A stretch of DNA of 64,000 bases, taken from Fibrella musci (GTDB lineage: Bacteria > Bacteroidota > Bacteroidia > Cytophagales > Spirosomataceae). Below are positions 1 through 64,000 of the stretch, piece by piece. Below the pieces are notes generated by a model. That model did not search any database and was not told where the DNA came from. It was given only the letters and a program-made list of their open reading frames with translations. Numbering within the stretch: position 1 is the first letter of the stretch; every line of letters begins with the position of its first letter. The DNA lies in contig NZ_JBGGWD010000005.1 in the NCBI RefSeq assembly GCF_041321105.1, positions 8,544 through 72,543 on the forward strand, read 5' to 3'. Made by a program: the position numbers and the translations under genes.

Positions 1-132
1 GAAGGTTTTCCCTGCGCATCGAGTATTTTGTATGTGTACTTCAGAGAGGTGGCGGCAGGGTTATCGGTCGAATCACCACAACTAAATGCCATCAGCAAAA
101 CTGTTGTACATAGGCCTGTGACTAAGGATATC
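1..132 (-). CDS. Lipoprotein, N-terminal 44 codons only; the gene continues past the window start.
   Basis: Reverse translation from the ATG at 130-132 gives MKKISLVTGLCTTVLLMAFSCGDS, a signal peptide with an AFSC lipobox. Confidence 0.5.
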
Positions 133-374
133 TTCTTCATAGCGTATAACATTGAAATTTGAACATTAAGCACATTAATTAGTACTAATTTGCCAGTTAG
201 TTACAATTATCAATATTTCCACGCATATGGTGTCACCAAAATGAATAATACATTGACTGAATTTATTAAGCGGTAAATATCATCCTATGTAGTAAAGTTT
301 CATAGAAGGTCAACACAGACAGATTAAGAGATTATCATTTTCATTATCAATCATTTACCTCGTCGATCTGATGG

Positions 375-641
375 TTATAAAGTAACGAAGCGATTAGAAT
401 CTAGTGAAGTCGGGGTTGTATTAAGGAGTACGTTAGTCGCCACGTCACAATACAGTGTCACCGTGCCGGTATAGCCATACCGGTTTTCCACGATGCCATA
501 CTCTAATTGATAAGTCATGTAAGGTTCGCGAAAAGGCCGGCTTTCGACTTTAGCGGCTTCTTTCTCTGCCTTTTTCCGGTAGAGCATGATGGTCACCCAG
601 GCATCTTGCTCAAACTGTCCCGTCGAGCGCAAAAGCGACAT
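375..641 (-). CDS. hypothetical protein (88 aa)
   Basis: ORF on the same strand as the replication module, with no recognisable motif. Confidence 0.3.
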   Translation of the reverse strand: MSLLRSTGQFEQDAWVTIMLYRKKAEKEAAKVESRPFREPYMTYQLEYGIVENRYGYTGTVTLYCDVATNVLLNTTPTSLDSNRFVTL

Positions 642-677
642 GCGGTTTCGCTAAGCATTACAGCTAGGATAAAGCTA

Positions 678-1322
678 TTATTTGGACTTCAATTCATCTA
701 TCTTCTGTCTGGCTTCAAGCAGTGCTTTCTCGATTGGCGTGATATCAACTAGATTAATGGCTCCGAATGAACGGTGGAAGCGATCCGTGTAATACGGATT
801 GGCGTCCAAATACCATTTTACCTTTCCCTCCTCCACAAAGTAACCAACTCGAACGGCATGATACGTGGCATATCGACTCTCGGTATAGCTTGCTTTCTCA
901 CGCATCGACAGCTCGACATTGTTCTTTAATAGTTTGATGGCCTGTTGCATTTCTACGTTTTCGTTATAACTCAGCGAAAACAAGGGACCTTGTGGATCAA
1001 CCGATTGATACTTATCGAACAGATGGAAATACCGAGTCGCCCCATCCACGGTTACTTTCCGAATGCGATTATAAAGCCGGTTCATCCCCATTGCAATGGA
1101 TGGTAACTGGTAGTCGGTGAGGGTTACCATCCGGCCTTGTTGCGCACTAAACTGATCTAAGCTAACGGTATCGGTTGGCAGTGTTTGCTGGGCAACTGAC
1201 CCCAAATTCAGGCTGAATAGGAAGGCAAGCAGTAATAACGTCGTTTTCATTTGTGAGGAGAAGATGAGTTGCTCTTCTTGGCAAACTAACCGATTCGCAC
1301 CAAACAAAAAATCACCATACAC
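678..1322 (-). CDS. Secreted hypothetical protein (214 aa)
   Basis: N-terminal signal peptide MKTTLLLLAFLFSLNLGSVAQQ; no recognised catalytic motif. Confidence 0.5.
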   Translation of the reverse strand: MYGDFLFGANRLVCQEEQLIFSSQMKTTLLLLAFLFSLNLGSVAQQTLPTDTVSLDQFSAQQGRMVTLTDYQLPSIAMGMNRLYNRIRKVTVDGATRYFHLFDKYQSVDPQGPLFSLSYNENVEMQQAIKLLKNNVELSMREKASYTESRYATYHAVRVGYFVEEGKVKWYLDANPYYTDRFHRSFGAINLVDITPIEKALLEARQKIDELKSK

Positions 1323-1442
1323 CCCGCAGAAGGATTAGATTTCGTAAACAGCAGAAACCTAGCAACGTGCAGCCAGATTAGGAAACAGGGTTATCCGTTG
1401 TTTACCTTTCAGCAGCTCGATCCGTCTGTAAAATAGCACTGG

Positions 1443-3296
1443 CTAGAAAGGGACAGGTTTTGTGTCCGGTAGTAACCGGTGGGCATTGCTAAAGCGGTCC
1501 GCTGAATCCTGAACCAGTGGTCGATTACTCCAGACCGAGGGCGGCAGCACCTGATTGACGTCCATAGGCATTGTTATCTGATTACCTTGACGGCCTAACT
1601 CGGATTCATAAGCCAATCCCGGCTCCTGGTAGCGGCCCGTTGACACGTCAAAGCGAAACGTGGCTAGCCCCAGCTTGCCATTGTAAAATAACTTCACTTT
1701 TTGCACGTGTACGTCAGTAGTATTGTCTTCGTAGTTACGGTAAATGCAAAGACCATTATCCGTTTTGCTGAAGAAATTAGCCGAACCGGCGATAGTGTAG
1801 AGGTTAGGAACCGGATACTTGCCTTTTTCCTTGGTTAGCTTAGTGGGGTGAGCTACAAAAAATACATGCACACCGTGGGTCTTGGCGAAGCGCGTTAGCT
1901 TCTGCATTACCTCACTGACGTACTCCCCTTCGGTTTGGTGTTCGCCGCGTCGATGCTCGATGCAGTTATAAGGGCCGATGGCGAAGTACTCGATGCCCTT
2001 ACGCAGTACCAACTCGGTAGCTTTACCGATCAGGCCGTCAATGGTCAGATCCGCCGTCTGATTGTCAATGACGAACAGGTGCTTACTCAAAAACTTATAA
2101 GCCGCATCCTTCTGAGCTAAATTCATCTTCTGAGCCGGGTCTTTGTGAGTGAAGGGTAGCCCTACGTATTTCTGCGCGTATTTGATCTGAATCGTCGGCG
2201 CTTCTTCCTCGAAGTTGAATACCGCCGCCCTGGCGCCGTAGCGAGCCATCTTACGTACCAGCAATTGACCAATGAACTCGTCTTTACCATGGCCAGGGAT
2301 GCCCGTCACCATCGTCACCTCACCGGGGGCAATGTTCAGCAGTCGGTCGAACTCGTCATAGCCCACCGGTTGAGGGGCTGGCCAGCCATGTTCGTAGATG
2401 GCCTCCAGCTCCTCGAATGTATCTTCAAGGGTCATTACGTTCTCCAGCTTGGGAGCCACCGCATTCTTGTAAAGTGCCCGCACGGCCTCGGGCCCATACT
2501 TAAGCCACACCTCATTGGCATCTTTGCAACCTTCTGGATATTCAACCAGCCAACACCGATGCTTACCTAAGCGCCGGATCAGTTCCTGCTTGAGAAACTG
2601 TCCCGCTTCGTCACCATCGACGGCGATGGTGATCTTCTCCAAATGCACGAAGGCATCGGCACAGTTGTCGAGGTATTCTAGCTTAGCACTGCCCTTCGAG
2701 GCACCGTTTGGCACCGATACGGCCCCGTAGTAGCCCGATTGGTAGAAGGTCATACAGTCGATCTCACCTTCACAGATCAGGGCGTCGGTGCGGTCCCTGA
2801 GTGCGTCCAGGTTGTAGAAGATCAGTTCGGCATCCTTAGTCATCCGAAAGCACTTCAGCGCATCGCGGTATTTGATGTTGATCTTTTCGCGGTTGCGGAA
2901 ATAATTGAAGTTAATGCAGGTTCGTGTGCCGGCAGGCGTATCTCCCTTAGCTGGCATCCAGTCCTGCGACTCCGAGACGCGAAAATACTGTAACGTCTCG
3001 GGAGTGATGCCCCGCTGACCAAACCACTCGATCATCCGCTCGCCCATGGGTAATTCGGGCACCGTCGGTTTCTGGTACTGCTGTTGACGATGTAACTGTC
3101 GCTGATCTTCCTCGGGGCTGGTGACGTGCCCTTTCCAGCCACAGTGGTGGCAGTTGTATATGCCTTTAGGTAAGTTGACCGATAGCGACTTATCCGCCTT
3201 ATTGTGGCGTTGCTGACTACAGGCGGGGCATTTCACTTTCTGGTTGGTAGGGCCATGCAGGCGAACGGCGATACCCAGATCATTGTAAGTAGGCAT
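1443..3296 (-). CDS. Bifunctional DNA primase/helicase (CHC2 zinc finger, TOPRIM, P-loop NTPase), P4-alpha/phage-plasmid type
   Basis: CPACSQQRH...NCHHCGW zinc-binding motif, TOPRIM-like LICEGEIDCMTF, and P-loop-like VTGIPGHGKDEF in the C-terminal half. Confidence 0.75.
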   Translation of the reverse strand: MPTYNDLGIAVRLHGPTNQKVKCPACSQQRHNKADKSLSVNLPKGIYNCHHCGWKGHVTSPEEDQRQLHRQQQYQKPTVPELPMGERMIEWFGQRGITPETLQYFRVSESQDWMPAKGDTPAGTRTCINFNYFRNREKINIKYRDALKCFRMTKDAELIFYNLDALRDRTDALICEGEIDCMTFYQSGYYGAVSVPNGASKGSAKLEYLDNCADAFVHLEKITIAVDGDEAGQFLKQELIRRLGKHRCWLVEYPEGCKDANEVWLKYGPEAVRALYKNAVAPKLENVMTLEDTFEELEAIYEHGWPAPQPVGYDEFDRLLNIAPGEVTMVTGIPGHGKDEFIGQLLVRKMARYGARAAVFNFEEEAPTIQIKYAQKYVGLPFTHKDPAQKMNLAQKDAAYKFLSKHLFVIDNQTADLTIDGLIGKATELVLRKGIEYFAIGPYNCIEHRRGEHQTEGEYVSEVMQKLTRFAKTHGVHVFFVAHPTKLTKEKGKYPVPNLYTIAGSANFFSKTDNGLCIYRNYEDNTTDVHVQKVKLFYNGKLGLATFRFDVSTGRYQEPGLAYESELGRQGNQITMPMDVNQVLPPSVWSNRPLVQDSADRFSNAHRLLPDTKPVPF

Positions 3297-3302
3297 AGGA
3301 CG

Positions 3303-3809
3303 TTAGACGACAAACGTTCGTTGACCGATTGGCTTTAAGCCTGTCGTAGCCGAGGAGTATTCATTTTCAAACGCACGATCCCTCAACCAGCGTTCGGGAT
3401 CTTTGCGGTACTGCGCGTCGGGCTGATGAGCAAGGTAATCCGGCAGCACAACAGTGGCTTTGTGGCGGTCCTTCTGGCACAATTTGGTCCATTGCTGGAA
3501 CGCCTTCTTCTTATTGGCCGACCGTTTGTCGTATTGCTGCCAGAAGGCCTCAAACTCATCATTGTATCCGCCCTGTTGTTTCGAATCAGGCGTATTCGCC
3601 AGTTCGACAGAACCGGCAAGAGATGACACTCCAGTGTCTTTCCCTTTAGGAGATACGTTAGTATCTCTTTCCTTTTCCTTTTGTGTACTTTTCCAGTAGT
3701 ATTCCACTGGAAAACATTGGGATAACTTAGTTATAAGTCTTGACAGTGGGAATTCAGCCCCTGAGGCTAGTTCGATGAGGTTTATCTTACCGCTTGTGAG
3801 TCTTGTCAC
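3303..3809 (-). CDS. hypothetical protein (168 aa), first gene of the primase operon
   Basis: Co-directional with the primase gene and separated from it by 6 bp. Confidence 0.45.
   Translation of the reverse strand: MTRLTSGKINLIELASGAEFPLSRLITKLSQCFPVEYYWKSTQKEKERDTNVSPKGKDTGVSSLAGSVELANTPDSKQQGGYNDEFEAFWQQYDKRSANKKKAFQQWTKLCQKDRHKATVVLPDYLAHQPDAQYRKDPERWLRDRAFENEYSSATTGLKPIGQRTFVV
3689..3714. promoter_or_regulatory. Palindrome TTTTCCAGT-N8-ACTGGAAAA
   Basis: Perfect 9-bp inverted arms. Related to the TTTTCC..GGAAAA sites downstream. Confidence 0.45.
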
Positions 3810-3923
3810 AGACTATCTTTTTCAGTCTTTCAACGGCGCGTTCACTCTAAAAAGCTGCGTAAAAGCATTTGATAGTTTCGTGTTCCAGTGATTCGTCCCG
3901 CATATCCATAAGTTAGCGAGCAG

Positions 3924-3951
3924 TTTTCCGATGGAAAATACTTGGAATACC
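3924..3951. repeat. Iteron-like unit 1: palindrome TTTTCCGATGGAAAA followed by GGAATACC
   Basis: Exact 15-bp palindrome, repeated 103 bp downstream. Confidence 0.55.
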
Positions 3952-4026
3952 TCGCATCCCGGTAAAGGTCATCGCTTGATTGCATCAGCAGTTCAACAGC
4001 TTAGTTTTCCTCTGCTTATCCGAAGG

Positions 4027-4055
4027 TTTTCCGATGGAAAACGCCCGGAATACCC
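4027..4055. repeat. Iteron-like unit 2: palindrome TTTTCCGATGGAAAA followed by GGAATACC
   Basis: Identical 15-bp palindrome plus a GGAATACC tail. Lies in the noncoding leader upstream of the primase operon. Confidence 0.55.
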
Positions 4056-4333
4056 AAGCAGTGAACGCAGTTGCCTCTGCAACCTGCTTCTGGCTATGGC
4101 ATCCTGTGGATTTTCTGTGACAGAAACCCTCGTTTCCTCCCAGCTTCTGCGTCAGAAACTAGGCACAGGATGCCCTGCTCTTGATGCGTTAGCCAAGACG
4201 GTTACTCACACCGCAGCCCCACCTTCTAATAACTATTGGTTGGCCCGAAGCCCTCGAATGTTGTAAAAGCCGTTTAATTCCGTCCCAAATACGGGATAAC
4301 TATCCTAGGTTATTACCGGCTTGCATCGTCCTT

Positions 4334-5125
4334 TTGACGATTGAACTTCAACCTCCACACCTTATGGTACCAAGTCGCTTACTGTTGCTACTTGTGAATC
4401 TCGCCCTCATCAGCCTGGCCTGTGATAGAAAGAAGCAAGAGCCGTCTACGCCTGCCCCCAGCCAGCATCTCTGTACGATGATGGGCCAAATCGAGCCCGA
4501 TCAGACACTTACTGGTGAATCCACACTGCTATGGCCCAAAAAGCGGATCGAGGTCTACTTTATGGATGATGATGGGCAGGTTCGAGATCGGGTCTTGGCT
4601 ATCGCCAATGCCTGGAAGCCATTCTCCGGCGTTCAATTTGTTCGTTCGTTCGATCAGAGCACATCCGATATTCGGGTATCCTTTCGAACTGACGGATGGT
4701 GGTCCTACATCGGAACGATGTCAACTGAAGTAGGCAAAGACTCAGCGACCCTATCCCTAGATAGCCTGTACTTATACCCCCCTGATAAATTTAGAAGCAT
4801 CGTCTTACACGAGTTTGGTCACAGCCTAGGATTACTGCACGAACATCAGCATCCGTTTCTTGAGATCGACTGGGATCTGCCTGCTCTGTATAAATACTAC
4901 GAGGATGAATATGGTGTCGATACGACTTGGGTGAAGGAAAATGTAATCCACAAATACGAGAGTTTGACCGGCATTTATTGCGAACCGGATCTAAAGTCCA
5001 TCATGCTTTATAAGATCCCCCCTGGTCTAACAAAAAACGCCATTGTCGCACCGGAGCCTCTGGATTTATCCGTATTAGACAAAAAATACATCCGCATCAT
5101 CTATGCAGGTGGCACCTGTAATTAA
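4334..5125 (+). CDS. Astacin-like (M12A-type) zinc metalloprotease, lipoprotein
   Basis: HEFGHSLGLLHEH matches HExxHxxGxxHE, with a SIMLY Met-turn. N-terminal signal with LISLAC lipobox. Confidence 0.7.
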   Translation: MTIELQPPHLMVPSRLLLLLVNLALISLACDRKKQEPSTPAPSQHLCTMMGQIEPDQTLTGESTLLWPKKRIEVYFMDDDGQVRDRVLAIANAWKPFSGVQFVRSFDQSTSDIRVSFRTDGWWSYIGTMSTEVGKDSATLSLDSLYLYPPDKFRSIVLHEFGHSLGLLHEHQHPFLEIDWDLPALYKYYEDEYGVDTTWVKENVIHKYESLTGIYCEPDLKSIMLYKIPPGLTKNAIVAPEPLDLSVLDKKYIRIIYAGGTCN

Positions 5126-5142
5126 CCTAAATCGACTTAACC

Positions 5143-6705
5143 ATGAAACGTCTACTCTTCTTGGCCCTGCTTACAGCTTTATACAGCTGCAAATCATCAC
5201 AGGTTGGTAAAAGTAAAACTAGCAATAATGATCAATCGGGTACAATCCAAGAGGAAGCAGCGGCAAACGACCCATCACAGGTACAAACGAAGTCCCTAAT
5301 TGAAAATGCGCTGATAACCGTTGACTTTGCTTCACCTAAGTACCCGCCTGTTATCGCAATAAGACCCAAGCAGACGCTTGAGATCGAGCTAAAAAACCTC
5401 AATCCATATCTATATGAAGTTTCAGTAAAAGACTCCTTGCTGGTGTTTCAAACCGAGCAGCCGGCTCTATTTGGCCAAATCTTCAAGTTACCGGAGTTAG
5501 AAGCAACCCCTACCGAGACCCCACCCGCCAACGATAAAGTAGCTGGAAAAGCCCCAGATCCTAATTCTTCAGCCAAACGGGCAAAAGAGGATGAAGGTGC
5601 GCTGGAACAGGCTTTGAAGACGTTCCTGGCTGGCTATTCAGGAAAAGAGAACAACGCTAAAGACCTGCTTATTCTGTCCACGATTGCGGATGATATCGGC
5701 AAATTGCTCACCGATTGTTATTCAACCCTGGATGAACTGAAAACTACGGCCAGATCATACATCGTCAGTAAGATCCCGGAACTCGACGTGGCGTCTTTAC
5801 CGATTGGCGTGCAGACCGAGATTACCAACAAGTCGACGGCTTTACGGAATGACTTAGAACGGTATGTGGCGACCGGTACGGATCTTAAGAAGCGGTACCT
5901 TGCTATCTTAGAGCGAGCCGACGGGGATATGACGCTCACTCAATATAAGAGTATTGAAAAAGATGTCAAGGAAAAAATAGCCTTGATCGATAAAATTCTT
6001 GAGAACATAAAGAAGATCCAAGACAAGATAAAAGCATTTGATGAAGCGAATGTCGGCGCTACAATCGAAGAGAACTATAAGAAGATCGCTACGTCCCGCA
6101 CCAATAGAACTATCCTACGCCCCACCAATTACAGTACCGATGAGGTCAATGTCTTCATCCAGGTAAAGAAGAAGAAGGAGGTCTTTTGCAACCCGGAGAT
6201 TAATAGCTTCCCGGTCATCGCCCTTGTTAAGGGTGGGGTAAAAATCGATTTCAGTACAGGCGTCGTCTTCAACATGGGACGTCAGTACTTTTTCAACCAA
6301 AACTATTACTACGACTCTGTGAGACGGGGGGACGGTAAGATGGCGGATAGTGTTCGGATTACCCGTAATCGAAACAACAACATCTTAGTACCATCGATCG
6401 GGGCCTTTCTACATGTATACTCGCGCCTCAACTCACAAGTCAATATTGGCGGTATGGTCGGGGCCAGTTTAGGCGCTGATCAGCGAGCCTACATTCATGT
6501 TGGCGGCTGTTTACTGCTCGGCAAGTCGGATCGCCTGGTCATTGGTGGTGGGGTTTCGATTGCGAACGCCAAGACGTTGGACGGCCAGTATTCAGAAGGG
6601 CAAGTCATTAAACGATCCTTGGCACCGACCCAAATACCAAGGGAGGATGCCACCCGGGTTGGCGCCTTCGTCAGTCTTAGCTGGAACCTGAACCTGGTCA
6701 AATAA
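5143..6705 (+). CDS. Lipoprotein of unknown function (520 aa)
   Basis: Signal peptide with LYSC lipobox. Starts 18 bp downstream of the metzincin gene. Confidence 0.55.
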   Translation: MKRLLFLALLTALYSCKSSQVGKSKTSNNDQSGTIQEEAAANDPSQVQTKSLIENALITVDFASPKYPPVIAIRPKQTLEIELKNLNPYLYEVSVKDSLLVFQTEQPALFGQIFKLPELEATPTETPPANDKVAGKAPDPNSSAKRAKEDEGALEQALKTFLAGYSGKENNAKDLLILSTIADDIGKLLTDCYSTLDELKTTARSYIVSKIPELDVASLPIGVQTEITNKSTALRNDLERYVATGTDLKKRYLAILERADGDMTLTQYKSIEKDVKEKIALIDKILENIKKIQDKIKAFDEANVGATIEENYKKIATSRTNRTILRPTNYSTDEVNVFIQVKKKKEVFCNPEINSFPVIALVKGGVKIDFSTGVVFNMGRQYFFNQNYYYDSVRRGDGKMADSVRITRNRNNNILVPSIGAFLHVYSRLNSQVNIGGMVGASLGADQRAYIHVGGCLLLGKSDRLVIGGGVSIANAKTLDGQYSEGQVIKRSLAPTQIPREDATRVGAFVSLSWNLNLVK

Positions 6706-6846
6706 GTAGGATTGTATGATGTTGCGGGTAGCCAGACAGAACCGCTCAGAACGGGCAAGCATACGAAATGGTGAGTCTTCTTAACAATGGTATTTATATA
6801 CTACATTTGTTAATAGTGTTATTCACTACCACCATTCACTTTCTTC

Positions 6847-7236
6847 ATGTCTGCTTCGCCCTACTCAATGACCGATGCCATTGCCCTGATGGATGAATGC
6901 CAGCGCAACTTTATCGCCAACCAAGCCCTGCTGCTCGATCTGCAACAGACCGATTCGTTGTACGATCAGTTGCTGACCCTGCCCCTCGATGAACTGGGCC
7001 GAAGCCTCAACACAGCCACCCTCGACTCGCTGCAACGGTCGTATCGTAACGGCATGGACATCATTCAGACGCAGCATCGGATGTTGCAGGTACTGGACTC
7101 GGTTAGGATGAGTGATCAGATCCTGCTGGGCTTTGATCTCCGGGAGTCTGCCCGCACGATCATCCGCCTGGCGACCGATCTATGGGAAAAGCAGGCGATT
7201 CTCCTCGCTCGCTTTGGGCGATGTCACAGCCTGTAA
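6847..7236 (+). CDS. hypothetical protein (129 aa)
   Basis: ORF ending at a strong bidirectional terminator. Confidence 0.4.
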   Translation: MSASPYSMTDAIALMDECQRNFIANQALLLDLQQTDSLYDQLLTLPLDELGRSLNTATLDSLQRSYRNGMDIIQTQHRMLQVLDSVRMSDQILLGFDLRESARTIIRLATDLWEKQAILLARFGRCHSL

Positions 7237-7279
7237 TGAAACAGCCCCTGTCAATTCGCTTGACAGGGGCTGTTTCATT
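7235..7279. terminator. Bidirectional intrinsic terminator, 20-bp perfect stem with a 5-nt loop
   Basis: AATGAAACAGCCCCTGTCAA-TTCGC-TTGACAGGGGCTGTTTCATT, placed between convergent genes. Confidence 0.7.
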
Positions 7280-7304
7280 AAGTAGAGTCTACTCCGGCCG
7301 CCGA

Positions 7305-10300
7305 TTAACTCCGACGGGACAGGTTCTGATAGTAACGAGTGATGCCATTGGGCCCAGCCTCTGACTCGGCAAAGCCGTTGCGGTCGATGTTAATGTTGAC
7401 CTGCTTCAACTGACGCAGTTGCTGACTCATCTGGTCCAACCGTTCTAAAAGCTGCTGATTCAGTTCCTGCTGCATGCTGACCGTTTCGGGGGCAACACCG
7501 GACGACAGTGCACTCGGCACCTGCATGGGGGGCAGGTAGATGTCCGTCCAGGGCCTGAGGATCGGCATGGTCAGTTGAGGCATCGACGGTGCCGGCAGCA
7601 GCAGGCGTTGTACCAGCTCGCGGTTAGTGACGTCGCCGTAGAGCCGACGGATGGCCGCGGACTCCTCGATGCTGAACACCCGTTCGCCTTTGGTGAGCCA
7701 CACTGGCACGGTATCGATCCCATCCGGATAGCGCGGGTCATCGACGTAATCCGTCCCCTTGGCGTATTTCTGACCCGTTTCCAGATCATAAGCGTCGGCG
7801 TAGTTAAAAAAGCCATTGACTGTTCTGCCCCCCGTATCAGTCGCGTAGCCGTCGATGGCTTCGGGCCGGTTGGCGTTGTAGAGCAGGTAGACCTTCCGTA
7901 CGCTCCCGTCAGGACGTTTGACGTAAATCTCACCCCGATAGCTCCCGTCACCCGTCCGCAGGCTATCGAGCACCGTGTTCATCTCCACCCAGTTCCCCCC
8001 ACTATCAAAGCCTGAACCCCGCACGGCGCCGTTGGCCGTGTAGGTACTGTTGCGATCAAACGACTTGCCACCTAACTCCCCGATGTAGGCGTTCAGTTCG
8101 TTAATCAGACCGCCGTTCCCGCCCCGCGCTTTCAATTTGGCGACCTCGATTTGCAGCTCAGTAATGGCCATATTTTTACGGGCATTGAACAGATTACGCT
8201 CCGCCTCGTAGGTTGCGTTGGCGTACTCGGTGTTGGCTAATCGACGTTGGTAGGCGGTGTTCACCTCATTATCCTTCAACTGGTTCTGGTACTTCAGAAT
8301 CGTTGCGGTCAGTTCGGCCTGAAGCGCTTCAATCTTGGTCTTGGTCTCCGTTTCCAGCGTCTTGATCCGGCTTTTCAGCTCCGTCTCTTTGGTTTCGTAG
8401 TCCGTGCGGTAGGTGTCGAGGGTTGTTTTAAGTTGGGTCTTCAGCGCCTCAGTTTCCTCCTTCTGGCGTTTTTCCAGTTCCAGTACCTTCTGAGTCTCCT
8501 CTTCCTTAAGTTTTTCGGTGAGGTCTTTCTCCTCCTCTTTAAGCTGCTTACTGACCAGTGTATTCGCCTTCGACTTGTCAAGCTTTGCATCCTCCACGTC
8601 TTTGTGGACCTGCTGAATCCGCTTCTCGTACTCATTAACGACGCGCGCCTTTTCGGCCTCATCGGTGAGGGTGGCGAGTATCCGATCACGCTGCGCAATC
8701 AGTTTATCAGTCTCTGTGGTGCGGTAGCGTTCGAGCGCCTCGTCACGCAGCCGGTCGATAATACCCGTGGCCTCCAACTCATCGGCCTTTGACTGTTCGA
8801 CCAACGATTTTCGATACTCATACGCATCACGCACCGCCTGTTTCTCGGCCTCATACCGGTCATTGATCTGTTGTAGGGCCCGGTCGTACTCCTCCTGGGC
8901 TAGATCACGCTTCTGATCGTAGGCATCCTTCAAGACCGCTAATTGGGCCTCGATGGCTTCCTTCTGTTTGTCCCGCTCCCCTTCGAGTAGCTCTTTCTGC
9001 TGCTCAAAGGCCTCTTTGGCTAAATCAATGGCTTTCTCGGTTCGGTCTTTCTCGGCTTCGTAGGCTTCTTCGATCTGCTTCAACCGCAATTCATGCACTT
9101 CCTTAAGCTCCGCCTTTTCCAACTCCAACTGTTCGATGCGCTCCCGCAGGCCCTTGGTTTGGTTGAAGCGACGCACCTCATCCAGCGTTTGCATGACCTT
9201 AGCCTCATCATCCATGTCTGAAGCCCTGATCTCGGCGATCTTCTGGATGAAGGCTAAATAATCATCCGTACGCCGTTGGTAGGCCGCTACTTCCTTCTCC
9301 TGCCGATAGAAGTTGCGCACCAGCTCAATCTGCTCATCATAGGTCCGTTCGGTCAGGGCAAGCTGCTCATCCAGATAATCCCGGTTTTGCTGACGGGAAG
9401 CCTTGTAGAACTCATCCAGAATGTCGCGGGTACGCCCGGCGGCTTCGGCGGTGGCCTGCCACTTGGCTCGTTCGGCCGCATTGAACATCTCGACCAGTTG
9501 GGTTACCAGTTGATAACCCATCGAAATCAGGCCCAACGTGGCCTGGGTCGAGGCGGTGGCGACTTGACTCACCGTTGCCTGATTGTCAGCCACGTTCTTC
9601 TTGGCCGCGGCCACGACCCCTTCCTGCGCCTTGATCTGCTGGGCATCGCCTGTTTTGTAGACCTCGAACAGCTTGGTCATCGCCCCCTCGTAAACCGATG
9701 TAGCGCCCTGTAAGTTGGCTTTGGCGACCTCTAGGGACTTACCCGACAGGGCATCCCAATCCGCGAACGTCTTCTTAGCTAGCCCGGCAATCGACCCCAT
9801 AAGCCCTGACTGCTGGGCCACCAGATCCACCACCAGGCCGAACACCTGTTTACGGCCTTCGATCTCATCGGCCATGTTCTTTTTCTTGATCTGGGCCGTT
9901 TCACGCTCGGCCTGCTCGATCTCCTGCTGCAACTCCCGGATGTCCTTTTTCCGCTCGGCGTTGGCCTCCTTTTCGGCTTTGAGTCGGGCCTGTTCCTGCT
10001 GCTTGCGGTCTTTGGTGGTCCACACCTGCAGGGCCGCAATGGCTTCCGCCGCTTCTTTTTCGATGCCCTGTTCCTGTTCCACCACATCCATCAGCACGTC
10101 GAGCTGATCCGCCCGTAGTTGGGCCCGCTTCTGTTCGTACTTCTCATGGATGGCAATCAACTGGGCCTTCACCGCCTCCTCAAATTGCTTTTCAACACCG
10201 AACGCGGCCTTCTTGGATACAATGCGTTTATTGGCCGCATCCATCTCAGCCCGCTCCTGCGCGGCCATCGCGGCCAGTTGCTGCTCATACGACCGGGCAA

Positions 10301-12866
10301 AATGACCTTTCATGAACGCTTCCCGGTCATGGGCGGCAAACACCTCAATCTCTTTGACTTTATCCGCTTCTGCTGTGGCCGTCGCGATGCGGGTCGTACT
10401 ACCCGTATCCTGCAACCGACTGAGGTTTTCTTCGTGGCGTTTTTTCTCGGCCAGCAGTTCAGCGCTCGAGCCTTTAGCGGCTTCCATGGCGTTCTGGTGG
10501 CGCGTCATCTCCGCATCCAGCATCGACTTGGTTTCCCCCTGACGCATCAGGTCGCGCCGTTGGGTGGATTCAAGGTTTTGCTTTTCCACCTCGCTGATGT
10601 TTTTCACCACGGTGCGCAGCGCCACAGTGGCCCCGCTGCCCATACCATGCCACAGGTCGTCCCACTGAGCGCGCATCCCGCCATTGAATTGCTTGGTGTA
10701 CTGGCTCGACTCATCCAGCGCTTTCAGTAGTTTGGCCGGATCCCCGTTGATCTGAATCAGCAACTCTTTGGGCAGTCGCTGCGCCGCCAGTTGCATGATT
10801 TCCTGTTCGGTTTTGTGCAACTCCCGTAGCCGGTCCCCATTGACTTCGACCCGGTAGGTTTCCCGCGCCAGCGCGATGCGATCCTGATACGATCGGTTCA
10901 CCTGCTTGAGCATCCTGTCAAGATCACCGTTGGACGTCTTCTCCGAGTTGATGCCGGCGAAGTATTCAGGGTATTTATTCACCAGATACTGAATCGCCAT
11001 GGCCCGCTCGACGGTGCCTTGCTTGGCTTGTTTGGCCAGCTCGACACTCTGGGTAATCAACCCGAGTTCCGTGCGGAGTTTGGTCTCCTGTTCGCCCACC
11101 GCATCGGTTACCTCGGTGGTGACCGCATCCCAGGCGGACATCGCTACCGTAATCGCCGTAACGGCCGTCAGTAAGGCCCCGATTGGATTGGCGACCACAA
11201 CGGCCCACAAAGAACGCCCCGCCACCGCCGAACGCACCTGAGCGGCGGTAAAGCCTTCGGTCGTACCGGCCATCGAAATCAGCGTCAGGTTGTAGGTGCC
11301 ACCAATGGCCACCGATGCCGCCCGGGTTACGTTGGCCGCCACCTCGGCAATCCTGGCCCGGTTAACGATAACCTCATACCCTGTCCAGGCGACAACGGCG
11401 GTACGTACCCACTTGGCCGTTCGGTCAATGGCCGAGTCGGATCCGGCCAGCACGTCGATCAAGTCACTCGTCCCGCCAATGACCTTTTGTAAACCATGCT
11501 GAACATAATCCCCCAGCCTCGCTTTGGCGAAAAAGAACTTGTCAGCCAGGTTAGACACCTGCCCGGCCATCGTTTCGGCCTGCATCTCCATCATGCGGTA
11601 GTAGCGGCCCCCTTCCGATGTGGCGTCTTGCAGGGCCTTCTTGACGTGGGCAAAACTGATCTCATGGGCTTCAGCCATCTTCACGACCTGATCGCGGGTT
11701 TTACCCATCGAAACGGCGAGCAAATCGTAAAGGGGTACGTTATTTTCGACCATTTGGTTAGTCTCAGCCTTGAAAAGGCGACCCTTGCTCATGATGTCGG
11801 TGTAGGCTTTGGCGACCAATGGCAGCTTTTCAGTACCCGCTACAGCGGCGATATCGCCCAGCATCTTGACCGTCGGAATCAACTCGGCCGTCGCTACCCC
11901 CATGGCTTTGAGGCGTCCGGTCACCGTCATTAGATCCTCCACCTGAAACGGGGTCGAAACGGCCAGCTTGGTCAACTCGATCATCAGTTGATCCGCCTGT
12001 TGTTTACTGCCCAACATCTGGGTCAGCCCCCCGGCGAAAATATCGACCTTCCCTTTGGCCTCGATTACCCCTTTCCCAAAGTCAAGGATCTCCTGCACCC
12101 CGAAAGCGGCCATAATCAGCGTACGGAGTTCACCATACACCTCCCGGTAGGCGCTGGGCTGACTGCGGATCAATTGGTTTTGCTGACCGATCTCCTGTCG
12201 TAACAGCGCGGTTTGGCGTAGCTGCTCCTGTCGAACGATGGCCGTCTGCTGATCCGCTTCCGCCTTGCGACCGATGGTCTGCTGTTGCAGTTCGGCGAGC
12301 AGCGCGGCCGTCTGCTGGTTGAGGTTATGCTTCTGGTCGGCCAGCTCCTGCGCCCGTAGCGCCTCGGCCTGCCGGGCCTGCTCCTTCAGGGCGGCATCAT
12401 ACTCAGCAGCCTGCCGGTTTAGCGCAGCCTTCAACTCGGTCAGTTCGGCGGCGTGATGAGCCTTCAAATCGGCTTCCTGTTTACGAAGCTCGGCCTCGCG
12501 TTCGGCCGTTAGCTCCTTGGCGAGTTCAGCCGCTAGCACCAGCCGTTCTTTTTCCGCGGTTTTGTAAGCAGTTGTCAAGCGATCTTCTGATTCTTTGAGT
12601 TGAATCAGTTGTCGATCCAGGGCGGCCTGCTTCTCGATGGTTTCCTGCCTGGCAACTTCTTTGGTGACGGCCAGTTGTTCGGCCGCCGCCGCCTTAGCCA
12701 GCGTGATCCCCTGCTGATAGGTTTGCTGGAGGGCACTGGCAGCTTTCTGGGCCACGGGTCCCTGCTCAGCTACCAATTGTTTAATGGCCTGAAGCTGCTC
12801 AATGGCTGAGGGTAATTCGGAGGCAACTGCGAATCGAAAGCGAATCGTCTGGTCGCGGTTTGACAT
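7305..12866 (-). CDS. Tape-measure-like giant coiled-coil protein (1853 aa)
   Basis: Residues ~230-560 resemble the phage tail tape-measure core, with long charged coiled-coil stretches. The ~300-aa C-terminal region is Gly/Asp/Tyr-rich and unassigned. Confidence 0.6.
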   Translation of the reverse strand: MSNRDQTIRFRFAVASELPSAIEQLQAIKQLVAEQGPVAQKAASALQQTYQQGITLAKAAAAEQLAVTKEVARQETIEKQAALDRQLIQLKESEDRLTTAYKTAEKERLVLAAELAKELTAEREAELRKQEADLKAHHAAELTELKAALNRQAAEYDAALKEQARQAEALRAQELADQKHNLNQQTAALLAELQQQTIGRKAEADQQTAIVRQEQLRQTALLRQEIGQQNQLIRSQPSAYREVYGELRTLIMAAFGVQEILDFGKGVIEAKGKVDIFAGGLTQMLGSKQQADQLMIELTKLAVSTPFQVEDLMTVTGRLKAMGVATAELIPTVKMLGDIAAVAGTEKLPLVAKAYTDIMSKGRLFKAETNQMVENNVPLYDLLAVSMGKTRDQVVKMAEAHEISFAHVKKALQDATSEGGRYYRMMEMQAETMAGQVSNLADKFFFAKARLGDYVQHGLQKVIGGTSDLIDVLAGSDSAIDRTAKWVRTAVVAWTGYEVIVNRARIAEVAANVTRAASVAIGGTYNLTLISMAGTTEGFTAAQVRSAVAGRSLWAVVVANPIGALLTAVTAITVAMSAWDAVTTEVTDAVGEQETKLRTELGLITQSVELAKQAKQGTVERAMAIQYLVNKYPEYFAGINSEKTSNGDLDRMLKQVNRSYQDRIALARETYRVEVNGDRLRELHKTEQEIMQLAAQRLPKELLIQINGDPAKLLKALDESSQYTKQFNGGMRAQWDDLWHGMGSGATVALRTVVKNISEVEKQNLESTQRRDLMRQGETKSMLDAEMTRHQNAMEAAKGSSAELLAEKKRHEENLSRLQDTGSTTRIATATAEADKVKEIEVFAAHDREAFMKGHFARSYEQQLAAMAAQERAEMDAANKRIVSKKAAFGVEKQFEEAVKAQLIAIHEKYEQKRAQLRADQLDVLMDVVEQEQGIEKEAAEAIAALQVWTTKDRKQQEQARLKAEKEANAERKKDIRELQQEIEQAERETAQIKKKNMADEIEGRKQVFGLVVDLVAQQSGLMGSIAGLAKKTFADWDALSGKSLEVAKANLQGATSVYEGAMTKLFEVYKTGDAQQIKAQEGVVAAAKKNVADNQATVSQVATASTQATLGLISMGYQLVTQLVEMFNAAERAKWQATAEAAGRTRDILDEFYKASRQQNRDYLDEQLALTERTYDEQIELVRNFYRQEKEVAAYQRRTDDYLAFIQKIAEIRASDMDDEAKVMQTLDEVRRFNQTKGLRERIEQLELEKAELKEVHELRLKQIEEAYEAEKDRTEKAIDLAKEAFEQQKELLEGERDKQKEAIEAQLAVLKDAYDQKRDLAQEEYDRALQQINDRYEAEKQAVRDAYEYRKSLVEQSKADELEATGIIDRLRDEALERYRTTETDKLIAQRDRILATLTDEAEKARVVNEYEKRIQQVHKDVEDAKLDKSKANTLVSKQLKEEEKDLTEKLKEEETQKVLELEKRQKEETEALKTQLKTTLDTYRTDYETKETELKSRIKTLETETKTKIEALQAELTATILKYQNQLKDNEVNTAYQRRLANTEYANATYEAERNLFNARKNMAITELQIEVAKLKARGGNGGLINELNAYIGELGGKSFDRNSTYTANGAVRGSGFDSGGNWVEMNTVLDSLRTGDGSYRGEIYVKRPDGSVRKVYLLYNANRPEAIDGYATDTGGRTVNGFFNYADAYDLETGQKYAKGTDYVDDPRYPDGIDTVPVWLTKGERVFSIEESAAIRRLYGDVTNRELVQRLLLPAPSMPQLTMPILRPWTDIYLPPMQVPSALSSGVAPETVSMQQELNQQLLERLDQMSQQLRQLKQVNINIDRNGFAESEAGPNGITRYYQNLSRRS

Positions 12867-13016
12867 AAATGAGGTCGTGAGATGGTGAGACCGAATTTAA
12901 CCTATTTGTTAATAACAATATTAACTTTCTAACTAATAATAATATTAACAAATACCTATTAATATATATGTCGACAATAAGGTTGAATAGGCGAAACGCA
13001 TTTGCAGTTATAGTCA

Positions 13017-14270
13017 ATGAAAAAAAATATATTAGCAATCAAATTTTACATTTGTACAACTACAAGAGGTTATAACATGCTAGAGAGTATCTGTATCAAA
13101 AGTGGACCAAATGATAATAGAATTGACTTTGGATTTTTATGTGAGTCAATTCTATTCTACGGAAAAGTAAGAGTAATTGTAGACTATAGGCGATTAAGAT
13201 ACTTATTCGACAGAATGAGTATCAGAGGGCTTGAGAGACTTATAAAACAAGGCAGAATCGAGGTTTTTATCGCAGAAAAGCATTTAGGTGCAATGACTTT
13301 TGGCGAAAACAAAAGCGATAAAAGATATGCGTTTGAAAGTATTCAAGGTGTAAATGATAATTACATAACAGAGTTGTATAAGGCTTTTGAACTTACCACA
13401 AAAGATATCAGAAAAAGTATCAAATTGACTAATGAATTCTGCGAAATTGTTAATCCTTTTAACTACTCGTCCTCATTGATTGAGTCTCTCAATGAAGATC
13501 TTGATAACAGAGAATATATAATTAACACTATGCATAGCTACATCAGTAGCAATTATCCGGAAGTAAGTATATCACCTTTTGACATCAATATAAATTTTAC
13601 TGTACACCCAGGTGAAGATGTCAAAAAAATGGCGGGATTTTCTAAAGAAAGTATTAGTGTTGAATCTAATTTACCAATAGACAAATTCCTCGAGTTAGAT
13701 CGCCGTCGAGGGTATGCAGGAACAGATTTTTACAGCGGTTATTTTCTGTCCCTATTAGAAACTGCCGGAGATATAGATACTGCAGCCCAATATTCGAGTG
13801 AAATAGCAACTAGAGAAATTTATTCAAATATGATTCGGTTCAAAGTTGAATCTTTATATATGAAGAATAAAAAAAGCACACAAGAGCTAGATGCTTTTAA
13901 TGAATATGTGATTAAAAATTGTCATTCTGTAGCTCAAGCCATTAATAGCTATAAGTTAAGTTTCTCAAAATTCATGAAAATTTTAGATACATCGGACAGA
14001 TTTAAAGGATGGTTAACTGAAAGTAATGATGATATTGGGTTAGTGGCAGAATATTACAAAGCCCTTAGTACAGACAACAGTATGTTTAGCAGCTTTCCAT
14101 TAAAACATATGAAGTTCATTTTTTTTGCGGCTGCAGGATTCTTTTTGACACCGATTCAAGGTATTGCATTAGGTGGGCTAGATTCCTTCTTCGTTGATAA
14201 GATAAAAAACGGCTGGAAACCCAATCAATTTGTTGACAATCAATTAAAGCCTAGTTTGCCGAAGAAATAA
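13017..14270 (+). CDS. Novel AT-rich cargo protein (417 aa) with a C-terminal hydrophobic segment
   Basis: Codon usage is very AT-rich compared with the flanks. No known motif. The tail FIFFAAAGFFLTPIQGIALGGLDSFFV is TM-like. An alternative start lies at M20. Confidence 0.5.
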   Translation: MKKNILAIKFYICTTTRGYNMLESICIKSGPNDNRIDFGFLCESILFYGKVRVIVDYRRLRYLFDRMSIRGLERLIKQGRIEVFIAEKHLGAMTFGENKSDKRYAFESIQGVNDNYITELYKAFELTTKDIRKSIKLTNEFCEIVNPFNYSSSLIESLNEDLDNREYIINTMHSYISSNYPEVSISPFDININFTVHPGEDVKKMAGFSKESISVESNLPIDKFLELDRRRGYAGTDFYSGYFLSLLETAGDIDTAAQYSSEIATREIYSNMIRFKVESLYMKNKKSTQELDAFNEYVIKNCHSVAQAINSYKLSFSKFMKILDTSDRFKGWLTESNDDIGLVAEYYKALSTDNSMFSSFPLKHMKFIFFAAAGFFLTPIQGIALGGLDSFFVDKIKNGWKPNQFVDNQLKPSLPKK

Positions 14271-14457
14271 AACAGTCTATGCCCAATTACCTTTACTTAT
14301 TTATTGATCCGTGAATAATTCTGTAAAGTAATCTACTGGTGGGCATAGGCAAATCATTCACAAACACATGAATAGCCAAGATTGACTTTACGAACTTATT
14401 CACGAGTCAACACCATTTTTTTATTTCCACTTTATTTATATCAATTGACATAATACT

Positions 14458-15537
14458 CTATATACCATTGAGAGAATTATTTATTTTCTCTTCTTGTTGG
14501 CCATCCCAAATATCATGTGATGAGCTATTTTCATCTCGTGAAATTGATAATAGGTTTTCCAAGTCTTTTGCACGAGTATATTGTTTATATTTGTCGTTTG
14601 GGGAAAAACGCAAGCTATAAAAATTAAATCGTAAAGCATATTTACTAAATTTTGTTATTGAGGCTTTGCCACCAAATGCTAGCATTAATTTTATTGTTTT
14701 ATCTGACAATTCGATTAAATCTGAGTTATTCACAAAAAGGCGAAATTGCTTCTTAAGCGGAAAGCCATTAGTGATTATACTACCTTGTTTCTGAAAATTA
14801 ACGCCTTTGTTATCATTTGTAAAATTGAGGCCAGTATCTTTTGCAATATTCTCAAATTCACCCAACGATGTAGTCAAGTTAATGTATATATCGCTGTCAT
14901 TTTCTCTGATACTACTGTTGAATATAGATGCTTCTAAAAGAATCTCTATCAATAGACTTTCATGCTGATCATGCATCTGGTATTGGACTACGCGTAAATA
15001 GCCTAATAATTCGGGTCGTCTAGTTTGTCTGAATAATGCCTCTACCACATAATGTGGTGCACCGATGCTCTGCCCATCCAGCCGTATTGGATATTCCTTT
15101 TTAAACTGATGAGGTTTGCTCTTACTTTCTTGTACCTCAATTAAATATACAAAATATCCATCGGTGAAATTAACAGCCGCTACTCTTATACCAACAGGCA
15201 TGTATGATATAGCTCCATGAATAAGATTGACTAATGCATCTTTTGTTTTAAGTGTAGTTGGAATAGGTGTGAGTTCACCCTTTACGACTCTGTATTTATC
15301 ATGTACTGCTACTTCAGATGGGGCACCAAATATCAATAATCCCCCTTCTGAGTTCAAGAAGGCAGTGATCGTGCGTAGAACACCATCAAAGTTAAAACCG
15401 CCATTTTTATCGGCAACAAAGCTCTTAAATTCCAAAGTGAGCGACTCTTCACGTGCCTGTGAGAAGTAATCAATCAGATCCTGACTGGTAATTTCTTCAT
15501 TCAATGATTTGCCAATATGGATTTCTGCAAATGACAT
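14458..15537 (-). CDS. AlbA_2 (Schlafen-like putative DNA-binding) domain protein with an unknown ~230-aa C-terminal domain
   Basis: N-terminal LTLEFKSF...GGLLIFG pattern typical of AlbA_2. AT-rich coding sequence. Confidence 0.55.
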   Translation of the reverse strand: MSFAEIHIGKSLNEEITSQDLIDYFSQAREESLTLEFKSFVADKNGGFNFDGVLRTITAFLNSEGGLLIFGAPSEVAVHDKYRVVKGELTPIPTTLKTKDALVNLIHGAISYMPVGIRVAAVNFTDGYFVYLIEVQESKSKPHQFKKEYPIRLDGQSIGAPHYVVEALFRQTRRPELLGYLRVVQYQMHDQHESLLIEILLEASIFNSSIRENDSDIYINLTTSLGEFENIAKDTGLNFTNDNKGVNFQKQGSIITNGFPLKKQFRLFVNNSDLIELSDKTIKLMLAFGGKASITKFSKYALRFNFYSLRFSPNDKYKQYTRAKDLENLLSISRDENSSSHDIWDGQQEEKINNSLNGI

Positions 15538-15569
15538 GGTTATATAATTTAATGTTTTTTGATAATTTG

Positions 15570-16937
15570 TTAGAGCAACGAGTCAAACGCAGCATCGACG
15601 GCACCTGACCCAAATGAATCTAGATAAATATTTGTCGTTGTCTCGTCTTTATGGCCCAGCGCCTGACCAATTACGGCGCTGGCATGACCAGCTCGCTTTA
15701 GATTAGTGGCAAATGAGTGCCTGGCTACATAAGTAGTCAATGGTGTTGCTAGGCCAATCGAGTCACTGATTGTCTTTAGATCCGTGTTTACTTGTCCCAG
15801 CACCTTGTGCAGCCGGTTCTTTACCTTATCGGCTGTTGAGTGGCTGGCTTTGTTCAGAATCGGAAAAATAAACGCATCCGGTCCGGTGTACGTCTCCCTT
15901 CGATATCGTTCAATTATGGACACAGCAGGAGCTATCAGCTTCAGCGAGAAATTACCGCCTGTCTTTTGCCGAACGTAGCTGATCCGGTAATTATCCTCTC
16001 CGGCTCGTTGTACGTCTTGCCAACGCAGTTGCGCCAGATCGACAAAGTTGATGCCGGCCACGAAGTAAGAGAACAAAAATACGTCCTTGGCCAGTTGCAT
16101 TCGCTCAGATTCCCGGCTTAGGCTGGCGTACTTGCCCGTTGGTCTAGCCGGCACTTCGTATTCTTCGACTTTGCGGATATCCTCCCGACTGACGGCCCGT
16201 TTCCTAGTCGAGGTATCGAATTTGCCGACACTAAATTTGCTTCGCTCCGCTACATTGCGGGCAAAGGGGTATTTGTCAGGCTTCATGGCCCCGTCAGCAA
16301 TGGCCCGGTTGAGCACCGTGCGCAAAACTCGAAACCGCTGGGACATGGTGTTCTCTGTATTACTTCGCTGCCGCAGGTAGGCCTCGAACTGGTTGCAAAA
16401 GGAAAGGTTCACCTGTTCAAAAGAGACGTCTGTGACTTGCTTTTGCTCGGTCAGAAACGAAGCCAGTTGTTTTTGTACATCGAGGTAGGTATCTGCCGTT
16501 CCATTGCGATGGGTAGCTCTGAGTGATTCGACCGTCTCTGTAAAGAAAGCTAGCAGTGTAGTGCGACGCGCCTGCTGCCTGCCTTCAATGGCTTTACTAA
16601 TAACCGCTGTTACATCGTGTCGCTCATCCGACTCAGTCAGCATAGCCGCTGCCTGGCTATATTTGTTTTCCCATTCGGCCAGTTTCTCGATCAGTTGAGT
16701 CCTGAATGGGGATGGATAGTTTTTTCGTATAGCCTCCCGATAGTTTGAGTGCTGGGCGTTCCAGTATTTGGGGTGCATAGTCAACCCAGTAGCAACATAT
16801 TTGGTCTTCCGGTCCTTCGTCACACGAAGCCAGAAAGGACACAGTCCTTCCTTATCCGCTTTATCCAGTCGGTACACGATCCGCACGGTGGCGCGGCCCT
16901 CTTTATGGCTGGTGGTACGTGGCATTTGATTTACCAA
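15570..16937 (-). CDS. int: Tyrosine site-specific integrase
   Basis: C-terminal catalytic region ARHSFATNLKRAGHASAVIGQALGHKDETTTNIYLD carries the R..H..R..Y signature. Confidence 0.85.
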   Translation of the reverse strand: MVNQMPRTTSHKEGRATVRIVYRLDKADKEGLCPFWLRVTKDRKTKYVATGLTMHPKYWNAQHSNYREAIRKNYPSPFRTQLIEKLAEWENKYSQAAAMLTESDERHDVTAVISKAIEGRQQARRTTLLAFFTETVESLRATHRNGTADTYLDVQKQLASFLTEQKQVTDVSFEQVNLSFCNQFEAYLRQRSNTENTMSQRFRVLRTVLNRAIADGAMKPDKYPFARNVAERSKFSVGKFDTSTRKRAVSREDIRKVEEYEVPARPTGKYASLSRESERMQLAKDVFLFSYFVAGINFVDLAQLRWQDVQRAGEDNYRISYVRQKTGGNFSLKLIAPAVSIIERYRRETYTGPDAFIFPILNKASHSTADKVKNRLHKVLGQVNTDLKTISDSIGLATPLTTYVARHSFATNLKRAGHASAVIGQALGHKDETTTNIYLDSFGSGAVDAAFDSLL

Positions 16938-17083
16938 AGCGGCTCAGGTAAAACGCTAGGTAAAACAAATATAGTAAAACAACGAGATACAGCCAGCTAC
17001 AACCAGAGCAACCGAAGTGTTTAAACTACTGCAAATCAACAATCTATATAAAATTCTGGATATAATAGAAAGTATATAGGCCC

Positions 17084-17124
17084 ATCCTTCTAAGAAGGCG
17101 GTCATAAGTTCGAATCCTATCGGG
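17084..17124 (+). repeat. Partial tRNA-Arg 3' segment (anticodon stem-loop, T-arm, acceptor 3' strand): att-like copy
   Basis: CCTTCTAAGAAGGCGGTCATAAGTTCGAATCCTATCGGGATC. Inverted copy of 17183-17228 with 2 mismatches. Confidence 0.55.
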
Positions 17125-17132
17125 ATCGCATA

Positions 17133-17178
17133 AAAAACAAAAAAGCCAGTCACCTGATTGGTTAACTGGCTGATTTTT
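17133..17178. terminator. Hairpin GCCAGT..ACTGGC flanked by A- and T-runs, at the centre of the tRNA-fragment palindrome
   Basis: AAAAAAGCCAGT-loop-ACTGGCTGATTTTT. Confidence 0.45.
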
Positions 17179-17182
17179 AGTG

Positions 17183-17262
17183 TGATCCCGATAGGATTCG
17201 AACCTATGACCGCCTTCTTAGAAGGAAGGTGCTCCCCTATTAAGCATTCATCCAAGCTGGGC
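17183..17262 (-). tRNA. tRNA-Arg(TCT)-like gene, possibly truncated or a pseudogene
   Basis: D-arm GCTT/GAGC. Anticodon stem CCTTC/GAAGG with loop CTTCTAA giving anticodon TCT. T-arm ATAGG-TTCGAAT-CCTAT. Acceptor 3' strand CGGGATC-A. I could not find a complementary 5' acceptor strand. Confidence 0.4.
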
Positions 17263-17522
17263 GAACTGCATCACCCTCGCAACCAGACAGATAAAATCGA
17301 TACGGCTGTGTTCTGCCGGGGAACGTACCTGAGTCGCTCATCAAGCGAGGAATACGCAAAGAATTGGGCTGGGTACGTCGACTCTGGCTTCAGCGTTAAC
17401 CAGTTGAGCCCTTAAGTCCCGCACCGCCGTTGGCATCGGGGCGGTGACTACGACTTTGTTCTCAGCCCGCTCGTCTTCTCCAGACGCGGAATCAGCTGAG
17501 TTTCGCATTCCGGTTTTCAGAC

Positions 17523-17556
17523 GAAAAGAGCCGCCCTGAGGGTGGCTCTTTTCGTT
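17523..17556. terminator. Intrinsic terminator-like hairpin GAAAAGAGCCGCCC/GGGTGGCTCTTTTC
   Basis: 14-bp stem that includes A/T tracts. No annotated gene reads into it. Confidence 0.4.
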
Positions 17557-17753
17557 AGGGGCAGGCGGCGCCCAATCGTTTCAACTGAGTTCTCGTTTGT
17601 GCCAGTTCAGACAGTACCCATGCCAATTGAACCTTCCTGTTCTTCGGCAGGGCTGAGGGGCCTCTCAACTTTGTGGCCGCCGGGTAAAACACGGTTCATA
17701 CAAACCGGCTCGTAACCCTGTCTGTCTTCCTCTTTTTAAACCGCATCAATGTC

Positions 17754-18974
17754 ATGTTTCGTTGTCCGAGTGTCCCCTCCTGTCTATTTCTCTTATTGAC
17801 GCTGCTCGCCTCTGCATTGGGTGGTTGCAAAAACGCCGCCACCGAGCCCGTCGACCCAACACAGCCCCCCGGCGGCGAGCCACCCCTCGAAAAACCCTTC
17901 ACGGCCATTCCCGACGAATTTGTGGGTACGTGGTACGCCTATCACAATCAAGGCCCACTAACCGACAACTGGACCAACGGTACTTTCCAGGGCGAACAGG
18001 GTTTTCGCGAGTTCCGTACTATGGTCTTCACCGGCGACGGCCGTAACGCCGTAGAGTACACCTCTCAGGTCTACAACTACGGCGATGAGACGTTGCAGAT
18101 CATCTACAAGGTCACAGGTACGTTGGTGTACAAAGCCAGTCCCGCTTCGATCACGTTCCACGCCCAGACGGGGATCCGGCGGACGTTTAGTAACAAGTAT
18201 TCGGGCTACAAAGACGCCTCGATAATTGCCAAGGACCTAAAGGACTACCAGATTGTCTGGGAGAATCCGCAGGCCACCAACATGTCGTCGATGACCAACT
18301 ACCTGACGACCACAATTATCGACCAGTCCGGACGGTATGCGAGTAAATACCAGAAACTAGGCGCAGGCAACCAGACGCCGACCACGGGCCTACCCTCGAC
18401 TACGCCCATCACCACCGGTACGTCGGTAAAAATCGGAAACCTGTATTACCCCACCGTTACGATTGGCAATCAGGAGTGGCTGGCCACTAACTATGCCGGT
18501 CCGGGTAGCCTGACTGAGCGCAACAAACCGCAGTACGGCACCTTCCTGGAATACGCCGATCTGGCAAAAATTCAACTGCCCGCGGGTTGGCGAATTCCCA
18601 GTCGGCAAGACTACACCCAGTTGCTCGAATCCCAGGGGTTGACCGTGTATGACTGGGGCACCAACGGCGAAGATGTTCCCTCGAAACGCATGTTGGGCCA
18701 GCTCATGGCCACCGACGCCTGGACCAAGAAAGACGGGTACGCCAACAACAAATCGGGTTTCAACGCCATGCCCGCCGACGTGCGCCGGCCCAAGGGTGTC
18801 AACCACGGCGAAGGCACGAACTGCACCCTGTGGATATCCGATCGAAATAGTTCAGATAACCCTATGTCGTTCAACATTATTCAGCTGCCCGGCGACACCT
18901 ACGCCACATTTGGCGAGCAGGTTCTGGGTTATGCCCCCGTGCTTATCCCACTTCGCCTCGTCCGGAATAAATAG
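17754..18974 (+). CDS. Lipoprotein with a C-terminal domain I take to be the Fibrobacter major paralogous domain
   Basis: Signal with LGGC lipobox. C-terminal GWRIPSRQDY...GFNAMPA pattern. Confidence 0.6.
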   Translation: MFRCPSVPSCLFLLLTLLASALGGCKNAATEPVDPTQPPGGEPPLEKPFTAIPDEFVGTWYAYHNQGPLTDNWTNGTFQGEQGFREFRTMVFTGDGRNAVEYTSQVYNYGDETLQIIYKVTGTLVYKASPASITFHAQTGIRRTFSNKYSGYKDASIIAKDLKDYQIVWENPQATNMSSMTNYLTTTIIDQSGRYASKYQKLGAGNQTPTTGLPSTTPITTGTSVKIGNLYYPTVTIGNQEWLATNYAGPGSLTERNKPQYGTFLEYADLAKIQLPAGWRIPSRQDYTQLLESQGLTVYDWGTNGEDVPSKRMLGQLMATDAWTKKDGYANNKSGFNAMPADVRRPKGVNHGEGTNCTLWISDRNSSDNPMSFNIIQLPGDTYATFGEQVLGYAPVLIPLRLVRNK

Positions 18975-19151
18975 AGCTGCGGCTTCCCCCGGCCAGATCG
19001 GCATCTGGCGACTCCGTATCCGGCGGGTAACGTACCTGCCGCCCGGCTCAGTACCTAAAGAACCGACCTGCCCCAGGCCTTGAGTCGGGTCGGTTCTACT
19101 GCCTCATCCACACCCCAATAAGATTCATCCATCCTCTTTTTTCATACCCAA

Positions 19152-19706
19152 ATGACAACTACTCGACTGTTGAACAGCCTTTTTCAGCCTCCTGTGCGCC
19201 GTTGTGCTGCCGGACTCCTGTCGATTGGCCTCTTGGCGTGCTCTTCCCCGGAAACGGCCCCGGCAACGGGCAACAACTACCTCAAGGTGACGCTCAACGG
19301 CCAGACCAAAACCTACACAAACGTCAAACTCGACGAAGAGGCCGTGGCTGGTTCGCTCCGCGTCTGGACCGTAGAAGGCAGAACCAGCGACGACGACTTT
19401 TTGTCCATGTCGTTCTGGGGAACCGGCACGGGCACTTACCCTTATAAGCCAACGGTCGATGCCTTCAAGCAGGTTAGTCAGATCGAATACCGAACCAAAA
19501 ACGGAATGCTGGCCAGTTATGCCGCCCTGGTTTGCCCCGACAACGCGGGTTATTATGCCCCACAGGGCCGCGTCGGAGTCACCCAGTATACCAATGGCAA
19601 AGCCGTTACCGGCACCTTCAGCGGGGCGTTGATGAGCGATCAGGACGCCGACAACTGCAACAAGCAGGGCACGCCCTTCAGCGGCGAATTTTCTATCCGT
19701 CAATAA
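19152..19706 (+). CDS. Lipoprotein (184 aa)
   Basis: Signal with LLAC lipobox. The antisense ORF 19125-19844 is probably a shadow of this gene. Confidence 0.5.
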   Translation: MTTTRLLNSLFQPPVRRCAAGLLSIGLLACSSPETAPATGNNYLKVTLNGQTKTYTNVKLDEEAVAGSLRVWTVEGRTSDDDFLSMSFWGTGTGTYPYKPTVDAFKQVSQIEYRTKNGMLASYAALVCPDNAGYYAPQGRVGVTQYTNGKAVTGTFSGALMSDQDADNCNKQGTPFSGEFSIRQ

Positions 19707-19831
19707 CGCCCGATTCATAACCAATCTATTCAACCACGAACCCATTTCTGGCTCACCACGAACCGATAACCGGCGAGGGTGATCATCCAGGGCATCATCC
19801 TGGAGGTGGGTATCTGGCCAGCCACACAACA

Positions 19832-20482
19832 ATGAATACTTCACTCATAACAAGTCAGATGACCTCGCTAAAGGGGATTTACTGGTGTTTGATCTGCGCA
19901 CTCCTGACGGCCGCCTGCCAGTCAACACCCGGCATAATCGAGCCACCGACCCCATCGCCTGACTCGGTTCGCATCGATGGTCATACCTACCCGACCCGGC
20001 TTATTGGCGCTCAGCGCTGGACCACCATCAATTACCGGGGACCGGGCGGTATTCCGTATGGCACTGGCACCGAAAAGCCGATCTACGGCCGCTATTACAC
20101 CTATGCTGAAGCCAAGGCGATTGCCCTGCCCGCAGGCTGGCGCTTGCCTACAGAGGCCGACTGGGTAACGCTGGTGCAAAGTCAGGGCATTATTCTGGAA
20201 CAGAACACGGCCAGGAAGCAGGAAGCGGTCAAAAAGCTGCTGTCGGTAACCAATTGGCGTAGTCTGCCGGGCACCAATGCCTCAGGATTCAACGCGCACC
20301 CTGCCGGCTACAGCACCAACAACCTTCCGCCCGAAGATGGCGATATCGCCGAGTTCTGGGCTGCGGGTGGCGTGTCGATGAGCATTCAGGAAAATAGCCA
20401 GGCTAATCACCTGCTGCGCTTCTACAGCAACGACAACGACCCGTCGGTCCGCTACACGCTCCGTTTTGTCTCCGATCGGTAA
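19832..20482 (+). CDS. Secreted protein with the same Fibrobacter-paralogous-like domain
   Basis: GWRLPTEADWVTLV...GFNAHPAGY; paralog of the 17754-18974 C-terminus. Confidence 0.6.
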   Translation: MNTSLITSQMTSLKGIYWCLICALLTAACQSTPGIIEPPTPSPDSVRIDGHTYPTRLIGAQRWTTINYRGPGGIPYGTGTEKPIYGRYYTYAEAKAIALPAGWRLPTEADWVTLVQSQGIILEQNTARKQEAVKKLLSVTNWRSLPGTNASGFNAHPAGYSTNNLPPEDGDIAEFWAAGGVSMSIQENSQANHLLRFYSNDNDPSVRYTLRFVSDR

Positions 20483-21899
20483 GGTCAATACAATGCTATC
20501 TCTCTACTCGAATCTTCCTTACATTATGTTTTTCTCCCTCCTCCGTAAAACGGGTTATGCCCTTGGCCTGCTCGGGCTGGCACTCGCCTGCAAACCGGGC
20601 CCCGACCCGATCGCACCCCCTCAGCCGCCGAAACCCGGCGTACCCACCGCTGTAGGCAAACCAATAGGTGCGGTCATCAGCAAAACCATCGGCCCCGCGG
20701 GTGGCACGCTCAGCAGCGCCGACGGTACCATGACCCTGCGTTTTCCTGCCGGAGCGCTAACCAAAGAAACGCTGATCACCGCTCAGCCCGTCGAAAACAC
20801 GGCGTTTGGCGGGGCTGGCGTGGGCTACGAATTTGGCCCCCACGGTACGCAGTTTGCCAAGCCCGTAACGCTAAGCTGGACCTACAAAGACAGTGACCTG
20901 CACGGCTCCTCGCCCGAGGCACTGGGCATTGCCGTCCAGGACGATAACCACATCTGGCGGGGACATACCAGCCTATTTGTCGAGGCCGATCAGCGGCGGG
21001 TTGTTGCGCCAATTTATCATTTCAGCCGGTATTCGTTCTACGAGAATTTTTGGATGGAGCCCATGCAGCAAACCCTGGCGCCTAACGAAACGGTAACGCT
21101 TAAAGTCTTCTACCAGGAGAATCACGGCCTGTACGAATCAAAGGGTTCAGAGGTGGTTCAGGAGCCAACACCTTGTAAACCGACGTCAGAAACAGAAGTA
21201 ACCCAGTGTTTAGGTGCCGATTTATTGACGCCGCTGACTTCTCCGGTGGAACTCTTGAAAGCGGATCAGGTAAAGAACTGGCGGGTAAACGGGCAGGACG
21301 TAACGGGTACCATTGAATCGCCAATTGGCTTTCTAAGCTATCACCAAGGTCAGTCAGTCATTTATAAGGCACCCGTCAGAGCGCCGGAGGCCAATCCCGT
21401 GGCCGTTAGTGTCGAGATTATCACACCGGGAAAAGGGAAACTGATGCTGGTTAGCAACCTGACCATCGAATCGCCCAATGAGCTGTACATCAACGGAGCC
21501 AAACAACCCAACGCGTACGCTAACGCCAATGTCGCCGAACTAGGCGCCTTTATTTTTGTAGGTCCGGAGCCCTACAAAAACGGTAACCAGAAACAGACTG
21601 GTGTTGCCATATCTTTTTCAGGAATTGGTGGTACCGGAACATTCACGCTTAGCAAGGAAATTGAAGGCAGGTTTTCAATGACCGCCATAGGACCGGATGG
21701 GCTAAACTATTCAGGGAGTTATGCGCCCCGACCAAACGGAGGTATCGTATACGGACCCGGCAGCGTGACGATTACCGAATTCAACTCCGCCAAAGAGCTC
21801 ATCGCTGGTTCATTCACGGCTACGCTTCATTATCAGGATCTGGAAAACAAAAGATACAAGTCAATGCAGGTCAAGGGGCGGTTCCGAACCGGAGGCTGA
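20466..21899 (+). CDS. Lipoprotein (477 aa)
   Basis: Signal with LALAC lipobox. No other motif recognised. Confidence 0.5.
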   Translation: MSPIGKVNTMLSLYSNLPYIMFFSLLRKTGYALGLLGLALACKPGPDPIAPPQPPKPGVPTAVGKPIGAVISKTIGPAGGTLSSADGTMTLRFPAGALTKETLITAQPVENTAFGGAGVGYEFGPHGTQFAKPVTLSWTYKDSDLHGSSPEALGIAVQDDNHIWRGHTSLFVEADQRRVVAPIYHFSRYSFYENFWMEPMQQTLAPNETVTLKVFYQENHGLYESKGSEVVQEPTPCKPTSETEVTQCLGADLLTPLTSPVELLKADQVKNWRVNGQDVTGTIESPIGFLSYHQGQSVIYKAPVRAPEANPVAVSVEIITPGKGKLMLVSNLTIESPNELYINGAKQPNAYANANVAELGAFIFVGPEPYKNGNQKQTGVAISFSGIGGTGTFTLSKEIEGRFSMTAIGPDGLNYSGSYAPRPNGGIVYGPGSVTITEFNSAKELIAGSFTATLHYQDLENKRYKSMQVKGRFRTGG

Positions 21900-21955
21900 G
21901 TACTTCAGGCGGGTTTCCCCACCGGGCAGCCAATTGTTTGTGTGTCCTTTCAGAA

Positions 21956-22023
21956 GGATATAGCCGAGGAGGCAGCTAGCGGGGTGTGAAGCGCCCTGGC
22001 TAGCTGCCTCCTCGGCTATATCC
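21956..22023. repeat. Perfect 25-bp inverted repeat with an 18-nt loop
   Basis: GGATATAGCCGAGGAGGCAGCTAGC...GCTAGCTGCCTCCTCGGCTATATCC, 57 nt after the stop of the preceding gene and without a T-run. Confidence 0.6.
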
Positions 22024-22446
22024 GTGTCTACCAAGCTGATAACAACCTCACTATCAACTGTTCGTTTTGGATCAGGTACGTTGTTCATGGTTAACGCCAC
22101 CCAAGGCCAATTCTTAACGCACTCTTACCCGCTCTATCGAAAAGTCATGAGTCAGACCGTCAGGTACGTCTGCTGGCAGCGGTAGTTCATCGAGGGTTGT
22201 CGGCACGCCTGTTACTCAGGTGAGCGCGAAGGCCAGACGAAAAACCACCCGGCTGCGTAAGCCGTGAAAAAACGTGCGGACTAGGCAACCTTACTACCCA
22301 TCGACCATAACAGAAACAGCCCGTGCTCAACGACAGACATCATTGAGCACGGGCTGTTGGATAATACGCTCAATCCGCTGGTTACGGTCAGCTTTGCAGG
22401 AACGAGCGTTTTCGGTAATCGGGCCGAAACCAGGTTGAACCAGCTG

Positions 22447-23781
22447 TTACTTCAGGGCTATTTCGATCACCGAATTAATATGCTGCCCTTCGCTTTCAGT
22501 ACGGGAATTCTGCGGATCGGTGAACCACTGGCCATCCACAATAAATTTGTAAGCGACCTTGCCGGGTTCCACCTCGATGTCGCTAACCCAGGCGTTGCCC
22601 TTCCGAACGAGGCGGTTAGTCTGCGAGCTCCAGTTGTTGAATGACCCGGCAACATAGACCGCTTTAGCGTCGGCAAAGCCTTTTAGCGCAAACGTATGGA
22701 CAACGTAGCGCGGCGGCTGACTCCTCAGTTCTGCAGCAATTCCCTGAAGCGCCTGCCGCCAATCGGGGGCCAGTGTGGTTTGCTTAGCCAACGCCCCAAG
22801 CGCCATAAGCTGAGCGGCATACAAGGCGCGATTGGCCGAAACAAGCGTATCGGGGGCCACGCCTACGCCCTCCCAGTTGGTGTGGGTTATGGGGTTGATG
22901 GCCCGGCCGTGGGGCACAAACAGGGCAAAATGGTCATTGACGCGCATTGTCTCGCCCGGATTGGCGCCGCCCTTGGTAGTGTCGCCCACAAGGGTGGCCC
23001 GCTTCAGGTTTTTGAGGTCGTAGGCCAGCTCCTCTGCTCCCGAGAACGTTTGTCGGCTGGTGAGGATATAGATGGGCTTTTTGCCGTAGTGACGACCCGA
23101 GACCTGGGCGTAGGTCCACGACTGAACAGTGCGATTACCCGTGCGCCAGTAAAAATCGTTGAGGTGCGTCGGCTCGTCGAAGAAATAGCTGCACAGCATC
23201 GGAATGGCGTGCTCCGACATGGCCCCGTGGCACTGCCGCAGATCGATGATCAGGGCATCGGTCCGGGCCAGGTAGTTCAAGGCGGCACTGTACGATTCAC
23301 CGGCAAACTCCGGCGGAGCAAGGTATTTGAAATTAATGTACCCCAGGTTCCCTTTCAGCACCGACACCCCCAGAATTCCGAAGTTTTCGCGGCGTAGCCC
23401 TTCCTGCATATAGCTTTTCTGCTGCTGCATCTCGGCGGGGGATAAGTCTTTTTGCCACAGTTGCTCCTGGGGAACGCCCTCCGGGAAATACGTCATGTGC
23501 ACGTGTTGATCGTGACAGATGCTTTGCAGGTCAGCGGTTAGTTGGCGGGCCAGCTGATAGCCGTCAGTCAGGGCCTCATAACTACGCAGCCGATCATGGA
23601 TGTGGCGTTCCATCTGCGCGGCGACTTCCGGAAAAACATACTGTTCGTTAAGGAGCCGGGTGGCGGCCTGGGCAGTTTGCCGAGCTTCGGCGGGTGCGAG
23701 GGCGGTCTGTCGGGTCGACTGGGCTACCGACGGGGCACTCACGGCTAAGAGGGCCCACAAGGGAAATAGGGATGGTCGCAT
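22447..23781 (-). CDS. S41 family C-terminal processing peptidase with a C-terminal CBM48/AMPK-beta-like glycogen-binding domain
   Basis: TSRQTFSGAEELAYDLK active-site region. C-terminal ...VYVAGSFNNW...KFIVDGQW... Start chosen at MRPSLFPLWALLAVSAPSVAQ (signal peptide) rather than the longer ORF start at 23970. Confidence 0.7.
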   Translation of the reverse strand: MRPSLFPLWALLAVSAPSVAQSTRQTALAPAEARQTAQAATRLLNEQYVFPEVAAQMERHIHDRLRSYEALTDGYQLARQLTADLQSICHDQHVHMTYFPEGVPQEQLWQKDLSPAEMQQQKSYMQEGLRRENFGILGVSVLKGNLGYINFKYLAPPEFAGESYSAALNYLARTDALIIDLRQCHGAMSEHAIPMLCSYFFDEPTHLNDFYWRTGNRTVQSWTYAQVSGRHYGKKPIYILTSRQTFSGAEELAYDLKNLKRATLVGDTTKGGANPGETMRVNDHFALFVPHGRAINPITHTNWEGVGVAPDTLVSANRALYAAQLMALGALAKQTTLAPDWRQALQGIAAELRSQPPRYVVHTFALKGFADAKAVYVAGSFNNWSSQTNRLVRKGNAWVSDIEVEPGKVAYKFIVDGQWFTDPQNSRTESEGQHINSVIEIALK

Positions 23782-24140
23782 GGGGAGTCGTATTGATTGG
23801 TGAATAAACCAAAGTTGGCTTGAGCTAGCCGCCCCCCCAATCGTCTGATGCATGGGCTGTCGATCTGCCTGCCCCAATTGCGTTGAAGACCGAGCGAACT
23901 GTTGCCCGAGCGACATTGACAGTTCGCGCCAGTCGACAGCGACGACTCGTATGATAAGTGCCGCACGCAACTGCCCCCCGACGGCAACTGGGCCGCGCCA
24001 TACAATGCATACACGTATTTAGACAATTCACTCGTAAAACCTGCCAATTGATACGGTCCTGGCACGACAGCCTGCGCGGAATAAACTATGTTTGACCAAC
24101 GTAAGGAAGCCGAAAGCCTCGCTCCATACCGCCCTACCCC

Positions 24141-25277
24141 ATGACCCTGCGCCCCGCCGATTTCTGGCTACGATTTATTGGCATTGGCTTGCAGAGTGGT
24201 CTGTCGATCATCACGAGTGAGGCTTTCTGGCAACCCCCGTCTTATCAACACCTCGTTCTGGTTGTGTACGTTCTGGCACGAACAACCGCGCTCTGGCAGG
24301 TAAACCGGGCCATTATCACCAGGTTTCGGTATGGGGTTAGCTGGGGGAACAGGGTCAGCAAGCGGCTGGCGATGACTTTCCTGGCCTGCTTCGGAGCAAC
24401 CACGCTGCTTCTGTGGGTATTTGACCTAATCTGGTTCGTAGGGATAGAGCATGAATCAACAGGTTCGATTCTGGACAGCAAGCATATCTACCTAAACTTT
24501 GGCAGTGTCAGGATTGCCATGAACACCTTCACCGTCGAGTTGTTTCATGCTTTTTTCTACTCCACCTTCTATCTAACGATCTACGAACTGTTCTTTTTCC
24601 GGCAGGACTCCTCGCGGTATCGGCTCGAACTGGCTCGTTCGGAAAAAGAGCGGGAGAAGCTGCACACGGCAAATCTGGAAAGCCAGTTTAACGTGCTGAA
24701 GCAGCAGGTAAACCCCCACTTTCTGTTCAACGCCCTCAATTCGCTGTCGGCCCTGATCAGCGAAGACCCTCAACAGGCCGAGGTGTTCGTGGATAAACTC
24801 AGCGGCGTGTATCGCTACGTGCTGCGGGCCAACAACGAGCCCCTGACTACGCTGGCGGCCGAGCTGGACTTTATCGACTCGTATTTTCACCTGTTGCAAA
24901 CCCGGTACGGCACCGGCTTGAGCCTGACGATGCAGGTCGACGAGCGTAGGCGCGGCTATAAGCTCCCGCCTCTAACGCTGCAACTGCTGGTGGAGAACGC
25001 CGTTAAACACAACGTGGTGTCGCCTAAGCGACCGCTTACCATCCTGATATACACGGATGAGTCGGGCCAGCTGGTTGTGCAAAACAACCTGCAACGCAAG
25101 GCCACCCGCGTCCTCTCCAACGGCGTTGGGCTAAATAACATAATGGCTAAGTATCAGATACTTAATTTACCCCAGCCAGCTATCGAAGAGACGGCAGGTC
25201 AGTTTACGATCCGGCTTTCGTTGTTGGCCGACGCCGCGTCACCAGCTACGGGACCGGCCGGGCTGATCAGCGATTAG
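24141..25277 (+). CDS. LytS/YehU-type sensor histidine kinase (His_kinase PF06580 type); orphan
   Basis: NPHFLFNALNSLSALI motif with N-terminal TM helices. No LytTR regulator nearby. Confidence 0.7.
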   Translation: MTLRPADFWLRFIGIGLQSGLSIITSEAFWQPPSYQHLVLVVYVLARTTALWQVNRAIITRFRYGVSWGNRVSKRLAMTFLACFGATTLLLWVFDLIWFVGIEHESTGSILDSKHIYLNFGSVRIAMNTFTVELFHAFFYSTFYLTIYELFFFRQDSSRYRLELARSEKEREKLHTANLESQFNVLKQQVNPHFLFNALNSLSALISEDPQQAEVFVDKLSGVYRYVLRANNEPLTTLAAELDFIDSYFHLLQTRYGTGLSLTMQVDERRRGYKLPPLTLQLLVENAVKHNVVSPKRPLTILIYTDESGQLVVQNNLQRKATRVLSNGVGLNNIMAKYQILNLPQPAIEETAGQFTIRLSLLADAASPATGPAGLISD

Positions 25278-25386
25278 TGCGCTAACCCGGCGGGACGTAT
25301 CAGAAACACCATACGCTCCTCAAAGGCATTACTACCTGAATACGACATACGGGCAGCGAGCCTGTTTACGCGGGATACGAAACGCC

Positions 25387-26304
25387 TTATTGCACCGACA
25401 GCCTGTATTCTACGGGTGTCATCCCGGCTTTGCGTTTGAATAACCGGCTGAAATACTGCGGGTACTCGAAGCCCAGTTGAAAGGCTACTTCATTGATGGT
25501 CAGGGACGTACCCAGGATCAATTGCTTGGCCTTGTCGATCAGCGCCTGATGAATGTGTTGCTGCGTATTTTGTCCCGTCTGCGACCGGAGCATATCGCTC
25601 AGGTACGCCGGGGATACGTTCAACTGTTCGGCGAAATACTGTACCGTGGGCAGCGGGCGCTCACTATCCAGGGCAAAGTAGCCCGTCAGCAGGGTTTCGA
25701 AGCGGGTTAGCAGGTCATGCTCGGCGACGCGACGCGTCAGGAATTGCCGGTGGTAAAACCGGTTGGCGTACGTCAGCAGCACGTCGAGTTGCGCCACCAG
25801 CATATCCTGGCTAAAGGCGTCGATCGGCTGGCTGTATTCGGCCCGGATGCCCGCCAACAGATTCTCCAGTAAGTGTTCTTCCTGCGCCGACAGGTGCAGG
25901 GCCTCGTTGACCTGATACGAAAAGAAGCTGTAGCCCGCTATTTTCTTGCCCAGCGGGTATTTACGAATCAGATCCGGGTGGAAAATCAGCATCCAGCCAC
26001 TCACCTCCGACAGATCCAGCGTACTGGCGGCCCAGCAACCCTGACCGGGGGCCAGAAACGTCATCACCCCCTCGTTGAAGTCGTAAGACCGATGGCCATA
26101 GAGAATCGTCCCGCCTTTCAGGTTGCGCTTCAATGACATCGTGTAGATCTGCTGCACCACCGGCGTGGGCGGGCAGGGCTTGTTGCGCACCACTTCCATA
26201 TCGATCAGCGCCAATAGCGGGTGGGCTGGCGCGGGCAGGTCGTAGAAACGGGTGTATTCCGTAACCGTGTTCAGCAGCTGGAACTCGTTGGCGGTGTGTT
26301 TCAT
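25387..26304 (-). CDS. AraC family transcriptional regulator
   Basis: C-terminal HTH ...INEVAFQLGFEYPQYFSRLFKRKAGMTPVEYR. Start placed at the ATG at 26302-26304 (MKHTANEF...), because the ORF-track start lies inside a hairpin. Confidence 0.7.
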   Translation of the reverse strand: MKHTANEFQLLNTVTEYTRFYDLPAPAHPLLALIDMEVVRNKPCPPTPVVQQIYTMSLKRNLKGGTILYGHRSYDFNEGVMTFLAPGQGCWAASTLDLSEVSGWMLIFHPDLIRKYPLGKKIAGYSFFSYQVNEALHLSAQEEHLLENLLAGIRAEYSQPIDAFSQDMLVAQLDVLLTYANRFYHRQFLTRRVAEHDLLTRFETLLTGYFALDSERPLPTVQYFAEQLNVSPAYLSDMLRSQTGQNTQQHIHQALIDKAKQLILGTSLTINEVAFQLGFEYPQYFSRLFKRKAGMTPVEYRLSVQ

Positions 26305-26322
26305 ACCAGTTGTTTTGGCCCT

Positions 26323-26366
26323 GTTCAGCACCGGGCTTGTTGAGTAACAAACCCGGTGCTGAACAG
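26323..26366. terminator. 22-bp hairpin with a 4-nt loop between the aldo/keto reductase stop and the AraC start
   Basis: CCTGTTCAGCACCGGGCTTGTT-GAGT-AACAAACCCGGTGCTGAACAGG, with one G-T pair. Confidence 0.55.
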
Positions 26367-26379
26367 GCTAACCACTCTA

Positions 26380-27399
26380 TTAATCGTTTTTAAAAAGCTC
26401 GGGATAAGCTGCCCCAGCCGCACTACCTACAGGCATGATGGCCTCCAGCTGGCTCAGCTCATCCGGAGTCAGAACCAGGTCGGCGGCAGCCACATTGGCT
26501 TCCAGGTACGTTCGGCGTTTGGTGCCGGGAATGGCGACCACGCCCTGCGCCAGCACCCAGGCCAGGGCCAGTTGCGCCGCCGTTACCCCTTTCGCGGTAG
26601 CCAACTCATTTAGCTTATCCACCAGCGCCAGGTTTTTGTAAAAATTCTCGCCCTGATAACGCGGAAAGAACCGGCGGGAATCGTTGGGCTCGAAATCATC
26701 AGGCGTTTTGAGCTCGCCCGACAAGAAGCCGCGCCCCAGTGGAGAATAACCCACGAAGCCGATGCCCAGTTCACGCGTGGCGGCCAGCACACCATCCTCT
26801 TCAACACCCCGGTCGAACAATGAATACTCAGTTTGCAGAGCCGTAATAGGGTGTACGGCATGCCCCCGCCGCAGGATCTCGGGCGATACTTCCGACAGCC
26901 CCAGAAACCGCACTTTTCCTTCCTCGACCAACCGGCTCATGGCCCCTACGCTGTCTTCGATGGGTACGTTCGGGTCGAGCCGGTGCAGGTAATATAGGTC
27001 GATGTAATCGGTGTTGAGGTTGGTCAGCGACCGCTCGATCGACTTGCGGATGTAGTCCGGGTGGCCGTTCAGTCGATTGGTGTAGGTTTCGTTGTCATCG
27101 ACCTCGAAGCCAAATTTGGTGGCCAGAATCACGCCGTCGCGTTTACCAGCAATGGCCCTCCCGACCAGACGCTCGTTCAGCATAGGGCCATACAGATCGG
27201 CGGTATCAAGCAGGTTTACGCCCAGTTCCAGCGCCCGGTGAATCGTGGCGACGCTTTCAGTTTCGTCGGCGGTACCATATACCGACATGCCGTTGATCCC
27301 GGCGGTCATGCCCATGCAGCCCAACCCTTCGATGGGTACAGTCAATCCCTGGCTCCCCAGGGCTACTCGTTTGATAGTGTTCATACGTTGTTGCGGCAA
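26380..27399 (-). CDS. Aldo/keto reductase
   Basis: AKR fold signature throughout, e.g. [24 protein letters not shown]. Confidence 0.85.
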
Positions 27400-27579
27400 C
27401 CGATTGGTTATTTCCGCAACAAAGGTCCAGCCCCACGGGCCGCGGCGGCCTATACAAACCGGAGGTTCTACAACACAAAACGAGGCAGCCCATTACAGAC
27501 TGCCTCGTTTTGGTGTATGCTGGATTGGGCCCTTAACAGGTAGCCAATCGTTATTTACCCGCGATCGTAGTGCCTGGAC

Positions 27580-27822
27580 CTACCACGATGCCCACTGTGT
27601 GTAGTAGCCGTAGCTGCTGCGGGCCGCCGAATCGGACATGGCGACGCCGGTACGTACCTGATCGATGGTGCCGCTAAACCGGGCCAGCCCGTTCAGGGGC
27701 AGATCATTGGGTACGTTGCCTTTCTGGCGTGGATACTGGGCAATTGAGTCAAACAAGTCCTGAAGGTATGCTTCGTCGTCAATGCCATCTAAGGGGAGGA
27801 GTTCGTCGTTCATCGAAGCCAT
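27580..27822 (-). CDS. Small hypothetical protein (80 aa)
   Basis: ORF only; acidic N-terminus. Confidence 0.3.
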   Translation of the reverse strand: MASMNDELLPLDGIDDEAYLQDLFDSIAQYPRQKGNVPNDLPLNGLARFSGTIDQVRTGVAMSDSAARSSYGYYTQWASW

Positions 27823-27896
27823 AATCGAGCCTATTTAGTGGTTTGAGGGCACGCTGCTACCTTATAAGCACCATTTCCCTAAAGCTTACTGCCTTC

Positions 27897-29561
27897 TCAT
27901 CGAATTGTATTTTTTCCACCAAATTTTGTACCAAAGAAATCGCCCGCGTTCCAGACCGGGCGTTCAGTAGCCTGGGCCGTCAGGTAGCCAATCAGGAATT
28001 GTAACTGCACGTGCCGGGCGGCGGCGCTCCAGTCAAACGGCTGGTTCATGTCGTCCTGCGGGGTGTGGTAGGTGGTGGCCCGCCAGTCGAGATTGAGTTT
28101 GGTACCGTCGCGTGAATCACCGGTAGTGGAGCCACTCTTGACATAAATGGCCGGAATGCCCTGGCGTACGAAGCTGAAGTGGTCAGACCGCATAAAGACC
28201 GACTGCTCGGGAATAGGGTCTTTGGCGATCTGCACGCCCACAAAGCTGGCGGCGGCTTCCACGGCCCCTTTCATGCTCGAATGCTCGGAGCCATAGGGTA
28301 CGATGTCGAGCAGCGGATGGAAGAAGAACGGCATGTCGAGGCACAGGTTCGCCACGATTTGCTCTTTCGGTACGGTGGGGTTGCTGGCGAAATAATCGGA
28401 CCCCAGCAGGCCCATTTCCTCGCCCGTTAAGGCCACGAACAGAATCGATCGGCGGGGTTTCTGGGGTAGTGTCGAGAAGAGACGAGCGGCTTCGAGGTTG
28501 ATGGCCACGCCCGAGGCGTTATCGTGCGCTCCGTTGTTAATGGAGTCGCCCTTAATCGGACGAGTAACGCCGAGGTGGTCGAGGTGAGAGACGTAGACGA
28601 CGTATTCACCACTCAGTTTCGGGTCGATGCCGGGCAGCAATCCCACGATGTTTTCGCCCACCAGGCCGTCGTTCAGGTCGGTCTGGGTACGTGCCTGCAC
28701 CGATACGTTGAGCGGAAACGCCTGCGGCTTGCTTTGGTTGGCGGCGGTGCGGGCGTCGGCAAACGAGCGGGGTGCGTTGGCAAACAGCGCCCGGCAGGTC
28801 GAGTCGCCCAGAGAAGCCACCACCCGAAGCTGCGGGTAGGTACGTTGCGCGCGGCCCTGCGCGTCGGTCCAGCGGTAAATGGCCTGCCGGTTGCGGGGCG
28901 CGTTGGACTCGATTCGGGCGCGCATATCGGTAGGCAGGCTGAAGGTGATGATGCCCACGGCCCCGCGCGCCGCGGCGACTTCCTGCTTGGCCGACCCAGA
29001 GTAGGCCCGCTGATTAGACGGGAACGAAGCCGGCGCGCCGTTGAAGCAGGCCACGATCTTTCCTTTTACGTCGATGTTGGCGTAGTCGTCGTAGCCCAGT
29101 TCGGGCGCCGACACGCCAAAGCCAACAAATACGACCTCGGCCGACACTTCGCTCGTGGCTTCGCCAAAGTTGGGGCTCAACACAAAGTTACGGCCGTAGG
29201 TCAGTGGGTACGTTAGTCCGTTTTGGGTCAGCACCATCGAGCTTCCCTCCTCCCGCACCTGCGCTTTCCGCAACGGCACGGCCTGCCGGTACGTACCCCG
29301 CTGACCGGCGGGCTTGAAGCCCAGCGTCTGAAACTGCTTTTCGACGTATTGTGCCGCCAATTCAAAGCCGGGCGTACCGGGTTTGCGGCCTGCCAGTTTG
29401 TCGTCGGCGAGGTAGCGCATGTGGGCTTCCACGGCTTCGGGTTTGACCCGTTTGGCCGCCTGTTGGGCCTCAGCGGGGATGGTACTAGTGGTGACCTGCG
29501 CAGAAACGGACTGAATTAGTCCGGCGCAGAGGAAGAAAAAAACGCGCGAGTTGAGTATCAT
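27897..29561 (-). CDS. M28 family peptidase with a PA domain, secreted
   Basis: Signal peptide, HLDHLG, and a GEEMGLLGSDYFA zinc-aminopeptidase motif. Confidence 0.8.
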   Translation of the reverse strand: MILNSRVFFFLCAGLIQSVSAQVTTSTIPAEAQQAAKRVKPEAVEAHMRYLADDKLAGRKPGTPGFELAAQYVEKQFQTLGFKPAGQRGTYRQAVPLRKAQVREEGSSMVLTQNGLTYPLTYGRNFVLSPNFGEATSEVSAEVVFVGFGVSAPELGYDDYANIDVKGKIVACFNGAPASFPSNQRAYSGSAKQEVAAARGAVGIITFSLPTDMRARIESNAPRNRQAIYRWTDAQGRAQRTYPQLRVVASLGDSTCRALFANAPRSFADARTAANQSKPQAFPLNVSVQARTQTDLNDGLVGENIVGLLPGIDPKLSGEYVVYVSHLDHLGVTRPIKGDSINNGAHDNASGVAINLEAARLFSTLPQKPRRSILFVALTGEEMGLLGSDYFASNPTVPKEQIVANLCLDMPFFFHPLLDIVPYGSEHSSMKGAVEAAASFVGVQIAKDPIPEQSVFMRSDHFSFVRQGIPAIYVKSGSTTGDSRDGTKLNLDWRATTYHTPQDDMNQPFDWSAAARHVQLQFLIGYLTAQATERPVWNAGDFFGTKFGGKNTIR

Positions 29562-29656
29562 TCGGGGCGTATTAATTGACTGGATGTGCCGGATTGAGGG
29601 GCCAGCTTAACTATCGACAAGATACGGCATCCGGCTGAGGAAAACGCCCTATTCGG

Positions 29657-30706
29657 TCAGTTGTCGGTAGCTGGCGAGACCACTGGCTCAGGATTAGGCC
29701 CATAGGCGGCTAACCCGGCTTGCAGCCGTTTCTGGATGCTATGGCGCAGCCGGGCGGGCTCGAGCACCTGCATGCCATCGCCAAAGCCCAGGATTTCTTT
29801 TTCCAGTTCGAAGTTGTGCTGCACTAGCAGTTCGATCAGGATACCGGCTTCGGTTCGCTCCAGCACCCGTTGCGAATGGTGCAGGGGTTTGGTTTCGACG
29901 TAGGGCGCGTGGCGGGCGATCACGAAGAGCTTCACGCGAACGGGCCGCAGATTTTCGCTCACCGTGACGCCGATGACGTGCCGGTAATAATGGTCGGGGT
30001 CGATGTGCTCGTTGGGTACGTAGTCGGCGGAAGTATCTACGCTGAGCGACAGCATCCGGTCGAGGGCCAGGTTGTTGAGCATCCCTTTGCCGTTGCGCAG
30101 ACCAACGGCAAACCAGCGGTTTTTAAACTCCTTGAGCCACCAGACGTGAAAGGTAAACGTCTGCGGAGCGCGGGCCGAAAACGACTGATACTCGATTCGG
30201 AGCGCCCGTTTCTGAATTACCGCCTGGTAGAGTTCGTCGAGCAGGTGAAGGCCCCGCAGGTTATCGTTCTTCTCGAAGTCGATCACCCGCGCCGACTTCT
30301 GAGCAGTGGCATAGACGTGATCTTCCAGCTTCTGCACCACCTCGTTGAGTGCCGAAAAATGCGAGAAGCCCCGAAATTGTTTCAGCACCTCTACGGCTTC
30401 ATTCATCCGCGACAGATCGCCATCCGACAGTGGAATGTTAGTGATGCTGTAGGTGGGATCGTCGTAGGTGTAGTACTTTTTGTCGATCACCACGATGGGC
30501 GCAAAATAACCCAGTTTGTCGCTGCGCATCAGTTGCAGATCGGCCTGCACAGTGCGGCGGCTGATGCCTTTGTCGATGCCTTCATACTCGTACAGGGCTT
30601 CGGAGACACGCTCGATCAGGTCGTCGAGCGTCCATTTGCGTTGCCGGTTGCGCAGGCAGACGTCCAGCGTTTTATAGCGAATAAGGGCGTTTCGGTTGGT
30701 AGGCAT
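29657..30706 (-). CDS. HTH plus WYL domain transcriptional regulator
   Basis: N-terminal wHTH-like region (RYKTLDVCLRNRQRKWTLDDL) with architecture similar to WYL-family regulators. Confidence 0.55.
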   Translation of the reverse strand: MPTNRNALIRYKTLDVCLRNRQRKWTLDDLIERVSEALYEYEGIDKGISRRTVQADLQLMRSDKLGYFAPIVVIDKKYYTYDDPTYSITNIPLSDGDLSRMNEAVEVLKQFRGFSHFSALNEVVQKLEDHVYATAQKSARVIDFEKNDNLRGLHLLDELYQAVIQKRALRIEYQSFSARAPQTFTFHVWWLKEFKNRWFAVGLRNGKGMLNNLALDRMLSLSVDTSADYVPNEHIDPDHYYRHVIGVTVSENLRPVRVKLFVIARHAPYVETKPLHHSQRVLERTEAGILIELLVQHNFELEKEILGFGDGMQVLEPARLRHSIQKRLQAGLAAYGPNPEPVVSPATDN

Positions 30707-30844
30707 AATGGCACGCGGATGACATGGATTTTAAGGATGATCGCGGATTTTATGCTTATGATAGCCAATCCTTTTCATCCAGACGCGCACTCTTAAGTCG
30801 TAAGCTGCGGTCCCATCCATCATTCAATTTTTGTAAAAATTTTT

Positions 30845-30871
30845 CATCTGCGCAAAAAGACTGCGCAGATG
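30845..30871. promoter_or_regulatory. 10-bp inverted repeat CATCTGCGCA-N7-TGCGCAGATG upstream of the WYL regulator
   Basis: Perfect palindrome ~140 bp upstream of the start codon. Candidate operator. Confidence 0.4.
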
Positions 30872-31034
30872 GCCTAAACCTTTGTCGTAGTGAAAGCGCC
30901 GATGGCCAGCCCGGACGAGGGTTTCTGCAGGGCCCCGTAGTATCGCAGCCGCTGGCTGATCCCGATATGCTGCTGGTAGCAGGTGGCTGCACTATTAGAT
31001 CTGTGGGTTGGGGGTTCAAGTCCTCCCTCTGTTT

Positions 31035-31089
31035 CGGCAGGGTAGCTCAATGGTAGAGCAACAGCAAAATGCAGGTTCGAATCCTGCTA
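31035..31089 (+). other. tRNA-like remnant: acceptor/D-arm and T-arm present, anticodon arm absent. A further T-arm-like fragment lies at 31010-31034.
   Basis: GGCAGGGTAGCTCAATGGTAGAGCA then directly GCAGGTTCGAATCCTGC. The 3' strand TATCAAC does not pair with the 5' end. Confidence 0.3.
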
Positions 31090-31442
31090 TCAACCTGTAA
31101 AGTTGATCCATGGATGGGAAGTCGACCGCTTCTAAAAATGGTCACTCGATAATTGGATCGGTCAGCCACGATCCGGTGGCGGTTGGGTTCGCCCGACCAC
31201 CACAGCTTAGTCAGCGCCAGCGGGCCGGTAACGCGGCTGGGGCGGGCTTGGCGGCGGTAACCGGGTTGTTGGCTGGGTACGTTGGTTCGTCAGACAGCGT
31301 TGCGTCTGATGGGGCCGGCCTCCTCGCCAACACAGGTTCCCAATGCCTCGCACCAAAGCAGTCGCCGCGTCGGCTTCCGCGTGGGCTAGGCGGGTCGCTG
31401 GCTGATCGGTTTTTTAATGAATTACCTTAAACACCATTTGCA

Positions 31443-32558
31443 ATGAAAACGGTACGCATCCTGGCTCATCAGATTGGGCTTGTATTTAAACATGGCGGCT
31501 ACAAAAAAAAGCTGTCGGCGGGCAACCACTGGGTTTGGTCCAACGAAACCGTCTATGTCTACAATCAGGGAGAGCCGTTCCAGAACCCACCCTGCGAGCT
31601 GGCCCTGTTGCTGGCTCACCCGGAGGTCGCCGCGGCCCTTGATGTAATAGACGTCAACGACAACGAAATCGCGCTGCAATACGAGCGGATCGCCGGGTCG
31701 TCGACGGGTCTGTTTCAGACCATTCTGCGCAAAGGCCGCTGGGCTTACTGGAAGGGCGTGAAACAATACACCTACATCCGGGCCGATCTGAGCCAGTTGA
31801 CCATTCCGGCCGAGGTTGACCTGGCCTCGCTGATGCCGCAGCCGCTGTCGGCCTACGTGCGGACGTATTCCGTGGAAGCCCACGAGCAGGGCGTGCTGTT
31901 TGTCGACTGGCAATTTGATCGGGTGTTGACGCCAGGTACGTATCACTGGTGGAAAAACACCACGCCCATCCACGTCCTGAAAGTCGACATGCGGCAGCAG
32001 CAACTGGAGGTGTCGGGTCAGGAGATGCTGACCAAAGACAAAGCCTCGCTGCGGTTGAGCTTCTTCGTGCCCTATCAGGTACGTGACGTGCTGAAGGCGT
32101 TGGTCGACAACAAAGACTACGACAAGCAGTTATATGTTGCCGTGCAGCTGGCCCTGCGTGAATACATCGGTGGCCTGACGCTCGACGAGTTGCTGGACCG
32201 CAAAAACGACCTGGCGCCGTTTGTGCTGGCCGCCACCGCCGCTAAAGCTGCCGCGCTGGGTATCGAGTTGCGGGGCGGTGGGGTGCGCGACATCATTTTG
32301 CCGGGCGACATGCGCGACATCATGAATCAGGTGCTGATGGCCGAGAAAAAAGCGCAGGCCAACAGCATCATGCGCCGCGAAGAAACCGCTTCGACCCGTA
32401 GCTTGCTGAACACCGCCAAGCTGATGGAAGACAACGAGATGCTGTGGAAGCTGAAAGAGATGGAGTACGTAGAAAAAATCGCCGACAAGATCAATTCTAT
32501 TTCCGTGTCCAACGGCGGCCCGATCGTCGATCAGTTGAAGCAATTGTTTGTGAAGTAA
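31443..32558 (+). CDS. SPFH/band-7 (stomatin/prohibitin-like) domain protein
   Basis: Central/C-terminal ...GGVRDIILPGDMRDIMNQVLMAEKKAQANSIMRREE... characteristic of SPFH proteins. Confidence 0.65.
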   Translation: MKTVRILAHQIGLVFKHGGYKKKLSAGNHWVWSNETVYVYNQGEPFQNPPCELALLLAHPEVAAALDVIDVNDNEIALQYERIAGSSTGLFQTILRKGRWAYWKGVKQYTYIRADLSQLTIPAEVDLASLMPQPLSAYVRTYSVEAHEQGVLFVDWQFDRVLTPGTYHWWKNTTPIHVLKVDMRQQQLEVSGQEMLTKDKASLRLSFFVPYQVRDVLKALVDNKDYDKQLYVAVQLALREYIGGLTLDELLDRKNDLAPFVLAATAAKAAALGIELRGGGVRDIILPGDMRDIMNQVLMAEKKAQANSIMRREETASTRSLLNTAKLMEDNEMLWKLKEMEYVEKIADKINSISVSNGGPIVDQLKQLFVK

Positions 32559-32670
32559 GTTACCCCCCGCCCTAAAGGGAGCCCGCTGGCGCACGAATAC
32601 GCCTACGGCGGAGCTACTAAAGCGCCAGCAGGCACCCTTTAGGTGGTCCGGCATTCCGGCGGGGGGTAAC
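32559..32670 (+). promoter_or_regulatory. Large multi-stem structured element between the SPFH stop and the rtcB start
   Basis: Outer 13-bp arms GTTACCCCCCGCC/GGCGGGGGGTAAC. Nested stems CCTAAAGGG/CCCTTTAGG and GCTGGCGC/GCGCCAGC, plus small hairpins CGCC-TAC-GGCG and CCGG-CATT-CCGG. Followed by an A-rich tract rather than a U-tract. Confidence 0.5.
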
Positions 32671-32694
32671 CGCACCAAAAAACAAAACCATCCC

Positions 32695-34230
32695 ATGGAA
32701 ACCTCCTTTTCTCTTGACGAATTACTGGCGCTGGGGCCGATTCCCGAGGCGCTGCAACCGGCGTTTCTGCGCGTAGCCAACGGGCTGACGCAACGGGCCG
32801 AATACCCTAAAGCGTACGTACTGGGTTTGCTGGCGCAGTTGCTCCAGAATCCGAAGAAGTTTGCCTATTCGAAAAACAAAGTCACGAACCTGGCCCGGTC
32901 GGTGTATGAACTGAGTCAGCAGGGTGTTAGCATTCCGCTGAGCGAAACCGGGGCAACGTACCTGCCCGCCGAGCCCGCGCCATACGTACTAAACACCGAT
33001 CAGAAACAGACCGAAACCGCCTTCGATCTGCGTGAGGGACCACTCCCCTACGCGGTCTTCGGGCGCGATTTCATCGAAGAAGGCGCGCTGAAACAGATGC
33101 ACACGGCTGCGAGCCTGCCGGTGTCGGTGGCGGGCGCGCTCATGCCCGACGCCCATCAGGGTTACGGACTGCCCATCGGCGGCGTATTGGCGACCGAGGC
33201 GAATACCGTGATTCCGTTTGCGGTGGGAGTCGACATTGCCTGCCGGATGTGCCTGTCGATCTTCGACCTGACGCCCGATTTTCTGAAGCGAGAACCGCAT
33301 TTGCTGAAAAAATCGCTGGTGGAGCAAACCAAGTTTGGCATCGGGGGCGAAACCCGCGAAAAGCTCGATGAAAGCGTGATGGATTTGCCTGAATGGCGCG
33401 CCACGAAGGTGATCCGGGACCTGAAAGACAAAGCCTACCGGCAGTTGGGTAGCTCGGGAACGGGCAACCATTTTGTGGAGTGGGGCATTGTGGAGGTGTA
33501 TGCCGACGAAGGCGCGGAGACCAGACTGAACCTGACACCGGGCGAGTACCTGGCCCTGCTGTCGCACTCGGGGTCGCGGGGTTTTGGCGGCAATGTGGCT
33601 AATTACTACTCGAAACTGGCCATGCAGAAGACGAAGCTGCCCAAAGAAGCGGCGCACCTGGCCTGGCTCGACCTGAACACCGAGGAAGGGCAGGAATACT
33701 GGATTGCGATGAACCTGGCGGGTGAATACGCTTCGGCCAATCACCACGAAATCCACCGGAAACTGGCCAAAGCCCTGCGTCAGAAACCACTGGTGATGGT
33801 CGAGAACCACCACAATTTTGCCTGGAAAGAGCAACTGGCCGATGGCCGTGAGGTGATCGTCCATCGCAAGGGTGCAACGCCCGCTGGTCCCGATGTGTTG
33901 GGGATCATTCCCGGCTCAATGACCCAACCGGGCTTTGTCGTGCGCGGACGCGGCAACGCCGAATCGATCAATTCGGCGTCGCACGGGGCCGGACGGCTGA
34001 TGTCACGTACCCAGGCGTTCAACAGCATCACCCGGTCGCAGTGGAACAAAGCGCTCGCCGACGCCGACGTGCAGTTGGTGGGTGGCGACCTCGACGAAGC
34101 GCCGATGGTGTACAAAGACATCGATACTGTCATTAACGCTCAACGTGATCTGGTATCGGTACTGGCGAAGTTTACGCCCAAAATCGTTCGGATGGCCGAC
34201 GCCAACCGGAAAGAAGGGCGCGAAGATTGA
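32695..34230 (+). CDS. rtcB: RNA-splicing ligase RtcB, with a ~100-aa N-terminal extension
   Basis: NHHNFAWKE...HRKGATPA and PGSMTQPGFVVRG motifs typical of RtcB. Confidence 0.85.
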   Translation: METSFSLDELLALGPIPEALQPAFLRVANGLTQRAEYPKAYVLGLLAQLLQNPKKFAYSKNKVTNLARSVYELSQQGVSIPLSETGATYLPAEPAPYVLNTDQKQTETAFDLREGPLPYAVFGRDFIEEGALKQMHTAASLPVSVAGALMPDAHQGYGLPIGGVLATEANTVIPFAVGVDIACRMCLSIFDLTPDFLKREPHLLKKSLVEQTKFGIGGETREKLDESVMDLPEWRATKVIRDLKDKAYRQLGSSGTGNHFVEWGIVEVYADEGAETRLNLTPGEYLALLSHSGSRGFGGNVANYYSKLAMQKTKLPKEAAHLAWLDLNTEEGQEYWIAMNLAGEYASANHHEIHRKLAKALRQKPLVMVENHHNFAWKEQLADGREVIVHRKGATPAGPDVLGIIPGSMTQPGFVVRGRGNAESINSASHGAGRLMSRTQAFNSITRSQWNKALADADVQLVGGDLDEAPMVYKDIDTVINAQRDLVSVLAKFTPKIVRMADANRKEGRED

Positions 34231-34306
34231 GGTCAGGAACCCGCTACTTGTCAATCAGCCCCCATTGATCGTCAGTGGGGGCTGATTTTTTAACGGCCAG
34301 ATCAGC

Positions 34307-35455
34307 CTACGAAATGGTTTTTAGTAAAACACCCAATAAAGCAGCACCGGCAATTAAATAAGGCTCGGGTAACTTGTTGAACCGCCACAAAAGCACGCCC
34401 GCCAGCAGGGCCAGGCATAGTGCAGGCCAGTCGGTCAGCTGCCGTCGACCCAGTACAACAACTGCCCCGGCAATGGCACCGACCGCACCAATGGTGATGC
34501 CATCGACGAAGGCCCGGATGCCGGGTCGTTGACCGTAGCGTTTGAAGTAAGGGGCGGGCAGAATCGTGAGCAGGTAGCAGGGCAAAAACGTGGCTAGGGC
34601 CGCTACGCAGGCACCAGCCCAGCCCGCCACCAGATACCCAATGAAAGCTACCGTGATGACCACCGGCCCCGGCGTGATCATGGCAACGGCCACCGCATCC
34701 AGAAACTGCTGCTCGTTGAGCCAGCCGTATTCCTTCACGACGCCCCCGTACAGAAACGGAACAATGGCCAGACCGCTACCAAAAACAAACGCGCCCGCTT
34801 TCCCGAAAAACAGGGCCAGTTTCCAGTAAATCGACCCCGGTGTCGCCAGCCCCCACAACTCTATAGTGGGCGACAACGTACCCAGACGGCTCAACTGTCG
34901 AAAATCGGGGGGCGATTTAACCAGCCAGTAGAGCACGCCCGCGCCCACGATAAGTCCGATCAGTTCCGTTTCCAGAACTGCCGTCGTTACCGCCGAAACC
35001 CCGAAAATCACCCAGCCTAGCCAATCGGCCGGGCGAACGGTTTTGAGGGTAAGCTTATACGTACCCATCGCAATAATGGCGATAACAGCCGCCCCGATGC
35101 CGTAAAAAATGGCCTGAATCCAGGCTAATCCGCCAAAGCGCACGTAGGCCCAGCCAATCGCCAGCACCATCAGAAAAGAGGGAATCACGAAGGCCACGCC
35201 AACGGCCGTTGCGCCAAGTATGCCGTAGTGTACGTAGCCCAGATAAATGGCCAGTTGAGCCGCCAGCGGGCCGGGTGCCAACTGCGCCAGCGCTACACCT
35301 TCACGGTAGTCGGCTTCGCTGATCCACTGGCGGGCTACCACCAGATCGCGGTGCATGTAGCCGATCAGGGCGGGTGGTCCACCAAAACCAACGGTTCCTA
35401 GTTTCAGGAAGTAAACCACCAGGTCACGGAGCGAATAGGTAGCGGTTGTATGCAT
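34307..35455 (-). CDS. chrA: Chromate transporter ChrA
   Basis: GGPPALIGYMHRDLV..., LAQLAPGPLA, and a duplicated CHR domain architecture. Confidence 0.8.
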   Translation of the reverse strand: MHTTATYSLRDLVVYFLKLGTVGFGGPPALIGYMHRDLVVARQWISEADYREGVALAQLAPGPLAAQLAIYLGYVHYGILGATAVGVAFVIPSFLMVLAIGWAYVRFGGLAWIQAIFYGIGAAVIAIIAMGTYKLTLKTVRPADWLGWVIFGVSAVTTAVLETELIGLIVGAGVLYWLVKSPPDFRQLSRLGTLSPTIELWGLATPGSIYWKLALFFGKAGAFVFGSGLAIVPFLYGGVVKEYGWLNEQQFLDAVAVAMITPGPVVITVAFIGYLVAGWAGACVAALATFLPCYLLTILPAPYFKRYGQRPGIRAFVDGITIGAVGAIAGAVVVLGRRQLTDWPALCLALLAGVLLWRFNKLPEPYLIAGAALLGVLLKTIS

Positions 35456-35458
35456 GGC

Positions 35459-36049
35459 TCAGAAAGAAACGCCGAACTGAAAACCGAGCGTGGCGCTGGT
35501 GGGGCGGTCGTTGCCAAAGCGAACGGGTAGTGGTATGGCCAGAAAATAATTCATCGGGCCGGGCCGACGGAAGGTTTTGTTCAATACCGGCGTAACCCCG
35601 TAGCGCCCACCGGTTTCAAACGCCAACCGATTAGCGAGCGTAAACCCTTTACCCAGGCCTACCAGCACACCCGGATGAAACAGCACATTGTTGACCCGGC
35701 TAATCCCCGCTTCGGATCGGATAAACGGCACGATTTCCAGCGAATAACCGATGTTGGCCGTTTTCCAGATGTTGACTCCGACGGGAAAACCAACCTGGTA
35801 AAAGCTTTTAAAATTGACCACCGGCGCATCCTGACTGAACGTCACGATCGGGTGAAGAATACCCTGATACAGCACCGTGCGGGGATAGTCATGGACGGGA
35901 GGTACCTGCTGGGCGTGCATCGCCAACGGGATCAGGGTTAACAACAGGCTGATAGTTAGCAGCCCGACAGGCCGAAAAAACAAAGCCTGACAATAAGTTG
36001 AGTAGCCGTAAAGCATGCGCGTAAACATAGCGTTGACTGGGCTCGGCAT
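35459..36049 (-). CDS. Hypothetical membrane/outer-membrane protein (196 aa), probably co-transcribed with chrA
   Basis: Hydrophobic signal-like segment and a beta-rich alternating pattern. 3 bp from chrA. Confidence 0.4.
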   Translation of the reverse strand: MPSPVNAMFTRMLYGYSTYCQALFFRPVGLLTISLLLTLIPLAMHAQQVPPVHDYPRTVLYQGILHPIVTFSQDAPVVNFKSFYQVGFPVGVNIWKTANIGYSLEIVPFIRSEAGISRVNNVLFHPGVLVGLGKGFTLANRLAFETGGRYGVTPVLNKTFRRPGPMNYFLAIPLPVRFGNDRPTSATLGFQFGVSF

Positions 36050-36115
36050 ACCAGAACCGAACCCGGTTACAAGGCTATGAACGCTTCGTTGGCTGGCATA
36101 GCACAGAATTGCCCT

Positions 36116-36239
36116 TTGGCCTATTCTTTACCTTTTTGGACCTGTTTTCGATAAGCCGACGGACTTATGCCGACCATTTTTTTGAACACGCGCGTGAAAT
36201 GACTCTGATCGGAAAAGCCCGTCAGGTACGCAATGTCGG
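36116..36239 (-). pseudogene. Orphan 3' fragment of an AraC-family gene (last 41 codons plus stop): direct repeat copy A
   Basis: About 95% identical to 37394-37517. Encodes ...DIAYLTGFSDQSHFTRVFKKMVGISPSAYRKQVQKGKE*. Confidence 0.7.
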
Positions 36240-36242
36240 AAG

Positions 36243-37349
36243 TTAGGTCGCTGTTTTGTCTTTGAGTACGTACACCGTTGCCCTTCCTTCACCCATCCGT
36301 TCCAGCATGCCCTGCTGCACCATGTATTGCAGGTCCTTTTTGAGCGTGTTCACCGACAAATCAGGCAGCAGCGCAGACAGATCGCTAACCTTGACAGGTC
36401 GATTCGCCTGGAACGACGCAACGACTCGCTGCTGTCGGGCATTGAGATAACCACCTTTATCTTTATACAGCGCATACTTATTGTTTAACCGATCAGTTAA
36501 CGTTTTCAAACAGTCGAGAAAGAAGATGATCCAATCGCCAATGAGCTCACGATCTGTTCCCCGATGTTGCTGACCCGCCATCAATGCCCGGTAATAATCG
36601 GCTTTCCGCTGCTCGATAATATTTTCAAACGACACATACTGGGCGAAGTCGTAGCCCATTTTCAACAACAGCAAGGTTGTCAATAATCGCGACAACCGGC
36701 CGTTACCGTCCTGAAACGGGTGAATAGAGAGAAACTCATAGACAAAAAGCCCGATAACCAGAAGCGGGTGAATTTGCTTGTTGCTTAAGGCCGCAGCCAC
36801 CCACCGGAGCATGTCAAACATCTCCGCTTCGATCAGGTGCGGCGCCGTCGTGTTAAATATGACCCGTTGTGTACCGTCCGGGTAGTTAGCCACAACCTGG
36901 TTCGAAAGGGCTTTGTAACTGCCCCGGTGCCGTTGGTCTTTATCGCTATAGCGAAGCAGGACACCGTGCAGCTGCTTTACGTAAGACTCGGTTAATTCGA
37001 TTGCTTTGGCATGGTCCAGAATCAGATCCAAGGCTTCATAATAGCCAAATACCTCTTGTTCATCGCGGGTTTTAAACTCGGTGACCTTTACACTCCGTAC
37101 CAGTTTTTCAACCTCCTCATTGGTTAAGATAGCCCCTTCAATGCGGGTGGATGACCCAATACTTTCGATAGTAGCGACTCGCCTTAACTCGCGCAGATAA
37201 CGGTTATTTTTTTGCTCGATAGCTTCCCATTTCCCCCGAAACGCGTCAATCAGGCCAATACGACGTATTATTTCCTGTGTTGCCGCAAAATCGAACTGGA
37301 GCTTGTGCTCAAATATCATATCCGTATTGTATCCGTATTGTATCCGCAA
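36243..37349 (-). CDS. fic: Fic/DOC family protein (AMPylator-type) with a C-terminal winged-helix
   Basis: HPFQDGNGRLSRLL Fic motif. The ORF-track start is a TTG; an ATG (MIFEHKL...) lies 10 codons later at 37317-37319. Confidence 0.8.
   Translation of the reverse strand: MRIQYGYNTDMIFEHKLQFDFAATQEIIRRIGLIDAFRGKWEAIEQKNNRYLRELRRVATIESIGSSTRIEGAILTNEEVEKLVRSVKVTEFKTRDEQEVFGYYEALDLILDHAKAIELTESYVKQLHGVLLRYSDKDQRHRGSYKALSNQVVANYPDGTQRVIFNTTAPHLIEAEMFDMLRWVAAALSNKQIHPLLVIGLFVYEFLSIHPFQDGNGRLSRLLTTLLLLKMGYDFAQYVSFENIIEQRKADYYRALMAGQQHRGTDRELIGDWIIFFLDCLKTLTDRLNNKYALYKDKGGYLNARQQRVVASFQANRPVKVSDLSALLPDLSVNTLKKDLQYMVQQGMLERMGEGRATVYVLKDKTAT
37321..37346. repeat. Tandem 11-bp repeat TCCGTATTGTA x2.4 at the Fic 5' end
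   Basis: tccgtattgtatccgtattgtatccg, immediately upstream of (or within the first codons of) fic. Confidence 0.6.
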
Positions 37350-37393
37350 ATGTATGATATACCTTGCTAGAAGATAAGCCTGTTGATTACCCG

Positions 37394-37517
37394 TTGGCCT
37401 ATTCTTTACCTTTTTGAACCTGTTTTCGATAAGCCGACGGGCTTATGCCGACCACTTTTTTGAACACCCGCGTGAAATGACTCTGATCGAAAAAACCCGT
37501 CAGGTACGCAATGTCGA
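37394..37517. repeat. Direct repeat copy B, the intact 3' end of the AraC gene
   Basis: 124 bp with 6 mismatches versus 36116-36239. The two copies bracket the fic gene. Confidence 0.7.
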
Positions 37518-38268
37518 GGAGCGAATGATCGGGCTCGCTGAGCAGTTGGATGGCTTTGTCGATGCGCAGTTTCCGGATGTATTCGCCAAAGGTCAGGTTG
37601 TCGAAGTGGGTGGCAAATTCCCGCGACAGGTAGGTCGGGTTTAGTTGCACCGCTTCGGAAAGGGCTTTAAGGCTGATGCCCGCCGGACCGCCGATCCGGT
37701 TAGTGTCGATATGGTCCTGAATCAGGGTTTCGAGTTCGCGAATCCAGCCGGGCGTTCGTTTCCGGGCTTTCTTCTGCGACGCCAGGTACGTTGCCATCAC
37801 CTGAATCAGGCGATTTTCGGTGGGGTTCTGCGTGTGCTTCTCGTGTTGCAGGTACGTTGCCCAGCTGTAGAGCGCATCGTAGAGGACCATGCCCTGCGCC
37901 AGCAATTCCTCGTCATTTTGCAGGTTATAGGCCAGCCCGGCCGAGATGGCCCACAGCCCGGCGGCCTGCTCGGCCAGGGCGTGATTATCGGTGTCGGCTC
38001 CGCGCACAATGGGTGCTATCGTGTGCAGAGCCGGATCACGCATGTCGTATTTTTTCAGGAAACAATCGAAGGTACAGTCGGTGCCGTAATGCGAAAACTC
38101 AACGCCAGGTACGTCGAAGGGCGTTGCGCCCAGGGCCTCAGCTTGGGTCAGCACATCGTCGGCAGGTACAAACACGATCTGGGCGTCGGGGTCGATAAAG
38201 CGGCGTATGAGCCAGGGGCAGGCGATGCGGTCAATCTTCGGGCGTTCGCGGGTGATCCAGATCATCAC
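37399..38268 (-). CDS. AraC family transcriptional regulator
   Basis: C-terminal HTH_18 region ...LDIAYLTGFFDQSHFTRVFKKVVGISPSAYRK. The start overlaps the permease stop by 38 bp, so the true start is uncertain. Confidence 0.7.
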   Translation of the reverse strand: MMIWITRERPKIDRIACPWLIRRFIDPDAQIVFVPADDVLTQAEALGATPFDVPGVEFSHYGTDCTFDCFLKKYDMRDPALHTIAPIVRGADTDNHALAEQAAGLWAISAGLAYNLQNDEELLAQGMVLYDALYSWATYLQHEKHTQNPTENRLIQVMATYLASQKKARKRTPGWIRELETLIQDHIDTNRIGGPAGISLKALSEAVQLNPTYLSREFATHFDNLTFGEYIRKLRIDKAIQLLSEPDHSLLDIAYLTGFFDQSHFTRVFKKVVGISPSAYRKQVQKGKE

Positions 38269-39709
38269 TTACGGAGGAAAGATGCAGTTTACTGCGTTTT
38301 TTGCCGTACGCAAAATAGATCGCCAGCCCAATGGCCAGCCAGATGACGAGCCGCAACCAGGTGTCGCCGGGTAGGGAGACCATCATCACGAGGCAGGTCA
38401 GAATACCCAGAATCGGCACCACGGGTACCCACGGGGTACGAAAAGCGCGGGGAGCGTCGGGCTGTTTTTTGCGCAGAATCAGAATGCCGATGCAGACCAT
38501 CACGAAGGCTAGCAACGTGCCGATGCTCGTCATTTCGCCCACTACGCGAATGGGTACAAAACCGGCAAACAGGCCAATGAATACGCACAGCAGCACGTTG
38601 GCTTTCCAAGGCGTACGGAAACGGGGGTGCACCTCCGAAAACGCCTTAGGCAACAGTCCATCGCGGCTCATCGAGAAAAACACCCGCGACTGCCCCAGCA
38701 GATCGACCAGGATGACAGACGTATAGCCGATCAGAATGGCGCCGATGATGAGTTGTCCCAGCCAGCGGTAGGGCGTTTTTTCGATGGCAATGGCCACCGG
38801 TGCCGCGCTGTTTTTAAACTCGGTATAGTTGGCCATACCGGTCATGACGTAGCCGAACAGCACGAACAGAATGGTGCAGACTACCAGCGAGCCAATAATG
38901 CCAATAGGCATGTCGCGCTGCGGATTTTTGGCTTCCTGTGCCATCGTGGCCACAATGTCGAAGCCGATAAAGACGAAGAACACGACGCCCGCGCCCCGCA
39001 AAACCCCGCTCCAGCCGTATTCGCCGAACGTACCCGTGTTGGTCGGAATGTAGGGCTGATAATTGGCCGGGTCGATATACTGCCAGCCGAGGGCGATGAA
39101 TACGAGTACGACCAGCACTTTCAGCGTGACCACAATGGCGTTGAAGATAGCCGAACCCGACGTGCCACGAATGATGATACTGGTGATGAGTACTACGATC
39201 AACACCGCAGGTACGTTCATAAAACCCGTTACGACCGACCCGTCGGCACCAGTGGCGGTTTCAAACGGCGACAGCATAATTTGAGGCGGAATGTGCAGGC
39301 CGTAGTTCCCCAGAAATCGGTTGAGGTATTGCGACCAGCTGATGGCCACCGTAGCCGCCCCGACGGAGTATTCGAGCACCAGGTCCCAGCCGATGATCCA
39401 GGCGAAGAGTTCGCCCAGCGTGGCATACGCATACGTGTAGGCACTCCCTGAAATGGGTACCATTGCGGCAAACTCAGCGTAGCATAGGGCACTGAACGCA
39501 CAACCCACAGCGGCCACCACGAAGGAAAGCGTTACAGCTGGCCCGGCATGGTTGGCGGCGGCGATACCCGTGAGGGAAAATAGGCCCGCGCCAATGATGA
39601 CGCCAATGCCAATGGCTACTAAGTTGAACGCGCCCAGCGATCGTTTAAGGGTCGATGAGTCACTAGCCGCGGCTTCCTGCCGCAGTCGTTCAAGCGATTT
39701 AATGCGCAT
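38231..39709 (-). CDS. APC-superfamily amino acid permease
   Basis: Twelve or more hydrophobic helices and APC-type motifs such as FSYAEFAAMVPISGSAYTYAY. Confidence 0.8.
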   Translation of the reverse strand: MRIKSLERLRQEAAASDSSTLKRSLGAFNLVAIGIGVIIGAGLFSLTGIAAANHAGPAVTLSFVVAAVGCAFSALCYAEFAAMVPISGSAYTYAYATLGELFAWIIGWDLVLEYSVGAATVAISWSQYLNRFLGNYGLHIPPQIMLSPFETATGADGSVVTGFMNVPAVLIVVLITSIIIRGTSGSAIFNAIVVTLKVLVVLVFIALGWQYIDPANYQPYIPTNTGTFGEYGWSGVLRGAGVVFFVFIGFDIVATMAQEAKNPQRDMPIGIIGSLVVCTILFVLFGYVMTGMANYTEFKNSAAPVAIAIEKTPYRWLGQLIIGAILIGYTSVILVDLLGQSRVFFSMSRDGLLPKAFSEVHPRFRTPWKANVLLCVFIGLFAGFVPIRVVGEMTSIGTLLAFVMVCIGILILRKKQPDAPRAFRTPWVPVVPILGILTCLVMMVSLPGDTWLRLVIWLAIGLAIYFAYGKKRSKLHLSSVSDDLDHPRTPED

Positions 39710-39730
39710 AGGTACGTTGAGAAATAGCTA

Positions 39731-40549
39731 TTAACGGGTCAGCAAACCTGCGTCGAGCACGAATTGGGAACCGGTGATGTAGCGTGCCCCGTCGGAGACC
39801 AGGTATAGCACCATCGCCGACACGTCTTCTGGTTCAACCCAGGGAACCGGCAATAAATTTCCCGCCGACCGCTCGGCAATTTCCTGCGTGGTGGTGCCTT
39901 CCAGCGCCGCCAGTCCGTCGTTCATGGGCGTATTGACGCCCGTGGGGTGGATGGAATTGACGCGTATGTTGTAGGGTGCCAGCTCGATAGCCCATGATTT
40001 GGTGAGGCCAACGAGCCCCCATTTCGAGGCGGCGTAATGGCTCAGGCGATTCATACCCCGCAGACCGGCGATGCTCGAATTGTTGAGAATAACCCCCGAT
40101 TTCTGTTCCATCATCACCGGAATAACGCGCCGCGCCACCAGCCAGGCCCCCTTCAGGTTGATGTCGAGCATGGCATCCCAGGCGTCTTCGGTGAGTTCGT
40201 GCGCCAGTCCGTAGGCACAGATACCCGCGTTGTTGAAGAGAATATCGATCCGCCCGAATTCAGCCATCGCCTGCTCCACCGCGCGGGTCACGTCGGCGTC
40301 GTTCCGCACATCGCCCGTCACGGGCAAACAACCCGCCCCTAAGGCTTCCACATCCACTTTCAACTGCGTCAGTTCGTCGGCTGAGCCGAAGGTGTAGGCT
40401 GGGTACGTCAGGTTTTGGGCGACGTCGAAGGCGACGATATTGATGCCTTCGTTGGCTAACGCCAGCGCTACGGCCCGGCCCTGTCCGTGGGCGGCACCTG
40501 TGATGAAGGCGACTTTAGGGGTGGTCCGGTTTTCAGACGAGTCAGGCAT
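39731..40549 (-). CDS. SDR family NAD(P)-dependent oxidoreductase
   Basis: TGAAHGQGRA Rossmann motif, NNAG, and YAASKWG (YxxxK). Confidence 0.85.
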   Translation of the reverse strand: MPDSSENRTTPKVAFITGAAHGQGRAVALALANEGINIVAFDVAQNLTYPAYTFGSADELTQLKVDVEALGAGCLPVTGDVRNDADVTRAVEQAMAEFGRIDILFNNAGICAYGLAHELTEDAWDAMLDINLKGAWLVARRVIPVMMEQKSGVILNNSSIAGLRGMNRLSHYAASKWGLVGLTKSWAIELAPYNIRVNSIHPTGVNTPMNDGLAALEGTTTQEIAERSAGNLLPVPWVEPEDVSAMVLYLVSDGARYITGSQFVLDAGLLTR

Positions 40550-41096
40550 GATGGGAAGATTGGGTTAAGGGCAAATAAGGATAGAGGTACTCATCAATGC
40601 TGACATGCAGCACGTTATTCATCAGGTTCGTGGCGATCATCTGCCCGGCGAAGGCAACAAGGGTAACGATTTCCGGTGCCAAAAACCGCTGCCGGATGGG
40701 ATCGTAGACCTCGTCAGGTACGTCACCCCGGTTTTGGGCAATGGCGGCGCCGAAGTCAAGCAGGTGTTGCTCGTCGTCGGTCAGGTGCAGGTCTTCGGGC
40801 CGCTCACCGTTTTGAATGATGATCTTGCGGAAAAACGTGGTGCAAAGCGGGCAGTTACTCGCTTCTGAAATTGCGTGCGCAAACAGATACGCCGACCGCT
40901 CGCCCATGATGCCGATAACCGCGTGATACAACGGATACCATTGCATATACACGTCGAACGCCAGCGGCGAATGGCTCAGCGTGGCTTTCATGTTGGTAAT
41001 CCGCGAGCCGGGGTAATCGTCAATGTGCCTAGCCCAGGCGGCTTTGAGCGCATCGGAAGCGGCAGATTCGGGTAGCGGGTCAATGCGGGGTGTCAT
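40542..41096 (-). CDS. Carboxymuconolactone decarboxylase (CMD/AhpD-like) family protein
   Basis: Size and helical pattern fit; overlaps the SDR gene by 8 bp, so probably an operon. Moderate. Confidence 0.5.
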   Translation of the reverse strand: MTPRIDPLPESAASDALKAAWARHIDDYPGSRITNMKATLSHSPLAFDVYMQWYPLYHAVIGIMGERSAYLFAHAISEASNCPLCTTFFRKIIIQNGERPEDLHLTDDEQHLLDFGAAIAQNRGDVPDEVYDPIRQRFLAPEIVTLVAFAGQMIATNLMNNVLHVSIDEYLYPYLPLTQSSHHA

Positions 41097-41184
41097 AGCG
41101 TTCTGTCCGTTTTTAGGATAACGAGTAATGGCAAGTTACGACCGAAGCCTCTACCCTACCACGTTCATTCCCTCAACCTATCGG

Positions 41185-42654
41185 TTACGAGCCAAGCAGC
41201 GAAATGGGCACGTCCTTCCCAAAGCTGTCGCGCAGGGCGACCCGGGCCGCGTGGTAGCCACACATCCCGTGTACGCCTCCCCCCGGCGGGGTGGCCGACG
41301 AGCAGATATACACGCCCGATTTGCCAGTCTGGTAGGGCGACAGGCTCAGCGTAGGCCGCGTGAACAGCTGCCGCCAGTCGATGATGCCGCCGTTAATGTC
41401 GCCCCCCACATAATTGGGGTTCCAGGCCTCGACCTGTGCCGTATTCATCGTATGTCGGGCCAGGATGCGGTCGCGAAAACCAGGCGCGAATCGCTCGACC
41501 TGCCGTTCGATTACGCCGGTCATGTCGATGGTCGAGCCGTTGGGTACGTGGCAATAGGCCCAGGCGGTGTGTTGGCCAGCGGGAGCCCGCGTCGGGTCAA
41601 AACGGCTTTGCTGCGCCAGCAACACATAGGGCCGGTCGGGGTGGCCGCCGTCGTAGGTTTGCTGTTCGGCGAGTACAATTTCTTCCAGCGTGCCGCCGAG
41701 GTGGATAGTACCCGCCTGCCCGCAATCGGAATTGGTGAACGGGATAGGGCCGTCGAGTGCCCAGTCGATTTTGAAAATGCCGGGGCCGTAGCGGTAGTGT
41801 TCCAGTTGCTTCCGGTAGATGTACGGAAACCCGTCGCCCACGATACGCAGCAATTGTTTGGGCGTCAGGTCGAAGAGCACCACGCGCGATTTGGGCAGAT
41901 CGGCCATTGAGCGCACCGGCCGATCGACTACGATCTGGCCACCCAGCGATTGCAGGTACGCCGCCAGCGCGTTGGCAATCTGCTGCGAGCCGCCTTTGGG
42001 CATGGGCCAGCCGGACCCGGATTCGGCGCGTTGGTGCCCCGCCGCCATCAGTACCAGCGCAATCGCCGAGGTGGTGAGGTTGGTAAGGGGCTGAATGGCA
42101 TGTGCCGCCATCCCCGCCAGCAGGCCCCGCGCTTCGGTGGTCTTGAACCGACGGGCCAGGTACGTTGCCGGTAGCAGTGCATCGAGACCAAACGAGGCCA
42201 GATCGATCGGATGGTTCGGGAAGCGCAGGGGCCCCAGCAGGTCGGGGGCCAGCGTGGTCCAGTGTGCCACAATCGGCTCAAAAAGCGACCGGTACGTTGC
42301 CGCATCGGAGCCCAGCCGTTGGGCCGTTTCGGCCACGGACCCCGCCAGCACGGCCGCCCCGCCCCCATCGAACGGATGAGCCGCCGCAACGGGTGGGTAG
42401 ATCCACTCCAGCCCGTAGTCGGCGAGGGGTAGCTGCTGAAACAAGGGCGAGCCCGCCGCCAGCGGATGAATCGCCGACCCCATGTCGTGCACAAAGCCGG
42501 GCAGCGTGAGCTGTGCCGACCGGGTGCCGCCCCCGATGGTGTCGCGGGCTTCCAGCACTACCACCGACAGCCCCGCTTTCGCCAGCACAATGGCCGCACT
42601 CAGGCCGTTCGGGCCCGCGCCCACAATCACCGCATCGTAGTTAGTTTCCGCCAT
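41185..42654 (-). CDS. FAD-dependent oxidoreductase, phytoene desaturase (CrtI)-related
   Basis: N-terminal YDAVIVGAGPNGLSAAIVLAKAGLSVVVLEAR dinucleotide-binding motif. Confidence 0.75.
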   Translation of the reverse strand: MAETNYDAVIVGAGPNGLSAAIVLAKAGLSVVVLEARDTIGGGTRSAQLTLPGFVHDMGSAIHPLAAGSPLFQQLPLADYGLEWIYPPVAAAHPFDGGGAAVLAGSVAETAQRLGSDAATYRSLFEPIVAHWTTLAPDLLGPLRFPNHPIDLASFGLDALLPATYLARRFKTTEARGLLAGMAAHAIQPLTNLTTSAIALVLMAAGHQRAESGSGWPMPKGGSQQIANALAAYLQSLGGQIVVDRPVRSMADLPKSRVVLFDLTPKQLLRIVGDGFPYIYRKQLEHYRYGPGIFKIDWALDGPIPFTNSDCGQAGTIHLGGTLEEIVLAEQQTYDGGHPDRPYVLLAQQSRFDPTRAPAGQHTAWAYCHVPNGSTIDMTGVIERQVERFAPGFRDRILARHTMNTAQVEAWNPNYVGGDINGGIIDWRQLFTRPTLSLSPYQTGKSGVYICSSATPPGGGVHGMCGYHAARVALRDSFGKDVPISLLGS

Positions 42655-42748
42655 TGTTTGCGCACCCGCCGGGCCCCACCAGCCTACCCAGACAGGTGCG
42701 ACTGTGGGGCGTGTTCATCAATATACACAACGAAAATCGTTGGCGCGT

Positions 42749-43564
42749 TTAATCCTGAATCCGCTTGGCAAACCGGTGGTAAAAGGGAGTTCGGCTGCTG
42801 GCATCCTTGGGCTGGTAGTCGCCCGTAATGATAGGGATGTACATCACCCGGCGGCGGCTGGCGGCACCAATGTGCGGCGACTGTTCTACGCGGTGCCACA
42901 GGTTGCCGTCGTGGATGGTGAGGTCACCCGCCTCGATGTCGAAGCCCACTTCGCGGCGATCGGGCCGGTGATCGATAAACTGCCGTTTGCGGAAGAGCGT
43001 CAGCAGCGTGCTCTGGCGGTGCGTGCCGGGCAGCACCCGCAACCCCCCGTTCGATTGGGGGCAGTCGTCGAGGTGCAGTCCCACGTTGAGCATCGGCCGG
43101 ATGCGCCCCCCCAGAAACAGATCGCGAGGGCTATCGGTATGCCAGCCCATGCGTGAGAAGCTCGACTCCGATGCCCGCACGTAATGATTGACCACCAGCC
43201 CGTCTTTCTCCTGAGGGCTAATCCGACCCGCGTAGGGCGTCAGGAGTTGGGTAAGCGCCTGCAGACGTTCGTCGGACAGGAACTCCGTCAGCAGCGGGCT
43301 GTAGTGCGACGTAAACGCAAACCGCTGCACAATCCGGCGTCCGGTTTCGTCGTAGCCGAATTTGATGGGCGTTCCGTTGATCTTATCGAGACAGTCGGCC
43401 AGCCATTCCGCTTCAATCCGCTCAATATCAGCCAGAAACGACTGCACCGTAGAGCGGTCAACGAACTGTTTGATGTGGAGATAGCCGTTGCGGCGAAAGA
43501 AGTCAAGTTGCTGGGTGGATAGGAGTTCGTGGAGTTGAACCGGAGAGTCGGTGATGGTCAGCAT
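42749..43564 (-). CDS. Phytanoyl-CoA dioxygenase (PhyH) family Fe/2OG oxygenase
   Basis: WHTDSP...H pattern and overall PhyH-like layout. Confidence 0.7.
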   Translation of the reverse strand: MLTITDSPVQLHELLSTQQLDFFRRNGYLHIKQFVDRSTVQSFLADIERIEAEWLADCLDKINGTPIKFGYDETGRRIVQRFAFTSHYSPLLTEFLSDERLQALTQLLTPYAGRISPQEKDGLVVNHYVRASESSFSRMGWHTDSPRDLFLGGRIRPMLNVGLHLDDCPQSNGGLRVLPGTHRQSTLLTLFRKRQFIDHRPDRREVGFDIEAGDLTIHDGNLWHRVEQSPHIGAASRRRVMYIPIITGDYQPKDASSRTPFYHRFAKRIQD

Positions 43565-43573
43565 GCGGATGAA

Positions 43574-44032
43574 TTAGTTAAGCGCCTTCGGAAACAGACG
43601 CACATAAAACGTATAGACGTAACAACCGGCGCAGAAGCCAACCCCAGCTTCCAGGGCGGCAAATACCGCCAGCACGGCTGTCGGGATAAGGCTTGATATA
43701 CCCGCCAGCTGCAACCCGGCAATGAGCAGGGCGAAGCCCAATCCAATGCGGGCGGCAAAGCGTTTGGGCGCCAGATCGGTGCCTTTATAGGGCAGTTTTG
43801 CGGCGCTGATGAGTTGGTCGGCCACGTACCCCAGCGGGCTGTAGCGCCCCCACGTTGAACTGCGCAGCCCAAAATCAATCAGTAACAGCAGGGGCAGCAT
43901 CAGGCTACCGGCCCATAGCGACGCCGTCAGGAAGTAAACAATGGCGATTGTCAGCACCAGCCCAGCAATCAGCCGTACTTTGGTTTCGTTGACCTGAACG
44001 CCATCCGTTGGACAAATGAGGTTATTGCTCAT
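43574..44032 (-). CDS. DUF4395-like small membrane protein
   Basis: Four hydrophobic helices. 10 bp from the PhyH gene. Confidence 0.45.
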   Translation of the reverse strand: MSNNLICPTDGVQVNETKVRLIAGLVLTIAIVYFLTASLWAGSLMLPLLLLIDFGLRSSTWGRYSPLGYVADQLISAAKLPYKGTDLAPKRFAARIGLGFALLIAGLQLAGISSLIPTAVLAVFAALEAGVGFCAGCYVYTFYVRLFPKALN

Positions 44033-44045
44033 ATTGGTTGGCTAA

Positions 44046-44978
44046 TTAGTGGTTACCGTACCGTTTCTCGCCCGCCCGAACGGCAGTAGCCAGTCGGTTT
44101 TGGCTGGGGGGCAACGGGCAGGTGGCAAAAGGCGTAAAGGCGCAGGGCGGGTTGATACTCTGGTTGAAATCCAGCACGACATTACCCTGTTCATCGGGGA
44201 GGTCGGCATACAAAAAACGGCCTGATCCATAGGTATCGCGAGTATTGGTTTGGTCACCAAACAGAATAAACAGCTTCCGGTCGCCTTCCCTGACGGCATC
44301 GAGCCGGTAAGTTTTTCCCTGATGATCGAAGACCAGCGTACCGGCCAGCGGCTGCTGCGACGTTTGGCCCGTTACGTCCAGAATCGGGATGGTGCGCGGC
44401 GCGGTTGGGCGCTCCAGGTGGGCCGTCACGCGCCAGCTTTCATCAGCCGGAAACCGCTCGATACCCGTAAACGCCTTCAGTAGTGGGCTGGATAGATCGC
44501 GCAGCCGAACGGCATACCGATCGCCGCGTTTGATGACAAACCAGCGCAGCGACCCATGGCTCAGCGTGATTGGCTTCGTCAGTTCCGGCGAGAAGATGGT
44601 TTTCGTGGTCAGCACGGGCTCGCCATCGGCCAGGACGGTAGCACCAGGAGCCGCCTCAAACTGTACCGACCCCTTCGCCAGCCGGAACGTACCCAGCTGA
44701 GCCGGCGCCCGGTCGGCGGGGAATGTCAGATCGTTTCCCGGATCGGTACCCGCTTCATTGGCTCCCTCTTTGAGCCAGAACAGCCCCGCCAGATTCAGCC
44801 AGCCGGTTTCGCTCCGCAATGATTCAATCCGTTGCTGATGCCAGACCTCGAGCCGCTGCCGATAGGTCGGCTCATCGGACCGGAAGCCGATGAGGGCCAG
44901 GCAGGCCAGCCCCCAAAACCAGAAAAAGGTGCGGGCGTAGGGGTTGATCGGGCCCGTTTCGATGATCATCTCGTCCAT
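44046..44978 (-). CDS. DUF1684-like protein
   Basis: GWLNLAGLFWLKEGAN segment typical of DUF1684. Confidence 0.5.
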   Translation of the reverse strand: MDEMIIETGPINPYARTFFWFWGLACLALIGFRSDEPTYRQRLEVWHQQRIESLRSETGWLNLAGLFWLKEGANEAGTDPGNDLTFPADRAPAQLGTFRLAKGSVQFEAAPGATVLADGEPVLTTKTIFSPELTKPITLSHGSLRWFVIKRGDRYAVRLRDLSSPLLKAFTGIERFPADESWRVTAHLERPTAPRTIPILDVTGQTSQQPLAGTLVFDHQGKTYRLDAVREGDRKLFILFGDQTNTRDTYGSGRFLYADLPDEQGNVVLDFNQSINPPCAFTPFATCPLPPSQNRLATAVRAGEKRYGNH

Positions 44979-44981
44979 GGC

Positions 44982-45314
44982 TTAGTCGTTGTTTAGTTCG
45001 TTGATGCTCACCACACCCCGGATAGCGCGCAACTGCCGTTGCAGCACGGTCCGGTGGGTTTCGTCGGGTACGTCGACTGTCAGGCAGCCCGTTACCCGCA
45101 CGCCCGCCTGCACCTCAAAGGTCATTCCCAGGATGCGGCAGCGGTCGTCTTGCGGCACCGCCTGCGTGATGTCGTTGACGAAACTCGGGCGGTCGAAACC
45201 GGTGATGTAATAACTGGTTCGTGCGCCCGCCAAAGCCACATGAGCGGAGCGGGTGGCCCGCCCGCCCGACAGCGTTGCCTGTGTTGCTGGTTGTGTTGCG
45301 TTCATTGGACTCAA
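44982..45314 (-). CDS. hypothetical protein (110 aa), possibly ACT-like
   Basis: ORF 3 bp upstream of the DUF1684 gene. Weak similarity impression only. Confidence 0.35.
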   Translation of the reverse strand: MSPMNATQPATQATLSGGRATRSAHVALAGARTSYYITGFDRPSFVNDITQAVPQDDRCRILGMTFEVQAGVRVTGCLTVDVPDETHRTVLQRQLRAIRGVVSINELNND

Positions 45315-45717
45315 AACAAGCTTTAGACTATATAATCTATCTATTTAATAGATTTATTCTTTAAAGAAATAAGCCAGTGTGGATCTGACTTACGGGAAAG
45401 CCTCTACAGCGACAACTGCCGTAGTGGCTATGGGACAAAGTTGGTATGTGATTTTATAGGATGCAAGAAATAGCTAAAAAAATGATTGTCAGCCATTTAT
45501 ACATTAGTCTATCTACTTTGCGGACTAAATATATAGTACCCTGATTATTAATCACTTTTCGCCAGACACACCCACGCCTGTCGCCTGTGTTTCGGGCAGC
45601 GCATCCATCAAAAAATTTCGGGTCATACCGAACAACCGCGCGCTACGCAGGCCCAAACCGTTCAGGTACGTTCAATACGGGGTGGCCAGTACCGGCCATG
45701 CCGGGGGCGGGAGTCGG

Positions 45718-46281
45718 TTAGTTACGGTCGCTATTGGCGTGTTTCGGGCGGGAGAAGGGCGGCTGACGCAGTAGTTGGAAGGCGTTTTCGTCGCCCAGCA
45801 ACACGGCCCGCCGAAGGTCGCTCTCGGCCTGACTCAGTTGCCGTAGTTCCACGCGGGCCAGCGCACGCCAGCGATAAGCGTCGGGGCGTTCGTCGCGGAT
45901 GTGCCAGACGGCTTTGTCGAATTCCCGGAAAGCCTCGGTGTACTGCTCTACCCGGTAGAGCGCAATACCCCGGTCCAGATAACAGTCGGCCAGCGTATTA
46001 TCGCGGTTGACGGCCTGCGTGAGGTCGTAGATGGCAGAGAAGTGATTTTCCAGCAACAGCTGACACTTACCCCGATAGGCATACGCCACCGCCGATTGGG
46101 GGTGTTTCTGCACGGCATCGTTGAAGTAATCAAACGCCGCCTCGATCTCGCGGTTTTTCACCAGTTGAATCCCCGGCAGAAACCGCTTCATGTCTTTTTC
46201 GGAGGCTGTTTCATGGTCGATCAGATAGTACCGGAGCACCAGGTAAACGACAAACAAAAAGCCCAGCAGTATAACCTCCAT
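45718..46281 (-). CDS. Membrane-anchored TPR repeat protein
   Basis: N-terminal TM helix followed by repeated A..Y..G..L.....A TPR units. Confidence 0.6.
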   Translation of the reverse strand: MEVILLGFLFVVYLVLRYYLIDHETASEKDMKRFLPGIQLVKNREIEAAFDYFNDAVQKHPQSAVAYAYRGKCQLLLENHFSAIYDLTQAVNRDNTLADCYLDRGIALYRVEQYTEAFREFDKAVWHIRDERPDAYRWRALARVELRQLSQAESDLRRAVLLGDENAFQLLRQPPFSRPKHANSDRN

Positions 46282-46379
46282 ACCACGCTGTTCCTACGAT
46301 TTACGAATAGCTAAATTACGCACATCCCCACACATTATGGGCGTTAAAACTAGTTTTCTGGTCAACTGGTCGGGTCGGG

Positions 46380-46730
46380 TCAGGCCAGTGTTTGCCGGAC
46401 GGCTTTGGGCAGCCCCGCCACCACCAGTTCGTATGAATGATCGATCAACTCGCGGATAAGGCTATCGCGCAACGAACCATCCGAGGTGACCGTGTTCCAG
46501 TGCCGTTTATTCATGTGAAACGCCCCTTCGATAGCCGCATGTTCGTCGCGCAGCAGCACGGCCCGCTCCGGATCGCACTTCAGGCTTACGCGCATCGGGC
46601 GGCTATCCATGTCGCTGAGGGCAAACATTTTCCCCGCTACCTTGAACACAAGTGTTGTTTCGTCAAATGGAAGCGACTCGGTGGTGGCGGGTTTGCTCAG
46701 GCAATAGGTGCGGAGTTCGTCGAAGCTCAT
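46380..46730 (-). CDS. MmcQ/YjbR family DNA-binding protein
   Basis: Similar along its length to the YjbR family, e.g. ...KVAGKMFALSDMD... Confidence 0.65.
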   Translation of the reverse strand: MSFDELRTYCLSKPATTESLPFDETTLVFKVAGKMFALSDMDSRPMRVSLKCDPERAVLLRDEHAAIEGAFHMNKRHWNTVTSDGSLRDSLIRELIDHSYELVVAGLPKAVRQTLA

Positions 46731-46915
46731 CGGAAAAAGGCGCGGTACAGCATCACCAGCAAACAGAATAGGAACATGATGATGGAGATCCGGTTGATGC
46801 CGTGCATCATGCGGAGGTTTACGCTCGTGGGCTGATTGGGATCGGGTTTGCGAAACACCCGCAGGAAGTAATTAAACACCGGCCCAATCTTGAGATAATC
46901 AGTTAAACGGCTCAC
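46727..46915 (-). CDS. Small membrane protein (62 aa)
   Basis: Overlaps the yjbR-like gene by 4 bp. One C-terminal TM helix. Confidence 0.35.
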   Translation of the reverse strand: MSRLTDYLKIGPVFNYFLRVFRKPDPNQPTSVNLRMMHGINRISIIMFLFCLLVMLYRAFFR

Positions 46916-47338
46916 AGAAAGTGTGTTTTAAAGTTCGACTGCCGGATGAGCAACCGTGTTCCGTTGAGCGCGGCCTCACCCATTCCTATAGCGTTTTAGC
47001 GAGCGAAAAGGTTTACCCGCCCCACAAAAATAGGGCATCAAGCCCTCTGTGCCTTCGTGGCCATCGGTCGATCTGATGAGCGCCCCCCTACCCGGCGCCC
47101 CAAATGGGCCAGATAATCAATCGAGCCAGCCAAACCACCCGCCAGTTAGTTATGTCTGATGGGCCTGTGCGCGTTCCTCTGAGGCTATTGCGGCGCTTTT
47201 CAGGTACGTAACGGCAGCAACAGAGCGGTTCATGTGCCGCCTTCGTTGCCTCCTACGTAGCCTTTGCGACTTTACGCACCTGCCTGTTGGCGGTTTCGAT
47301 GACTAGCCTCACCTTGATATACGGTAAACAACACCTTT

Positions 47339-48277
47339 ATGATGAATCGCTACGTACCTGTTGCCTTTGCCCTAATAGCCCTGCCCTTTCTGGTTGCCCT
47401 GCGCGCCTCGGATGTGCTGAACGACATTGGCGTGACAATGACCGACGTGCGTACAGGTACGTTACAGAGTCTGCGCCGAGAAGGCGTGTTTATGTTCTCG
47501 CCAAATTCGGCGATACGGGCAGCCGCCGCACGGATTCCCATAGGCTCCCGCGCGGCTACCGTACAGATGCTGGGGAACGTGGTGCGTAGCTATGTCGAGT
47601 CAGACGCGTTCCGGCACGATTACCAGCAGGCGCTCCGGGATCAGTCACCCGACGATGAAATCCACAGCACGCCTGATGTTGGTAACCAGCCAATCCAACC
47701 AACCGACTCCGAGGCGGCTATCAACGCTCAGGCGACCGCCATGCAACAGGCTTATCTGCACCTGAACCCCGCTACGCTCTACAGTGCCATTACGGCGCAA
47801 CTGCCTCAGATGGAAGCCGAGCTTGCCACGCTTCAGGGCGACGACCGGCGACTGATGCAACAGCATATCACCGAAACCAACCGGATGCTGGCTGCCTGCG
47901 CGGGCCAACCGGCCGAGTTTAAAAAGCAATACCTGGCTTATCAGCTTCAGCAACTGCGGCAGAGCGCCCGGAAACCGGCTGACGGTGGGCTGGCGAAAGC
48001 GACACCCCACACCGCCCGGCCCCGCAACGCGAAAGCGCTACCGGCCTCCCAACGGGCTGTTCAGCCTTTATTGAAGAAGCAATTGGCGGCTTTCGTGGCT
48101 CTTTGCAACGACGTAGATTTTAACGCTAAACTGGTCGCCAACGAAACGGGTCAGGAGTTTGCCAACCCGGCTTACCGGGCCAAATCGGCCAACTGGAAAT
48201 TGCTGTTTCGCATGGGCAAGGAGCCGGTCATGGCCGCGCGGGCCTTCGCCCAGTCGTGGCTGGCCGACTTAGGCTGA
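47339..48277 (+). CDS. Secreted hypothetical protein (312 aa)
   Basis: Signal peptide MMNRYVPVAFALIALPFLVALRA. Gln/Ala-rich. Confidence 0.5.
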   Translation: MMNRYVPVAFALIALPFLVALRASDVLNDIGVTMTDVRTGTLQSLRREGVFMFSPNSAIRAAAARIPIGSRAATVQMLGNVVRSYVESDAFRHDYQQALRDQSPDDEIHSTPDVGNQPIQPTDSEAAINAQATAMQQAYLHLNPATLYSAITAQLPQMEAELATLQGDDRRLMQQHITETNRMLAACAGQPAEFKKQYLAYQLQQLRQSARKPADGGLAKATPHTARPRNAKALPASQRAVQPLLKKQLAAFVALCNDVDFNAKLVANETGQEFANPAYRAKSANWKLLFRMGKEPVMAARAFAQSWLADLG

Positions 48278-48327
48278 TTGGCTTGTGGCTACAGGTTATT
48301 GCTAATCCTGTAGCCACAAACCCGGCA

Positions 48328-48807
48328 TCAGTTGGTTACCCGAACGCGGTTGGGGTGTAGGCAATCCTGCCAGTAGTCGACGATTACCTTCAACTGGTGG
48401 CGAATCTGTTGAATATCGCTTTGCTTCTCGAAGAACCCCTGAATCGTGAGTTCATAGGCCTCGTCGACCAGCGGCTCGTAGGCGGGGTACGTGAAGAAGA
48501 TAAACGGGATGGCTTTCTTTTTCAGACGCGGGTCCTGCTCGATCTGGCGACGAAGTTCCAGCCCGTTCATACGGGGCATGGCCACCTCCGAGATAATCAG
48601 GAAGGGTTTTTGCTCGGTTTTCTGCAGGTAATCAAAAGCGGTCTCGCCATCGTTGAACAGCAAAACAGGGTGGTCGGGGGCTAACTCTTGAAGGATAGGC
48701 TTCAGGAGGTCCTGATCGTCCTGATCACTGTCGATAAAGAGAATGGGTTGGCTGGCGTTCATTAAGGCGAAACTCAGGTTGAAAAAGTACAACCCAATTC
48801 GCCCCAA
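48328..48807 (-). CDS. Single-domain response regulator (REC only)
   Basis: ILFIDSDQDD...ISEVAMPRMNGLEL receiver signature with no output domain. Confidence 0.7.
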   Translation of the reverse strand: MGRIGLYFFNLSFALMNASQPILFIDSDQDDQDLLKPILQELAPDHPVLLFNDGETAFDYLQKTEQKPFLIISEVAMPRMNGLELRRQIEQDPRLKKKAIPFIFFTYPAYEPLVDEAYELTIQGFFEKQSDIQQIRHQLKVIVDYWQDCLHPNRVRVTN

Positions 48808-48838
48808 TTTCGCCCATCAACTGAGCCTATGGTCAGAA

Positions 48839-50911
48839 TTAGCTTGCCACGGCGGTCGGTTCGAGCCAGCGGCCGTCTTCCCGAATCAATTCAATGAGCT
48901 CGTCGACAGCCCGGGCGGCCGATACTGATTTCTTCACCACCTGCTGCCCCCGGTACAGCGCGATCTTGTCGCGACCGATGCCCACGTACCCATAATCGGC
49001 ATCAGCCATCTCGCCGGGTCCGTTCACGATACAGCCCATGATCCCGATCTTGACGCCTTTCAGGTGGTCGGTCCGCTGCCGGATCGTGGCCGTGGTTTCC
49101 TGCAAATCGAACAGCGTACGGCCGCACGACGGGCACGAGATGTATTCGGTTTTGGTGATGCGGGTGCGGGCGGCCTGCAAAATACCAAACGCCAGCCCGT
49201 TCAACTGTTTCAGTTCGTCGAGGTCGTCGGTGCGGGTGCTACACAGAAGTACGCCATCCCCAAAGCCATCGATCAACAGCCCGCCCACGTCCGTGGCGGC
49301 GTAGAGCGGCAGGTGTTCGGCAGGTACCCCGCCGGGGTTGGGCAAGCTTGGGTAGCCGCGCTGAATCACCACGGGGAGGGTCAGTTTACGGTCGGCGAGT
49401 TCGATAAATAGCCGCCGCAGTTCGGGCATGGCGTGGGTGTTGTCGGTATGCACGATTCCCACCACGTTGCGATCCTGCCGCAACGCCTCAGCGAGTTCGT
49501 CGTTCAGGTCAAGCAACGAAAACCGCACGAAGTTGAGCCGGAAGTGCAGGCCCTGCGACTGATGGCGGGCGTGCAGGTATTCGGCGGCCGTCAGCATCGG
49601 CAACGCGTTCATCCCGTCGGCGTGGCTGCGCCAGGCGGCATAGTCGACAATCTCTTTCAGGCCGTTGGGCAGCATAAACTGCGCCGGCTTGCTACCCGTG
49701 TAGAGGTAGTCGGCGCCAAGGTCGTTCATGGCCCATTTGTCGGGGACGGGCAGGTAAAAATGGCCTACTGCTTTCAGCACGTCGGTTTCGTTGACCACCG
49801 TGTGGCTGTAGTCGGCAATGACCCTGGGTACGTTGCTGCCCCCGAAATTGGCGACCTCGCTCGTTTGCCGCCGCGTGTACTGGAACGGATCGTAGGGCAG
49901 CGGCTGGGTGAGGTCGGGAATGGCGTCGGCGGTCTGGGCGCGGTTGGTATAGCGGTCGATCAGCGCTTTGGCCACGGGCGCTTCAAATTCGGGTTCTTCC
50001 GTCAGCGACACGCGCACGGTATCGCCCAGCCCATCTTCGAGCAGCGTACCGATGCCCAGCGCTGATTTGATGCGGCCATCTTCGGCCTCGCCCGCCTCCG
50101 TCACGCCGAGGTGCAGCGGATAGGGTTTCAGGCCCTCTTCGGCCAGCCGTTGCACCAGCAGCCGGTAGGCCTGCACCATCACCTGCGGGTTGCTCGACTT
50201 CATCGACAGCACGATGTTGTAATAATTCTCAGCCTCGCAGATGCGCAGGAATTCGAGCGCCGACTCCACCATGCCAACGGGCGTGTCGCCGTAGCGGCTC
50301 AGAATCCGGTCGGACAGGGAGCCGTGGTTGGTGCCGATCCGCATGGCCGTACCGTACTCTTTGCAGATGCGCACCAACGGCAGGAATTTCTCCCGGATGC
50401 GCTCCAGTTCGGCCGCATAAGCCGCGTCGGTGTAGTCGATGTGCTCGAACCGCTTCCGGTCGGCGTAGTTGCCGGGGTTGATGCGGACTTTCTCCACCAG
50501 TCGCGCGGCCAGTTCGGCGGCGTTGGGCGTAAAATGGATGTCGGCAATAAGCGGCGTTGTGTAGCCCCGCGCCCGCAGTTCTTTCCGAATGTTATCGAGA
50601 TTCTGGGCCTCTTTCACGCTCGGCGCCGTAATGCGGATATACTCGCAGCCCGCCTCGATCATCCGGATGCTCTGCGCCACCGACCCCGCCGTATCCATGG
50701 TGTCGATGGTGGTCATCGACTGCACGCGGATGGGGTACTCCGAGCCCATAGGTACGTCGCCGATGTTGACCGTAATGGTCTGGCGGCGGCTGTACTGGGT
50801 GAGGGAAGGCGCGTAAAGGGCGGGTGAGGCCGCGGGTACGTCGTTCGAGAAAGCGTTGGTCAGAAAATCGAGCATAGAGGTGGCAATTGGGGCACCGCAT
50901 TGGGACACCAC
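48839..50911 (-). CDS. ispG: 4-hydroxy-3-methylbut-2-enyl diphosphate synthase IspG, long form with an inserted domain
   Basis: GcpE motifs including CPSCGRT and TEAGEAEDGR. Length 690 aa, as in Bacteroidetes/Chlamydia-type IspG. Confidence 0.9.
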   Translation of the reverse strand: MVSQCGAPIATSMLDFLTNAFSNDVPAASPALYAPSLTQYSRRQTITVNIGDVPMGSEYPIRVQSMTTIDTMDTAGSVAQSIRMIEAGCEYIRITAPSVKEAQNLDNIRKELRARGYTTPLIADIHFTPNAAELAARLVEKVRINPGNYADRKRFEHIDYTDAAYAAELERIREKFLPLVRICKEYGTAMRIGTNHGSLSDRILSRYGDTPVGMVESALEFLRICEAENYYNIVLSMKSSNPQVMVQAYRLLVQRLAEEGLKPYPLHLGVTEAGEAEDGRIKSALGIGTLLEDGLGDTVRVSLTEEPEFEAPVAKALIDRYTNRAQTADAIPDLTQPLPYDPFQYTRRQTSEVANFGGSNVPRVIADYSHTVVNETDVLKAVGHFYLPVPDKWAMNDLGADYLYTGSKPAQFMLPNGLKEIVDYAAWRSHADGMNALPMLTAAEYLHARHQSQGLHFRLNFVRFSLLDLNDELAEALRQDRNVVGIVHTDNTHAMPELRRLFIELADRKLTLPVVIQRGYPSLPNPGGVPAEHLPLYAATDVGGLLIDGFGDGVLLCSTRTDDLDELKQLNGLAFGILQAARTRITKTEYISCPSCGRTLFDLQETTATIRQRTDHLKGVKIGIMGCIVNGPGEMADADYGYVGIGRDKIALYRGQQVVKKSVSAARAVDELIELIREDGRWLEPTAVAS

Positions 50912-50986
50912 AAAGGTAACACAAACGCGGGCAAGCCTGTTCGCCTGGCTGCTGGCCGCGGCAGCAACGGAGCGGCAGGCAGTACG

Positions 50987-51754
50987 CTAGGCTGGATCAG
51001 CGGCATGCTTTCGACCACTAATGCCCGTGGCACAGCCATAAAAATAATCGTCGAGCTGCACCATTAACCCGTAGCGTTCAAATACCGCCCGGGCTGCTTT
51101 CGCGTTGGCAAACCGGTCGGTATACTCCCACAGCATGCGGTAATCACTGGGATTGCCCAGGAATACGTTTCCCAACAGGGGGATCATTCGTTTCAGATAA
51201 AACCGGTACAACCAGAGCAACAGCTTGTTGGGTGGCTTCGAAATCTCGATAAACGAAAACTGGCCTTGTGGCTTCAGAATCCGGCTCGTGGTTTTTGCCA
51301 GGGCCTCCAACTGCGCGCCATTGAACGTTTTGAGGCCAAACGCACAGACAACCACATCAAACTCGCCGGACGACAGGTCACTGGCTAAAATGTCCTGATT
51401 CAGGACGGTGAATCGGCTGTTGAATTGCTGTTCATTTTTCTGACTGCTTACCCGGTGCATTTCTTCCGAAAAATCCAATGCCGTGAAGGTAGCCCTCGGG
51501 TACCGATCGAGCAGAAGCGCCCAGTTTTCACCCAGACCCGATAGCAGGTCGATTACCCGAATGGGGCGCTCATCTGTCGGCAACCGGCGAATGAACTGGT
51601 TGCGCCAGCGTATCGAAAACCCAAACGACGTGATGAAATTCATGCGCTCATACGAGCCCGACATGCGGTTGAACAGGCGCTTCACGTAAGCAGGTTCGTA
51701 GATATTATCGCAGCTATTACCATTGATATCGTCCATGTACAAAAATGAATGCAA
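50987..51754 (-). CDS. Class I SAM-dependent methyltransferase (UbiE/MenG-like)
   Basis: VIDLLSGLGEN motif I and a DVVVCAFGL region. Confidence 0.65.
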   Translation of the reverse strand: MHSFLYMDDINGNSCDNIYEPAYVKRLFNRMSGSYERMNFITSFGFSIRWRNQFIRRLPTDERPIRVIDLLSGLGENWALLLDRYPRATFTALDFSEEMHRVSSQKNEQQFNSRFTVLNQDILASDLSSGEFDVVVCAFGLKTFNGAQLEALAKTTSRILKPQGQFSFIEISKPPNKLLLWLYRFYLKRMIPLLGNVFLGNPSDYRMLWEYTDRFANAKAARAVFERYGLMVQLDDYFYGCATGISGRKHAADPA

Positions 51755-51815
51755 CGAAATTGATTAACAAGCTACGTTAGTAGTTACCTGACGATCGCTC
51801 GTCAGCGCATATGGC

Positions 51816-52190
51816 TTATGCGTCAGGGCCTGTTTTGATCACGAACGCATTTAGCTCGACCATCTTACCCTCGTGAAAACGCCAGACATCGCAGTAGGCG
51901 TACCGGACCGGCTGCCCGTCCTCGTCCTTCATGATGATGTCGCCAAGGGCCGTTAGAAAATCGCCCTCGGCGATCATGTTCGTGACCGTGAAGTTGGGCG
52001 GCTCGTGGTTTGTCGTCTCGAGGTAGTGGCGCACGGCGTCCTTGCCCCTAAGGGTTGTTTCGCCGACGTAGGTCCATTCCGTATCGTCGGAGCAGAACGC
52101 CAGAAACCCGTCCAAATCGCCTTTGGCGATAGCGGCGTTCGCCTTTTCTAAGATCGTTTTGTTGTCTTCTGCCATGGCATTGTCACCCAT
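51816..52190 (-). CDS. NTF2-like/SnoaL-like small protein
   Basis: Size and a ...WRFHEGKMVELNAF... pattern. Confidence 0.5.
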   Translation of the reverse strand: MGDNAMAEDNKTILEKANAAIAKGDLDGFLAFCSDDTEWTYVGETTLRGKDAVRHYLETTNHEPPNFTVTNMIAEGDFLTALGDIIMKDEDGQPVRYAYCDVWRFHEGKMVELNAFVIKTGPDA

Positions 52191-52370
52191 TACAAGCCAT
52201 TTCTGGCTTTTCTGAGGTAACGCGTTGACGCGGGGTCTGGTTATTCAACCTACCTAACTGGCCGGGCTGCACTGTCGGCCCGAACCCGGCAACGACGCAA
52301 CAGGCTGTCTTCCGAACCGGCTCATTCGGTAAGAGGGCTGGCCATTATTTCAGCCGGAGACCAACCGACG

Positions 52371-53234
52371 TCAGTGACTGGCTTCGGTGGTTTTGCGTTC
52401 GTTGAAAAAGTCCAGCGCGATCTGGCAAAGCCGCTCACTATGCTGCTCCGGCATGTCGTGGCCTGTGTTCGGGTAGATACACAGTTGGCCTTGTTTCAGC
52501 GAGCGAAATAAGTCGATGCTATGTTCTAACCGGATCATGTCCCGATCGCCGCGAATGAGGAGCACCGGCACCGCAATGCTGACCAGCTTCGCGTCGGGCA
52601 CTTTGCTTTCCCTTGCCCACATTTTTTGGTTGTCTTCCCAGAATTTGACCCATTTCTCGGGTTGGGGATTCAGCCGCTGATAGTGGTTGAGCCAGTCTTT
52701 GTCTTCTTTTACCGCTTCGACGGTGTATTCATTCAACAGGTCACGCCCTTCCTGCGTTAGCCCGCTGGCTTTCGAGTTGGATGCCCCGCTGACCACTTTT
52801 TTCACTTTGTCGGGCCGGTTGGCCGCCAGTAACAGGGCCGTGTTGCCGCCCATGCTCCACCCCATCACGTAGACACTGTCCAGTTGCAGCTTGTCAATCA
52901 GGGCAGAGCCGTATTCGGCCAACAGGTCGCCGCTCAGACTGTCGGCCTGCTCGGAGCGGCCATGTCCGGGTGCATCGGGTGCGATGACCCGGAAGTGCTT
53001 CGACAGTTCCGGAATAAGGGAGCTGACCGTTTCGATGGAACCGAGGCCCTGATGAAGCAGCAACAACGGCGTTCCGCTGCCGTATTCCTCGTAGTACAGC
53101 TTCGTGCCGTGGAGGGTCAGGTACGTTCCGTGGTTGGAACCGTATTGACTAGTTTTTGCCGCCTCGTCTGTATGCGTACAGGCCGCCAGCAGGAGACTTA
53201 GCAGCAGGCAGTAAGCGATCGGTTTTATGTCCAT
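52371..53234 (-). CDS. Alpha/beta hydrolase, lipoprotein
   Basis: LLLAAC lipobox, GWSMGG nucleophile elbow, HG oxyanion motif. Confidence 0.75.
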   Translation of the reverse strand: MDIKPIAYCLLLSLLLAACTHTDEAAKTSQYGSNHGTYLTLHGTKLYYEEYGSGTPLLLLHQGLGSIETVSSLIPELSKHFRVIAPDAPGHGRSEQADSLSGDLLAEYGSALIDKLQLDSVYVMGWSMGGNTALLLAANRPDKVKKVVSGASNSKASGLTQEGRDLLNEYTVEAVKEDKDWLNHYQRLNPQPEKWVKFWEDNQKMWARESKVPDAKLVSIAVPVLLIRGDRDMIRLEHSIDLFRSLKQGQLCIYPNTGHDMPEQHSERLCQIALDFFNERKTTEASH

Positions 53235-53410
53235 TCGTTGGCCAAACAGGCATGGTGGTCTCCTAATCGGAGATGCCTGTTGGGGGTAACGAGTACCGCC
53301 TGTGGTGAATGGTTGTAACGAGCCGTGTTTTATTCGTTTAACACCGACGGCATTGCTGGCAGGCGAGCAACGTCACTGGACACACGTACCTGAACCGTAA
53401 CACCCCCTTT

Positions 53411-53439
53411 GGTTGGCTGAGCACTTGACGTTGAGACGT
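53411..53439. repeat. Island-flanking repeat copy 1: GGTTGGCTGAGCACTTGACGTTGAGACGT
   Basis: About 85% identical to 56243-56271. Both lie in GC-rich spacers that flank AT-rich cassettes. Confidence 0.45.
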
Positions 53440-53490
53440 ACTTCCTGCCGCCCGCCTACGTACAGTAAGGCAAGCTCATGGAGTTAGGCC

Positions 53491-53754
53491 TCAAATCACG
53501 TTTTGTCTGGCGTTGAGTTCTTTCTTTATGGCTTTTAAATTGCTCCAGTTTAAAAACAGAATGGGCATCAACGCAAACGGAATTACCCCCAGCCCCATGC
53601 TCGTTGCATCAAGTCCTTTTTTGCGGGCCAACAGTACGACCATAACGAGCAGGGCCGAAAGCGCACCAGCCAGCATACCCGTTGCGAGTTCTGTTGTTTT
53701 TTTGTGTTTAAGCAATGCTTCATTGCTCATCTCTTCAATTTTTTGACTTTTCAT
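53491..53754 (-). CDS. Small two-TM membrane protein (87 aa)
   Basis: Two hydrophobic helices. AT-rich coding. Confidence 0.4.
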   Translation of the reverse strand: MKSQKIEEMSNEALLKHKKTTELATGMLAGALSALLVMVVLLARKKGLDATSMGLGVIPFALMPILFLNWSNLKAIKKELNARQNVI

Positions 53755-54202
53755 ACAACCGATTTAGTATTAAGAAAACGGAACTTCAGTGAGAGCATTT
53801 ATTCTTTCGCTGAGCCGGGGATAGATACACCTTTTCATTGCTTATTATGTTTGCAAAACGCTCCAGGGGGCTGATGGAGGCCACGACTTAGCCCAAACCA
53901 CCTCAACGCCTTCGCTACCTTTTCACAATCAGTTTTGTTGCGCCCTCCAATGTAGCTTTCCTCATGTGATTCTTGTCTACCACTACGTGGACAGCAGAGC
54001 TAATCGACGACGCACGGCATCTGCTTGGGGTACGTTCCTAACCAAAACGACGGGCGTTTTGTGCCGTTGCGAGCGCAAAGCTAGGTACGTTGCTGGCCCA
54101 TGTTTGGCTTGTCGGCGGGCCGTTGAAACCACCGCTACCTCGTACAATACAGAATAGTTGTATGATAAAAAAACGTGTCTTTCGTCAACGACCAAATGTA
54201 AC

Positions 54203-54709
54203 CTAAACTCTTGTGCATGAAAATTTGATGTTCAACTGTTTTATGAAATCGAAATCATTAATCCATTTAATATCAAGATTATCGCACACATTTGGGATTT
54301 TAATCTTCGTTGAATTTGCGGCTGTAACTTTCTCTTCTTTTGTAACCACGATAGCCTGCTCATTCATAGCATGAGCAATCACCCAAGGATCAGCAAGAGA
54401 CCTACCTTTTTTATTATCAACTAGTTGTTGATGCAATGGATTTGAGCTGTAAATTGATCTAAGGCAAGTTATTACAGACGAATTTGTTTTTCGAACAGGT
54501 ATTCGGCTTGTTTTCAGCCATTCAGAAAGGTCATCCTCTGTATTTACTATCTCGTCAAAAACCTGTTCAGCAATAAAAATTCGACCGCTACTACCCAAGC
54601 TTATTAATATATCCCAATATCCGGGACAAAACGTTGGTGAGTAATATTTTTGCCATGCTTCAATGAGTACATTAGCATCCAAGCAATAACTTTCTCCTGA
54701 TGTACTCAT
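54203..54709 (-). CDS. DUF4411 family PIN-like protein, the putative toxin/effector of the module
   Basis: CLDANVLIEAW N-terminus, ADPWVIAHA and KIPNVCD motifs. AT-rich. Confidence 0.6.
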   Translation of the reverse strand: MSTSGESYCLDANVLIEAWQKYYSPTFCPGYWDILISLGSSGRIFIAEQVFDEIVNTEDDLSEWLKTSRIPVRKTNSSVITCLRSIYSSNPLHQQLVDNKKGRSLADPWVIAHAMNEQAIVVTKEEKVTAANSTKIKIPNVCDNLDIKWINDFDFIKQLNIKFSCTRV

Positions 54710-55887
54710 TTGTATAGTTGTGCTTCTAATTTTTGGAATTTGTTAACGTGAACATTGAGCAAACTGCTAGCCAAAGTGGGTTCAATCCGACCTCCACGAA
54801 AGGCATCAAGAACTGTTTGAGTGAACAGTCTGCTATTCCTGTTTAGCTGAAGAAGGTAATAGTCAGGTCCTCCACTACTATTCTTTTGTCTAGCTTTTCT
54901 TTCCTCCTCACGCTTGATAAACTCCTTAAAAGCTGTATCAGCTTGTGTTCTAAGCTTTGAGTAGGTGGGTGCAGAAATAATGCTAAGATTTAAAGCTCTA
55001 ACAATCATAGCTACTGAACTTACTCCTAGCGACCTCGAAGCTTGAAAAACATTGTTATAGTCTTGTAATTTTTGAGGGCCAATACTTTGAAGTATCTCTT
55101 TTGGCATCAAGGCGTTAGCGGCTACCTCGTTACAGAAAAGCTCAACCGGATGAAACTTATCTCTGTCTTTCTGAACAATATCTATTGCATTCGATACACC
55201 AGTTGCTGCAATCCAGATGTGGGCTAACTCATGAACAAAAGTAAAAAGTTGCGGTGCGTTCCAATCATCAGAATTAATAAAAACGAATGGAGCAAAAGGA
55301 TCAGCAATAGCAAATCCCTGTAACTCATCTGAATCTAATTTAAGCCTAGAATGTATGAAACTAGTTCTAGAAACAAATACGCCATTAACCTCAGCAGAAC
55401 CAATCCACTCTTTAATGGGATTGTTAGTTTTGTAGCTGCTTGGATTAATTTTTAGAGTTTCAAGAATGTCTTTTGCAACTTTTGCAGGGTCGGAGTTTAA
55501 TGTAAAGCGTCCGACAAAAGGTAATTTGGCGTCGCCATTTTCAGCATGTAGATCACTCAACCAAGCTTGCTTTTGTTGTATCTCCCGAATTATAAAAACA
55601 GATGATGTAGTTAGTGGTTTAGAGCCTGGCTTCCTAAAATCTTGTAATGGCTGGAAATCCCTAGGTATGTCAGGTAGAAAAAATAAAGCAAATGGCCTCT
55701 TGTAGTGCTTTGCTAATTCTTGGGCTTGCCTAATTGTGGGCTGATCTACGCCATCTTCCCATGATTGCAGTTTTTCAACAGACACGGAGATTTTAGCAGC
55801 AGCAATTTCTTCGGACATACGTGCCGATTCTCTTGCCCATTTTAGTATAATAGGTGTTATAAAAGCTTCGTCAGCCATCGCTAGCAA
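54706..55887 (-). CDS. XRE-type HTH fused to an ImmA/IrrE (COG2856) zinc metallopeptidase
   Basis: N-terminal HTH-like segment. HELAHIW (HExxH) in the C-terminal half. Overlaps the DUF4411 gene by 4 bp. Confidence 0.7.
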   Translation of the reverse strand: MLAMADEAFITPIILKWARESARMSEEIAAAKISVSVEKLQSWEDGVDQPTIRQAQELAKHYKRPFALFFLPDIPRDFQPLQDFRKPGSKPLTTSSVFIIREIQQKQAWLSDLHAENGDAKLPFVGRFTLNSDPAKVAKDILETLKINPSSYKTNNPIKEWIGSAEVNGVFVSRTSFIHSRLKLDSDELQGFAIADPFAPFVFINSDDWNAPQLFTFVHELAHIWIAATGVSNAIDIVQKDRDKFHPVELFCNEVAANALMPKEILQSIGPQKLQDYNNVFQASRSLGVSSVAMIVRALNLSIISAPTYSKLRTQADTAFKEFIKREEERKARQKNSSGGPDYYLLQLNRNSRLFTQTVLDAFRGGRIEPTLASSLLNVHVNKFQKLEAQLYK

Positions 55888-56242
55888 ATCTATATATAGC
55901 CTTCTATATAATCATTATCGTAACGAAAAAAAGATAAAATTCATTACTATACAGTTGCTTATTCGTTCTGTCGCAGGTAGTTGGGGCAAATCACCGCCTC
56001 CGCAACGTGCTTAACCCAGGTGATTCGTGTCGGCGGGGACGTGTCTAGGCCGGGGTTCGCTCACGAGTGGCTGGCAAATAGCCGCAACGTGCTGTTTTAC
56101 AGAATATTCCTGTCCGCCGAGACGTGCTTACGCCGTGACGCGTACGCCTTACACGGACAAGCAGCAACCCCCCTGAGTGTTGATGGATGAGGGCGCTACA
56201 TGCCTGAACAATCGAAACTTGCAACCTTTACACACTCATTAT

Positions 56243-56271
56243 GTTGGGCTGAACACTTGCCTTTGAGACGT
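56243..56271. repeat. Island-flanking repeat copy 2: GTTGGGCTGAACACTTGCCTTTGAGACGT
   Basis: Imperfect direct repeat of 53411-53439. Confidence 0.45.
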
Positions 56272-56466
56272 GCGGCCTGTCGACGGAGAGCTGCCCCGGC
56301 GCAGAGCGAACAACAACGTACCCAATCCAATTCTGTACTGACGGCGAAGCTAGTTAACTAACCTTCTTCTATACCGAGACTATATGTCTAAACGCGCTGC
56401 CTGTCGCCAGCGAATAGCAAAGGAGAAAAGTACAAGTCGACAATATTAAATTTTGAAACACAGATA

Positions 56467-57057
56467 TTATTTGTCTGGCCTTCTTCTCCTTTTTTTAGAC
56501 AATATACTTTTTAGAAGTTGCTCTTCTTCTGGAGTGAGTTCATCTTCAGAATAATCAACACCTTCAGCAGTACTAGTGTGATTTTTACTGGATTCACCTT
56601 CAGAAGTATCAATATCAGGACTATTTAATAATTTTGGCTCAGGGGCCATTAATTTTCTTGGGCTGTATGTTGAATGTTGTTCAAACTCAGGCAAAATCGC
56701 ACCAGCTAAAATAAAATCATTAGCTCCTGTAAAAATATTTCTTCTTAAAATTTCAGCTTGCTCCCTTCCTATTTTCTCCTCTTTTTCAAGAGTATTGATA
56801 TTTTCAATGACTGGTAAAGCTTTAGTAATCAGATCTATGCGTTCGTGAAGTTTCTTTTCTCTATAAAATATTACTCTATCCCAAAGTCCTATAATTAATT
56901 CCTTTAACGAGGTAACTACTTTTGCCGCGCCTAAAAAGTCAAAAGATTTATCGCTGCCTGAATCGATAGCTACAACGCTTAAGTCGTTTTCATTGTGTCC
57001 TAAAATTTGCGCTATAGTTTCATAAAAGAGATTAACACTACTAAGGGCTTTTATCAA
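56467..57057 (-). CDS. Hypothetical protein (196 aa) with an acidic, Lys/Arg-rich tail
   Basis: AT-rich ORF. C-terminus ...EEEQLLKSILSKKRRRRPDK. No known motif. Confidence 0.4.
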   Translation of the reverse strand: MIKALSSVNLFYETIAQILGHNENDLSVVAIDSGSDKSFDFLGAAKVVTSLKELIIGLWDRVIFYREKKLHERIDLITKALPVIENINTLEKEEKIGREQAEILRRNIFTGANDFILAGAILPEFEQHSTYSPRKLMAPEPKLLNSPDIDTSEGESSKNHTSTAEGVDYSEDELTPEEEQLLKSILSKKRRRRPDK

Positions 57058-57183
57058 ACGTTCAGGATGTGATGCTTCTTTATTTTCTTCAGGAAGAATA
57101 ATTGTAATAATTTCTTGATTATCATATGGGTTGTAGTCAACAGATACTTGGTTGTTAGTGCGTTGTATATAATCAACATTATC

Positions 57184-57543
57184 TTATTTTAACAGATCAG
57201 GTAGTTTATCTAAATAATCCCTGATGAACGTTAACCCTCTATAATATTTAATATAAACCTCCCTGGAAGTGCCATTATCACCAGCTAAAATTCGTGTCCA
57301 TATCTTAGTACTTTCAATACCGTCTAACCCGAAAATTGATAGAATTTCTTTGTCAGTTTTGTCGAAATTACGGTAGTAATTAGAGAACGTCTGAAACGCT
57401 TCAACTGCAATCTCTGGATTAGCTTTCTTATCAGAAGAAGAAGACGGTGAAACGACATGTTGAAAAACACTAACGACTCCTGAGTCTATAATGGCTTTTT
57501 TTAATTTCATTATAGAGTTAATAATGTCAATTCTTCTCATCAA
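57184..57543 (-). CDS. Hypothetical protein (119 aa)
   Basis: AT-rich ORF, 126 bp upstream of and on the same strand as the 196-aa ORF. Confidence 0.4.
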   Translation of the reverse strand: MMRRIDIINSIMKLKKAIIDSGVVSVFQHVVSPSSSSDKKANPEIAVEAFQTFSNYYRNFDKTDKEILSIFGLDGIESTKIWTRILAGDNGTSREVYIKYYRGLTFIRDYLDKLPDLLK

Positions 57544-58029
57544 ATTTTATCTATAAGTGGAATTAATCAGTAAATGATCAAAGTCTATAAAGACTGAAAA
57601 TGTAAGTTAGTTCTTTTTTCAAAAACTTTCTAATTGAATGCCACATACCTAATAGACGTGCTTTAACCTTATCGGGGCGGTCAGCTACCATCCTAGACTC
57701 TGGAATGTAAACCTCAACTTACCCAACGATCACATTCCCATGTCGCCCGAAACCCAGAAATGAAAGCCCCAGAGCTGCCCCTGTCGGGACGTGCAACTTG
57801 TCGCACGAGGCATGCATCTCACGCTTTTTATTCTTGTCTGGCGCACCCAACATAGTATTGGACGCAAAACTGCGGAACTATTCCCATTGATAATCAGACG
57901 ATTCTAGTTCCGCAACTACATTTTCTTGTGTTGATTCGGTCAAAGGCGTTTACAAATACGAAAATAGATTGGTTATGTCCAATGGCCGTTGCGGATTTTT
58001 TCTGGACGGTATTCCGGCTGGGTCCATTT

Positions 58030-58962
58030 TCATCGGAACAGTACGATCAGGGCGGCGCCGATGACCATGATGGTGGCGCCGATTAGTTTAGGCAATAGCT
58101 GGCGTTCGCCGAAAAACTGGTAGCCAAACAGTACACTCACGACCGCCGACGTCTGGAAGAGTGCCAGTGCGTAGCCTACCTGCATGCCACTGAAGGCCAC
58201 CGTAGTCGATAGTTGCATCAGGCCCACCAGGGCAATCAGGGCCAGGTAGCTCATGCGTTGGCGGGCCAGCAGTCGGCATTGGGCGGCTATCGTCGAGCGG
58301 TGCAGGCTGCCGTACCAGCCCCACGACAACACGCTGCCCAGCACGCACCAGACCACAAACACGGTGGTGGCATCGGCCAGCAGCACGGCCCTTTTGATAT
58401 ACACCGCCTCAATGGCCGAGCAGATCAGCGCCAACACGCGCCACCGGATTTCGGGTTGCCCCATCAGCCGCCAGCCGCCACCGCCCGCGCCGCGATTGGG
58501 TTGCAGCACGAAGTAGCTCCCCAGCACAATTAGCCCCACGCCCAGCAGGCCCGCCACGCTCGGCACTTCGCCCAGCAGCACGGCCCCCACCACCATACTG
58601 ACGACGGCCTTGTAGGCGTTGATCGGCCCCAGCACCGACAAATCGCCCGTCTGCAAGGCTTTAACCAGCAGCGTATTGCCCAGCACGGCTAATACGCCCA
58701 TCAGCAGCGCGTTGGTCCAGAAGTCGAGGCTCAGGTGCCGGGCGGTTTCCCAGCGATAGACGAACAGGCAGGCGATGAACAACCCGGTGTAGGTCACCGC
58801 CGTCACGAACAGCGGATCGGCGGATTGGTGCGTGAGCTTCTTCTGAAAAACGTTGGCCAGCGGATTGGCCAGAATCCGAACCAGCAGAGCCAGGGAGGTT
58901 ATCGTACCAACGAAGAGCAGCATGGGCCGGGCAGATTGGGTAAAGCAAGCAGCAATGGGCAA
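58030..58962 (-). CDS. DMT superfamily (EamA-like) transporter
   Basis: Ten predicted TM helices in a duplicated five-helix arrangement. Confidence 0.7.
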   Translation of the reverse strand: MPIAACFTQSARPMLLFVGTITSLALLVRILANPLANVFQKKLTHQSADPLFVTAVTYTGLFIACLFVYRWETARHLSLDFWTNALLMGVLAVLGNTLLVKALQTGDLSVLGPINAYKAVVSMVVGAVLLGEVPSVAGLLGVGLIVLGSYFVLQPNRGAGGGGWRLMGQPEIRWRVLALICSAIEAVYIKRAVLLADATTVFVVWCVLGSVLSWGWYGSLHRSTIAAQCRLLARQRMSYLALIALVGLMQLSTTVAFSGMQVGYALALFQTSAVVSVLFGYQFFGERQLLPKLIGATIMVIGAALIVLFR

Positions 58963-58988
58963 AGGAGCCGGCGGGGTTGGTGGGCGGG

Positions 58989-60161
58989 TTAGTCGGTGGT
59001 CAGGGTCGTCCCGTCGGCTACGCGCACTACATAAGCCTTCCCCCCTACCCGGTCAATCGCCTCGGCAACGGCCTCGGCCCCGTTGGGCGCGTAGACGAAC
59101 ATGGATCCGCCGCCACCTGAGCCGTTGATTTTGCCACCCAGTGCCCCCGCCGCCAGGGCCGCGTCGAGCATCCGGTCGATTTTAGGCGTCGAAATGCGCT
59201 GGGCATCGCGGAGGTTGGTCTGGTGCTCGGTCAGCAACGTACCCAGTTGCCGATCAAACGCCGGTACGTTGGTGGGGGGCGTCTGCAACTGCGTGTGGGC
59301 CTGCCGCAGCAGGTCGCGGTTGGCGAGGGTGCCTTTCAGCAGGATGTACTCGTCTTTCGTGAGCTGGTCTTTGAACTCAGGTACGTCGGTAAGGGCGGCC
59401 GTGTGCAGCGAGAAGTCGGGGCGGCTTTGTTGGATGCGCTGCACCACGTCGAGCATCCCGAGTTTAACCCGCCGCAGAATGCCGATGGTATCTTTTGGCT
59501 CCCCGGAATCGCCCAGCACGAAGGTGCCGAGTGGGGGCGTCAGGGCTTCCAGGGCGATGGCGGGCGTGCCGTCGGGTCGTTGCGATTCGAGGTAAATCAC
59601 GTTGCCCACGGCGGTGGCGAAGTGGTCCATCATACCGCCCGGTTCGCCAAATTCGAGCACTTCGGCGCGGTAGGCCAGTTCGGCCAGGGTCATGGGCGGC
59701 AGGTGGCGGGGCGCATCGGCCAGTTGACTCAGCACATTCAGCCAGCTCACAATCAGGGCCGACGAACTCGACGCCCCGGCGTTGATCGGGATGGTGCCGC
59801 GTACGGTCGCTTCGATGCCTCGACTAAAGGTGAACCCCTCCTGCAACAGCACATTCACGCACGACCGCAGGTAATCCCGGTCGGCCGGGTACGGCAGGCG
59901 ATTCCCGTCGAACGGAATGATCACATCCTGACCGATGTCGGGCAGATGCAGACGGAACTCGCGGGCATTGGGGTCAGGGCGGGCGGTGAGGGCAACGCGG
60001 CGGTCGATGGCGGCGGCAATGACTGGCAGGCCCAGGTAATCGAGGTGTTCGCCAAATAGACAAATGCGGCCGGGCGTCGAGGCAGTGAGGTTCGTTGTTA
60101 ACACGCAGAAACAAGCGGGAAGGTGTAGGAGGTCGTTGGCGGTTGGGCCAGACAGGGTCAA
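58989..60161 (-). CDS. GHMP family sugar kinase (galactokinase-like)
   Basis: ICLFGEHLDY, NAGASSSSALIVS (PxGSGLGSSAA-type), and C-terminal GGKINGSGGGGSMF. Confidence 0.7.
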   Translation of the reverse strand: MTLSGPTANDLLHLPACFCVLTTNLTASTPGRICLFGEHLDYLGLPVIAAAIDRRVALTARPDPNAREFRLHLPDIGQDVIIPFDGNRLPYPADRDYLRSCVNVLLQEGFTFSRGIEATVRGTIPINAGASSSSALIVSWLNVLSQLADAPRHLPPMTLAELAYRAEVLEFGEPGGMMDHFATAVGNVIYLESQRPDGTPAIALEALTPPLGTFVLGDSGEPKDTIGILRRVKLGMLDVVQRIQQSRPDFSLHTAALTDVPEFKDQLTKDEYILLKGTLANRDLLRQAHTQLQTPPTNVPAFDRQLGTLLTEHQTNLRDAQRISTPKIDRMLDAALAAGALGGKINGSGGGGSMFVYAPNGAEAVAEAIDRVGGKAYVVRVADGTTLTTD

Positions 60162-60193
60162 AGTAACGGAATTTGGCCGTCAGTCGGGCGGCG

Positions 60194-61402
60194 TCACAGC
60201 TTCAGCCGGATACCCAGTCGGTTGAGGCCACCCGTCACGCCCACACAGAGCAACGCAAACAGCAGCGACTTGATCAGCCCGATACCGCCCGTCAGCAGGA
60301 CGGCGGGCAGGTGGAGATCGGCAAACTCGACGAACGCATAGGCGAAGTAGGGTATCAGGTAACACAGCAGGGTGTCGGTCCCGGCGGGTTTGATCGCCCG
60401 AAACCAGTGGCCCTTACCCGCCACGTCGACCAGCCAGTGCAGGGCCGTAAAGGCCAGCAACGTAAACGCACTGCACAGAAACAGCCAGGCGGGGGTAGCG
60501 CCCAGTTTGGCCAGCCCCCAGATGGGCCGGGTGTAGATCGACAGCCCGATCAGCCCCACCGACGCCAGCAGAAAGCCGAGGGTCATGGCCCGCCCGTAGC
60601 CTCGTTCGACGCACCACCGAAACACGGTGGCCGTCAGCGCCCCGCCCAACGTCAGGCCGGCGAGGGTGCCTCCCCGGATGGCGTCGGGTATCCACTGCAC
60701 CAACGGCGGAAACGCATAGGCCTTTGCCGCCACGCTCAGCCCACAGAAGGCCACCCAGATCATCGCCAGCACGGCGATGCGCCCGCCCGCCAGCAAGGTA
60801 GCCAGCGCTCCCACCAGATACGACCAGCCAATGAGGCCCAGAATACCCCACCAGTGCGTGGCAAACGGTCCCAACGGATCTCCGCCCCGGTAGCGCAGGG
60901 CCAGCCCCAGCAGCACCACCCAGCCGACAAGCGGACCGATGCGGCGGCGGACCGGCGACCCAGTTTTGGGGTACGTGTTCCAGATGAGGATGAAGGCGCT
61001 ACAGGCCAGTACGTTCCAGCCAAGGCGGGGAATACCCGTGGCCGCTTCGTTTATGTATTCGCCGTTGACGAGCCACAGCCCCATCACCAGCAGGGCGGCG
61101 GCGCGGGTGAGGATATGCCCGGCGATCTGCGTGTCGGTTTCCTGCCGGGTACGTCGGTGCTGAATGGCAAACGGGATCGACAGCCCCACGATGAACAGAA
61201 AAGCCGGGAACACCACGTCGGCGAGGCCAATGCCATCGGCCCCCTCAGGTACGTGTTCCAGCCAGGCCGGGATGGCCGTCAGTGACCAGAGGTCATTGAC
61301 AAAGATCATTAGCACCATCGTCAGCGCCCGCAGCACGTCGATGGAGTCGACGCGGGTGAGCACCCGGTGTGGGCTGGTTGTAGCGGAAGCGGTCGATACC
61401 AT
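60194..61402 (-). CDS. Membrane acyltransferase, DUF1624/DUF5009 (HGSNAT-like)
   Basis: N-terminal RVDSIDVLRALTMVLMIFVND followed by ~10 TM helices. Confidence 0.55.
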   Translation of the reverse strand: MVSTASATTSPHRVLTRVDSIDVLRALTMVLMIFVNDLWSLTAIPAWLEHVPEGADGIGLADVVFPAFLFIVGLSIPFAIQHRRTRQETDTQIAGHILTRAAALLVMGLWLVNGEYINEAATGIPRLGWNVLACSAFILIWNTYPKTGSPVRRRIGPLVGWVVLLGLALRYRGGDPLGPFATHWWGILGLIGWSYLVGALATLLAGGRIAVLAMIWVAFCGLSVAAKAYAFPPLVQWIPDAIRGGTLAGLTLGGALTATVFRWCVERGYGRAMTLGFLLASVGLIGLSIYTRPIWGLAKLGATPAWLFLCSAFTLLAFTALHWLVDVAGKGHWFRAIKPAGTDTLLCYLIPYFAYAFVEFADLHLPAVLLTGGIGLIKSLLFALLCVGVTGGLNRLGIRLKL

Positions 61403-61474
61403 AGCAGGCCGGTTTACGCCCCCAAGATAAGCCCGATCGAATCGCTTTTAACGACCCGAGCGGGTCAAACCGCC

Positions 61475-62392
61475 TTAGAAATACAGATTGGCGGCGGTCC
61501 GAAAGGTGTTGCAGTGGGCATCGACGATGTCGGCCACGCGGGGCGAGTACCCGCCGCCCATCGACACCACAATGGGCAGGCCCACCCGCCGGGCTTCTTC
61601 GAACACAAACCCATCGCGCTGCTGCACGCCGGCCATCGACACGCCCAGCTTGCCCAGTCGGTCGGTTTCCAGAATATCGACACCCGCCACGTAGAACAGA
61701 AAATCGGGCTGTTGCTCGGTCAGGAGCCGGGGCAGCGTGTCATAAAGAAGGTTCAGGTACGTGTCGTCGCGGGTGCCGGTGGACAGTTCCACGTCGAGGT
61801 CCGACTGTTCTTTTTTGAGCGGATAATTGTCTTTGCCATGCATGCTGAACGTAAACACGCGGGGTTCCCCCTGAAACATCACCGCCGTACCGTTGCCCTG
61901 ATGCACATCGAGGTCGATGACCAGTATCTTCTTTGATTGCCTCGTTTCGAGCAGGTAGTGTGCCGCTACGCCCACGTCGTTGAGCAGGCAAAAGCCTTCA
62001 CCATGATCGGGGTAGGCATGGTGCGTCCCCCCGGCCACGTTCATGGCAACGCCGTCGCGGCGGGCGTGTTTGGTGGCGTCGAGCGTGCCCTGCGTGATGA
62101 CCCATTCGCGCTCGATCAGCCGGGGCGACATCGGGAAGCCAATCCGCCGGACCATCCGGGCATCGACGGTCTGCGTTTTCAGGGCGTCGACGTACCCAGC
62201 CGTGTGCACTCCCAGCACCCAGCGGTCGTCGACGGGATCGGGGGCGAAGAAGTTGGCCTCCGTGCAGGTGCCGTCATAAAGCAGCTGTTCGTGAATGAGT
62301 TCGTATTTGATCATCGGGAACCGGTGGGGTTCGCCGTTGGGTCCGGTGGGCAATTCGTGCTTATAAAGCGGGGCGTAGGCGATTCTGAGCAT
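61475..62392 (-). CDS. Histone deacetylase superfamily protein (AcuC/HDAC-like)
   Basis: DLDVHQGNGTA and GFCLLNDVGVAA motifs. Confidence 0.8.
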   Translation of the reverse strand: MLRIAYAPLYKHELPTGPNGEPHRFPMIKYELIHEQLLYDGTCTEANFFAPDPVDDRWVLGVHTAGYVDALKTQTVDARMVRRIGFPMSPRLIEREWVITQGTLDATKHARRDGVAMNVAGGTHHAYPDHGEGFCLLNDVGVAAHYLLETRQSKKILVIDLDVHQGNGTAVMFQGEPRVFTFSMHGKDNYPLKKEQSDLDVELSTGTRDDTYLNLLYDTLPRLLTEQQPDFLFYVAGVDILETDRLGKLGVSMAGVQQRDGFVFEEARRVGLPIVVSMGGGYSPRVADIVDAHCNTFRTAANLYF

Positions 62393-62554
62393 CTAAACAA
62401 ATGATGGGCCGTTGGATAAAAATTGACGCCCGCTAAGGAAATGAGTCTCAACGTATAGCGTACTGCGTTCGTAATTTGGTGGTCTTCGCGGTCCCGAGTT
62501 AGAAAACCCAAAAGCAGCAAGGGCAGTTTATCCAATACCAATTTCATCGACCCT

Positions 62555-62989
62555 ATGAACATCGAACTATCTACCTCCGCCGAGCCGGTGCCCTTCGAAC
62601 TTCTCGACGTACTGGTTCAGAATCGCCGCGATCAGGATGCCAACCGCTCGCTGTTATCGCTGCATTTTGTGGGCAAACGTGGCCTTCAAACCGATCGCCT
62701 CAAGATGCCCCTGCTGACCTGGTACGATGCGAATCGGTTGCAACAATTTACCCATCAATTAGCCAACGCCGACCCGTCGGACCGCCCGCGCGATGGGCAT
62801 ATCGACCTGCCCGATGCCGGTTTGCGGCTGGTTGCCAACACCAAAGGTCGCCCGTCGATCCGGGTTGAAGCCATGCCCACCGCCAAACGTCGGTTTGCGC
62901 CCGTTGTCATCAACGGCAGCGCCGCCGGCCTGCGCGACTACGCCAAGGTGCTCTATACCCGCCTGTGGGAAGCCTTCTGCCGGGGGTGA
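62555..62989 (+). CDS. hypothetical protein (144 aa)
   Basis: ORF followed by a strong terminator. Confidence 0.45.
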   Translation: MNIELSTSAEPVPFELLDVLVQNRRDQDANRSLLSLHFVGKRGLQTDRLKMPLLTWYDANRLQQFTHQLANADPSDRPRDGHIDLPDAGLRLVANTKGRPSIRVEAMPTAKRRFAPVVINGSAAGLRDYAKVLYTRLWEAFCRG

Positions 62990-63028
62990 TCGTGAATGCA
63001 CAATGAATAATGCGGTCCGCCGCTGCGG

Positions 63029-63095
63029 GACAATGCACAATGGGCCGACGCAAGTGTGATCTTGCGTCAGCCCATTGTGCATTGTCTGTTATTAT
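63029..63095 (+). terminator. Intrinsic terminator: 17-bp and 8-bp nested perfect stems followed by a T-rich tract
   Basis: GACAATGCACAATGGGC...GCCCATTGTGCATTGTC with inner GACGCAAG/CTTGCGTC, then TGTTATTAT. Confidence 0.7.
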
Positions 63096-63217
63096 CATAC
63101 TTAAGTATAAATTCTTGCTATTTTCACTAGTTACGCCAAGTAGATCATCATGGAAAACGGCTTATGCGGCCGTTTAGTGAACCTGTTGATTGCACCACTA
63201 TTCACGTAACTAGCCAC

Positions 63218-64000
63218 ATGAGGACATCCCTTTGTAAGCTTGGAACCGCATTAGGCTTCCTGGTCTTACTTACAAGAACTACCCTATTCGCCCAGGCACA
63301 GCAAGCCGACGCGGCCCTATTTGATAAAGGCGCGTTCATCGACGGTGGCCTGCCCGCGATTCAGGCCATAACGCCCAAAGGAGAACTTCCCGGGAAGAAA
63401 ATCCCCTATTACCTACGTAGTGGCGACGGTGAACGTTACCTGGTAGGCGGGTTGGTCGTGAACAGGATGGCCCGGGCCGCCGACACAGGCGATCTGTATG
63501 AGTGGACTGTCATTACGGGTGGGAAAGGGGCCATGCTGCCGTCGCACACGCATGCCCAAACGCACGAAGCAATCCTGGTGCTCGACGGTGAACTTGAACT
63601 CTGGCTGGCCGATAGGCACTACCGTCTCATAAAGGGTGATTTTGCCAGTGTCCCGCCCGGTACATCCCATGCCTTCCGCCTGCTTTCCCACCATACGCAG
63701 TTGGTCTCCATGAGCAATGGCAACCGGATGGACGCCCTCTACCGAACACTGGGAAAACCCTACATCGGCACGGTTCAACCATCGGATGATGTCCCTGCCA
63801 TCGATCAGGCAACGTTGAAAAAGGCAGAAACCGTAGCTGATGTACACTTCGACGGTAAGCCGCTGACTACCGGTCATGCCGAACGCGTCTCAAACGCCCA
63901 ACTGCCCAAATCGGCGGTACCCTACGTACTGGCGGCGGGCGAAGGCGATCGCTATACCATTGGGAACGAGCTCTTTGGCATCTTGTGTGACAATGCGACG
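63218..64000 (+). CDS. Secreted cupin (quercetin-dioxygenase/pirin-like bicupin), partial; continues beyond the window end
   Basis: ATG at 63218, signal peptide MRTSLCKLGTALGFLVLLTRTTLFAQA. Cupin motifs ...PSHTHAQTHEAILVLDGELE... and ...PPGTSHAF. Confidence 0.55.
   Translation, partial: MRTSLCKLGTALGFLVLLTRTTLFAQAQQADAALFDKGAFIDGGLPAIQAITPKGELPGKKIPYYLRSGDGERYLVGGLVVNRMARAADTGDLYEWTVITGGKGAMLPSHTHAQTHEAILVLDGELELWLADRHYRLIKGDFASVPPGTSHAFRLLSHHTQLVSMSNGNRMDALYRTLGKPYIGTVQPSDDVPAIDQATLKKAETVADVHFDGKPLTTGHAERVSNAQLPKSAVPYVLAAGEGDRYTIGNELFGILCDNAT

Follow-up and report, generated by a model that had tools for sequence, protein, structure and literature searches.

A 112-bp inverted-repeat element between an SPFH gene and rtcB of Fibrella musci, probably a copy of a MITE-like family in Spirosomaceae

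The spacer between the SPFH/Band_7 gene and rtcB of Fibrella musci carries a 112-bp inverted-repeat element, which is probably one copy of a small, non-coding, MITE-like TIR family in Spirosomaceae that has come to lie behind the SPFH stop codon. This assignment follows from its anatomy: the element is small and non-coding, its inverted arms are conserved between copies, its core is variable, it is sited after a stop codon and its presence at a given site varies. In total, we found three copies, one in each of three contigs and each in a different gene context. The family is of a well-known kind, that of the small palindromic repeats, and was previously unnamed; neither Rfam, nor phage and plasmid collections, nor a limited literature search yielded a description of it. 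Our analysis thus adds an inverted-repeat family to those of Spirosomaceae, and neither annotation nor further work should treat the structure in front of rtcB as an rtcB riboregulator or as a Y RNA. In the following, the window denotes the whole stretch of 64,000 nucleotides that was analyzed.

Position and fold of the element

The element directly abuts the TAA stop codon of SPFH (32556-32558) and ends 24 nt before the rtcB ATG (Table 1). It reads, in order, GTTACCCCCCGCC CTAAAGGG AGCCCGCTGGCGC, the core, and then GCGCCAGCAGGC ACCCTTTAG GTGGTCCGGCATTCC GGCGGGGGGTAAC. The repeat finder identified an outer stem of 13 perfect pairs, GTTACCCCCCGCC/GGCGGGGGGTAAC (32559-32571 with 32658-32670, repeat I25), and a pair of 22-nt inner arms that are 91% complementary (32571-32592 and 32622-32643, repeat I7) and that include CCTAAAGGG/CCCTTTAGG (9 bp) and GCTGGCGC/GCGCCAGC (8 bp). 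Two small hairpins, CGCC-TAC-GGCG (32600-32610) and CCGG-CATT-CCGG (32648-32659), are added to these. The stems of 13, 9 and 8 bp and the two small hairpins listed in the initial annotation are therefore correct by both the repeat finder and the RNA fold. The same annotation had the structure fill the whole intergenic space; the structure is real, but it occupies 112 of the 136 intergenic bases, and the last 24 nt are an unpaired, A-rich stretch.

Table 1. Features of the SPFH-rtcB region (window coordinates)
Feature	Position	Strand	Description and basis
YrlA-like (Y RNA-like, tRNA-like) RNA	30973-31096	+	Upstream of SPFH; Rfam
SPFH/Band_7 ("slipin") gene	31443..32558	+	Pfam PF01145, E 5.8e-23; homologues
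Whole inverted-repeat element	32559..32670	.	112 bp; short left arm, 29-nt core and long right arm; + and - strand folds, inverted repeats I7/I25, arm homology to L087/L088
Left arm, short variant	32559..32592	+	GTTACCCCCCGCCCTAAAGGGAGCCCGCTGGCGC; 32/33 identical to L087 87-119
Core	32593..32621	+	29 nt; carries the first small hairpin; not conserved between copies
Right arm, long variant	32622..32670	-	Inverted left arm plus 15-nt insert; 43/45 identical to L088 3891-3935
A-rich rtcB leader	32671..32694	+	CCGCACCAAAAAACAAAACCATCCC; outside the element; unpaired in the fold
rtcB, 511 aa	32695..34230	+	Pfam PF01139, E 4.4e-86; full-length tblastn matches in L001-L007 and L016

As RNA, the plus strand of the element folds into a single nested structure with a minimum free energy of -68.2 kcal/mol (z -5.95), a stability reached by none of 200 dinucleotide shuffles, and the minus strand reaches -76.2 kcal/mol (z -6.8). 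The start region of rtcB is untouched by the hairpin in the predicted fold. When we compared the 16 spacers of 40-250 nt that separate same-strand ORFs in the 64-kb window, the one between SPFH and rtcB was the only strongly structured one (z -6.45), with the other 15 lying between +0.37 and -2.04. A 216-aa antisense shadow ORF is the sole ORF that crosses the element. Rfam returned no match on it, either in the search of the whole window at gathering scores or in that of positions 30500-33200 at E values up to 10.

An alignment of five arms revealed that the window copy combines one short arm with one long arm, the long variant being the short one plus a 15-nt insert. This insert, GTGGTCCGGCATTCC, lies at about 32643-32657, makes the second small hairpin and is present in L088 too. 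The arms measure about 34-49 bp and follow the consensus (G)TAGCCCCCCGCC[GGAATGCCGGACCAC]CTAAAGGGAGCCCGCTGGCGC, with a variable core between them; the left arm of the window copy is recovered by the arm-profile nhmmer search with an E value of 6.5e-9. Folded alone, this left arm does not fold (z +0.3), and four arms folded singly as DNA gave only -4 to -7.4 kcal/mol (z +1.2 to -0.3). There are five arm differences, two in the window copy and three in L087, and none of them is compensated. The terminal tetranucleotide is GTAG in L088, TTAG at both ends of L087 and GTTA at both ends of the window copy. The two complete copies are bordered by TA, as is L088 at its one visible end; the dinucleotide is self-complementary and could belong to the inverted repeat, and the orthologous loci compared include no near-identical empty site.

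Copies at unrelated loci and relation to known repeats

When metagenomes were scanned with a consensus of both inner arms, CCTAAAGGGWGCCYGCTGGCGC, two contigs, L087 and L088, were retrieved. The first carries a complete element of ~160 bp, whose two inverted arms are 32/33 identical to the left arm of the window and enclose a 90-nt core unrelated to that of the window (fold -105.7 kcal/mol, z -7.9). A sigma-factor-like ORF has this element at its 3' end and uses the terminal TAG of the element as its stop codon. The second contig ends inside its copy, which is preceded by an FAD oxidoreductase gene. The visible arm begins 6 nt past the stop codon of that gene and matches the right arm of the window at 43 of 45 positions, 15-nt insert included. 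By sequence comparison, the two contigs share nothing else with the window. Orthologues of the L088 locus lack the element, with an empty 34-nt spacer in L090 and unrelated spacers in L089 and L091.

The oxidoreductase of L088 is 77-81% identical to Fibrella/Fibrivirga proteins, which places this contig in the Fibrella/Fibrivirga clade. For L087, MetX is 82% identical to that of T. bombi, 81% to that of Fibrisoma limi and 77% to that of Fibrella aestuarina, and one further protein reaches 84%; on its MetX sequence, this genome is placed near Tellurirhabdus and Fibrisoma. Since the non-coding arms are 95-97% identical across genera in which housekeeping proteins are ~77% identical, the arms must be either constrained in sequence or recently moved.

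Searches with the outer-stem pattern, blastn-short and an nhmmer profile of the five arms found no further copy in the 64-kb window and ~0.9 Mb of fetched loci, ~150 kb of which are from Spirosomaceae. No match to the element was found in plasmid and phage collections (blastn, word size 11). Of two scans of viral contigs, one gave no match and the other yielded just L092, an unrelated IMG/VR viral contig of 62-69% GC. There, a lone arm-like 21-mer (CCCTAAAGGGGGCCCGCTGGCGC, 8103-8123), which lacks an inverted counterpart, is located shortly downstream of an ORF on the minus strand. CTACGGCGG follows ~10 nt downstream of the match (8098-8150), as it does in the window element. By a rough estimate, about one chance match to a 21-mer is expected in a viral collection of that size; the match could reflect chance or distant homology, and the extra 9-mer is suggestive.

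Several properties of the copies agree with those of MITEs, which are non-coding and shorter than about 500 bp. The element measures 112 bp in the window and ~160 bp in L087, its TIRs are conserved between copies that have unrelated cores of 29 and 90 nt, and it occupies unrelated sites, being absent from 15 other SPFH-rtcB loci and from L089-L091. It may spread, or may once have spread, through a transposase acting in trans on the arms. A scan of the window ORFs, comprising every one of 250 aa or longer (28) and five below that length, gave neither a transposase domain nor a RAYT gene, and we know of no autonomous element with matching ends.

Correia elements are ~100-160 bp long, carry TIRs, are flanked by TA and are co-transcribed with their neighbors, and their hairpins can be substrates of RNase III. 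Like these elements of Neisseria (for reviews of bacterial MITEs such as these, see PMC10969869, PMC3184786 and PMC2229807), the element described here is non-coding and intergenic, has long TIRs around a variable core, is flanked by TA, varies in presence at orthologous sites, lies in spacers that are probably co-transcribed with the neighboring genes and folds into a long hairpin. Unlike them, it is represented by three copies in three contigs and its TA duplication is a candidate one, and there is no sequence similarity between the two families.

A published account of REPs, which does not extend to MITEs, places them near the 3' end of the upstream ORF and notes that their termini can supply TAG stop codons (PMC3733652). 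Junctions right after stop codons are preferred sites for palindromic repeats, and REP dimers can fold into a single large stem-loop (PMC3733652). Our element shares these traits, in that it follows the end of an upstream ORF by a few bases at most, supplies the stop codon of that ORF with its (G)TAG in L087 and forms one large stem-loop from two inverted units that are 29-90 nt apart. However, a REP unit is itself a palindrome of 20-40 bp (PMC3116915, PMC3733652), whereas the single arms of the element do not fold, and the window copy starts with GTTA rather than GTAG. We rejected an identity with REP/REPIN sequences since the single arms are not palindromes (z about 0), and their non-palindromic nature makes the architecture one of TIRs, as in MITEs. 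The label "REP-like" that had been considered for the structure thus applies in the broad sense, as the arms recur at unrelated gene ends in Spirosomaceae, but not in the sense of REP/REPIN proper.

Two other hairpins of the window (21956-22023 and 63029-63086) lack a U-tract; their stems span 25-26 bp, with perfect pairing in one and 96% complementarity in the other. Neither has another copy in the window or the fetched loci; they may be other palindromic insertions rather than terminators.

SPFH-rtcB junctions in related genomes

Orthologous loci were collected by SPFH alignment (80 genome loci) and by exact-protein look-ups (nine), and in 16 distinct loci, window included, rtcB directly follows SPFH. 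The sequence of the element was absent from all 15 other junctions, even at 95% SPFH identity. As a positive control, the same nhmmer search recovered the YrlA-like RNA in ~50 loci and the element in none of the orthologous ones. In L081, where SPFH is 95% identical, the spacer is a different one of 113 nt with a palindrome of unrelated sequence and a 23-bp stem. The shorter hairpin of L082/L083 (86%) is only marginally similar to the element, and we did not rely on it as a homologue because 9 of 300 shuffles gave an equally high alignment score. Apart from this marginal case, local alignment detected no similarity between the element and the other junctions above that of shuffled sequences. 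L001-L004, L006, L007, L095 and L096 each have their own distinct hairpin, the spacers of L016 and L093 each have their own sequence, unlike the element, and hairpins are lacking in L084 (85%), in L085/L086 (83%) and in L005, where the spacer is just 9 nt long.

Overall, 11 of the 16 junctions carry a stable hairpin (z -2.6 or lower) of unrelated sequence, two more are weakly structured and three have none. The junction hairpins all stop ~14-28 nt short of the rtcB ATG and leave an unpaired leader, and all 13 spacers of at least 48 nt in the related loci finish in an unpaired stretch ahead of the ATG. Together with the lack of any spacer below z -2.04 among the other 15 same-strand spacers of the window, these observations would fit an explanation in which the Spirosomaceae SPFH-rtcB junction needs a strong stem-loop of any sequence, of which the element is the local version, for example to adjust the SPFH:RtcB stoichiometry through mRNA stabilization, processing or attenuation. 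The hairpins of Larkinella (L002 ~5120-5160, L003 ~5125-5165 and L096 ~3640-3670) point in the same direction, as they have a common CCCGAA/TTCGGG stem core and, read by eye, flanking stem positions that vary yet remain paired. Such selection, which is compatible with an origin as a mobile element, seems to us a real but rather unlikely possibility. Three close relatives (L084, L085 and L005) do without a hairpin, and in Chitinophagaceae-type operons SPFH and rtcB are 0-8 nt apart or split by other genes, so that the hairpin is dispensable for the operon. Moreover, palindromic repeats already prefer junctions behind stop codons (PMC3733652).

The presence of unrelated hairpins at 11 of the 16 junctions means that selection for a hairpin, beyond mobility alone, may explain why the element was retained. 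That the spacer is the sole strongly structured one of 16 in the window, and that hairpins are so common at this junction, also suggest that the hairpin may not be entirely neutral here; given the three close relatives without one, it is not essential. The recurrent unrelated hairpins could simply tune relative expression within the operon. We consider it doubtful that the junction is selected for any strong hairpin and that the lineage recruited a mobile palindrome as a working part of the operon. If this were the case, the recruited hairpin could set the SPFH:RtcB ratio, and it would be the binding of a conserved host protein, rather than of a transposase, that accounts for arms nearly identical from genus to genus. 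More speculatively, the hairpin might then be a double-stranded RNA target, the cleavage of which, followed by re-ligation by RtcB, would feed back on rtcB expression.

Some junction palindromes are long and unrelated to each other, namely, those of L081 (5117-5229, 23 perfect pairs) and L001 (5140-5240, stem of ~27 pairs), and the spacer of L095 (Spirosoma linguale, 3608-3761) is a 154-nt multi-stem sequence; these may be members of other repeat families. By eye, the loop of the L003 hairpin resembles the reverse complement of the L002 loop (GATCAAYRC), suggesting a flipped loop.

Transcription, host operon and regulatory alternatives

No sigma-70-type promoter was called within 30600-34600, and thus none in or after the element, and the Bacteroidetes -7 motif (TAnnTTTG) was not found in 29190-37347, including upstream of the YrlA-like RNA and SPFH. 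As neither consensus was found, the operon promoter would be of an unrecognized type. The terminator scan called no terminator-like site in the element; the clear terminators of the window are A-tract/GC-stem/T-tract hairpins, such as that at 34253-34287 after rtcB. Given that there is no promoter in or after the element and no terminator in it, rtcB is most likely co-transcribed with SPFH, with the element as an internal hairpin of the mRNA.

The most that the element probably does in this mRNA is to serve as an intercistronic hairpin of a generic type. The REP sequence between malE and malF of E. coli is such a hairpin, which stabilizes the mRNA. The element resembles it as a stable hairpin between co-transcribed genes, without a U-tract, that might favor the upstream gene, the likeness being one of mechanism only. 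By analogy with REP and Correia elements (reviewed in PMC3184786 and PMC10969869), the operon mRNA would carry the element as a hairpin of about -68 kcal/mol, which would keep 3'-exonucleases away from the SPFH segment upstream of it or, alternatively, provide a site for RNase III-type cleavage or for pausing. As an outcome, SPFH would exceed RtcB, and the A-rich translation-initiation leader of rtcB would be left unpaired. The element would not be a specific sensor or riboregulator of rtcB. An excess of SPFH would suit a cage-forming SPFH protein that is paired with an enzyme. The account as a whole, combining spread by a transposase acting in trans with a generic hairpin that raises SPFH over RtcB by protection, cleavage or pausing, is one that we put forward tentatively.

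Being highly stable, rich in GC and placed immediately behind a stop codon, the hairpin could instead be a terminator or attenuator at which the SPFH transcript ends and which is read through for the expression of rtcB; as there is no promoter motif before rtcB, any termination here would lower rtcB expression. This appears improbable, because the hairpin is followed by the A-rich tail CCGCACCAAAAAAC and not by a U-tract, and because the genuine terminators of the window show an A-tract/stem/T-tract symmetry that is missing here. The view taken at the outset, that the structure is not a standard terminator, is borne out by this tail and by the terminator scan. Termination that is independent of a U-tract, whether Rho-dependent or by pausing, is possible at the element.

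The operon itself has a divergent gene for a WYL/WCX-domain regulator (29657-30706, Pfam), and the nearest homologues of its SPFH protein are from Fibrella, Spirosoma and Larkinella. The regulator makes it probable that the operon is stress-regulated. This, together with a strong multi-stem fold directly upstream of rtcB, would suit a locus-specific cis-regulatory leader, riboswitch- or attenuator-like, that controls rtcB under stress. The initial annotation had proposed a cis-regulatory RNA of this type and had tied it to conservation and covariation of the structure in orthologous leaders and to an Rfam search. However, none of the 15 other SPFH-rtcB junctions, including that with 95% SPFH identity, has this structure or this sequence, and the same arms stand behind unrelated genes in L087 and L088. 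Furthermore, the five arm differences include no compensatory change (two fall in the window copy and three in L087), Rfam has no match on the element and the hairpin stays clear of the rtcB start region. We therefore regard control of rtcB by a dedicated leader as very improbable.

In this operon, it is the YrlA-like RNA at 30973-31096, and not the 112-nt element, that represents the conserved RNA. The YrlA model RF02553 gives this YrlA-like RNA 43.5 bits (E 1e-7), short of its gathering score of 69, and the tRNA model gives it 30.4 bits, which exceeds the gathering score of 29. ARAGORN found no tRNA or tmRNA in the window and thus did not call it a tRNA. With a single-sequence nhmmer search, it was recovered at the equivalent position upstream of SPFH in the ~50 Bacteroidota loci. 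According to a preprint (bioRxiv 10.1101/312249), Burroughs and Aravind predicted a repair system composed of Band-7, RtcB and a tRNA-like RNA, and the window operon matches the system as it is outlined there. The RNA at 30973-31096 is probably the predicted "b7a-tRNA"/YrlA of such Band-7-RtcB systems. This YrlA-like/tRNA-like RNA upstream of the Band-7 gene is a better target than the element for studies of RtcB biology.

In the rsr-yrlB-yrlA-rtcBA operon of Salmonella, YrlB lies ahead of rtcB. The element could accordingly be read as a second Y-RNA-like ncRNA, an analogue of YrlB, as it has a length of about 110 nt, forms a long stem from its 5' and 3' ends and is located just before rtcB, in an operon that holds a YrlA-like RNA. 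Like YrlA/YrlB and the "b7a-tRNA" of RtcB RNA-repair operons (PMC4201824; bioRxiv 10.1101/312249), it is a structured sequence next to rtcB in a Band-7 operon, and Band-7-RtcB systems with tRNA-like RNAs have been predicted (bioRxiv 10.1101/312249). Unlike these RNAs, it has no Rfam Y-RNA match at E values up to 10 and is unconserved in the orthologous operons in which the YrlA-like RNA is conserved. In addition, its arms occur at loci that lack rtcB, and a scan of all 28 window ORFs that reach 250 aa, together with five below this length, gave no TROVE/Ro60 gene. We give this reading hardly any credence.

The sites known as attC start with RYYYAAC and end with GTTRRRY. A recombination site had also been suggested, and for one such as an integron attC the element, imperfectly palindromic and placed without a gap behind a stop codon, would have a fitting length. 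This reading can practically be dismissed, as the ends of the element, GTTACCC...GGGTAAC, are wrong in order and composition, the L087/L088 copies start with TAGCCCC, and there is no integron context or adjoining integrase, the only one of the window (15570-16937) lying 15 kb off in a separate island.

Several features of the operon and its surroundings were noted in addition. The RtcB domain begins at residue 134 and is preceded by an N-terminal extension of ~130 aa (residues 1-133, window 32695-33095), which is kept at full length in L001-L007 and L016 and has a partial or no match in many Chitinophagaceae RtcB proteins. A 106-aa Ala/Gly/Ser-rich ORF (31110-31430, plus strand) between the YrlA-like RNA and SPFH has no Pfam match, is mostly omitted by gene callers, is 40-45% identical where SPFH is 85-86% identical and gives a split match in L081; it is possibly no genuine gene, yet the spacer keeps its length of ~340 nt. 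In L094 (Spirosoma agri), the WYL regulator and SPFH are present, rtcB is missing and a convergent GH42 gene with a terminator-type hairpin follows, so that the SPFH module can exist without RtcB.

Elsewhere in the window, the tyrosine integrase gene (15570-16937, minus strand) adjoins a 56-nt inverted repeat (17082-17229, 91% complementary), which consists of sequence resembling the 3' half of a tRNA (Rfam tRNA match at 17191-17245, 39.3 bits). To its left (1443-12866) are genes for an 1853-aa tape-measure-domain protein, a Toprim/DnaB-like primase-helicase and a Schlafen/AlbA_2 protein, and the region resembles an integrated, phage-like island whose attachment site is duplicated.

Follow-up and report, generated by a model that had tools for sequence, protein, structure and literature searches.

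A single-gene Fic cassette between 131-bp direct repeats at the 3'-end of a chromate-cluster regulator gene of Fibrella musci: a probable insertion with long target duplication

Introduction

In Fibrella musci a gene for a Fic protein stands between two similar copies of the 3'-end of a neighbouring regulatory gene. The first-pass annotation, made from the sequence alone, had taken this for a toxin-like gene captured by integration or duplication at an araC 3'-end. The locus raises the question of how a single gene came to lie between two copies of the end of another one, and what kind of gene was acquired in this way.

Insertion with long target duplication was reportedly described by Nobusato et al. 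in 2000 (Gene 259:99). It amounts to gene gain without a transposase or an integrase, by a mechanism which is still hypothetical. Such insertions are recognised by a duplication of more than 30 bp, an insert of less than 20 kb devoid of mobility genes, and an insert-free genome in which a single sequence corresponds to both repeats (PMC2853133). Published repeats are between 46 and about 420 bp long, one pair for instance being identical at 384/412 positions, and they often span a stop or a start codon, leaving the target gene intact (PMC2853133). A life cycle, hypothetical so far, of excision via the flanking repeats followed by re-invasion was proposed as well (PMC2853133).

Results

Gene organisation of the locus

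The window, i.e. the whole 64-kb stretch of F. musci DNA that was analysed, includes a row of genes which are all on the reverse strand and follow each other along transcription as SDR, permease, regulator, Fic, OMP-like gene and chrA. The features of the locus, with their positions in the window, are:

39731-40549, (-): SDR gene, the first in the order listed.
38231-39709, (-): amino-acid permease gene, between the SDR gene and the regulator.
37399-38265, (-): target regulator gene, 288 aa, ChrB_C domain fused to an AraC-type HTH; kept intact by the duplication.
37386-37516, (-): repeat copy B, the functional 3'-end of the regulator gene, with 38 codons preceded by 1 nt of a boundary codon and followed by the stop codon (37399-37401) and a 3' flank of 13 nt; joined without a break to the upstream gene.
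36239-37385, (-): inserted DNA, 1147 bp, with Fic as its sole gene; missing from three Fibrella empty-site loci.
37358-37385, (-): insert junction, 28 nt linking copy B to the conserved Fic leader.
37320-37357, (-): conserved promoter-proximal block, with TACATTTG at 37347-37354 followed by tandem 11-mers at 37324-37345, abutting the ATG; candidate operator.
36243-37319, (-): Fic gene, 358 aa, predicted class II, with STRIEG at residues 57-62, HPFQDGNGRLSR at 200-211 and, in its C-terminal part, a winged helix (about 294-352).
36108-36238, (-): repeat copy A, orphan duplicate of the 131 nt of copy B; runs on downstream into the native intergenic region and the OMP-like gene.
35459-36049, (-): OMP-like gene, 196 aa, of no curated family; conserved downstream partner of the regulator.
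34307-35455, (-): chrA, chromate efflux transporter gene, the last of the interrupted cluster.

The regulator matched the ChrB C-terminal domain with an E value of 1.6e-51, and this domain is fused to an AraC-type HTH. Copy B had been described as the intact 3'-end of an AraC gene; it is indeed the true 3'-end, but of a gene (37399-38265) that proved to encode this fusion protein.

Extent of the direct repeat

Exact alignment defined a direct repeat of 131 nt at 36108-36238 (A) and 37386-37516 (B), with a spacing of 1278 from copy A to copy B, 8 mismatches and 123/131 identical positions (93.9%). The repeats noticed at first, of 124 bp and about 95% identity, are thus real, with a core of 123 nt that is 95.1% identical, while their true length is 131 nt; the fear voiced with them, that identity might prove low on exact alignment, was not borne out. 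The window has exactly two occurrences of a 20-mer derived from the repeat (0.00 expected from shuffles), and the longest run without a mismatch between the aligned copies is 23 nt.

The stop codon of the regulator in copy B is TAG. In copy A, which starts 4 nt past the TAA stop codon of the Fic gene (36243-36245), the regulator frame is still open and ends in the identical stop codon, though it is not preceded by a gene. The description of copy A as an orphan fragment following the fic stop and preserving frame and stop was accurate; it shares 38 full codons with copy B. An assembly artefact was rejected on account of the 8 positions that distinguish the copies and of the different flanks into which the two run on.

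As the duplicated segment spans the stop codon, the open reading frame of the regulator is restored on one side of the insert, and the native 5' region of the OMP-like gene and chrA is retained on the other. There, the OMP-like gene retains 71 nt of native upstream region behind copy A and 118 nt of former coding sequence. No terminator was found after the Fic gene, and scans with the sigma-70 and terminator consensus did not rise above shuffle expectation. A scan of 35400-38400 against Rfam gave nothing above threshold.

Empty sites in related genomes

The G+C content of the insert is 48.2%, versus 58.4% in the flanks, and its composition is foreign. F. forsythiae (L001), F. aestuarina BUZ 2 (L174) and Fibrella sp. 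USSR17 (L175), in a comparison that used one genome per species, have a single 131-bp copy and no Fic gene at this place, with the SDR, permease, regulator and OMP-like genes in the same order as in the window. Copies A and B both align to one and the same interval (6750-6880 in L174, 6735-6865 in L001, and the equivalent in L175) with sharp and complementary boundaries, B running on into the upstream regulator and A into the native downstream intergenic region. Thus, the locus arose by insertion with target duplication and is not an old paralogous structure. Moreover, A and B share 123/131 positions with each other and only 105-113/131 with any of the three orthologues, which places the origin of the duplicate within the F. 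musci lineage.

In Niastella, Chitinophaga and related, more distant Bacteroidota the cluster of regulator, OMP-like gene and chrA is uninterrupted, and Fic was absent from 33/33 related regulator loci. The proposed search for an uninterrupted arrangement in relatives therefore succeeded at both distances, for regulator and OMP-like gene in three Fibrella and for regulator, OMP-like gene and chrA further away; the suspicion that the duplicated arrangement might be an ancient, conserved paralogous structure failed at all 33 loci. The capture of the gene by integration at the araC 3'-end, as first suggested, is supported by the three empty sites with their single 131-bp copy.

DNA homology of the window to other Fic loci ends at 37357 and at 36270. 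The 28-nt junction (37358-37385) had no homology to any other Fic locus examined or to the native intergenic region. A donor sequence for the cassette was searched for and none was found; CAACAGGCTTATCTTCTAGCAAGGTATA is the sequence preceding the Fic gene by which a donor would be recognised. Between the window and F. forsythiae there was no clear divergence break at the repeat boundary, identity falling gradually through the variable linker and HTH region. Neither an integrase, a transposase nor any other mobility gene was detected in the insert or within about 15 kb, as judged by Pfam scans of 28 genes (approximately 20.5 to 50.9 kb).

Divergence between copies A and B

With 8/131 positions differing, the duplication is not a fresh one. 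Of the differences between A and B within their 38 shared codons, 4 are synonymous and 2 non-synonymous, corresponding to dS 0.18 and dN 0.023 (dN/dS about 0.13), and the species-level dS versus F. aestuarina is 0.54-0.94. When the 8 differences were polarised with three outgroups, 2-3 were derived in B, 1 was derived in A and 4 were homoplasious, such that the assignment of the foreign copy is ambiguous; at three sites B matches F. aestuarina and A matches the other Fibrella.

This pattern is unlike that of an orphan decaying neutrally since the event, which should gather more non-synonymous changes, six substitutions making this a weak test. Simple arithmetic on the counts of 4 and 2 substitutions gave a likelihood ratio of about 3.7 for both copies evolving mostly as functional alleles. 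Two options are live, namely an old in-situ duplication, or a circle with Fic and one repeat that came from a diverged relative by homologous recombination.

The Fic protein

The Fic gene starts with the ATG at 37319, as in all its homologues, and not with the TTG at 37349. The encoded protein is 100% identical to the entry from Fibrella sp. WM1, another name of F. musci. Its product matched the Pfam Fic domain (7e-15) and includes the catalytic motif HxFx(D/E)GNGRxxR as HPFQDGNGRLSR (residues 200-211), the core of which, H200-R208, is invariant in 40 homologues. The inhibitory motif (S/T)xxxE(G/N) is present as STRIEG (residues 57-62) at the end of a helix (residues 40-60) that precedes the Fic core within one polypeptide, and S57 to G62 are likewise invariant in 40 homologues. 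In the AlphaFold model (pLDDT 85.9) the C-terminal helices H294-306, H311-317 and H323-335 and a beta-hairpin at 339-352 form a winged helix; in sequence, this domain gave weak matches to HTH_DeoR, DsrD, AbiEi and ArsR.

The PADLOC model of SoFic was matched at E 2.1e-43 with nearly the whole profile covered. The score against the NCBIfam SoFic equivalog was 53 bits versus a cut-off of 550, so that the protein is a relative and not an orthologue. Foldseek returned full-length structural matches with Dde_2494, Coxiella Fic2 (CbFic2), CccR and SoFic, the entries 7xux and 3eqx being among them, and the best sequence match in the PDB was a Bordetella Fic protein (8uqu, 2e-48). From its motifs and the structural model, the cargo is predicted to be a class II Fic protein with a built-in inhibitory helix, and AMP-transferase activity is predicted on the same grounds.

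The 66 nt of the insert upstream of the Fic gene make up promoter and leader, and at its other end 4 nt separate the Fic stop codon from copy A. The insert thus has room for nothing but Fic, and no separate antitoxin is needed or present. No partner antitoxin gene was evident beside Fic, the downstream genes being different in every homologous locus. Of a partner antitoxin or an inhibitory helix, the two alternatives raised at the outset, it is the latter that was found, internally, as STRIEG. A type II toxin-antitoxin module composed of a class I Fic and a VbhA-like antitoxin was considered and rejected, there being no small antitoxin gene adjoining Fic.

A conserved leader with tandem 11-mers

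With the start codon at 37319, the 11-bp tandem repeat already noticed in the fic leader lies upstream of the ATG, as two units of GGATACAATAC at 37324-37345; a third, degenerate unit contains the ATG itself. Just upstream, TACATTTG (37347-37354) fits the -7 box of Bacteroidetes promoters, which we take to be TAnnTTTG.

The DNA homology that the window shares with seven other Fic loci reaches from 35-38 nt ahead of the ATG to a point shortly before the stop codon. TAyATTTr and two 11-mers (G/A)GATACAATAC precede the ATG in 8/8 loci, and in each the start codon is held by a third degenerate unit. Mean pairwise identity among the eight is 81% from -38 to -1; upstream of this block it drops to 27%, and over the first 30 coding nt it is 67%. 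In metagenomic Fic homologues at 54-60% identity, two 11-mer arrays bracket the promoter, and homologues at 41-45% identity keep this two-array architecture with different 11-mers. A scan of metagenomes with a 21-nt leader motif yielded 80 matches, 7 of which adjoin a Fic gene, the rest being unrelated occurrences.

The tandem repeat was also considered as an integration scar or by-product of the insertion. This was rejected, since it is conserved in front of Fic homologues and is a cis element of the family. The operator-like Fic leader is conserved and, as far as the searched literature shows, previously undescribed. By analogy and from its conservation, it is probably an operator for the winged helix of Fic itself, acting in autorepression.

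Fic homologues at other loci

The closest named homologue (82%) is encoded on a 6.4-kb contig of F. forsythiae along with Rep3, ParA and 22-bp iterons; a terminal overlap denoting circularity was looked for in this contig and none was found. Homologues at 43-47% identity occur on 63 plasmids and others at 40-47% identity on about 45 predicted viral contigs. Indeed, the Fic family is mobile.

A comparably long duplication of a host gene was found at none of seven close (L081-L088), five metagenomic and 39 viral-contig Fic loci, and none of the close and metagenomic loci screened for an orphan AraC fragment had one. In the light of this, the long duplication is a one-off event, which the cassette does not habitually cause. 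Of the Fic loci with flanks screened, 2/16 (the window and L087) have an AraC-type HTH gene directly upstream in the same orientation, and L083 has an AraC gene near Fic in divergent orientation. Since AraC-type genes are common in these genomes, the adjacency is suggestive at most.

Three further observations were made at single loci. In L087, Fic follows by 63 nt a hybrid sensor gene which ends in an AraC HTH, with no duplication. In L200 a 39-nt block resembling an operator array is found to either side of Fic, and in L180 the flanks of Fic are similar over 338 nt at 69% identity.

Discussion

The reading we favour, to which we assign a probability of roughly 0.55, is that a horizontally acquired single-gene Fic cassette, autorepressed and without a recombinase, entered the 3'-end of the chrB-araC gene with a long target duplication of 131 bp. 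The F. musci lineage would have acquired a promoter-operator block together with a class II, SoFic-like Fic gene by horizontal transfer. The point of entry would have been the 3'-end of the chrB-araC regulator, where 131 bp of target were duplicated. Host repair or illegitimate recombination may have joined the ends of the cassette to points 131 bp apart, and fill-in synthesis would then have made the duplicate. Once in place, Fic would be restrained in cis by its N-terminal inhibitory helix, and a transcriptional restraint is probable as well, if the C-terminal winged helix binds the tandem 11-mers that overlap the start of transcription and translation.

In its outline the locus agrees with the long target duplications of Furuta, Abe and Kobayashi 2010 (PMC2853133): both repeats align to a single copy in insert-free relatives, the duplication of 131 bp is above 30 bp, the insert of 1147 bp is well under 20 kb and carries no mobility gene, the target gene survives and the cargo is a potentially selfish, toxic gene. 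The published cases differ in that they carry restriction-modification genes, an mcrA homologue or an orphan methylase and come mostly from Proteobacteria and naturally competent species, whereas the window has a single Fic gene in a Cytophagales bacterium. A restriction-modification gene, the original scope of the category, is not what is found here; as the category has since been extended to 'other DNAs' (PMC3457768), Fic represents a difference of cargo and not of pattern. The two copies, at 94%, are less alike than most of the published long-target-duplication pairs considered for comparison (PMC2853133).

As for the cargo, class II Fic proteins of the SoFic type were reported to be single-protein anti-phage systems (PMC12249575). 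The Fic protein of the window shares with SoFic the N-terminal inhibitory helix motif, the motif HxFx(D/E)GNGRxxR, a C-terminal domain and the overall fold. It differs in being only about 19-20% identical to S. oneidensis SoFic by structural alignment, and the small downstream AS1-like antitoxin gene is not evident next to it. By analogy with these relatives, it is likely a toxin or abortive-infection defence gene. CccR of Yersinia pseudotuberculosis (PDB 7XUX), a class II Fic protein with a C-terminal HTH, binds and represses its own promoter (PMC9755527). The Fic of the window aligns with it at full length both in structure and in sequence (E 1e-11, residues 50-345), although CccR is an effector secreted by a T6SS and encoded in a neighbourhood of T6SS effectors, and nothing of the kind lies near Fic in the window. 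In comparison with CccR, the putative operator of the window, i.e. 11-mers including the start codon, is deduced from conservation only.

Other histories of the locus have to be weighed against a long target duplication in place. It is possible, if rather doubtful, that the cassette arrived by homologous integration of the Campbell type, in which a circle with Fic and one 131-bp 3'-end recombined via RecA at the resident 3'-end. The circle may have been excised from a related strain with a repeat-Fic-repeat structure, or it may have been a plasmid that picked up the 131-bp fragment, and the two copies would then have been different alleles from the start. This would explain their 6% difference and the functional-gene-like substitutions (4 synonymous, 2 non-synonymous; dN/dS about 0.13), as well as the derived states on both copies and the affinity, at three sites, of B to F. 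aestuarina and of A to other Fibrella. The plasmid-borne close Fic homologue in a sister species and the excise-and-re-invade life cycle proposed for long target duplication (PMC2853133) point the same way. However, an original long-target-duplication event would still be required elsewhere, neither a donor nor a circular form is known, six substitutions give weak statistical support, and the homology available is only 131 bp with a longest identical run of 23 nt. Such a run is about the lower limit for RecA-dependent exchange, and so short an identity would also stabilise the repeat-Fic-repeat structure against loop-out. By extension, this structure could be regarded as a mobile element without a recombinase, which loops out as Fic plus one repeat and re-enters orthologous 3'-ends by means of host homologous recombination. 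We hold this to be unlikely; if true, the 6% difference would record a transfer between diverged alleles and not a decay in place, and the locus would be the first natural trace of an excise-and-re-invade cycle, with a defence or toxin cargo in the place of a restriction-modification system.

Integrative elements that use the 3'-end of a gene resemble the locus in that the repeats derive from the gene 3'-end and the target gene is left intact, and they differ in that the window has no integrase, has a one-gene insert of 1.1 kb and repeats a full interval of 131 bp as opposed to a short core. The cassette would in that case be an integrative element or a remnant of one, with an att site mimicking the regulator 3'-end and with the repeats as attL and attR. 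Direct repeats which restore the target are the classical signature of site-specific integration, and an element-borne mimic would fit the non-identity of the copies. We nevertheless consider this improbable: neither the insert of 1147 bp nor about 15 kb of DNA on either side encodes an integrase or recombinase, homology extends over the whole 131 bp and stops sharply at the exact limits of the single-copy target, only 4 nt of insert follow the Fic stop codon, and other Fic loci show neither recurrent att-like flanks nor a preference for AraC genes (2/16). The non-identity of the copies, together with the abundance of AraC-family genes and their frequent paralogy, would also suit a history in which the regulator gene was duplicated long ago, in tandem or as a paralogue, most of the second copy was later replaced or deleted and Fic came independently. 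This history is hardly credible, since the three Fibrella genomes have one copy and no remnant of another, A and B both begin and end exactly at the limits of a single 131-bp interval, each of them is more similar to the other than to any orthologue, and several precise extra steps would be needed. A long target duplication at the chrB-araC 3'-end is hence preferred.

For the host, the insertion has split a conserved chromate cluster of regulator, OMP-like gene and chrA, and the latter two genes may now receive read-through from the Fic promoter. For Fic proteins, the tandem 11-mers that run into the start codon provide a concrete operator candidate by which class II winged-helix Fic enzymes may be silenced, CccR being the sole precedent. 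The locus is unusually clean, with one gene, exact junctions and three empty sites, and for this reason could serve to test for excision circles and re-insertion. With it, Fic/SoFic-type cargo and the phylum Bacteroidota would join the short list of cargos and hosts of long target duplication.

Tandem repeats at Fic homologues

The Fic homologues with 54–60% identity (loci L155, L094, L165, L163 and L164) were found to carry two arrays of GATACAATAC-type 11-mers, the first about 60–80 nt upstream and the second abutting the ATG, so that the probable promoter lies between them. Repeats at individual comparison loci lie as follows.

L155, positions 1–160 and 1222–1260: 11-mer arrays and direct-repeat flanks around the Fic homologue
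L200 (viral contig), positions 2887–2925 and 4000–4038: two copies of a 39-nt block of 11-nt-periodic units

The direct repeat TGGTTTGTAACCAAA is present on both flanks of the L155 Fic homologue, with 15 nt exact and about 35 nt imperfect. The L200 blocks are 95% identical; one lies 31 nt ahead of the Fic ATG, the other right after the Fic stop. The viral contig L180 contains tandem arrays of CGTATCAAAT, and flank similarity extends over 338 nt at 69% identity.

The 21-nt leader motif GATACAATACGGATACAATAC also occurs away from Fic. In ten loci from termite-gut metagenomes (L089, L098, L102, L104, L109, L113, L119, L122, L124 and L127) it was found with conserved flanks at the 3’-end of an ORF ending in DSNISDTIRIQYG and a stop codon, and no Fic gene was detected in these ten loci. 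In a second group (L090, L093, L099, L114 and others) the motif lies in AT-rich non-coding DNA and is followed by GATACG repeats.

The F. forsythiae contig carrying a Fic gene

A Fic gene 82% identical to that of the window is carried by L081 (F. forsythiae contig JAFMYW010000033.1, 6381 bp), which also encodes Rep3 and ParA and includes five to seven 22-bp iterons at 4548–4706, together with repeats of 8-bp period at 2377–2478 and 3389–3458. A terminal overlap, looked for as proof of circularity, was not found. L081 is probably a small iteron plasmid.

Genes surrounding the cassette

The neighbouring window features are listed below.

29657–34230: cluster of a WYL/WCX regulator gene, two small ORFs, and genes for a Band_7/SPFH protein and RtcB RNA ligase
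34307–35455: chrA, within the interval 34231–35471
35459–36049: OMP-like protein (196 aa), assigned to no Pfam or NCBIfam family
37399–38265: regulator, a fusion of a ChrB C-terminal domain and an AraC HTH

An inverted 19-nt match (16/19) relates 35935–35953, in the 5’ region of the OMP-like gene, to 37374–37392, at the junction of repeat copy B and the Fic insert; as nine such pairs occur within 4.5 kb, it is probably due to chance.

The WYL/WCX-to-RtcB cluster is syntenic in the other Fibrella genomes. chrA is present in the window. At the corresponding syntenic loci in F. aestuarina, F. forsythiae and Fibrella sp. USSR17 it is missing, and a convergent RtcB gene lies 57–68 nt past the OMP-like gene. 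Since chrA is missing from these three loci and the order regulator-OMP-chrA is usual in Chitinophagaceae, either Fibrella lost the gene more than once or the lineage of the window regained it.

The regulator gene begins about 35 nt before the permease gene upstream of it ends. The ChrB_C-AraC regulator family is large: of the proteins scored, 4586 fall below 1e-60. The OMP-like protein is retained directly downstream of such regulators in many Bacteroidota (20 of 33 loci, 55–91% identity), and because of this conserved position it is likely an uncharacterised component of the chromate system.

Follow-up and report, generated by a model that had tools for sequence, protein, structure and literature searches.

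The window analysed here, a 64,000-nt stretch of a Fibrella musci contig, contains, between its ispG and GHMP kinase genes, 8 kb of lineage-specific DNA (Fibrella sp. WM1), in which the array of genes and repeated elements listed in Table 1 sits. This region, which an initial annotation had taken for inserted DNA, is indeed missing in relatives: the GHMP kinase gene and ispG are adjacent in 16 of the 80 relative loci compared (including Nibrella, Larkinella and Dyadobacter) and 8 kb apart here. The island is foreign DNA, as had been proposed from its base composition, with its genes at 54203-57543 displaying a GC of 0.33-0.39 and a GC3 of 0.22-0.30, against a GC3 of 0.64-0.81 in the flanking genes and a GC of 0.54 for the whole window. 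The spacers between its genes were likewise correctly described as GC-rich and non-coding (GC 0.45-0.58, without a credible ORF), and the island as free of an integrase: the only tyrosine recombinase of the window (15570-16937) lies ~36 kb off and scores 39.8 bits against the integron integrase model, for which the cut-off is 265.

Table 1. Features of the island, in window coordinates
Feature	Position	Strand	Evidence or remark
Array leader, ~180-195 nt	57693..57887	-	Homologous to the starts of both Spirosoma arrays
Gene of putative cassette 1, 357-aa protein, function unknown, annotated as two ORFs	56467..57543	-	Single reading frame, one stop
Further partial GACAGG/CACGT box copies	56366-56411, 57761-57808	-	Weak covariance-model matches, direct-repeat family D1
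Element copy eC, after the 357-aa gene	56155..56287	-	Covariance model 115.7 bits, E=3.5e-24
Partial GACAGG/CACGT box copy	55991..56037	-	Weak covariance-model match, direct-repeat family D1
AT-rich presumed promoter region of the ImmA-DUF4411 operon, GC 0.27	55879..55960	-	TAGATTTG a few bases before the ATG
HTH (Xre-type) + M78 zinc-peptidase (ImmA/IrrE) protein, 390 aa	54706..55878	-	Pfam HTH_3 + Peptidase_M78
DUF4411 PIN-like protein, 168 aa, putative nuclease toxin	54203..54709	-	Pfam PF14367, E=2.4e-43
Element copy eB, after DUF4411, missed by the initial annotation	53848..53983	-	Covariance model 93.3 bits, E=2.9e-19
Gene of putative cassette 3, 87-aa protein, two hydrophobic segments, no cysteine, GC3 0.49	53491..53754	-	ORF + hydropathy
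Element copy eA, after the 87-aa gene; terminal, most degenerate	53331..53455	-	Covariance model 96.2 bits, E=6.8e-20

The overlapping pair of an HTH-ImmA gene and a DUF4411 gene, already regarded as toxin-antitoxin-like in the initial annotation, bears that description out in its Pfam domains and in a shared ATGA, by which the DUF4411 gene is predicted to be translationally coupled to the upstream HTH-M78 gene. The ORF of the latter spans 54706-55887, and translation probably begins at the ATG at 55878, as in the NCBI protein; its product contains a HELAH motif and is 100% identical to a protein of Fibrella sp. WM1. It matches the PADLOC RmrA model (E=3.3e-17) and PHROG 2439 (E=4e-59) and aligns over its full length to chain A of PDB 9vzy (E=1.5e-33) with the HEXXH motif aligned. 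Its partner matches PHROG 11126 (E=9e-43), as well as chain D of 9vzy and 9vzz (E=8.5e-12) with four acidic positions of the PIN domain conserved in the alignment. Each of the two chains of 9vzy thus has its counterpart in the pair, which is a divergent member in relation to that complex and to DUF4411.1. Both genes are retained together in 78 of the 80 metagenome loci. In the metagenome contig L081, a 1708-bp stretch corresponding to window positions 54240-55946 is 84% identical and includes the presumed promoter region, assigned by the Bacteroidetes -7 consensus.

This architecture has been described as a toxin-antitoxin system in which DUF4411.1 lies downstream of a fused HTH-DUF955 protein (Matelska et al. 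2017, PMC5499597), and the gene order and domain content seen here are exactly those described. HTH-ImmA proteins with a variable toxin have further been described as RosmerTA (Millman et al. 2022, 10.1101/2022.05.11.491447; Ernits et al. 2023, PMC10440598), and NetFlax already pairs ImmA-type antitoxins with PIN-like domains (PMC10440598). The Fibrella module shares with RosmerTA the two-gene operon, the upstream RmrA-matching protein with an Xre-type HTH and an M78 domain, and a small putative toxin downstream; it differs in that none of the PADLOC RmrT models matches DUF4411 and in that toxicity and an anti-phage role are here putative. Judging by its sequence, the pair represents the HTH-M78 (ImmA/RmrA) + DUF4411 family with both genes intact, the 390-aa protein serving as the putative antitoxin and regulator of the RmrA type. 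By homology to the solved 9vzy complex, this protein would bind and neutralise the PIN-like nuclease, and it probably represses its own promoter. Phage infection or another stress presumably lifts this neutralisation or repression via the peptidase domain or antitoxin turnover, whereupon the freed nuclease would cause growth arrest or abortive infection.

The two ORFs further upstream, 57184-57543 and 56467-57057, belong to a single gene that an in-frame TAA (57184-57186) interrupts; this stop codon aligns with the Gln in "DLLKQD" of a homologue with 55% identity (P0122). The homologues are single proteins of 340-365 aa that cover up to 100% of the read-through product; one of them, in Spirosoma sp. 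BT702, belongs to a prophage-like element, where its gene has an S24 repressor on one side and an integrase on the other. The 357-aa protein has no Pfam, PADLOC or NCBIfam match, and its AlphaFold model (pLDDT 79.6) has no significant fold match in the PDB. Because of the nonsense codon this unit is dead, and the array therefore looks old and decaying. At the other end of the island, the gene for the 87-aa membrane protein, which has no Pfam match, forms a unit separate from the pair: none of the 81 other ImmA-DUF4411 loci contains it.

The initial annotation had reported two copies of a 29-bp repeat in the spacers flanking the membrane gene and the toxin-antitoxin pair. Their significant similarity is confirmed: a local alignment of the two spacers scores 29, a value that none of 500 dinucleotide shuffles reached (mean 10.4, SD 1.4, z=13.7), with 85% identity over 20 nt, 75% over 51 nt and 69% over 103 nt. 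Thus, the repeat exists, but its full extent is ~130 nt, and it is present in three same-strand copies, rather than 29 nt in two. The element runs in the order of a GACAGG..GCACGTC box, an R'' box (GCCCAAC), a short spacer, L'', ~50 nt, L', another short spacer and a GTTGGGT-type core. The R'' box lies at 56249-56243 and the core GTTG at 56168-56165 in eC, which contains the right-hand repeat; eB has an R''-like box GCGCAAC at 53943-53937 and its core region at 53859-53856; and eA, which contains the left-hand repeat, has the core GTTAAAC at 53342-53336. These three covariance-model matches of 93-116 bits fall within 3 kb, and the other 59 kb of the window hold no comparable match. Partial box copies at 55991..56037, 56366-56411 and 57761-57808 score 8.2, 12.1 and 13.1 bits, respectively, and across 3.3 Mb of DNA the strict pattern YGACAGG-N2-6-SCAYGTC was confined to these arrays.

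The array opens with a leader that comprises a ~35-nt left part (ATAGTT..TTTTGCGTCC..CTATG), the core (GTTGGGT, 57851-57845) and, past the core, a region containing GACAGG/GCACGTC boxes. Sequences homologous to this leader form the array starts of Spirosoma telluris (L290 1040-1232) and Spirosoma arboris (L285 2077-2261), with a pairwise score of 38 against 11±1.4 for shuffles and an nhmmer E-value of 1e-45, and the core and left part also occur in contig L081 (95-137). The conserved post-core sequence is ~150 nt long and built of tandem 45-57-nt units with boxes. In the Spirosoma arrays it recurs after the internal elements and is missing after the last one, and these arrays therefore end at the core; at the internal junctions of the window only box remnants of it are left. 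The three copies and the leader define three successive units of ~1.7, 2.3 and 0.5 kb. What survives of the earlier proposal is a cassette-like insertion tied to the repeats; what does not is a single 2.8-kb cassette between two of them. A one-time insertion of the membrane gene and the pair, with the repeats as att-type duplications, would explain why two significantly similar direct repeats bracket these genes. It is contradicted by the third copy, eB, between the membrane gene and DUF4411, by flanking copies that are ~62% identical and each at least as similar to Spirosoma copies, by the lack of the membrane gene beside the pair elsewhere, and by the low-GC 357-aa gene that lies beyond the right repeat in the same array with its own leader. 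Hence, we regard it as highly improbable.

This architecture recurs in four independent loci, in which each element travels with its own gene. In contig L081 the same ImmA-DUF4411 pair is followed by an element copy homologous to eB (z=13.2). The S. arboris array has two copies, after a gene for a 193-aa protein and after a trypsin-like gene, and the S. telluris array has three, after a gene for a 126-aa protein, a weak HEPN_AbiU2 match and a gene for a 241-aa membrane protein; a model that had been built without the S. telluris copies gave scores of 96 and 85 bits for copies of this array. The cargo of both Spirosoma arrays consists of low-GC genes unrelated to that of the window. The S. telluris site appears to be a hotspot, with other cargo between the same conserved flanks in Spirosoma foliorum and S. 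arboris. Similarity among the copies is no higher inside one array than across genomes (eC shares 70% identity with copy v1 of S. arboris versus 49-62% with its own neighbours), and the copies are not local duplicates of one insertion. A selfish MITE- or REP-type repeat that piled up in a permissive non-coding hotspot, unrelated to the arrival of the genes, would fit the properties of the element, which lacks coding sequence, exceeds the cargo in GC, forms an imperfect palindrome and occurs in several related genomes, and also the S. telluris copy broken by a ~80-nt insertion. We nevertheless find this improbable: every copy found belongs to an array, where it follows the 3' end of a low-GC gene and shares the strand of that gene, and ~2 Mb of other related DNA (Spirosomataceae loci, ~1.5 Mb; ImmA-DUF4411 loci, 0.55 Mb) contain none; two contexts of the same operon have the copy after DUF4411 in common; and no terminal inverted repeats or target-site duplications were noticed at the copy ends on casual inspection.

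The geometry of the element fits the published description of attC sites (PMC7370490, PMC5027507). The RYYYAAC box is exact in seven of nine copies and the GTTRRRY core in five of nine (each in one of three in the window). Both stems are independently predicted by RNAalifold; in the nine-copy alignment, which was fitted to the model, 84% of cells pair versus 31-49% with the partners slid, and compensatory changes occur in five pairs, four of them among the seven pairs of the L helix. A shuffle control on six copies was not significant, the single-stranded DNA of the copies folds no better than shuffled sequence (z -1.1 to +2.2), and the consensus folding energy is only -5 kcal/mol. Such unremarkable energies are compatible with moron-like expression shells, in which all units would have a promoter/operator region in common (the leader and post-core sequence), where repressors would bind the GACAGG/GCACGTC boxes, and likewise a common 3' end or terminator (the element), and in which homologous recombination in phages and hotspots, not a dedicated site-specific recombinase, would exchange the genes. 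The boxed tandem units past the core, the presence of prophage-like DNA around or next to two of the four arrays, the lack of an integrase adjoining any of the four (in S. telluris, within ±10 kb) and the possibility that each unit has its own promoter, as the toxin-antitoxin operon does, all agree with such shells. However, the stems lack a following T-run, and a terminator model predicts neither their compensatory changes nor the two boxes; moreover, every array opens with a core preceded by the conserved 35 nt, the Spirosoma arrays reach precisely to the core of their last element and no further, and the Fibrella internal junctions retain the element without the shared post-core region. We therefore consider these shells a serious but rather unlikely alternative.

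Hence, we propose, at roughly even odds (a probability of about 0.5), that window positions 53331-57887 constitute an integron-like array of three mobile gene cassettes without an integrase, one of them a RosmerTA-like module. Each cassette would combine a low-GC gene or operon with an element of its own on the 3' side, and the cassettes would have been acquired in succession through site-specific recombination acting on the core; the enzyme responsible would come from a gene located elsewhere, as in an integron array that has lost its integrase (CALIN), with the repeated GACAGG boxes perhaps acting as accessory binding sites. Given the unremarkable folding energies and the lack of an integrase beside any array, we infer this mechanism rather than demonstrate it.

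CALIN and attC sites (IntegronFinder 2.0, PMC9024848; PMC7370490; PMC5027507) offer the closest parallels: a single cassette orientation with an element 3' of each gene, an imperfect palindrome with RYYYAAC box, short spacers, L''/L' stems, ~50-nt centre and GTTRRRY core, a start site that like attI shares only the core with the other sites, and toxin-antitoxin or defence-like cargo or cargo of unknown function with no adjacent integrase. Unlike in attC, the hairpins are weak, and conservation extends over the 35 nt that precede R'' and the ~150 nt that follow the core and includes iterated boxes, resembling attP with arm-type sites more than attC; canonical attC sites lack this post-core sequence and the box before R'', which count against the integron-like reading. 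So do the distances from gene to element (25-270 nt) and from core to next start codon (100-330 nt), which are long for integron cassettes and leave long non-coding stretches inside them, and, unlike in integrons, no IntI was found beside the arrays. As in BRiCs (Kieffer et al. preprint 10.1101/2024.07.02.601719), small defence or toxin-antitoxin genes are stockpiled as cassettes in a compact defence island, but BRiCs are found in Proteobacteria, in bona fide integrons (class 1 or chromosomal) that have a functional IntI, whereas the platform here is of an uncharacterised type and in part phage-borne. Tandem integrative elements at one att site and phage morons share the repeated junctions, low-GC cargo and variable hotspots, including prophage-like DNA; here, in contrast, the units lack an integrase of their own, the junctions have attC-like boxes and stems, and arrays at unrelated genomic locations share a conserved leader. 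The integron-like design recurs in two Spirosoma genomes, in a host phylum from which integrons have been reported to be almost absent.

The low-GC island of the Fibrella musci window (53331-57887) is organized as an array of three cassettes, which begins with a leader and carries three copies (eC, eB and eA) of an element of about 130 nt. This arrangement replaces the single 2.8-kb cassette between two repeats that the initial annotation had proposed, a model to which we now attach little weight. The direct repeat behind that proposal is genuine: it extends over 103 nt at 69% identity (85% across the inner 20 nt), and the alignment of the two spacers that had been suggested as a check gave a local score of 29, which none of 500 dinucleotide shuffles (10.4±1.4) attained. 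In eA and eC, the 29 bp originally reported fall at the end with the R'' box. The three copies were detected with a purpose-built model rather than that of IntegronFinder, and their recognition follows from shuffle-tested alignments: spacer B (between the 87-aa gene and the DUF4411 gene) is related to spacer C (z=6.9), and the flank downstream of DUF4411 in L081, a metagenome contig with the same gene pair, is related to spacer B at z=13.2 and to spacer C at z=6.4. The L081 operon shares 89% amino acid and 84% DNA identity with that of the window; our first impression that the shared unit comprised only genes and promoter was overturned by the element in the downstream flank of L081.

Features of the array in the window and parts of the ~130-nt element, the latter listed in gene orientation
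Feature	Position	Strand	Description
357-aa gene (cassette 1)	56467-57543	minus	ORFs 57184-57543 and 56467-57057, in one frame
eC	56155-56287	minus	downstream of minus-strand gene unit
HTH-ImmA and DUF4411 pair (cassette 2)	54203-55887	minus	genes share ATGA
eB	53848-53983	minus	downstream of minus-strand gene unit
87-aa gene (cassette 3)	53491-53754	minus	two hydrophobic segments; GC3 0.49
eA	53331-53455	minus	downstream of minus-strand gene unit
Element part 1			box YGACAGG-N2-6-SCAYGTC
Element part 2			about 15-25 nt
Element part 3 (R'')			GCCCAAC, fits RYYYAAC; exact in 7/9 copies
Element part 4			spacer, 3-6 nt
Element part 5			L'' box, 6-8 nt, inside conserved TGAGnGTGTAAAGGTT
Element part 6			about 50 nt
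Element part 7			CCATCA + L' box
Element part 8			spacer, 4-6 nt
Element part 9 (R' core)			GTTGGGT(G), fits GTTRRRY; exact in 5/9 copies

The foreign character of the island is seen in its composition: GC3 is 0.22-0.30 for the genes between 54203 and 57543, against 0.64-0.81 for ordinary genes of the window (overall GC 0.54), and all the island genes lie on the minus strand. It is situated between ispG (48839-50911) and a galactokinase-like GHMP kinase gene (58989-60161), along with genes for EamA, an alpha/beta hydrolase, a SnoaL-like protein and a UbiE-like methyltransferase. In 16 of 80 related loci, which come from several genera of this and related families (Nibrella, Larkinella, Dyadobacter, Rhabdobacter and Arcicella among them), ispG comes immediately after the GHMP kinase gene, 0.1-1.4 kb away, as against 8 kb here (50911-58989), which marks the whole interval as lineage-specific. 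This comparison for the empty site sought by the initial annotation is one of family-level synteny (the closest match by GHMP kinase shares 70% amino acid identity). None of the native-GC genes of the interval (EamA, hydrolase, SnoaL and UbiE-like) has a homologue in any of the 80 loci, and the island and its spacers find no match in them by blastn or tblastx. The earlier statement that no integrase is present in the island held up, and neither tRNA nor tmRNA was found there; Rfam gave no match for 53200-58100 at the gathering threshold or at E<=1.

The window also contains a second low-GC island (13017-17245), which is a conventional integrative element with a 417-aa gene of unknown function (GC3 0.29), a 359-aa Schlafen AlbA_2 protein and a 455-aa tyrosine integrase (15570-16937; Arm-DNA-bind_5, SAM_5 and Phage_integrase domains), beside which lies a partial tRNA match (17191-17245; Rfam positions 10-63 of 71) with no tRNA prediction by ARAGORN. 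Kinship of its low-GC 359-aa gene with the 357-aa gene of the array was considered and ruled out on comparison. A further weak match to the tRNA model (31041-31092; 30.4 bits, 52 nt over the whole model, again with no ARAGORN call) may be a tRNA-like remnant.

Beyond the window and L081, the element surfaced in two Spirosoma genomes. A 16-mer scan of viral contigs, combined with a profile filter, yielded two copies in a provirus call of S. arboris HMF4905, one after a 193-aa gene and the other after a trypsin-like gene; the matches of this first scan were otherwise mostly due to chance, with this one real locus. A second pattern scan recovered three copies in S. telluris HMF3257, which follow a 126-aa gene, a weak HEPN_AbiU2 match and a 241-aa membrane protein; model R1, built without these copies, scores them at 96 and 85 bits. 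Three additional pattern scans of viral contigs gave no new arrays, and searches of the remaining window sequence, of ~1.5 Mb from Spirosomataceae loci and of 0.55 Mb from ImmA-DUF4411 loci revealed no further copies. This distribution bears on the possibility of a MITE- or REP-type repeat, to which its recurrence might otherwise point: many dispersed copies in both orientations would be expected of such a repeat, and neither the window nor ~2 Mb of related DNA yielded additional ones. This explanation too carries only slight weight. The copies do not stem from local duplication either, since eB and eC are as alike, or more alike, to foreign copies as to their neighbors: eB shares 56% identity with the copy after DUF4411 in L081, level with its similarity to any other copy, and eC reaches 70% identity with a copy from S. 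arboris, compared with only 49-62% for its neighbors in the window. On these sequence identities, each copy arrived with its gene out of a common pool.

Some local irregularities accompany these copies. In the window, ~220 nt of GC-rich non-coding DNA (53984-54202) separate the DUF4411 stop codon from eB, with only a very weak covariance-model match inside it (54056-54119); in L081, the element begins only 25 nt after the DUF4411 stop codon. One S. telluris copy (L290, 2772-2843) is split between its R'' and L'' boxes by an AT-rich insertion of ~80 nt that holds a small palindrome (AAGTTAAAAACCTTG...) and may represent a secondary insertion into the site.

The anatomy of the element recalls the attC sites of integron cassettes. 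The k-mers ACGTRC and CCTGTCG showed only modest enrichment before they were traced to the GACAGG/GCACGTC box motif, and the strict box pattern is confined to these arrays in 3.3 Mb of DNA. Downstream of this box, the element displays complementary R and L boxes with 3-6-nt spacers and a center of ~50 nt (14-102 nt being allowed in attC), and published descriptions of attC match it in box, spacer and stem geometry, as well as in orientation relative to the gene (PMC7370490, PMC5027507). Within the window, the exact RYYYAAC box is found only in eC and the exact GTTRRRY box only in eA; the S. telluris copies carry both. The R and L stems were also predicted independently by RNAalifold. In the nine-copy alignment, 84% of the cells pair, against 31-49% with slid partners, and compensatory changes occur in five stem pairs, with four of them among the seven pairs of the L stem. 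The observed pairing is reached in 2 of 500 shuffles of this alignment, which was itself fitted to the model; the shuffle control on six copies was not significant. An initial view of the spacers as classical attC hairpins was abandoned: single-stranded DNA folding of the copies is no better than that of shuffles (z from -1.1 to +2.2) and gives no stable hairpin, which sets the element apart from attC.

A second departure from attC is that both the upstream GACAGG/GCACGTC box and the ~150 nt following the core are conserved between cassettes and leaders. Some 180 nt past the EamA stop codon, the window shows ...TTTTGCGTCCAATACTATGTTGGGTG... with GACAGG/GCACGTC boxes after it, and the leader (57887-57693) has homologues ahead of the first cassette in both S. 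telluris (score 38, shuffles 11±1.4) and S. arboris (score 29); L081 also has the left part of the leader and the core. The post-core part of the leader consists of 2-4 tandem units of 45-57 nt each (1100-1320 in the S. telluris locus L290, 2110-2275 in the S. arboris locus L285 and 57700-57810 in the window), which resemble iterons in that every unit has a box of the TTTCGG-YGACA..GAACGCCCC type. In the two Spirosoma arrays, the ~150 nt of post-core sequence recur after each internal element and are absent after the last; thus, these arrays both start and end at a core. In S. telluris, the conserved flank is reached no more than about 55 nt beyond the last core. The last copy of the window array, eA, terminates with GTTAAAC, which leaves ~100 nt up to the native hydrolase gene, and the internal junctions of this array retain only weak remnants of the boxes. 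These remnants, together with the degenerate eA and a nonsense codon in the first cassette, suggest that the Fibrella array is old and decaying.

The genomic contexts of the Spirosoma arrays offer further clues. The conserved flanks of the S. telluris array hold other cargo elsewhere, namely a PIN_8 gene in S. foliorum and an unrelated 431-aa gene in S. arboris. A gene for a SEFIR/TIR-domain protein (L304, 4242-4832) likewise lies in the phage-like surroundings of the S. telluris array, and the PIN_8 protein is encoded at the equivalent S. foliorum hotspot (L295, 4513-5793), both of which indicate a hotspot for defense genes. There is no integrase within ±10 kb of the S. telluris array, and none adjoins the S. 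arboris array, whose contig breaks off at an IS5 transposase gene. More specifically, no integron integrase (IntI) was found adjoining any array or in the window, a difference from integrons proper; the tyrosine recombinase of the window scores 39.8 bits against the integron integrase model TIGR02249, for which the cut-off is 265.

Taken as a whole, the three sites in the same orientation, each 3' of a co-oriented ORF, resemble a CALIN, i.e., an integron array without an integrase. Unlike an integrase-borne island delimited by att repeats, the array has neither an integrase of its own nor a tRNA, and features three copies and a leader instead of end repeats only. We give a probability of roughly 0.5 to an integron-like assembly of the array by site-specific recombination at the core, with the recombinase acting in trans; perhaps half of this would go to a genuine IntI/attC system. 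In Bacteroidetes, the finds of IntegronFinder 2.0 are limited to elements with an integrase alone and a single complete integron, that of Salinibacter ruber (PMC9024848). More tentatively, Spirosomataceae and their prophages might carry an undescribed capture system of this kind. Here, cassettes comprising single genes or operons, many of them for defense or TA functions, would accumulate at a conserved leader through recombination at the GTTGGGT core, with the recombinase encoded elsewhere. Each cassette would bring a composite site, in which an attC-like two-stem palindrome is flanked by iterated GACAGG/GCACGTC boxes that might act like arm-type sites. A competing explanation, which we regard as rather unlikely, is that the conserved leaders, boxes and post-core sequences are shared regulatory shells, between which the genes are exchanged by homologous recombination.

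The cargo of the second cassette is the pair that the initial annotation had recognized as an HTH-ImmA protein with an overlapping DUF4411 partner, and both points are borne out. The upstream 390-aa protein combines an HTH_3 domain (residues 15-67) and a Peptidase_M78 domain (residues 194-297; Pfam), and matches PADLOC RmrA models (E down to 3.3e-17) and PHROG 2439 (E=4e-59). It is 100% identical to a protein of Fibrella sp. WM1 (F. musci in UniRef), which puts the window in Spirosomataceae; exact-sequence look-ups of four window proteins gave no match. The downstream protein matches DUF4411 (PF14367; E=2.4e-43) with 148.1 bits against a cut-off of 23.5, over profile positions 1-159 of 159. 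In PDB 9vzy, an HTH protein is complexed with a DUF4411 protein, and each member of the pair aligns to the respective chain: HELAH of the 390-aa protein corresponds to HEFVH of 9vzy_A, and the acidic residues of LDANV, FDEIV, LADPWV and NVCD in its partner correspond to acidic residues in 9vzy_D, with four acidic residues having been described for the DUF4411 family (PMC5499597). The HTH-M78 plus DUF4411 architecture was described earlier by Matelska et al. (PMC5499597) and has been treated as a RosmerTA or ImmA-type TA system (10.1101/2022.05.11.491447, PMC10440598). Like RosmerTA, it couples an antitoxin with an N-terminal HTH and an M78/ImmA HEXXH domain to an adjacent, co-oriented putative toxin gene in one operon; unlike catalogued RosmerTA systems, the putative toxin falls outside the RmrT families of PADLOC, with no match to any PADLOC model at E<=0.1. 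By homology, the HTH-peptidase protein would directly bind and neutralize the PIN-like nuclease and autoregulate the operon. The module adds an ordinary new member to a family already described and solved structurally.

This family is widespread: the 390-aa protein has 2329 matches at E<=1e-10, identities of 70-74% are seen throughout Bacteroidota and outside the phylum, and the pair is kept in 78 of 80 metagenome loci, as well as in L081. One contig (L140) has the ImmA gene with no detectable DUF4411 gene downstream. Among these loci (L082-L161; 66-73% amino acid identity), the operon keeps a GC of 0.29-0.44 whether its flanks are at 0.27 or 0.57, which indicates frequent transfer. A scan of viral contigs for close relatives of the ImmA protein found none.

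The other two cassettes are more obscure. The 357-aa gene of the first is interrupted by a single TAA (57184-57186), which takes the place of a conserved Gln codon and aligns with the Gln of DLLKQD in a homologue; the change was likely a single CAA>TAA transition. Homologues are single proteins of 340-365 aa. The 196-aa fragment has a database entry as a hypothetical protein. No domain match was obtained for the family, and a fold search against PDB gave no significant match. In Spirosoma sp. BT702, a homologue is encoded in a prophage-like element, with an S24 repressor gene on one side and an integrase gene on the other. NCBI and UniRef name the 87-aa membrane protein of the third cassette 'redox-active disulfide protein 2', yet it has no cysteine, and the name looks like a mis-annotation; its gene accompanies the ImmA-DUF4411 pair in 0 of 81 other loci.

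The wider interest lies in the packaging of the module more than in the TA pair itself. Were only regulatory shells shared, the arrays would present a tidy case of modular moron exchange, a much less surprising outcome. If site-specific cassette capture is true, the stockpiling of genes in the manner of integrons would reach a new phylum and prophage hotspots, and would proceed through a type of recombination site that stands between attC and attP. Models of the leader and the element would then provide a simple sequence handle for harvesting uncharacterized defense-gene cassettes from Cytophagales genomes.
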